From: an uncultured bacterium
GTDB lineage: Bacteria; SAR324; NAC60-12
Length of the DNA stretch: 18,857 nucleotides
Assembly: GCA_964010765.1 (NCBI GenBank)
Contig: CAXGMD010000068.1
Span: 1-18,857, forward strand
Direction: 5' to 3'
How positions within the stretch are numbered: the stretch's first letter is position 1; the number at the start of each line of letters is the position of its first letter. This document shows positions 1-18,857 of the stretch, one piece after another. The position numbers and the translations under genes are program-made. The notes under the pieces were generated by a model, which was given only the letters and a program-made list of their open reading frames with translations, was not told the origin of the DNA and ran no database searches.

Positions 1-2
1 TA

Positions 3-149
3 GATCGACACTACTATCGTGTGTTGCTCGATTCGATGGTTAACGATCTGTATGATCTGAAGCGAAAACAACTCAAACTGTTAAAAGAAGCTTGGTCAGC
101 CGCAGAAAATTCTGAGACCTCAAAACCAGACTGGAAAAGCCATATTTAA
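3..149 (+). CDS. 3' end of a hypothetical protein running in from the left edge (…DRHYYRVLLDSMVNDLYDLKRKQLKLLKEAWSAAENSETSKPDWKSHI*)
   Basis: Open frame from position 3 to TAA at 147-149, translated by hand; plausible helical composition; start lies outside the window. Confidence 0.5.
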   Translation, partial: DRHYYRVLLDSMVNDLYDLKRKQLKLLKEAWSAAENSETSKPDWKSHI

Positions 150-399
150 TCAGACCTGCCAGATTGCTTTTTGCTAACCTCAAGAGCACCTCCCTTCAAT
201 TAAACGAACTCTCGCAGATCAACCTAAAGCCCTACTTTTCATAACTAAATATTTCTTGTTTCCTGTTTCGGCCAACCCTTATTGTGGTCATTGTCCTCAA
301 TAGACTGGATGAATCTTAAAGGTACACTTCAATCAATAAGGTCCAAAGTGAGTTCGAAGTGAAGCTGAAATCAATGAGATCAAAAGAAAGGATCTACAA

Positions 400-726
400 A
401 TGCCTCAGAAGATGTCCTTGCTGGATGCTGTACCCAACTCAGGGGGGGACTTAGAAGAAGCAGCACTGCTTCATGCCTATGATCAAAGTTGGCAATTATA
501 CGCAAGAGCCTGTGATCTCAGACCAGTCTCGAGTATAAATGAAACTAGGCGCATAGATTTTGAGAATTCGAGAGACCGAGAGCAAGAGGATGAACGTAAA
601 AAAGACCTCTGGCACATGCTGCAATATTCTGCAGGATTTCAGCATCTGATTGCCTCAAAGAGTGAACAGGTTATTCCATTCGAATTCTTGAAAAGAACAG
701 CATTCAGACGACACCTCAGACGATAA
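400..726 (+). CDS. hypothetical protein (108 aa), possibly a decayed remnant
   Basis: ORF track; AAGGA precedes the ATG; no recognisable motif. Confidence 0.3.
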   Translation: MPQKMSLLDAVPNSGGDLEEAALLHAYDQSWQLYARACDLRPVSSINETRRIDFENSRDREQEDERKKDLWHMLQYSAGFQHLIASKSEQVIPFEFLKRTAFRRHLRR

Positions 727-838
727 CAGTTGTGAAGCCCCCCTAAAGATTTTTTGCAGAAGCACAAAAGCGTTGGGCACAGACCAATGGATTAATATTC
801 CCCTGCTTGCACCCACGCCGATTCAGGTTTCTCAGGTT

Positions 839-889
839 GAGGGGGTTCCTCTGCCCCTTCACGGGTGAGGCGTTTTCTGTGCGCCTCAT
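839..889. terminator. two adjacent hairpins between convergent ORFs, candidate terminator
   Basis: GAGGGGG-N8-CCCCTTC and TGAGGCG-N9-CGCCTCA lie between the stops of 400..726(+) and 913..1197(-); U-tracts are weak. Confidence 0.35.
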
Positions 890-912
890 CTACCACAACT
901 TTTAGTTAAATT

Positions 913-1197
913 TCAGCTAATGTGCTTGAAAGCTACTTCACCAACGTGAGTAGTCACTTCTTTCACACGATTTTTGTGTTTGCCCATCATTTCATCACGA
1001 ACTATTTGCGTTTTTTCAATTGTCTCTTGATTGGGATAAACCGAACTGCTGATCATTGTTGTAGGACCAATTCTAGAATTCAGAGTGAGTTCACTGTCTG
1101 GGTAATTTTCATTAAAGGACTCGACATATTCAGCGTGCATAATGTCCAAATCTTCTTTGGTATGTGTTTCAAGAATTGTTGTTCTGCAGATACTCAT
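913..1197 (-). CDS. small hypothetical protein (94 aa), likely dimeric alpha+beta barrel (ferredoxin-like) fold
   Basis: AAGGAG RBS 6 nt before the ATG; beta-alpha-beta-beta-alpha-beta-like pattern ending in 'VKEVTTHVGEV'. Fold is inference. Confidence 0.8.
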   Translation of the reverse strand: MSICRTTILETHTKEDLDIMHAEYVESFNENYPDSELTLNSRIGPTTMISSSVYPNQETIEKTQIVRDEMMGKHKNRVKEVTTHVGEVAFKHIS

Positions 1198-1268
1198 ATT
1201 TACTCCTTGTTGAATTTTAGGGACGCAAATGTCGGAGCTCAGAGCTGGCTTGCTCTTGGCAGTTCAAC

Positions 1269-1296
1269 TTATCAATTCATAGATAGAGATTGTCAA
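1269..1296 (-). promoter_or_regulatory. possible sigma70-type promoter for 913..1197
   Basis: Perfect TTGACA on the minus strand at 1296-1291; only a weak -10 (GATAAG at 17-nt spacing). Confidence 0.3.
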
Positions 1297-1448
1297 GAAT
1301 TTAGACCAAAGTCGGATCGATCCAGACGATGACCATGAGTCGTTATCCAGCGCAATGACTGGGTACGGTCAGAAATGAAGGCGAATGGTTGGTCGGAATA
1401 ACTTTGGGAGATGATTCAGGAAGCCACAGTCATTTGCGGAATAGAGTT

Positions 1449-1474
1449 GCAGTTCCACTTGAATATGGAACTGC
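1449..1474 (-). terminator. 9-bp hairpin 15 nt downstream of the SnoaL-like gene
   Basis: GCAGTTCCA-N8-TGGAACTGC perfect stem; poor U-tract. Confidence 0.4.
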
Positions 1475-1489
1475 GGCGCTGTCGAGAAG

Positions 1490-1864
1490 TTACATGGCCT
1501 TCATGACGGAAGCTAATTTTTGCGAATCATCAAGAATATGAAACTCAACCGTTTTCCCATTCTGAATTTTGTATAGATGTCCAAAATCACCTTGCATTCC
1601 TTCTGCTGTACCATGCACTAAAGCAAAGACGTAATCGCCTTCTGCAACCATCAGCTTTGGTTCTACTTTAAAATTCTCAAAATGACTTGGAATGTGTGCA
1701 AGAAAATCATTGATGAAGCTATCAGGTCCATGATAGGTCCCTGAAAACTTATGCATACCATTCACTTTGATGACTGCTTTTTCATGCATCAAAGATTTGA
1801 TAGTACCCATGTCTCCAGCAGCAAAACTGTCATATCCTTTTTGAACAACTTCTTTGGGTGTCAT
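1490..1864 (-). CDS. SnoaL-like / NTF2-family protein (124 aa)
   Basis: 'EVVQKGYDSFAAGDM', 'SGTYHGPD', 'MVAEGDYV' and 'HLYKIQNGK' are typical of SnoaL/KSI-like proteins; GGAG RBS. Confidence 0.9.
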   Translation of the reverse strand: MTPKEVVQKGYDSFAAGDMGTIKSLMHEKAVIKVNGMHKFSGTYHGPDSFINDFLAHIPSHFENFKVEPKLMVAEGDYVFALVHGTAEGMQGDFGHLYKIQNGKTVEFHILDDSQKLASVMKAM

Positions 1865-2103
1865 GTCATCTCCAATTTTAGGGTGTTGAAAATATTTGAG
1901 GTAAGTTTCGGCAAATTCTGCTGAAACGTCTGAAAAATAATAATTCTTTTGAGATTATTTTCAATCTATTAGTTGGAAGCAAACATATAGTAATGAATGG
2001 ATATGCCAGCCAAGATGGTAGGCCCTGCTTTTCAAGAAATGCAACTGTAGTTGGACACCTTTCGCAGGAACTACAAGGATTCAATAGTTCCAGTTTCGTA
2101 TCG

Positions 2104-2401
2104 TTAGCCCCGTCTTACTTGAATTGGTAAGACTCCCGTCCCTGTGTCCAATCCTCTGCCCATTCCAGAGGGGAAGACGTTTAAGCTGGCACCGTAACAT
2201 AGTAGGCGATAGCCATCAGCTTCAAAGAGGAGGTGAGCTTGTTCCAAGGCATCAAAATAGTCGATTCTCCGACCCTCGGTTGCTCGTCCTTCACAGGTAA
2301 CACTAACTCTACATTCACCATACTTAACATCCTCCCATTCGACTCTTGCTTCCGCCTTGCTCCCATCAGGACACAGCAAGGGTAGATGTGATGGTCGTCA
2401 T
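2104..2401 (-). pseudogene. degraded hypothetical protein gene
   Basis: Core 'DYFDALEQAHLLFEADGYRLLCYGASLNVFPSGMGR' looks like a real conserved bacterial hypothetical. The nearest ATG (2401) is out of frame with the core and the C-terminus appears frameshifted. Confidence 0.5.
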
Positions 2402-2449
2402 TGGGTCTTAAGATTTTTCTTTGGTCGCTAGTTGCCTCTTGAAAGCTTC

Positions 2450-2890
2450 CTAAAGCTTATGAATAACATGCCGTACCACTCCCCAAATTTGAAAATCATC
2501 ATCAACTGAAATGGGAATGCTGTCATAGTCTGGATTCTCCGGCTGTAGCTCAAAACACTCCCTTGTCTGCACCAGTCGCTTGAGAGTGAATTCCCCGTTG
2601 AGAGAAGCAATCACAACTTTTCCATTGGGTTTCTTCTTGGAGCGATCCACGATCAGTAAATCCTGATCAAAGATGCCTGCGCCAGTCATCGAGTCCCCAT
2701 TGGCACGGACAAAGAAAACATTGTTGGGGTCTGGAATCAGATAATGATGTAGGTTGAGATAACCGTCGTAGTAATCCTGAGCAGGGCTGGGAAATCCTGC
2801 GGAGACCATCGATTCAAACAATGGGCGCTGGTACTGATCTGCAATTGGGGAATGAACAGGCAGGACGAAGGTGAATGACAATAGGTTCAT
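2450..2890 (-). CDS. umuD: UmuD/RumA-like S24 peptidase, translesion polymerase V accessory subunit (146 aa)
   Basis: Ala-Gly cleavage site 'VSAGFPSPAQDY', catalytic Ser in 'GDSM', catalytic Lys in 'FTLKRL', C-terminal 'IWGVV'; no LexA DNA-binding domain. Confidence 0.92.
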   Translation of the reverse strand: MNLLSFTFVLPVHSPIADQYQRPLFESMVSAGFPSPAQDYYDGYLNLHHYLIPDPNNVFFVRANGDSMTGAGIFDQDLLIVDRSKKKPNGKVVIASLNGEFTLKRLVQTRECFELQPENPDYDSIPISVDDDFQIWGVVRHVIHKL

Positions 2891-2902
2891 AAAAAGTTTT
2901 TG

Positions 2903-3292
2903 TCAGCTTTGCGTGTAATCTTCACAACGGTGTAAGTCGGCTTTGGCAACAGCTTCATCTCTAAGTTTCATGTTTTTAGCTGAAGATGGCGCTGTCATTA
3001 AATTCAGAAATGCTTGGTGTGAGGGATACCAAATCCCCAAAACCTCATCGATATCTTGAGTGCCAACTACCTGTCCAAAAACTTCTGTCCTCCAGAGAAT
3101 CTTTCCACCAACTTCTTTTAGCAATTGCTGAAGAACTTTCATGTAGGCTTGATACAACTTTCCGGTTGGGTAATCAGCAACATCCCGATACTTGTTGAGA
3201 TTTAACATAAAAACAGCATCGTCTTGACTCCCGTGGGCAATCACTTTCATCTTTTCAATTTCGGTCAAATTGACACTTGGCAGTTCAGCCAT
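2903..3292 (-). CDS. DUF1330-like dimeric alpha+beta barrel protein (129 aa)
   Basis: 'VFMLNLNKYRDVADY', 'VGGKILW', 'DEVLGIWYPSHQAFLNL' match the DUF1330-related pattern; GAGG RBS. Confidence 0.85.
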   Translation of the reverse strand: MAELPSVNLTEIEKMKVIAHGSQDDAVFMLNLNKYRDVADYPTGKLYQAYMKVLQQLLKEVGGKILWRTEVFGQVVGTQDIDEVLGIWYPSHQAFLNLMTAPSSAKNMKLRDEAVAKADLHRCEDYTQS

Positions 3293-3401
3293 TTTTGCCT
3301 CTTGTAATTCTGGGGTGAATATGGTGTGTGATCCTTAGCATCTATGAGGGATTTGAAACTGGGAGGGATCCGGTTGGATGGGATCTCAGGTGTTTGGTGG
3401 A

Positions 3402-3659
3402 TTAAGAAATTTTCTCAAGCGCATAGACATCAGCAACAGCATTGTTTGCTGCATTCCATTCTTGAACCTTTGGTGATGACATGACGTTTTGGAGGCCTTC
3501 CATATCAGTCACATTCAACAGTCCAACTGCCGTATTGTCATTCATTTTTGTCACTTCCCACGCAGAAGTGTAGCGGCGCACATCATCTCCTACCTCCGCC
3601 AGCATTGCCGTAAACTCTTCGTAAGAACAATCAAACTTTGTCACGATACAAATATTCAT
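3402..3659 (-). CDS. small hypothetical protein (85 aa), likely alpha+beta barrel type
   Basis: ATG at 3659 (MNICIVTKFDCSYEEF…) preferred over the TTG at 3692, which lies inside a hairpin; 'VTDMEGLQNVMSSPKVQEWN'. Confidence 0.8.
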   Translation of the reverse strand: MNICIVTKFDCSYEEFTAMLAEVGDDVRRYTSAWEVTKMNDNTAVGLLNVTDMEGLQNVMSSPKVQEWNAANNAVADVYALEKIS

Positions 3660-3683
3660 AGAATTCTCTTGATCAGAGGATTG

Positions 3684-3706
3684 GGGATTCAATCGAATTG
3701 AATCCC
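3684..3706. terminator. perfect 10-bp intergenic hairpin
   Basis: GGGATTCAAT-CGA-ATTGAATCCC, 16 nt past the stop of 3723..4052; no U-tract, so it may be a stability element or operator instead. Confidence 0.4.
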
Positions 3707-3722
3707 GTTGAAGCAGTCGAGA

Positions 3723-4052
3723 TCATTTCAGAGGAGTCGCCCCTGTTTCTAGTCGAGTGACTTGGCCATCCCTGATCGTATGAACACTCATTAAAGCCTC
3801 CTTGCTTCCGTCTGGATACTCATTGAATTCGTGAGCAACCCCAATCTCATCATTTTCGTAAATCACCCTGAAGTCCTTGGTGATAACAGTTGGTGCACCG
3901 GGTTTGAACCAATCCCAACCAAGCATTTCTGCTTTGGTGACTTCCGTTCCACTTTGATGACGTACAAAAACAAAATCATCAGCCATCAATTTATCCAAAG
4001 TTTCCAAATCTTTTGCATTAAAAGCATCATGTAAATCTTTCATTAGTCCCAT
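3723..4052 (-). CDS. NTF2/SnoaL-like protein (109 aa)
   Basis: 'DAFNAKDLETLDKLMADDFVFVRHQ', 'RVIYENDEIGVAH', 'VHTIRDGQVTRLETGATP'. Confidence 0.88.
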   Translation of the reverse strand: MGLMKDLHDAFNAKDLETLDKLMADDFVFVRHQSGTEVTKAEMLGWDWFKPGAPTVITKDFRVIYENDEIGVAHEFNEYPDGSKEALMSVHTIRDGQVTRLETGATPLK

Positions 4053-4086
4053 TCTTACCTATCCCAGTTAGAGTATGAGATCCTAT

Positions 4087-4416
4087 TTATTGATTTGGCG
4101 CCTGATACGCAGAAACCACTTTGTTGGCAGTTTCCATTGCAGAGGTCATTGACTTGGAATCAATGATTTCGATCGCTTCAAAAGAGCTAAAGGTTCCAGT
4201 TGATGAAGTAACCATTTCAACAGCGGCCATGTTTTCTGCACTGCCTTCCATGATCGCCACGATCTCAGCACTGCTCACACTGAAGTAGAGGTTATGCATT
4301 TTAACATTGAGTGCAGAAAATAGTTTATTGGCAGCCTCCTCCCGATCTTGGGGGTTATCAACCATCCCCTTGAATGCCGCATTGCTATACTTTGCTCTCG
4401 CCAGATAAAGCGCCAT
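4087..4416 (-). CDS. GYD-domain protein (109 aa)
   Basis: 'YLARAKYSNAAFKGMVDNPQDREEAANKLFSALNVKMHNLYF' is the GYD-family N-terminus, although the GxYD signature itself is diverged; TAAGGAG RBS. Confidence 0.85.
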   Translation of the reverse strand: MALYLARAKYSNAAFKGMVDNPQDREEAANKLFSALNVKMHNLYFSVSSAEIVAIMEGSAENMAAVEMVTSSTGTFSSFEAIEIIDSKSMTSAMETANKVVSAYQAPNQ

Positions 4417-4572
4417 GATTTCTCCTTACTTTTGGGTATATGATTGTGATGCGAGTATGAACGCATCAATGAATGTAGTCCAAATAAATAGTCAGTAGAG
4501 GAAAATCTCAATAGGTTTCTTCAACCATCAGCAGGTTCCACAGAACCAAGTTCTGAGACTCAACGGGGTGGC

Positions 4573-4653
4573 TCAATCACACAACGCCTCACAGAGCACC
4601 CCATCCTTATCACCATCCAGTCGACTGAGTCCACATTGACTGAAATAATAGAC
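4573..4653 (-). pseudogene. isolated 3' remnant of an Excalibur Ca-binding-domain gene
   Basis: Hand translation VYYFSQCGLSRLDGDKDGVLCEALCD* matches the Excalibur CG…LDxDxDGxxCE motif; no start or upstream body. Confidence 0.8.
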
Positions 4654-5259
4654 GCCTGTACTAGTCTGCAATGGAAGGTTGATCAGACAGGATGAAGGTG
4701 ATTTCTGAAAAGTTCATGTAAGGGTCTTGGATATTGAAATTAATGGGTTGAGACTAATCAAAATTTGAGCAGTGAAACCTAAATTTTTGCAACGAGTCCT
4801 AAAATATGATCAACACTTCTAACAGTATCACTGGAGAATTGTCTGTAGATTCTGCAAGAATACTCTCTGTGTGTCTGAATTAAAATTTGAGTGATCGAAA
4901 TGAACTCACAAATTTCTTGTCGAACAAGCCTAATTTTACTAAAAGTGAAAGCAAGAAATTCATTATCAAAAAAAATTACTCCAAAATAAATTTTTATTGA
5001 TAATTCTTAATGGCCTCTTTTTCTAGGTAAGTGCACAAGCAATTGCAATTGGCTAATAAACTAAGGGTTCGTGATAAATTTTGTTATGCCTTACATCTGC
5101 CAAAATCAGTTTCCTTCGAAAAGTATGGAAATAATCGGTACCATATGACTGCAGTATGTTCATCAGCGTTAAATTGTCTTCACTACAGAAATTCGTCGAA
5201 TCACTGAGTCCTTTATCTCTGTAAAAAACTTATTTAATTAATTCAACCTAAAAAGATTT

Positions 5260-6072
5260 ATGAAAAATTTGGAACTGAAGAAAAAATTAAAAGAAGGTGA
5301 TTTAGTCTTGGGTACACTCATCATTTCAACATCACCTTTTTGGCCAAAAATCTTGAAAGATTGCTCACTAGACTTCATCTTTATTGACACTGAGCACATA
5401 GCTATAAGTCGTGAAACGCTATCTTGGATGTGTAGAACATATTCAGCAATGGGTCTTCCTCCCTTAGTGAGAATGAAATCTCCAGATCAGTATATTGCTA
5501 CTGAGTTTTTAGATGACGGGGCAGCAGGAATTATTTCACCGTATACCGAGACTGTCACTCAAGTCAAAGAATTGGTAGGTTCTACCAAAAAGAGACCGCT
5601 AAAGGGTGATAAATTAAACCAATTAATGGCAGGTACAAAAAACTTAGATGAATCACTAGATGATTATATTCATAAATTTAATGGGGACAATTTATTAGTA
5701 TTAAATATTGAGAGTGAACCTGCTGTAGAAAATCTTGACAAAATTTTAGATATTGAAGGCATTGATGCTATTCAAATTGGACCACATGACCTTACAACAA
5801 GTTTAGGAATTCCTGAGGAGTATGATAATCCCATTTACCTAAACACTATTGAGATAGTTTTCAAGAAAGCCAGATCAAAATCTGTTGGAGCAGGCATTCA
5901 TGCTTGGGGTACTCCTGAGTATCAAAAAAGATTACTGGACCTTGGTGCAAATATGCTAATCCACAAGGCAGATGCTCTCTTCTTTAGGGACGGATTAGAG
6001 AATGACCTTAATGAAATTAGGAGCTTAGTTGGTGAGAATAACGTCAGTAGAAGAGAGAATATTAGTATCTGA
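5260..6072 (+). CDS. HpcH/HpaI aldolase family protein (270 aa)
   Basis: 'DFIFIDTEH', 'PLVR', 'LDDGAAGIISPY', 'NIES', 'IGPHDLTTSLG'; visibly more AT-rich than its neighbours. Confidence 0.92.
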   Translation: MKNLELKKKLKEGDLVLGTLIISTSPFWPKILKDCSLDFIFIDTEHIAISRETLSWMCRTYSAMGLPPLVRMKSPDQYIATEFLDDGAAGIISPYTETVTQVKELVGSTKKRPLKGDKLNQLMAGTKNLDESLDDYIHKFNGDNLLVLNIESEPAVENLDKILDIEGIDAIQIGPHDLTTSLGIPEEYDNPIYLNTIEIVFKKARSKSVGAGIHAWGTPEYQKRLLDLGANMLIHKADALFFRDGLENDLNEIRSLVGENNVSRRENISI

Positions 6073-6333
6073 AAAAATATTATTTTTTTGAGTAAAATTT
6101 ATGATTTTATGCATCTGAGCAAATAAAAATGGTTACTTGATCCCACATAAATTGATAAGTGGGCGGTCTGCAACTAAAGATACGATAGAAAATCATATGT
6201 CTTGAAAAATACTTATTTGAACATAGATATATCAATATCGAATTTCTATAGAACAATTGAAAAATTCAATGGCCAACTTCCAATTTATATTGGCATCTCA
6301 ATGCACTTTCGCAAAGAGATCGGGGAACACACA

Positions 6334-6872
6334 ATGAGGACTACAACCAGATTGAAAATCTTGATTACACTGGCTGGGATCTTCTTTCTGGTATATTCAA
6401 ACAACTTGCTAGCTTGTCATGAATCTGATTTTGATGGAGAAGAACTTTTGGTGGGTACTTATTTGGAGGTCACACTGGAGACAATAAAATGGGAAGGGCT
6501 GTTTCGGTGAGAGAAAATATCAAAATATTGACCGGAAACATCACTCAGGCGACCACCATTACCTCCAATTACACGATTGATACTTTCGCGACAACTACAA
6601 ACTGCAACTGGCGTACTGCCAATATCCAGAAGTTCTTCAATGATAGTTACTGGCAGATCGCAGAAGAGAGTGCCCAAGGATCTGGAAGGCATCTGGAAGC
6701 ATTAGCCTCACTAACTGGATGTTCTGTTGACCAGCACGCCACCTTTGAGACTGTCATTCACCACAACCATGCATACATCTTTGCGTACAAAGACTACGAT
6801 GGTTCCATCAACAACTTCTTCACAGTCCTCAACACAGACAAAGATCTGAAGCAGTGTTTTGGACATTCGTAG
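6334..6872 (+). pseudogene. frameshifted secreted DUF3015-like protein
   Basis: The signal-peptide frame (MRTTTRLKILITLAGIFFLVYSNNLLA, ATG 6334) stops at 6510. The domain frame ('QIAEESAQGSGRHLEALASLTGC') is open from 6435 to 6872. A single frameshift between 6435 and ~6508 joins them. Confidence 0.7.
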
Positions 6873-6884
6873 GCATTACGCTGC

Positions 6885-7647
6885 TCAATCACTCAGCGCC
6901 TCACAAGGCAAACCCTCACCATCCCTATCTAGATTCTTCATCCCACACTAGGTTTGTAAAGCCTTGGCCTCATCACAAATAATCATCTTCTTGCAAGTAC
7001 CTCTTGGCGGAGCAATTCACTTGCGCCACGCGTAACTTGGTGCTGAATGGATTGATCGCACCACCACACTCCTCTGCCATCAGTGGCATCTCTGCATCAA
7101 CCCCCAGAATCACGCTGAGAGCAACAATTTCCTTGGCATCACCAGTCAAACCCCACTTCAGTTTCAAAGCCACCCAAGCTCTCGCATACTCTGCTTGATA
7201 TGATTGATTGGGAGGCAGCCAATCTGCTGGATCATCAGCGCCCTTCTGCCGGTTGAGGCCTCGATCCACGGCAATGAGGGTGTTCGGGTCACTCAGATCA
7301 TTGGCGTAGTCTCGCTTTCTTTAAGCATCCCAAGCAATCCCACCAGATTCATGTGCTTCCTTCAGAGGCACCATGTGATCAATGTCCAACTTACTGGCAT
7401 CCGTGATGGTTCTGCCAGAATACGGGTCATTTCCGCTTCCTGAGATCACTCGACAACCCTTTGAGGTCTTGAACCCAACCGTCGAGAAGGACTCCGCGAT
7501 CAGCAATTAATGACGAGCATTCTGGCAATCACGATCTTCGTCAATCCAGTGGCGGTAGCTCTTGCGGTCGTATTTTGGGCAAATAGCAGAATCCGCAAGA
7601 ACAGTTGTTGTCAGTAGTAGGAATAGTATTGTCAGTAGTGTCTGCAT
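6885..7647 (-). pseudogene. secreted DUF1524/HNH-type nuclease with C-terminal Excalibur domain, inactivated
   Basis: Signal peptide MQTLLTILFLLLTTTVLA, then 'HWIDEDRDCQNARH*', 'DPYSG', 'LDIDHMVPLKEAH', 'DA*RKRDYAND', 'NRQKGADDPADWLPPN'. In-frame TAA stops at 7507-7509 and 7321-7323. A frameshift near 6996 leads into 'CKKMIICDEAKALQT*CGMKNLDRDGEGLPCEALSD*'. Confidence 0.9.
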
Positions 7648-8027
7648 TATTTGTAGTCTTCCCAGTTCCAGTCTTGGCCTTCGCTGGGGTCGTAGTCTAG
7701 TTCTCTACCATCAGTTTTCTGAGTAAATATTTTTCCATCTTTGTACGTGGCCTGAGTAGTAGCACAGCGGTATATCTCATAATCTTTGAATCGGCTGTAA
7801 ACTCTGATGGTCAGATTCTCCTCACTTTCAGACACGACTTCATAGGCACCAAGAACAATGGAATCACTAAGTGTTGAAACCACAACTTTATCGTCATTCA
7901 GATTGGATTTGATACCTGTCGTATGATCGATAGTTGAATATTCAGGATGATAAATTTCATCCACCAGTTAGAAATACCTTTTGAATCCAAGACGCCAAGC
8001 TTTCTCGTAGGCCTCTGCTCTAGTCAT
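7647..8027 (-). pseudogene. SnoaL/NTF2-like protein gene with one in-frame stop
   Basis: AAGGAG RBS and ATG at 8027 give MTRAEAYEKAWRLGFKRYF*LVDEIYHPEY…DPSEGQDWNWEDYK*. The TAA at codon 20 is in frame; the final stop overlaps the next ATG (TAATG at 7649-7645). Confidence 0.8.
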
Positions 8028-8031
8028 TTTC

Positions 8032-8092
8032 TCTCCTTATGCTGGTATCCGTGATTTGATTTCTGCGAAGAAATACCCCACCGACTGCTTGC
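8032..8092 (-). repeat. 61-bp dispersed direct repeat, copy A
   Basis: Ungapped hand alignment: 52/61 identical to copy C and 48/61 to copy B; ends in TAAGGAGA just before ATG 8027. Confidence 0.9.
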
Positions 8093-8101
8093 CTGCTCTA
8101 A

Positions 8102-8140
8102 TTATTCCCACAAACTTTGGATGATTTTCATTTGATTAAC
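8102..8140 (-). pseudogene. 3' remnant of a paralog of the 10438..10833 gene
   Basis: Translates VNQMKIIQSLWE* versus FNQMKVMQSLWD*, at the same distance from the 61-bp repeat. Confidence 0.8.
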
Positions 8141-8253
8141 TGGAACTTCATTGGACCGGCTGGTGTTGTCCTATTCCGCAAGTCTCTGCGGGAATCCTTT
8201 TTCGTGACAAAAGATCTCAAGCCCATAGCTGTTCATGATTTCATCAGCCGTAA

Positions 8254-8300
8254 TAGGACGTCATTTAGGACCTACTGTGTGACGTCATCTTAGGACATCA
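8254..8300. repeat. four phased 10-bp direct repeats (consensus TAGGACRTCA)
   Basis: TAGGACGTCA 8254, TAGGACCTAC 8266, TGTGACGTCA 8278, TAGGACATCA 8291; spacing 12/12/13 bp. Confidence 0.75.
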
Positions 8301-8426
8301 CTGGAAATTGGTTTGACTCAAGCTATCCAATATTCTTAAGTGATTGAGGTATGTTTTAGTTTTTTTACAAGAAATTTTCCGTAAACCGTGTACCAGCATA
8401 CTCAACAGCCAAACGAAATTTAACGT

Positions 8427-10274
8427 ATGAAATTGAACATGATCTCAAAGCAAATCAGCCCTCTGATCATTCTCATATTACTTGCTAGCTTTCAATGGTC
8501 TTGTAGTGGAGGTGGTGGAGGCGAAAAGACCGAAAATCTGTCCTTGCAAGTCACAATTTCTTACCCTAGAGATAACTCATCTGTGGTTGGAACCGCAGTT
8601 TACTCCCTGAAATTCAGTGAAGCTGTAACTGGGTTGACGGGCAACAATCTTAATGCTGCTTGTGAAGGTAGTATCCAATTGAGTTCCGATAATGGTGAAA
8701 TTTGCTATCCAATCTCGATCAATAGTGCAGACAATATCAGCTGGACAGTTGATCCGGTGGGGGAACTCAGTGATGGTGCCTACAGCCTAACAGTGACCAC
8801 TGGCATCCAAAATCTCTCCGCTATCTCCCCTGTCAGTCCAACTAGCGTGACCTTCAACGTCAAGGATGCCCTCTCAACTATTGCCAACCAGCTGGAATTA
8901 GATCTCATAAAAGCTGATCTCTCTAAAGATCTTGCTGAGGCTGCAAAAGCTGGTGCACGAACTGCGGCTGGTAGTGAAACAAATGATCTACTCAATGTGA
9001 TTCCAGCAGCCTTTGATGGTGCTTTCGATGCGGTTGCTGCGGCTGGACTGAACGAAACCCTCACGCAGGCCGCCCTCAGCACCATCATTGAGTCCCTGCT
9101 ATCCAATGTGGCCGGCCAAGCATCACTGGTCAATGACAACTCTGCCGCACGTGTTGCCGTTCTGCCCGCAAACTTCTCAAGCTTGTTGAAGAGCCTAACA
9201 ACTAGAGTTGCGACAAAATCTGCTGGCAACAGCACGACTCTGCAAACATTGGCCACGGCACTGGTCAGTAGTCTTCCTGCAGCTGGAGCAACGGCAACTG
9301 AAATCGAGACTACCTATGTCAGAACTATTGTGCAGACGACAACTACGATAGTCATGACCAAGAACACAGATAAAATGACTAGGGACAGCGTATTGGTTGG
9401 ACTCGGGGCTGGTGTAATTGCTGGGGCCAAGAGAATTACAGAAATGACGGTTAATGTGGATACGATTCAAACGACAACTACTGAATCAATGACAGCAGCT
9501 GCAAACAGCAGTGACGCAACCTATGATGTCAGCACAGTTACCACTGCGATGGTGTCAGTAGTCAACTCCGAAACGCTAACCAGTTGCTCTTTGAACGGTC
9601 AAACAGTTGCTCACGGGAGTACGATAACAGCCTATCAAGCACTCTCGGTGGATTTTGGAAATACTTGTACCAGTGAAACCCGAAGTTGTTTCAATGGAAC
9701 ACTGAGTGGAGCCTACACCAATACAAGCTGTACAGTAGCGGCCGCAGCCAGTTGCTCTTTGAACGGTCAAACAGTTGCTCACGGGAGTACGGTAACAGCC
9801 TATCAAGCACTCTCGGTGGATTTTGGAAATACTTGTACCGGAGAAACCCGAAGTTGTTTCAATGGTAATTTGTCCGGCAGCTATACCTACACTAACTGTA
9901 CGGTAAGCGCTGCCAGCCAATCATCATCGGATTACAGCGCAGATGGGACCACATTTAAAATCACTGTGAGCTCATCCGGCTATTATTCGAACAAATATTA
10001 TGTAGACAGCGTACAAACTAAGTCGTTGAATTTGAAGAAAGGCTTTACCTATTATTTTAACGTCGATGATTCTTCAACAAACAGTCACCCTTTGTTTATT
10101 GGGACATCATCAGGGGGAGGAAATTATGTCAACGAGTATTCATCAGGAATTACGAATAGCCGTGCTACAAATGGTATTTTGAGTTTTACTGTGCCTACCG
10201 ATGCACCTTCCACCCTTTATTACAATTGTGGTCTTCATTCCAACATGGGAGCAGAAATCTCAATTGTTGACTAA
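8427..10274 (+). CDS. surface lipoprotein (615 aa): Ig-like domain, Ala/Thr-rich helical region, two Cys-rich repeats, C-terminal cupredoxin-like domain
   Basis: Hydrophobic signal plus 'WSC-SGGGGG' lipobox-like site; 'LKFSEAV…VDPVGELSDGAYSLTVTTGIQNL' resembles Big_5; 'SHPLFI…LYYNCGLHSNMG' gives an H/C/H/M spacing like a type-1 copper site. Confidence 0.9.
   Translation: MKLNMISKQISPLIILILLASFQWSCSGGGGGEKTENLSLQVTISYPRDNSSVVGTAVYSLKFSEAVTGLTGNNLNAACEGSIQLSSDNGEICYPISINSADNISWTVDPVGELSDGAYSLTVTTGIQNLSAISPVSPTSVTFNVKDALSTIANQLELDLIKADLSKDLAEAAKAGARTAAGSETNDLLNVIPAAFDGAFDAVAAAGLNETLTQAALSTIIESLLSNVAGQASLVNDNSAARVAVLPANFSSLLKSLTTRVATKSAGNSTTLQTLATALVSSLPAAGATATEIETTYVRTIVQTTTTIVMTKNTDKMTRDSVLVGLGAGVIAGAKRITEMTVNVDTIQTTTTESMTAAANSSDATYDVSTVTTAMVSVVNSETLTSCSLNGQTVAHGSTITAYQALSVDFGNTCTSETRSCFNGTLSGAYTNTSCTVAAAASCSLNGQTVAHGSTVTAYQALSVDFGNTCTGETRSCFNGNLSGSYTYTNCTVSAASQSSSDYSADGTTFKITVSSSGYYSNKYYVDSVQTKSLNLKKGFTYYFNVDDSSTNSHPLFIGTSSGGGNYVNEYSSGITNSRATNGILSFTVPTDAPSTLYYNCGLHSNMGAEISIVD
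9580..9915 (+). repeat. intragenic tandem duplication, 2 x 168 bp (56 aa, 4 Cys each)
   Basis: CCAGTTGCTCTTTGAACGGTCAAACAGTTGCTCACGGGAGTACG starts at 9580 and 9748; nearly identical over the first ~115 bp, more diverged after. Confidence 0.95.
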
Positions 10275-10367
10275 ATTATATTGCTTGTGCTGGAAAATGC
10301 TTTGGAAGATGAAGTGCTTTCAGAAAAGCCTGATGCCGTAAAGCATTTTTCAACTTTGGTCATTTTC

Positions 10368-10428
10368 TCTCCTCATGCTGTTGTCCTTGCCTTGATTCCT
10401 GCAATGGTATACCCAACCAACTGCTTGC
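10368..10428 (-). repeat. 61-bp dispersed direct repeat, copy B
   Basis: 49/61 identical to copy C; begins 9 nt after the stop of 10438..10833; ends TGAGGAGA followed by GAAAATGACC. Confidence 0.9.
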
Positions 10429-10437
10429 CTGTCCTGA

Positions 10438-10833
10438 TTAATCCCAAAGGCTCTGCATTACCTTCATTTGGTTGAAACACACCCACTCCAAGTTATATGT
10501 TTGAACCATTGACCAGAGTTCTTCAGCAATTTCTTTAGTTTCGATCCAGTGATGGTGAAGTCCATCCTCAGTTTCGTAGACTTCAAACAAGTTAAATATC
10601 GTCCTTCCTGTTTTTTTTGGGTACTTCCCATCAAAAAACTCACTGAACCCAGCGTATTCTGGACTCTCAGAAACAACATACTGAACCAACTTTAGAGGGC
10701 CTTCACGATAACTTTTATTTTTCATGAATTCGTAGTGACCTTCGAAAAAAATCCTTAACGCTTCGACGGCACTTTCATTTGGTGCAATCCAAGTAATAGA
10801 GGCAGTTGACTTCCCTTTGAGTTCATTTGCCAT
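10438..10833 (-). CDS. hypothetical protein (131 aa), likely dimeric alpha+beta barrel fold
   Basis: AAGGAG RBS supplied by repeat copy C; 'IFNLFEVYETEDGLHHHW' resembles the ABM-type ExYxxxxxxxxH motif. Confidence 0.85.
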   Translation of the reverse strand: MANELKGKSTASITWIAPNESAVEALRIFFEGHYEFMKNKSYREGPLKLVQYVVSESPEYAGFSEFFDGKYPKKTGRTIFNLFEVYETEDGLHHHWIETKEIAEELWSMVQTYNLEWVCFNQMKVMQSLWD

Positions 10834-10840
10834 AGCTAGT

Positions 10841-10901
10841 TCTCCTTATGCTGCTATCCGTGATTTGATTGCTGTGTTGGTATAGCCCACCAACTGCTTG
10901 C
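10841..10901 (-). repeat. 61-bp dispersed direct repeat, copy C
   Basis: Minus strand GCAAGCAGTTGGTGGGCTATACCAACACAGCAATCAAATCACGGATAGCAGCATAAGGAGA. Confidence 0.9.
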
Positions 10902-11379
10902 AATACGCTCCAAAATCTACTTCCCCCCACCGCCCTCCAAGCTTATCTGGTTGGCTGACATAATTGGAAGCACAAACACGCTGCTTTCGTCAACCAATCC
11001 CAAAGAGGCACCATGCAGTTTGGACAAACTGATAACACCAACCTAATTATTGGACTCTGGACAATTTGCATTGTTGGAGTCTGTGTTTCATTAGCAGTCC
11101 TAGAAACAGTCATGCAAGTGCCGGCTGTTCAGTAACCAGAGTTTCGAATCTGAATCCAGCTGGGGTCAAGCCATTCTCTGGATATGATTCCATTCAGGGC
11201 ATGGCTATCGGATTCAGAGAGGCATTTCTATCGTTCTTTGTAGGCTTGGCGACTTCGTTATTTCTCAGAGCTTATGCTGAACATCTGAAGAGAAAAGAAT
11301 TGGCCAAGGGACCAGCGGAGGTTGAGATTCCTACTTCCTGAAGAAACAGTTCGTTGTGTAACTGTGCTGCAAAGAGTTA

Positions 11380-11440
11380 CTGTCAGTTGACGGGCAGTTG
11401 AGGAAAGGAAAGTGGCGCTACTGGCAGTTGCTGTCAGTTG
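11380..11440. repeat. two pairs of 10-bp direct repeats CKGKCAGTTG, integrase arm-type-site-like
   Basis: CTGTCAGTTG 11380, CGGGCAGTTG 11391, CTGGCAGTTG 11421, CTGTCAGTTG 11431; 60-120 bp from the tRNA fragment. Confidence 0.8.
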
Positions 11441-11502
11441 AAATAAGTAGTTTTAGAGGAAATGATCAAGGCCGCAAGTAGTTGAATTTACTAGCGAAGG
11501 TA

Positions 11503-11547
11503 TGGTGGCGGGGGCAGGATTTGAACCTGCGACCTTCGGGTTATGAG
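11503..11547 (-). mobile_element. att core: 3' 45 nt of an initiator tRNA-Met(CAT) gene, not a complete tRNA
   Basis: Minus strand CTCATAACCCGAAGGTCGCAGGTTCAAATCCTGCCCCCGCCACCA covers the anticodon loop, T-arm, acceptor 3' strand and CCA of tRNA-fMet. Upstream sequence (…TTTTTACACAGTA) has no D-arm or 5' acceptor strand. Confidence 0.93.
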
Positions 11548-11721
11548 TACTGTGTAAAAATCAATTTACTTCAGTATTAATACGGCCTTGAAGGAAGTGG
11601 GGCTAGTTCACGGTGAGTTGAGGAAGATCCTGACACCTGACCGAGCAAGTTTCGAGAAGTTTCCTCAGGCAGGTTGACATACGGTAGTGTTGGGATTGAT
11701 CAAAACAATGTCCATGTTCCG

Positions 11722-13239
11722 TTACTCCATTCCCTTTCCGACGCTGTCGCCGACCCATCGATTAATGCCCAAGTCCTGCGCCGCTGCCTTTAGATACATC
11801 TGTCTGTAGGCGGGATGCCATTCCTCGGCTTCAGCTGCCGCGGCACGCAGCCCGGCCCGACGATCATTTGCCAGCTGACGGGATTCTTCTCGGATTGTTC
11901 TTTCATCCATTGTTTGAACGCGGCCACCCGAGAACACGATCCGACCGTCGATCATGGTGAGCCGAACCGAACTTCCATTCTCGCAATAGACGAGTTGACG
12001 ATGAATGTCGTTTAACGGTGTGAAAGCGAGTGTATCAAGATCGATCAGGCAGAGGTCCGCCGTTTGGCCCGGCGCAATGGCGCCAACATTGTCGGACCGC
12101 ATGGCGCGGTGACCGCCCAAAATCAGGCAGTCGAGCACCTCAAGCGCTGTCGGCCATGTCTCATAGTCAGGATCAGCAATGTTGTGGATGAGCCCCGTCA
12201 TCTTGGCGACTGCCCACATATTCACAGCATCATCTGCGATCGCTTCATCCGTGCCGAGCGCAATCGGAATTCCTTGGTCGCGGATGGCGCGAAACCGCAT
12301 GACGCCACTACCCAGGCGGAGGTTACTGATAGGATTGTGCGCAATTACGGCGCCAGCGCGGGCGATCCTGTCCAAATCCTCATCATCGACCCACACCGCG
12401 TGGATAACATTTGTCCGCTCCGTCAAGATACCGAGATCGTCGGCTAGTACGACCAAGGACCGGCCACTCAAGGTATCTACACCAAGTGCCCGTTGGACCT
12501 TGGTCTCGAGGATATGAACATAGAACGGAAGGTCATGGGTTCGTGACAAATTTTCCAAAGCCTGGGCATAAGTGGGCGTGACACGCTGTGGTGCCGAGCA
12601 GGATACGGCAGCGCGGATACGTCCGCCCGCCGCACCATGCCAACGGGAAATCAGGTGTTCATACATCTCCAACAATTGTTCAGAACCGACTTTCGGTTTC
12701 ACCGCCAGGCGACGGCGTTGGTTGTCATTCATGATCTGGTCGAGAAAGGGCAGCTTATCGGCTTCCGCCACGTCCGATTGGTCCAGCGCCACGCGGGCCC
12801 GAAGCCCGCTGTCTTCATAGGCTTGCAGGACAGCGTCAATGATGGCCGGCTCTGGGTACGGAACAAAAAAGGCGTCGTCCTGGACGGCCGTGACTCCGTT
12901 GCGGATCATTTCGAGGCATGCCAGCAACGTCCGCACGTAGGCTTCTCGCGGCGTCGGCCGCAACGCTTCGTTGGCCGGGGATTCGTAGAGCATGAACAGT
13001 TCCAGTGGCAGGCTGGGCAATGCTCCCTTCATGTGGTTCACCGGTGAATGGAAATGCGCATTGACCAAGCCAGGCATAACCAGCATGCCGGCGGCATCGA
13101 TCACATCAGCATCAGCAACTCCTGACAACAGGCCAACACTGACAATGCGCCCGTTTTCGATCAAAACGTCTTCCGGTTCTGGTTCTTCTGAGGTCTCCTC
13201 CCCTCTCCAGATCCATCCATTTTTAATCAGCGTTCGCAT
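11722..13239 (-). CDS. metal-dependent amidohydrolase, AtzA/TrzA/SAH-deaminase-like (505 aa)
   Basis: 'MPGLVNAHFH', 'VHILET', 'IHAVW', 'HNPISNLRLGSG', 'LGTD'. Confidence 0.93.
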   Translation of the reverse strand: MRTLIKNGWIWRGEETSEEPEPEDVLIENGRIVSVGLLSGVADADVIDAAGMLVMPGLVNAHFHSPVNHMKGALPSLPLELFMLYESPANEALRPTPREAYVRTLLACLEMIRNGVTAVQDDAFFVPYPEPAIIDAVLQAYEDSGLRARVALDQSDVAEADKLPFLDQIMNDNQRRRLAVKPKVGSEQLLEMYEHLISRWHGAAGGRIRAAVSCSAPQRVTPTYAQALENLSRTHDLPFYVHILETKVQRALGVDTLSGRSLVVLADDLGILTERTNVIHAVWVDDEDLDRIARAGAVIAHNPISNLRLGSGVMRFRAIRDQGIPIALGTDEAIADDAVNMWAVAKMTGLIHNIADPDYETWPTALEVLDCLILGGHRAMRSDNVGAIAPGQTADLCLIDLDTLAFTPLNDIHRQLVYCENGSSVRLTMIDGRIVFSGGRVQTMDERTIREESRQLANDRRAGLRAAAAEAEEWHPAYRQMYLKAAAQDLGINRWVGDSVGKGME

Positions 13240-13278
13240 CAGTTCAGCGCTCCACTGGAAAGTCGAAGTTCGAATTCT

Positions 13279-14820
13279 TTAGAGGCGTGACGAACTTGGA
13301 TAAAACGGGGCACGTTCTATTTCTCCATCAAGATAGTTTTCGTAAAACGCTTCCACACTCTCGAAGACCTGCTCCCTCAAATCCCTTCGAGACTGTTCCT
13401 CGTCACTTAGCGGCTTTGAAAGCTCCCGGGATATCGTGTCCAGAATTTCTTCACGACTGACGCCCATGAATTCACCGTCCTGATAGACGATCGTACCATC
13501 GACCATGACGCAATGGACATCCTTGGACTTCGCCCTGTAAATAAGGGCGTCGAGAGGGGCAATATCGGGACTTTGATATGGGAAGGTGGCACTATTGTAA
13601 TCAATAACGACAGCATCCAGCTTTCGGCCAGGATCCAAACGCCCGATCTCCGTTCCGAACGCCGTTGTCCGCCCACCGTGTTCCGTCGCCATACGCATAA
13701 TTTGGGCAGGGTTTGGTACGGCGCTGTGGTCCATCCCGGGGACCCTGTGCACGGTTAAGGCCATCCGCATTTCCTGAAGCATGTCCCGGTCTTCATTAAT
13801 ACCTGCTTCATCAATGCCGAGTCCGACAGTCACGCCCCTTTTTTCCAATTCCATCAAAGGCAGCAGGCCACTGCGAAGCCGGAAATTGGAAGAGCAGTTA
13901 TGGCATACACAGGTACCTGTAGCGGCCACCATCTCAATATCTTCTTCGGTCATCCAAACCCCGTGACCCAAGGTCAGGGATGGGCCGAGAAGCCCAAGTT
14001 TTTCGAGATGCTTTACGGCCGTCGTCCCAGTTCTTTTCCGGGCATATTCCTTCTGGTACGCCGTTTCCAATAGGTGCATGTGCATGGGCATTCCGGACGC
14101 ATCCGAGCGCTCTTTCATAGCGAGCAGCCCCTCATCCGTCATCCAATGCAGATTTGCGGGAGCCAACTGAATACGGGCCCGTGGATTTTCGTTGGCTTCC
14201 GTCAGGTCCTCGAACAACTGCATGAACTCAGCTAAAGAGAGATTTTGTCGAGACAGATGTGCGGCCATCGCCTTGCCAGCTGCGGGCGGTAACCTCTTGC
14301 AGAATTCCTCATCGGCTTCATAAACAAAACGATTTTGTTCTCGCACCGCGTAGCAATAGGAAACTCGCATGCCAACAGCCCGATAGGCCGCCAATACCCC
14401 CATTGCAGATGCCTTGACTTCCTCATAGTCGCCAACTGCCCAGCCCTGAATGTGCTGAACGGTCGTGATGCCGGAAGAAATCATCTCAAATGCTGAGTAG
14501 AGCGTATCGAGATACGGATCAACGCTCCGAAAGGAAAGCCGCGCGGCAAACCACAGTTCCAGGGCATAGTCCGGAGCGCCCAACTGCAGAGGCGTCAGGC
14601 CGATATGATGGTGACTGTTCACCAATCCCGGCAAGATAAGGTGATGAGGGTATGCGGTTTCAGGAGCCCCCGGGTAATCTCGGCGCATGTCCTCCAGTGA
14701 GCCGATGGCGAGAATGACTCCATCTTCATGTGCCAAGGCGGCGTTTTTATGAATATCAGGGACATTTTCGGTGGTCGTGCCCGTCACAATCCAACGTGCA
14801 CTCAGCAAAGAAACCGTCAT
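13279..14820 (-). CDS. metal-dependent amidohydrolase, same superfamily (513 aa)
   Basis: 'LPGLVNSHHH', 'MHLLET', 'GHGVW', 'HNCSSNFRLRSG', 'LGID'; ATGA overlap with the upstream ATPase gene. Confidence 0.93.
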   Translation of the reverse strand: MTVSLLSARWIVTGTTTENVPDIHKNAALAHEDGVILAIGSLEDMRRDYPGAPETAYPHHLILPGLVNSHHHIGLTPLQLGAPDYALELWFAARLSFRSVDPYLDTLYSAFEMISSGITTVQHIQGWAVGDYEEVKASAMGVLAAYRAVGMRVSYCYAVREQNRFVYEADEEFCKRLPPAAGKAMAAHLSRQNLSLAEFMQLFEDLTEANENPRARIQLAPANLHWMTDEGLLAMKERSDASGMPMHMHLLETAYQKEYARKRTGTTAVKHLEKLGLLGPSLTLGHGVWMTEEDIEMVAATGTCVCHNCSSNFRLRSGLLPLMELEKRGVTVGLGIDEAGINEDRDMLQEMRMALTVHRVPGMDHSAVPNPAQIMRMATEHGGRTTAFGTEIGRLDPGRKLDAVVIDYNSATFPYQSPDIAPLDALIYRAKSKDVHCVMVDGTIVYQDGEFMGVSREEILDTISRELSKPLSDEEQSRRDLREQVFESVEAFYENYLDGEIERAPFYPSSSRL

Positions 14821-15599
14821 AGTCGTTCTTGCTCCTCAAAGGCTTTATCGACTTCCTCGGCGAGCAGCGCATCGCATCGCTTGGCAAGTTCAATCATTTC
14901 TGGGGAATGAGGATCACGTGGCCTCGGTCTGTCGATTTGAATTTCGGCCTTAATGCGCCCGGGACGTGCAGAGAAAACGACGACCCTGTCCGCTAACGCT
15001 AGGGCTTCGTCGATTGAATGGGTCACCAGCAAAACCGAGGCGCCGGATTCCTTCCAAATACTCAACAAATGGTTCTGCATCCGTGCTCGGGTCTGAATAT
15101 CTAGCGCCGCGAACGGCTCATCCATAAGCAAAACCTTGGGCCGCATCGCGAGGGCCCGAGCGAGAGCGGCTCTTTGGCGCATGCCGCCAGAGAGTTCATG
15201 AGGACGACGCTCCCCGGCGCCGGCCAAGCCGACCTGTCGCAATAATTCTTCAGCGCGTTTTTCACGAGTGACCCGCGGCGTATTGTTGACTTTCAGGCCG
15301 AAGGTGATGTTGTCACGCACCGACAGCCACGGAAACAGTGATGCTTCTTGAAAAATCAAACAGCGCTCAGGTGATGGGGCGGTAATTTCTAGCGCATCGA
15401 ATTTAACGGCACCGGCAGTCGCTTCTTCCAATCCCGCCACGATATAAAGCAACGAGCTTTTGCCACAACCGGACGGACCTAGCAGGACAACAAACTCACC
15501 TAACGCGACTTCCAGTGAGAGATTCGATATTGCATGAACCGGCTCAGGCCCCTCCGGATTCCAGGTTTTCGAAACATTCTTAATGGACAACCCCATCAT
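14817..15599 (-). CDS. NitT/TauT-family ABC transporter ATP-binding protein
   Basis: Walker A GPSGCGKS, signature LSGGMRQR, Walker B LLMDEPF, VTH. Start moved to ATG 15599 (MMGLSIKNVSK), just after the permease stop. Confidence 0.95.
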   Translation of the reverse strand: MMGLSIKNVSKTWNPEGPEPVHAISNLSLEVALGEFVVLLGPSGCGKSSLLYIVAGLEEATAGAVKFDALEITAPSPERCLIFQEASLFPWLSVRDNITFGLKVNNTPRVTREKRAEELLRQVGLAGAGERRPHELSGGMRQRAALARALAMRPKVLLMDEPFAALDIQTRARMQNHLLSIWKESGASVLLVTHSIDEALALADRVVVFSARPGRIKAEIQIDRPRPRDPHSPEMIELAKRCDALLAEEVDKAFEEQERL

Positions 15600-15603
15600 G
15601 ATT

Positions 15604-16509
15604 TTAAAGTCCCTGCAAGTTGGTTGGGCCCACCCACCAGAGAACGCGCTTCTGGATTTGGCGTAGTGCCTGATCAAAAGCAAAACCGGTGATGCCGATG
15701 AGCGTCATTGTAAAAAAGACAAGGCTCGCATTAAATGTATTTCGAGCCATCATCGTCACTTGGCCAAGGCCGGAACCGACCCCTACGGCTTCGGCGATAA
15801 GCACCACCATCCAGGCAGCAAAAAGGTTCATCCGCAGCGTGACGAACAGGTCGGGAAGAATCGTCGGCAGGATCACATGTCTGTATATTTGTTGTTTGGA
15901 GCAGCCCATGATCCGGGCAAGTTGAATATACTGCACCGGGACACTGTCTATCTGCGACAACGTCGCGAGTACCATGACGAAGAAGATCGCGATGAAGACG
16001 AGAAAAATGGCCGGCGGATTGCCGATACCGAGAATGAAAACTGCAACTGGGATCCATGCAACGGGCGAAATCGGTGCCAACATGGTGACGAGGGGAAGAA
16101 CCAATTTTCCGAAGATATTGAAATAGCGGATGGCTAATCCAATTGCGAGCGACAAACTAAATCCGAGAGCTAAACCGACGAAAACACGTAAGGAAGACCA
16201 GCCGATTACCCCGAGCACCGACCAAATACTTCCGCCTTTACTCAGCGCACCTGCCCGTGACCCATCCGGATCGAAGAACCGAAACTGATCGGACAAGTCA
16301 GCTAAAAAGATATGCGGTGGCGGCAGCAAAAGTGGATTGGCCCACCCTTGCCACCACGCAAATTCCCAAAAGCCAACAAACAAGGTTAGCGACATACATG
16401 CCCAAAAAATTGGGGCAAGTTTTCGATAGACACGCGTGAGTAGGGCAAGGGGAAGGGCAACCTGCATCGAATGAGGTTGCAAATCTCCGCGAATGTTCTT
16501 TTGACTCAT
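15604..16509 (-). CDS. NitT/TauT-family ABC transporter permease (301 aa)
   Basis: Multiple TM segments; 'PISPVAWIP', EAA-loop region 'LARIMGCSKQQIYRHVILP', 'WMVVLIAE', 'GLG'. Confidence 0.95.
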   Translation of the reverse strand: MSQKNIRGDLQPHSMQVALPLALLTRVYRKLAPIFWACMSLTLFVGFWEFAWWQGWANPLLLPPPHIFLADLSDQFRFFDPDGSRAGALSKGGSIWSVLGVIGWSSLRVFVGLALGFSLSLAIGLAIRYFNIFGKLVLPLVTMLAPISPVAWIPVAVFILGIGNPPAIFLVFIAIFFVMVLATLSQIDSVPVQYIQLARIMGCSKQQIYRHVILPTILPDLFVTLRMNLFAAWMVVLIAEAVGVGSGLGQVTMMARNTFNASLVFFTMTLIGITGFAFDQALRQIQKRVLWWVGPTNLQGL

Positions 16510-16525
16510 GGGAATATGGCCCTCG

Positions 16526-17593
16526 TTAGGCAGTCTTTAATTTCAGATCACCGTAAAGGTCCGAATTTTCTGCAATAACGGCTTCCAGAAGCGTCCAATC
16601 GACGGCGTCATCTGGAAGAGGGTTCTTGACGTAACCCATGGCCTGCATCGATTTGGCGCGTTCCTTAAAGAAATTGGTATTCAAACGCTGGTCGATCATC
16701 ACCGGCTGGCGCGATTGGGCAAGGGTCAGAGCCTCAAGCGAGGTCTTGTAATAAATGCCCACAGTGTCCGCGAGTGCTGAAGCTAAATCCTGTTCGGATT
16801 GAAGCTGCGCTTTCATCATCGCTTTAATGACCGCCTTCACGGCATCTGGATTTTCTTCCAGCAACGGTGTGCGGGCGGCGAGGACGCAATCCGAATACCC
16901 CTTACCATAGAGGTCGAGTCCGTCTGTTAGAATTTGCGAACCCTTACGCTCTGTCAAACACTGTGTGGCATAAGGTTCGATGTGACTGACGCCATCGATC
17001 GCACCGTTGATGAAGCCAGCGGCCAATTCTGGAGACGAATTAAAGTATTTGACATCAACGTCGGCGAACGACATGCCGGCTTTTGTCAAGTAATCGTAGG
17101 GAAGAACTTCCAATGTGTCAGCCTGGAAGGTCCCAATGCTTTTTCCCTTCAGATCAGTTGGCTTTTCGATGCCCTCGCCACCGATGAAGATACAACCTTC
17201 CACACCTGCGCCAGCCACAAGCTTCACCGGGGCACCCTGATCAACAAGGGTTATGAAGTTCGAATAGGGGATGACGGAAATATCAACCATTCCGGCACCG
17301 AATAGAGTAACAACGTCTGTGGTCGTTGGCGTGACCACGAAGTCAAGTTCGACATTGTCTTCGGCGGCAAGGTTGCGTTCTTTTGCGAGGAAAATGCCCA
17401 AATTGCACAAGCCAGCACCGTGCGTCGCCTTCAGGGTGGTCATGCCCGCTGCTTCGGCAACTCCAGACCCAATCACGCTGGCAAGCGACGAAGGAATAGC
17501 CAAAGCGGCCGCTGCCAATGCGGAACTTTTAAGAAAGCCCCGTCGCGAAGCTTTCATTATGTTTTGATAATTTCGTCCACGATTATCGCACAT
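16526..17593 (-). CDS. NitT/TauT-family ABC substrate-binding protein with Tat signal (355 aa)
   Basis: Twin-arginine motif SRRGFLK, AEA cleavage site; 'DLKGKSIG', 'GAIDG…IEPY'; AGGAG RBS. Confidence 0.93.
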   Translation of the reverse strand: MCDNRGRNYQNIMKASRRGFLKSSALAAAALAIPSSLASVIGSGVAEAAGMTTLKATHGAGLCNLGIFLAKERNLAAEDNVELDFVVTPTTTDVVTLFGAGMVDISVIPYSNFITLVDQGAPVKLVAGAGVEGCIFIGGEGIEKPTDLKGKSIGTFQADTLEVLPYDYLTKAGMSFADVDVKYFNSSPELAAGFINGAIDGVSHIEPYATQCLTERKGSQILTDGLDLYGKGYSDCVLAARTPLLEENPDAVKAVIKAMMKAQLQSEQDLASALADTVGIYYKTSLEALTLAQSRQPVMIDQRLNTNFFKERAKSMQAMGYVKNPLPDDAVDWTLLEAVIAENSDLYGDLKLKTA

Positions 17594-18003
17594 GTCTGTC
17601 TCCTATTATTACGACCTAAAACGACATGTACGGTACGTTAGTAGTAGTGTACGAATTACCGAAATGTCGCATTAGGACAGTTGCGGCACGCCAACCTATA
17701 AGAAGGACAATGATTAGGAACAAAGCCTTTCTTGCGCTACAACGCTACAAGACAAATTACATGCCAGAGAAAATACCCTCCTAACTTGTTGTTTTCTCAG
17801 AATATAATTCCCTTAGAAAAGCGCGTTCAAAAGCGATCTTTGCTTAATTAATCGGCGTTTGCACAAAAACTCGACAGTCGCAATTTCTGACGCCTTTGGA
17901 GCATACCCGGTCAACACGAAGAACGCATTGCCACCTCTGCATTCTGCTCAGAAAGCCGACATTCCCTGGAATTCTTCAATTAGGCAGGTTCTGGCTAGAA
18001 TTC

Positions 18004-18052
18004 TCCGTGTTTCGAAGGGGCGGAAAATAGCCGCTCCGCCCCCCGCAACGGA
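18004..18052. repeat. GC-rich imperfect inverted repeat next to a gene-truncation point
   Basis: GGGGCGGA(18017-24)-N10-TCCGCCCC(18035-42), with outer TCCGT/ACGGA. Confidence 0.7.
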
Positions 18053-18060
18053 CATATCAG

Positions 18061-18315
18061 TGGGGTTGCCAGATCAAAGACTGCATCTGAAGCCGCTGCG
18101 ATATCAATCAAGTCCGTGATATCTTTGTAGGATTCCAAGTCCCACTTTTTGGCGGTTTTTTTTAAGTTGTCAGAGTTGATATCGTGAATTCCCAAGACAG
18201 GGAATTTAGCGATTTGATAGGCTGGCAAGTGAGCGTCATTGACAATGCCCCCGTCGCCAATCAAAACAATTGGGCGCGGGTCGCTTGGTAAATCCCATTG
18301 ATAGCCAAGTCTCAT
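18061..18315 (-). pseudogene. truncated Gfo/Idh/MocA oxidoreductase (N-terminal ~85 aa only)
   Basis: 'IVLIGDGGIVNDAHLPAY…GIHDIN…VFDLATP', then unrelated sequence to a stop at 17995; the family's (E/Q)KP motif and C-terminal domain are absent. Confidence 0.85.
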
Positions 18316-18441
18316 GATTCCTCAGAGTTTTTGGTTTTTCTAAGAAAATTTTTCGTCTGTTTTCAGGCTTTGATGGCCCTTCACCTTCGTAACTTCCGCT
18401 GCATCCTTGAACAAATCGGAATTCATCCGCTTTAGTGATTC

Positions 18442-18855
18442 CTAATGCATCTCCCATTCAGTCACCCCCAGTTCTATTTTGGGCAAGTTGGGCCTGTCAA
18501 AGTGATTGAATTTATCGTGACCACGAACCAGCAGGGCAAAGGTACGACCCCTGTTTTGCTTGACATGAGTCGGGATTAAACGCATAGCAAAACCAATTCT
18601 CGGAGTATTTGTGGGGTTGGGTTTTGAACCATGAAAGATACGGACATGATGAAGGCTCATTTGGCCAGCTTCCAATTTTATGGCCTCTGTTTTTTCACGA
18701 GAAATATCCACAGCAACCTCTTGCCCACGGCTGAGCATATTATCATCCCCAAAAGTATCGTGATGAGACACTTGGCCTCTGAGGTGGCTTCCTGGGGCAA
18801 CCTCCATGCAGCCATTCTCTAGATTGCTGGGGGTAAGGGCTAACCAAGCGGTGAC
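18442..18855 (-). CDS. phytanoyl-CoA dioxygenase (PhyH)-family Fe(II)/2OG enzyme, 3' part; possibly prematurely stopped
   Basis: 'VTAWLALTPSNLENGCMEVAPGSH', 'DNMLSRGQ', 'LEAGQMSLHHVRIFHGSKPN…RIG'; the frame runs off the right edge. Confidence 0.9.
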   Translation of the reverse strand, partial: VTAWLALTPSNLENGCMEVAPGSHLRGQVSHHDTFGDDNMLSRGQEVAVDISREKTEAIKLEAGQMSLHHVRIFHGSKPNPTNTPRIGFAMRLIPTHVKQNRGRTFALLVRGHDKFNHFDRPNLPKIELGVTEWEMH

Positions 18856-18857
18856 AA

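What the first reader, a model, noticed from the sequence alone, without database searches (positions are those of the whole stretch)
8032..10901. 61-bp gene-tail repeat that supplies stop + RBS to different small genes and brackets one like a cassette
Seen: three ungapped direct copies (A 8032-8092, B 10368-10428, C 10841-10901; 79-85% identical). Each ends in T(A/G)AGGAGA 4-7 nt before an ATG, and the downstream ORF differs each time. C and B flank the 131-aa gene as a 473-bp unit. The copies translate as KQLVGYTNTAIKSRIAA*, KQLVGYTIAGIKARTTA* and KQSVGYFFAEIKSRIPA*. B versus C includes five silent changes (GTG/GTT, GGC/GGG, AAA/AAG, CGG/AGG, TAA/TGA), so the repeat appears to derive from a coding 3' end. 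In A and B it has no gene body and starts 9 nt after another gene's stop. Inference: a conserved gene tail acts as a recombination anchor where small genes accumulate and gain a translation signal, an integron-like outcome without attC sites. No recombinase is visible in this window.
Basis: partly seen in the sequence, partly recalled or inferred. Interest (0 to 1): 0.85.

Follow-up and report, generated by a model that had tools for sequence, protein, structure and literature searches.

The report
Gene-tail spacer in SAR324 gene arrays
The repeat is a leftover copy of the last 17 codons and ribosome-binding site of a regulator-like gene, reused as the spacer in front of two families of small genes in one genus of marine SAR324 bacteria, where it marks the points at which gene modules get swapped; it is a lineage-specific curiosity and not a new kind of integron.

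Summary
The three copies are real. They belong to a family I call REP: 7 copies in this genome and 81 matches in 7 of 9 genomes of the genus.

I found the parent gene. P is a 227-aa winged-helix protein whose true C-terminus plus Shine-Dalgarno (SD) sequence is the repeat. Copies outside P show no coding constraint. They form no attC-like hairpin, and no integron integrase was detected.

Downstream cargo is narrow. In a metagenome sample, 67 copies had a downstream ORF of 30 aa or more. Of these, 52 were a SnoaL-like family (Y), 12 a second family (X) and 2 a 60-aa lipoprotein.

[REP+gene] modules recur with different neighbours. One pair is 99.7% identical from the first base of REP onward. 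Homology switch points are spread along REP.

My reading: REP is a fossil gene tail that supplies the translation start region and acts as a homology patch for ordinary recombination in tandem paralogue arrays.

The integron-like capture of diverse genes does not.

The parts
10832..10904 (-). It lies between the leader and gene X and ends in TAAGGAGA, 7 nt before the ATG.
10438..10833 (-). Gene X, 131 aa. It has no Pfam family. Paralogues lie on C19 (70% identity) and C258 (64%).
10359..10431 (-). REP copy B. It starts 9 nt after the X stop codon and is followed only by a 30-codon relic with a Y-type start (ATG 10363-10361).
8427..10274 (+). A 615-aa predicted lipoprotein gene on the opposite strand. 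It occupies the space between REP-B and REP-A, has no Pfam family, and contains an internal 158-nt tandem duplication. Its homologues lie on other contigs in relatives.
   Evidence: (D1)
8101..8137 (-). 3' remnant of a second X paralogue (ends ...QSLWE*), directly upstream of REP-A.
   Evidence: (D3)
8023..8095 (-). REP copy A.
7647..8027 (-). Y1, a SnoaL-like Y-family gene with an in-frame TAA at codon 20 (probable pseudogene). REP-A plus Y1 is 88.6% identical to the first module of G002:C631.
6973..7647 (-). Z, a signal-peptide nuclease-like gene. Its intact homologue carries GmrSD_C and Excalibur domains. The window copy has two in-frame stops, and its start overlaps the Y1 stop codon.
10905..11502 (-). 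Conserved array head ('leader'). It includes a roughly 250-nt block (10922-11173) that is 92% identical to C168:1136-1387. That block carries a conserved 40-aa hydrophobic ORF on the + strand (11013-11135).
11503..11547 (-). A 45-nt copy of the 3' end of a tRNA-Met(CAT) gene, probably a scar of an island attachment site. The full gene ends contig C122.

Best explanation
REP is a non-coding fossil of the junction between gene P and the first SnoaL-like gene Y. It comprises the last ~17 codons of P, P's stop codon embedded in a TAAGGAG Shine-Dalgarno sequence, and the spacer to the ATG.

Inferred history: a duplication whose left end fell inside P's tail produced the first [REP-Y] unit. The unit then multiplied, and REP also came to precede X, a 60-aa lipoprotein gene and, once, a pentapeptide-repeat gene.

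REP now does two things.
1. Inferred: it gives each cistron its own translation start region, made of a strong SD and an A-rich, poorly structured upstream tract.
2. Shown by comparison: together with the conserved ends of the Y genes, it is the shared homology tract at which [REP+gene] modules are gained, lost and swapped within and between arrays. Because the switch points are spread along REP, I infer ordinary homologous recombination (unequal crossover or gene conversion) and not a dedicated site-specific recombinase.

The arrays lie in variable, island-like regions beside tRNA genes or tRNA fragments.
For: Origin:
- The P ORF on C256 ends in the REP peptide.
- 368 P homologues were found, and 24 aligned ones share the tail. 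L210, G212, L215, E222 and K224 are invariant, and one tail reads ...QQLVGYTIAEIKARTTA.
- The tail is a predicted helix.

Spread:
- 7 copies in the own genome.
- 81 matches in 7 of 9 genus genomes.

Not coding outside P:
- Variability by codon position is 0.248, 0.241 and 0.214 in 47 copies.
- Some copies carry stops or frameshifts.

Constraint independent of context:
- Core identity is about 0.66-0.70 whatever the neighbour or genome.
- Only the SD-spacer part tracks the downstream family (0.726 against 0.572; 0 of 500 shuffles reach this).

Module exchange:
- Window REP-A+Y1 (7654-8092) matches G002:C631:3115-3553 at 88.6%. There the module follows the leader directly, and that leader+REP matches window 10841-11544.
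- The downstream flank, window 4085-7080, matches G005:C39 at 86%, but the arrays differ.
- Among 103 junctions there are 16 collinear pairs, 27 that share only the downstream side and 17 that share only the upstream side.
- One pair is 99.7% identical from REP base 1 onward, with a Y gene upstream in one and an X gene upstream in the other.
- 26 of 44 estimated switch points fall inside REP and are spread over its length.
Against: - REP is not exceptionally conserved. In 12 Y-REP-Y junctions, mean pairwise identity is 0.31-0.69 in REP, 0.80-0.83 in the Y 3' end and 0.36-0.56 in the Y interior.
- Same-genome copies are no more alike than copies from different genomes, so there is no sign of ongoing homogenisation.
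- Five of 8 Y paralogues in this genome have no detectable REP upstream, so REP is not required for Y.
- Most shared modules are only 82-93% identical. Old rearrangement plus differential loss explains them as well as active shuffling does.
- The 44 pairs are not independent, and the change-point model is crude.
- Translation-start function is untested, and no RNA data were examined.
- All genomes are fragmentary MAGs, and REP often sits at contig ends.
Confidence: 0.6

Rival explanations
1. REP is the attachment site of a true cassette system. [REP+gene] units excise as circles and re-insert at REP in the P tail or at array heads, catalysed by a dedicated enzyme, for example the tyrosine recombinases seen near two array heads.
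For: - The 99.7% identical module has its boundary exactly at REP base 1.
- Some arrays end in a terminal REP with no gene after it.
- Phage-type tyrosine recombinase genes lie near heads on C168 and G005:C72.
- tRNA genes or fragments lie at heads.
- There are 12 P 3' fragments of varied length.
Against: - No integron-integrase match reaches the family cut-off in the genome.
- A recombinase is seen at only 2 of the heads examined.
- REP has no inverted-repeat core or hairpin.
- Switch points are dispersed.
- Cargo is limited to 3-4 families.
- No skip of one unit and no convincing circle junction appeared in the laid contigs. The 'goes back' joints have 33-43-nt sides and read as ordinary Y-end-to-REP junctions of paralogous arrays.
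Confidence: 0.12
2. REP is a cis-regulatory element on DNA or RNA. It lets one trans factor co-regulate every cistron it precedes. Candidates are the winged-helix protein P, CsrA acting on two GGA motifs (one of them in the SD), or a small RNA.
For: - Nucleotide-level, context-independent conservation of the core.
- REP always sits immediately 5' of a start codon.
- A GGA motif occurs at the upstream site in 25 of 52 copies and in the SD in 38 of 52.
- A csrA gene is present.
- P has a DNA-binding fold.
Against: - No Rfam match in the window.
- No conserved structure: alifold -2.36 kcal/mol.
- The upstream GGA is missing in about half of the copies.
- REP persists in genomes where only broken P fragments were found (G002, G006, G008), though those assemblies are incomplete.
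- A duplex scan of REP against the leader was uninformative.
Confidence: 0.15
3. REP has no function of its own. It is a slowly decaying relic carried along by duplication of [tail+Y] units, and its apparent conservation reflects only the SD and shared ancestry.
For: - REP identity is only modestly above the Y interior.
- There is no within-genome homogenisation.
- Many copies are degenerate or terminal, with no gene after them.
Against: - A 12-nt core about 25 nt upstream of the SD varies at only 2-23% of copies per position.
- The Y proteins around it are only 31-59% identical to a reference Y.
- REP precedes unrelated families (X, lipoprotein, pentapeptide), which requires repeated retention.
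Confidence: 0.13

Closest known systems
Integron gene-cassette arrays (IntI integrase, attI and attC sites)
   Same: Direct arrays of small, same-strand genes separated by a repeated element of about 60-70 nt. Modules are found with different neighbours. The repeat lies between one gene's stop codon and the next gene's start.
   Different: - No integron integrase was detected.
- The repeat is not a hairpin-forming imperfect palindrome.
- The crossover position is not fixed.
- Cargo is essentially two paralogous families.
- The repeat carries the RBS and derives from a protein-coding tail.
Recombinase-associated acquired interbacterial defence (rAID-1) clusters of Bacteroidales (bioRxiv 10.1101/471110; I read the passages found)
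   Same: Arrays of small genes with repetitive intergenic sequences, described by their authors as reminiscent of integrons. They lie outside classical integrons and in horizontally acquired regions.
   Different: - rAID-1 has a conserved XerD-family recombinase at the head and genes homologous to immunity genes.
- Here a tyrosine recombinase is near only 2 heads, and Y and X match no immunity or defence family.
- The origin of the rAID-1 intergenic repeat in a gene tail is not reported in the passages I read.
Orphan toxin-immunity modules downstream of cdiA and rhs genes (recalled from general knowledge, not checked in a paper here)
   Same: A fragment of a parent gene's conserved coding sequence is repeated in front of successive modules and serves as a homology patch for recombination.
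   Different: In those systems the fragment is fused in frame to a variable toxin domain. Here REP ends in a stop codon, is not under coding selection, and precedes complete, independent genes.
Intergenic repeat families inside operons, such as REP/BIME, ERIC and Correia elements (recalled)
   Same: Short multicopy elements in transcribed intergenic positions that can affect expression of flanking genes.
   Different: - Those elements are palindromic or carry terminal inverted repeats, and they occur next to many unrelated genes.
- REP has no inverted repeats.
- REP has one fixed orientation relative to the downstream start codon.
- REP is tied to 3-4 gene families.

Membership tests
Integron | Integron integrase (IntI) gene in the genome or next to the array | tested here: not met
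   A TIGR02249 search of the own genome (92% complete) gave a best score of 36.7 bits against a cut-off of 265. The C168 recombinase scores 22 bits.
Integron | attC: an imperfect palindrome that folds as a single-strand hairpin with inverse core sites (feature list recalled) | tested here: not met
   DNA folds of both strands of A, B and C give -4 to -8.3 kcal/mol, with z-scores of -0.35 to -2.57. The alifold consensus is one 6-bp stem at -2.36 kcal/mol.
Integron | Crossover at one fixed position in the site | tested here: not met
   Estimated switch points are spread over REP positions 1-75 and into the flanking gene ends.
Integron | Functionally diverse cassette cargo | tested here: not met
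   Of 67 downstream ORFs in the metagenome sample, 52 are Y, 12 are X, 2 are the lipoprotein and 1 is unassigned. In the genus sample, the extras are one pentapeptide-repeat gene and two copies of the lipoprotein gene.
rAID-1-like recombinase-associated array | Conserved tyrosine recombinase gene at the array head | tested here: inconclusive
   Phage-type tyrosine recombinase genes lie near the heads on C168 and G005:C72 only. Other heads start with P, with the leader, or at contig ends.
rAID-1-like recombinase-associated array | Repetitive intergenic sequence between array genes | tested here: met
rAID-1-like recombinase-associated array | Array genes homologous to immunity genes | tested here: not met
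   Y gives only weak SnoaL_2 matches and X gives none. Neither has a PADLOC or PHROGs hit. No dedicated immunity-protein library was searched.
Tandem paralogue array evolving by unequal homologous recombination | Direct repeats of paralogous units with shared homology tracts at unit boundaries, and variable copy number and order between relatives | tested here: met
   Y paralogues are 31-59% identical to a reference Y, in arrays of 1-4 units. The arrays differ at a locus with a conserved flank. Switch points lie in REP and in the conserved Y ends.
MITE / REP-type mobile intergenic repeat | Terminal inverted repeats or a palindromic body | tested here: not met

The most novel reading that the evidence does not exclude
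A fossilised gene tail has become the universal adaptor of a cassette-exchange system that works without an integron integrase. [REP+gene] modules of the Y and X families move among ten or more array heads per genome and between co-occurring SAR324 strains, through circular or linear intermediates. This would give the lineage a shuffled repertoire of small proteins linked to a secreted nuclease gene, possibly a protective or immunity-like set. It would be a functional analogue of an integron built from a coding-sequence relic.
Probability: 0.13. Interest if true: 0.72.

Novelty: new variant of a known kind. Interest (0 to 1): 0.38.

Why it matters
This is a clean, traceable case of an intergenic repeat family born from the coding 3' end of a neighbouring gene. 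The repeat is then reused both as a portable translation start region and as the homology patch that makes a multigene family modular.

It explains why these SAR324 assemblies break at these loci. It also marks a genus-specific, multi-locus, fast-changing gene set in an abundant, uncultured ocean lineage: P, Q, Y, X, a 40-aa membrane peptide, and a secreted GmrSD_C/Excalibur nuclease-like gene.

It does not open a new class of recombination system on present evidence.

Tried and rejected
- **Rfam scan.** The window scanned at E up to 1 gave 0 matches.
- **RNA or DNA structure of the repeat.** Weak.
- **A translated leader peptide or read-through product.** Rejected: codon positions vary equally, there is no consistent start codon, and some copies have stops or frameshifts.
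- **The leader as a decayed P or Q gene.** No similarity beyond REP.
- **Empty-site comparison.** Window 11700-15000 has no DNA match in the other 8 genus genomes at E 1e-20 or better, so no empty site could be defined.
- **Public runs.** 19 runs from 8 studies hold at least half of the sampled words. I laid four of them. All are short contigs (the longest listed piece on the stretch is 797 nt). None joins across exactly one 473-bp unit. The 'goes back' joints have sides of 33-43 nt, and I read them as junctions from paralogous arrays. This gives no verdict on deletion variants or circles.
- **Duplex search between a repeat consensus and the leader.** About 1.5-2 sd better than shuffles, which is uninformative.
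- **Foldseek on the P model (pLDDT 71).** Only weak winged-helix matches: MarR-type regulators and plasmid initiator N-domains, best E 4e-3.
- **PHROGs and PADLOC for P, Q, Y and X.** Nothing useful.
- **ESM Atlas for X.** Only unnamed clusters, plus a weak ABM lead at 0.83.
- **Literature.** A search for 'SAR324' plus 'integron' listed 4 unrelated soil or manure papers (listing only). I found no description of this repeat, and I made no wider search.
- **Earlier scan notes.** A look-up by this repeat's sequence and a look-up by key words both returned nothing.
Full report
**Observation.** The window is the whole of contig C68 of a 266-contig genome that is 92% complete. Related records are titled 'Deltaproteobacteria bacterium' MAGs, and earlier notes of this scan call the genome a marine SAR324 bacterium.

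B is 79% and C is 85% identical to A, and the spacings are 2336 and 473 nt.

The genes lie on the minus strand. Read on that strand:
- Each copy ends in TAAGGAGA or TGAGGAGA, 4 or 7 nt before an ATG.
- Copy C precedes the 131-aa gene X (10438-10833).
- Copy B follows X and precedes only a 30-codon relic.
- Copy A follows a 37-nt 3' remnant of a second X paralogue (D3). It precedes a SnoaL-like gene, Y1, that carries an in-frame TAA.

**Extent of the family.** I call the repeat family REP.
- A profile of the three copies finds four more in the same genome: C256 (two), C258 and C168, all at E 1e-9 or better.
- A sequence-only covariance model gives 81 matches at E 0.01 or better in 7 of 9 genomes of the genus. 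The counts are G000 7, G002 33, G005 20, G006 7, G007 7, G008 6, G003 1, G001 0 and G004 0.
- By BLASTN, 8 of 41 relatives (own genome included) match. Six of the 8 other genomes of the genus match. One other genus gives a single 27-nt match.
- Many copies lie at contig ends, including the end of my own C256, so the arrays are under-assembled.
- Runs of copies spaced about 440-470 nt apart are common. Examples are G002:C631, G002:C409, G005:C117, G006:C175 and G008:C95.

**The parent gene.** On C256 an ORF of 229 codons, which I call P, ends in ...ALVGFVVGEVKSRIPA*. Its TAA lies inside the TAAGGAG that serves the next gene.
- P has 368 homologues at E 0.001 or better among 671 candidates. All listed ones are about 226-227 aa and unnamed, and none has a Pfam family.
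- In an alignment of 24, the tail is part of the conserved C-terminal domain. L210, G212, L215, E222 and K224 are invariant, and one homologue ends ...QQLVGYTIAEIKARTTA, which is essentially the REP reading.
- An AlphaFold model (pLDDT 71.2) shows an N-terminal winged helix and a helical C-domain whose last helix is the tail.
- Foldseek gives only weak winged-helix matches, to MarR-type regulators and plasmid initiator N-domains, with best E 4e-3.

P distribution across the family:
- P is found in 8 of 45 genomes of the family.
- Three copies are intact and full-length: G000:C256, G007:C108 and G005:C117.
- Twelve rows are 3' fragments of 27-82 residues, most with internal stops.

**Is REP still coding?** In the five P tails for which I hold DNA, the peptide is kept through synonymous and conservative changes.

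In 47 copies outside P, variability at codon positions 1, 2 and 3 is 0.248, 0.241 and 0.214. Several copies have premature stops, a lost stop or a frameshift, and there is no consistent start codon.

REP outside P is therefore not under coding selection. The 'silent changes' are inherited or coincidental. The 'stop' is simply part of the extended SD.

**What REP is not.**
- Rfam gives nothing in the window at E up to 1.
- The consensus fold is one 6-bp stem at -2.36 kcal/mol.
- Single-strand DNA folds of both strands of the three copies give -4 to -8.3 kcal/mol, with z-scores of -0.35 to -2.57.
- No integron integrase reaches the family cut-off in the genome.
- REP has no inverted termini.

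REP is therefore not an attC site and not a MITE-like element.

**What REP precedes and follows.** For 52 genus copies with 200-nt flanks, the upstream/downstream contexts are:

| Upstream / downstream | Count |
|---|---|
| Y / Y | 12 |
| Y / other | 10 |
| leader / Y | 8 |
| Y / X | 6 |
| P / Y | 5 |
| leader / other | 4 |
| X / Y | 3 |
| leader / X | 3 |
| X / other | 1 |

The 15 'other' cases break down as follows:
- two copies of a 60-aa lipoprotein gene;
- one pentapeptide-repeat gene;
- three diverged or truncated Y genes;
- nine with no credible gene.

In an independent sample from metagenome contigs, 122 loci were fetched with a 20-nt core motif, and 80 REP matches fell on 61 of them. 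Sixty-seven had a downstream ORF of 30 aa or more. Of these, 52 were Y, 12 were X, 2 were the lipoprotein and 1 was unassigned.

The cargo is therefore essentially two paralogous families. It is not an open-ended set.
- Y gives weak SnoaL_2 matches.
- X has no family, with only a weak ABM lead.

**Architecture of a locus.** Arrays start either with P or with a conserved leader.
- P is preceded by Q, a 247-aa protein with an HTH, a coiled coil and a TM segment.
- In the window the leader runs from 11502 down to 10905.
- The leader begins right after a 45-nt copy of the 3' end of a tRNA-Met(CAT) gene (11503-11547). The complete gene ends contig C122.
- The leader contains a block of about 250 nt that exists in two alternative types. 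This block encodes a conserved 40-aa hydrophobic peptide on the opposite strand.
- Arrays can be followed by Z, a signal-peptide protein with GmrSD_C and Excalibur domains. In the window, Z (6973-7647) has two in-frame stops.
- Tyrosine recombinase genes lie near two heads, on C168 and on G005:C72. The latter also has a tRNA-Leu gene beside it.
- Window 11700-15000 has no DNA match in the other genus genomes.

The arrays therefore sit in variable, island-like DNA.

**Evidence for module exchange at REP.**
- Window REP-A+Y1 (7654-8092) is 88.6% identical to G002:C631:3115-3553. There this module follows the leader directly. The same leader+REP matches window 10841-11544 at 81.8%.
- Relative to that arrangement, the window therefore has X, REP-B, the reversed lipoprotein segment and the X remnant inserted between one REP and Y1.
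- The REP of G002:C631 resembles copy C in its 5' half and copy A in its 3' half (sequences).
- The downstream flank, window 4085-7080, is 86% identical to G005:C39, yet the two arrays hold different Y paralogues.
- Among 103 junctions with 250-nt flanks, pairs aligned at 88% or better over 150 nt or more comprise 16 fully collinear pairs, 27 that share only the downstream side and 17 that share only the upstream side.
- One pair is 99.7% identical from the first base of REP through the Y gene. It has a Y end upstream in one contig and an X end upstream in the other.
- Other pairs switch at about REP positions 15, 38 and 62.
- A crude change-point estimate places 26 of 44 switches inside REP and spreads them along it. 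Fourteen fall in the last 90 nt upstream and 4 in the start of the downstream gene. The pairs share loci and are not independent.

Dispersed switch points argue for ordinary homologous recombination within a shared tract and against a site-specific enzyme.

**Results that temper this reading.**
- In 12 Y-REP-Y junctions, mean pairwise identity is 0.31-0.69 within REP, 0.80-0.83 in the last 30 nt of Y, 0.81 at the Y start and 0.36-0.56 in the Y interior. REP is constrained, but not strikingly so.
- REP core similarity (about 0.66-0.70) does not depend on the upstream context, the downstream family or the genome. Only the SD-spacer part follows the downstream family (0.726 against 0.572; 0 of 500 shuffles reach this). 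There is thus no sign of within-genome homogenisation.
- Five of 8 Y paralogues in this genome lack a detectable REP.
- The four public runs I laid are short contigs.

**Mechanism.** The following steps are shown:
- the origin of REP in the P tail;
- the loss of coding constraint outside P;
- the fixed position immediately 5' of start codons;
- the narrow cargo;
- modules occurring in different contexts, with switch points in and around REP.

The following steps are inferred:
- An early duplication with one end inside P's tail created the first [REP-Y] unit.
- REP is kept because it provides a strong SD with an A-rich, unstructured upstream tract.
- Unequal crossover or gene conversion at REP and at the conserved Y ends drives gain, loss and reshuffling.

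A regulatory role cannot be excluded. It could involve P binding, CsrA acting on two GGA motifs (present in 25 of 52 and 38 of 52 copies; csrA present), or a small RNA.

**Comparison with known systems.** The arrangement resembles integron arrays and the rAID-1 clusters of Bacteroidales. [quoted passage not shown]

It fails the integron membership tests on integrase, site structure, fixed crossover and cargo diversity. It meets only the intergenic-repeat feature of rAID-1.

It is best filed as a tandem paralogue array whose spacer is a fossil gene tail. That makes it a new variant of a known kind.

**Verdict.**
- Observation: confirmed.
- Interest: moderate to low (0.38).
- Chance that a true enzyme-driven cassette system lies behind it: about 0.13.

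Noticed in passing
window 11503-11547 (-): A 45-nt copy of the 3' end of a tRNA-Met(CAT) gene lies at the start of the array leader. The full gene ends contig C122. Everything to the right (window 11700-15000 tested; amidohydrolases, ABC transporter) has no DNA match in the other 8 genus genomes. It looks like an island attachment scar with an island on the right.
   Followed up: partly
window 11013-11135 (+); also C168, C27 (three copies), C249: A conserved 40-aa hydrophobic single-helix peptide gene lies inside the roughly 250-nt leader block, divergent from the array. It is multicopy and exists in two allelic block types across the genus.
   Followed up: partly
window 6973-7647 (-): A nuclease-like gene with a signal peptide has two in-frame stops, and its start overlaps the stop of Y1. 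The intact homologue in G002:C631 carries GmrSD_C and Excalibur domains. Y1 also has an in-frame stop, so the distal end of this array is decaying.
   Followed up: yes
window 9580-9905 (+): A 158-nt tandem duplication (88% identity) lies inside the 615-aa lipoprotein gene and gives two Cys-rich repeats.
   Followed up: no
L095 (G007:C108) 4374-5672 (-): A 432-aa protein with RRXRR and HNH domains (IscB-like) is encoded convergently just downstream of an intact P gene.
   Followed up: no
L095 2257-3000; L076 9098-9841: A conserved 247-aa gene (Q) lies directly upstream of intact P. It has an N-terminal HTH, a coiled coil and a C-terminal membrane segment, and no Pfam family.
   Followed up: partly
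window 900-4500 (-): A run of small same-strand genes (SnoaL_2, Peptidase_S24, DUF1330, SnoaL-like, GYD) has no REP between them. Window 3000-4053 is 96% identical to G005:C31.
   Followed up: no
window 4571-4620 and 6883-6932: A 50-nt direct repeat (74% identity) coincides with the two Excalibur-like tblastn matches, at window 4576-4647 (to the Z C-terminus) and 6888-6995. This suggests a second broken Z-type gene.
   Followed up: no

Follow-up and report, generated by a model that had tools for sequence, protein, structure and literature searches.

A probable fossil attP-like joint at an initiator tRNA-Met fragment in a SAR324 genome

Positions 10841-11681 of the window, the 18,857-nt stretch analysed here, are very probably a fossil P-core-P' (attP-like) joint derived from tyrosine-integrase elements in the initiator tRNA-Met gene of a SAR324 bacterium. 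The window is the entire contig C68 of a 3.86-Mb genome in 266 contigs (92% complete). A fragment of tRNA-fMet forms the core of the joint, with a family-A P' arm (D_A) on its left and a family-A integrase-side arm (U_A) on its right. An earlier note had described the site as an attP-like joint between tandem elements. This description is supported by the same repeat on both arms, by a right arm that is the 3' end of an integrase gene, and by the mixed arms found in relatives.

The tRNA-fMet core and its two arms

The core (11503..11547, minus strand) is a 45-nt 3' fragment of tRNA-fMet running from the anticodon loop to CCA. All 45 of its bases (45/45) are identical to C122:8218-8262, the 3' part of the intact tRNA-Met(CAT) gene of the same genome (C122:8186-8262). 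The match begins with the 7-nt anticodon loop, at its first base, and runs to the terminal CCA; the preceding bases differ, which confirms the earlier reading that tRNA identity begins exactly at the loop. The same starting point holds for every fragment whose upstream arm is readable and whose first loop base is unchanged. The crossover in the window is thus placed at a recognised tRNA sublocation, the anticodon loop; Williams is said to have worked on tRNA sublocations in 2002. Bacterial initiator tRNAs are marked by an anticodon stem with three G-C pairs and by positions 1 and 72 that do not pair. Both features, as well as a CAU anticodon, are seen in the sequence and fold of the C122 tRNA, where the G-C pairs close the stem, and from these two features we take it to be the initiator tRNA.

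No tRNA was called in the window by ARAGORN. The intact gene had been expected to the right of position 18857, but the window is the whole of contig C68 and the gene lies at the end of another contig. The last base of C122 is that of the tRNA and of the core; the gene and the fragment are on separate contigs. No island-free (empty) tRNA-fMet site was found in any relative examined. On G001:C10 an intact tRNA is followed by unrelated GC-rich sequence without a homologue in the genome of the window, and on G002:C534 a decayed core is followed by more mosaic sequence. The tRNA on G001:C10 (1486-1562, locus L043) is a full 77-nt tRNA-fMet with a few substitutions that ARAGORN leaves uncalled.

The phage lambda attP consists of a P arm, a core and a P' arm, with arm-type sites that are bound by the N-terminal domain of Int. 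Left of the core, at 11380..11440 (plus strand), the window has four exact copies of CKGKCAGTTG, starting at 11380, 11391, 11421 and 11431 and arranged in two pairs 62-125 nt from the core. The chance expectation is 0.15 copies, and four were reached in none of 200 shuffles. When one mismatch was allowed, 10 matches were found against 3.9 expected, including a right-hand copy at 11611. Pairs of the motif no more than 25 nt apart occur three times in the 3.86-Mb genome, always at this site (control, 0). The degenerate right-arm repeat (11611-11620) has the same orientation as the left copies; the 21-nt stretch around it (11605-11625) is 86% identical to 11385-11405, and an 11-nt unit, AAGTGGSGCTA, is common to both arms. 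A repeat in one orientation on both arms and distant from the core, here four copies on the left and one degenerate copy on the right, is the arrangement of a lambda-type attP. The CAGTTG-type repeats are putative arm-type sites for the N-terminal domain of the integrase.

The four left repeats and the related copy on the right had been pointed out in the earlier note, and the exact matches, the low expectation and the 86% identity over 21 nt support them. The imperfect inverted pair that it saw flanking the core can be aligned but is a weak one: of 18 columns, 14 match, 2 are mismatches and 2 are gaps. It was not listed in our repeat search. That search gave a perfect 9-nt inverted repeat around the core (11466-11474 and 11583-11591), which is largely kept in the arms of relatives.

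The P' arm region D_A (10841..11502, ~660 nt) is conserved in several copies within the genus, which were found by a DNA search of 40 relatives, after which the loci were fetched. Copies with 74-95% identity lie beside a core on four contigs of G002 (C631, C434, C379 and C478) and on G006:C175. The four repeats are recognisable in all seven aligned copies from relatives (7/7). Six of the seven have at most one changed base per repeat, and L031, at 74% identity, retains two exact repeats. The core next to these aligned copies is present in five cases, decayed in L031 and missing in L033. The left region, taken in the earlier note for a second and older element, does begin with the P' arm of an element; its supposed greater age is not supported, and a core identical at 45/45 positions gives no age.

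Apart from one small ORF, D_A is essentially non-coding, with substitutions spread evenly across codon positions. A 91-aa ORF (11066-11341) was considered as a gene of the element and rejected, being disrupted in the copies of relatives and without codon-position bias. The small ORF (11013..11135, plus strand) encodes a hydrophobic product of 40 aa and has conserved copies: it is intact in seven of nine aligned copies (L030 has a premature stop and L031 is degenerate), and its substitutions favour third codon positions. No Pfam family above threshold was found for it, and an atlas search gave nothing usable. It could encode a small membrane peptide, and the suggestion of a type I toxin-like role is a guess. 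The ORF has a good ribosome-binding site and lies within a module of ~255 nt (10920-11175) that also occurs away from att sites, on C168 and C27 of the same genome and on G008:C95 and G003:C207. An Rfam scan of 10200-11800 with E values up to 1 gave a single sub-threshold hit, CRISPR-DR33 at 10317-10353 (21.8 bits against a cut-off of 39).

The P arm on the right (11574..11681, minus strand) is a stump of an A-type integrase gene, its last 34 codons and stop, and contains the degenerate repeat at 11611-11620. The whole right arm (11548-11681) matches G006:C175, G005:C334, G002:C338 and a locus in a public MAG (L068), and all four matches are the 3' end of a tyrosine integrase gene reading towards the core. 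The stump shares 76% identity with the C-terminus of the G006:C175 integrase and can be aligned with integrase-gene 3' ends in L051, L027 and L068. Similarity to integrase genes ends at ~11682, just before the catalytic Tyr codon. The family-A integrase gene abuts the att site in relatives and is reduced to the stump in the window. The right-arm repeat of the relatives L027, L032, L051 and L068 is a perfect CTGTCAGTTG, with CTGGCAGTTG in one L068 unit, and is doubled in three of the four (1-2 perfect CTGKCAGTTG copies).

By the earlier note, an integrase was to be sought on the right flank. The window holds the 34-codon stump only: a search with PF00589 gave no hit in the 23 ORFs of the window, nor on C68 in a genome-wide scan. 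Moreover, every readable genomic copy of the A integrase is damaged. The gene on G002:C338 has one frameshift after residue ~62, the one on G006:C175 has one frameshift, L068 is split into three pieces, and stumps are left in the window and on G002:C534; at a sixth A site, G005:C334, the contig stops within the arm. The family-A integrase is lambda-Int-like, with three domains. Its full-length form of 392 aa was found in public data, in three clusters with 84-96% identity to the query from G002:C338, and has Phage_integrase and SAM-like domains. An exhaustive search at E <= 1e-10 returned 192 representatives, mostly of 370-400 aa and with 25-37% identity.

An AlphaFold model of the 392-aa integrase, built from 50 of the 192 representatives, has a pLDDT of 91.6 and places a three-strand sheet and a helix at the N-terminus, ahead of the core-binding domain. 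Only full-length lambda Int chains align to it from model residues 1-6: 1z1b_A (Z 19.1) aligns over model residues 6-377 and chain residues 14-356, and 5j0n_G over model residues 1-379. With chains that lack the arm-binding domain, the alignment begins at model residues 75-80. Sequence identity between lambda Int and the family-A integrase is 12-15%. The predicted N-terminal domain fits repeats acting as putative arm-type sites.

Families A and B around one core

Arms of a second type, B, each bear two copies of the repeat GGTTGGGTA. The B integrase has 383 aa, is intact on G002:C379 and G005:C153, and reads away from the core; in the genome of the window it was found only as pieces, on six contigs. 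Neither an A nor a B integrase was found intact in the genome (92% complete); without one supplied in trans, the joint is therefore likely to be inactive. Of the contigs of the genome, searched for a continuation of C122, none has a D arm at its start, and a D_B arm is present on C206 alone. That contig bears a degenerate attP-like site of type B (C206:457-1900), where a decayed 36-nt tRNA-fMet fragment (89%) has a frameshifted and truncated integrase gene on one side and the D_B arm on the other.

A census of cores in nine genomes of the genus, with up to three mismatches allowed and G006:C175 (five mismatches) added, gave 18 cores in seven genomes: six intact tRNAs and 12 fragments. Three of the intact tRNAs are followed by D_B, one (G008:C295) by only 10 D_B-like nt, one by unrelated sequence, and one by the contig end. 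The fragments comprise two with U_A/D_A arms (the window and G006:C175), two with U_A/D_B, two with U_B/D_A, three with another upstream arm and D_B, and three that have lost one arm at a contig end. G002 has seven of the fragments and G005 three. In G006:C175, from an independent assembly, the order is U_A-core-D_A as in the window, and the integrase is frameshifted. The free assortment of A and B arms around one core is what tandem accretion at a single tRNA gene predicts. Under such accretion, A and B elements would insert into the anticodon loop of the tRNA gene, or into an att site already there. In the resulting pile-up each internal joint would read P(element n)-core-P'(element n+1), and the joint in the window would lie between two A-type elements. 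At a later stage, a 6.4-kb operon of alphaproteobacterial type would have replaced most of the integrase gene and part of the neighbouring oxidoreductase gene.

The arms and the census also bear on a simpler reading of the site as an attR, in which a single island ends in the right block, the displaced 3' end of the tRNA gene makes up the fragment, and the left block is the original chromosomal flank. Such a reading would suit the single fragment in the window and the integrase stump, which lies upstream of the fragment in tRNA-sense orientation. However, the supposed flank bears four copies of the integrase-side repeat and is found in at least four diverged copies (74-95%) in G002, each beside a core, while three intact tRNAs of relatives, where the sequence is readable, precede a different arm, D_B. 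We consider a simple attR extremely unlikely.

A joint of the form P-core-P' with arms of one family is, by definition, also the arrangement of a true attP, and the contig could then be part of an episomal or excised circular element and not of an integrated array. This is highly improbable, given an integrase gene reduced to 34 codons and a left contig end that carries the remnant of a different, B-type element. There is no overlap between the two contig ends, each of which falls in a module that is also present on other contigs of the genome or the genus. The same broken configuration was moreover found in metagenomes of several studies dated 2013-2024.

For the U_A-core-D_A join in this genome the evidence is the original assembly. 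None of the public contigs compared spans the whole core, and short-word public contigs cannot do so because the 45-nt core is shared with all tRNA-fMet genes. This absence, together with the end of C122 exactly at the last base of the core, is what would be seen if the assembly were chimeric at the 45-nt repeat and the true joins were tRNA-core-D_A and U_A-core-something else. An independent assembly (G006:C175, 85% identity) nevertheless has the same U_A-core-D_A order, and in seven contigs of G002 and G005 a core is flanked on both sides by at least ~100 nt, with varied arm pairings. A chimera is thus very unlikely, and even a mis-joined contig would leave both arms as att arms of family A. 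The joint between two A-type elements is the reading retained here. In this reading C68 would be linked, through a putative array, to the tRNA gene on C122.

We further considered that tRNA-fMet might anchor one very long accretion array, with three to eight att cores over tens of kb. As at least two lambda-type integrase families share the 45-nt core, any joint could recombine with any other, and intact 392-aa integrases that still circulate in the population could shuffle or cis-mobilise decayed blocks, the operon included. This extension is speculative and, in our estimate, rather unlikely; if true, the array would be a modular platform for gene exchange and a main flexible region of the SAR324 genus.

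The blocks on either side of the joint

GC content is 42.5% left of the joint and 52.1% right of it, against 46.4% for the genome. The rise across the site that the earlier note had seen is therefore real, but its boundary is at ~11682, at the integrase stump and 135 nt to the right of the core, and not at the core. The right block had been interpreted as an island. It is not bounded by the core and is mostly a five-gene GC-rich operon of 6.4 kb (11683..18057, minus strand; Pfam and NCBIfam hits), which encodes an NMT1/SsuA-like binding protein, a permease, an ATPase and two TRZ/ATZ-type amidohydrolases. Beyond it, 18058..18857 (minus strand) holds a GFO/MocA oxidoreductase gene that is truncated and, cut by the contig end, the 3' part of a gene for a PhyH dioxygenase. 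This segment is 79-92% identical to intact PhyH-GFO modules on C238 of the same genome, G003:C269 and G005:C18, and the similarity stops at ~18058. The breakpoints of the operon, as set by integrase genes on the left (~11682) and by PhyH-GFO modules on the right (~18058), thus fall in two genes that are both truncated, and the GC step would be there because the operon replaced most of the integrase gene and part of the oxidoreductase gene. Two 91%-identical copies of the PhyH-GFO module are present in the genome, at 18058-18857 and C238:1-798. C68 and C238 end at the same point within the PhyH gene, as expected if the sequence beyond it is an unresolved repeat.

The joint between integrase and operon at 11682 is bridged by contigs from all four independent runs (4/4), which come from four studies and show 0-1 differences, and it is therefore not an artefact of assembly. 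No DNA match to 11682-14800 was found in 40 relatives, and none to the operon among the matches listed for eight genomes of the genus (the 27 weakest are outside the list). The best 80 public loci for one of the amidohydrolases are mostly from Rhodobacteraceae and other Alphaproteobacteria, with up to 74% identity. None of these 80 is a SAR324 locus by its record title, in a search from which the genome of the window may have been excluded. The gene order of the operon is kept in loci of Rhodobacteraceae, Paracoccus, a Rhizobiales record and SAR116, at 55-84% amino-acid identity. Transporter and amidohydrolase are in the same order in seven of the nine loci checked, and the second amidohydrolase comes next in six. 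By these sequence affinities the operon is foreign, of alphaproteobacterial type, and its affinities point to a recent transfer across phyla. That its substrate is an N-heterocycle is a guess.

The left end of the window (1..680, plus strand) is a remnant of a B-type element, made up of the upstream region and the first ~93 codons of a gene for a protein of 260-284 aa that in relatives directly follows the B-type integrase gene. It is 86-89% identical to G002:C379, G005:C153 and G007:C61. On the first two of these contigs the intact 383-aa integrase gene separates the homologue from another core, ~1.7 kb away, which hints that a further core may once have lain beyond the left end of C68. Between this remnant and D_A, positions 681-10840 form a mosaic whose modules are found piecemeal in relatives, differently ordered and often present more than once. 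For example, G002:C631 lacks 8093-10840 of the window, and its homologue of the gene at 7647-7964 abuts the P' arm.

An integron was tried as an explanation of the left block and rejected. The A integrase scores 23.4 bits against the integrase_gron model (cut-off 265) and is not IntI, on neither strand do the ~115-nt repeats (8023-8137 and 10359-10473) fold better than shuffled sequences (z between -0.98 and +0.61), and several gene spacings are only 12-34 nt. Similarly, an integron-like capture of small gene units by the P' platform is nearly excluded, as neither IntI nor hairpin repeats were found.

Several other features of the left block were recorded. A repeat of ~60-115 nt at 8023-8137, 10359-10473 and 10841-10901 precedes three different minus-strand ORFs and carries a ribosome-binding site and an ATG; it recurs in relatives, and module boundaries fall at its edge. 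The gene of a 615-aa secreted protein (8427-10274) contains a direct repeat of 118 nt (9580-9697 and 9748-9865, 97%) that encodes a duplicated Cys-rich segment. A gene for a UmuD-like S24 peptidase (2450-2890, minus strand; NCBIfam 146.6 bits, cut-off 110) has no adjoining umuC and has paralogues with 78% identity on C66 of the same genome and in several relatives.

Relation to known systems

The type of scar and the way in which such elements work are already known and are unchanged by this joint, in which the integrase gene is almost wholly deleted. The joint would account for the contig break and the GC step in the genome of an abundant, uncultured lineage of the deep ocean, and it would mark tRNA-fMet as a hot spot of strain-level variation in gene content in SAR324. 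It would also date the transfer of the roseobacter-type transporter/amidohydrolase operon into this hot spot. For annotation, an att fragment with repeats on both sides suggests an internal joint of an array and not the end of an island, and a shift in composition close to an att site can have its boundary elsewhere. In the portion available of a long-read study, SAR324 MAGs have the highest density of structural variants in the data set (PMC12379486). The site does not appear in that portion, and no tRNA-linked SAR324 islands are named in the titles or abstract openings of the papers found on SAR324, integrases and tRNA.

The phage lambda attP resembles the joint in having repeats of the same orientation on both arms, here at 60-125 nt from the core. 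The modelled family-A integrase likewise aligns over its full length, N-terminal domain included, only with full-length lambda Int. Unlike in lambda, the core is a 45-nt tRNA segment (15 bp in lambda) and the integrase gene runs into the P arm with its 3' end; neither Xis nor IHF sites were identified.

The islands mapped by Islander have a tDNA and its displaced fragment as their boundaries (Hudson, Lau and Williams 2015; PMC4383910, available sections). As described there for tandem islands, a tyrosine integrase would have targeted a tDNA with a crossover in the anticodon loop, and a displaced 3' fragment marks the end; here the fragment matches the 3' part of an intact tDNA in the same genome (45/45). 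The anticodon-loop site class (A) accounts for 2083 of the 3919 islands given in those sections, which also count 125 tandem arrays of two or more islands and four of three or more (PMC4383910), whereas G002 alone has seven fragments. In contrast to Islander islands, the tDNA is here on another contig of a fragmented assembly. The integrase that Islander looks for is absent from the window, and by the Islander rule the window would not be called a tandem array, since no array member in it retains an integrase.

A further likeness is to the accretion of incoming elements onto decayed, integrase-less ones, with chimeric internal att sites, as described in the accessible part of PMC5704250. Unlike the ICESt1/ICESt3-type systems, the window comes from an uncultured marine SAR324 host, and no conjugation or mobilisation genes were seen here. 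Like the ICESt1/ICESt3-type CIMEs and the composite island at tRNA-Lys of S. agalactiae treated in that part, the site has decayed elements that keep their att sites (PMC5704250). As in the CIME-type accretion described there, the internal joint is a hybrid, with arms from two elements that sometimes belong to unrelated integrase families (PMC5704250).
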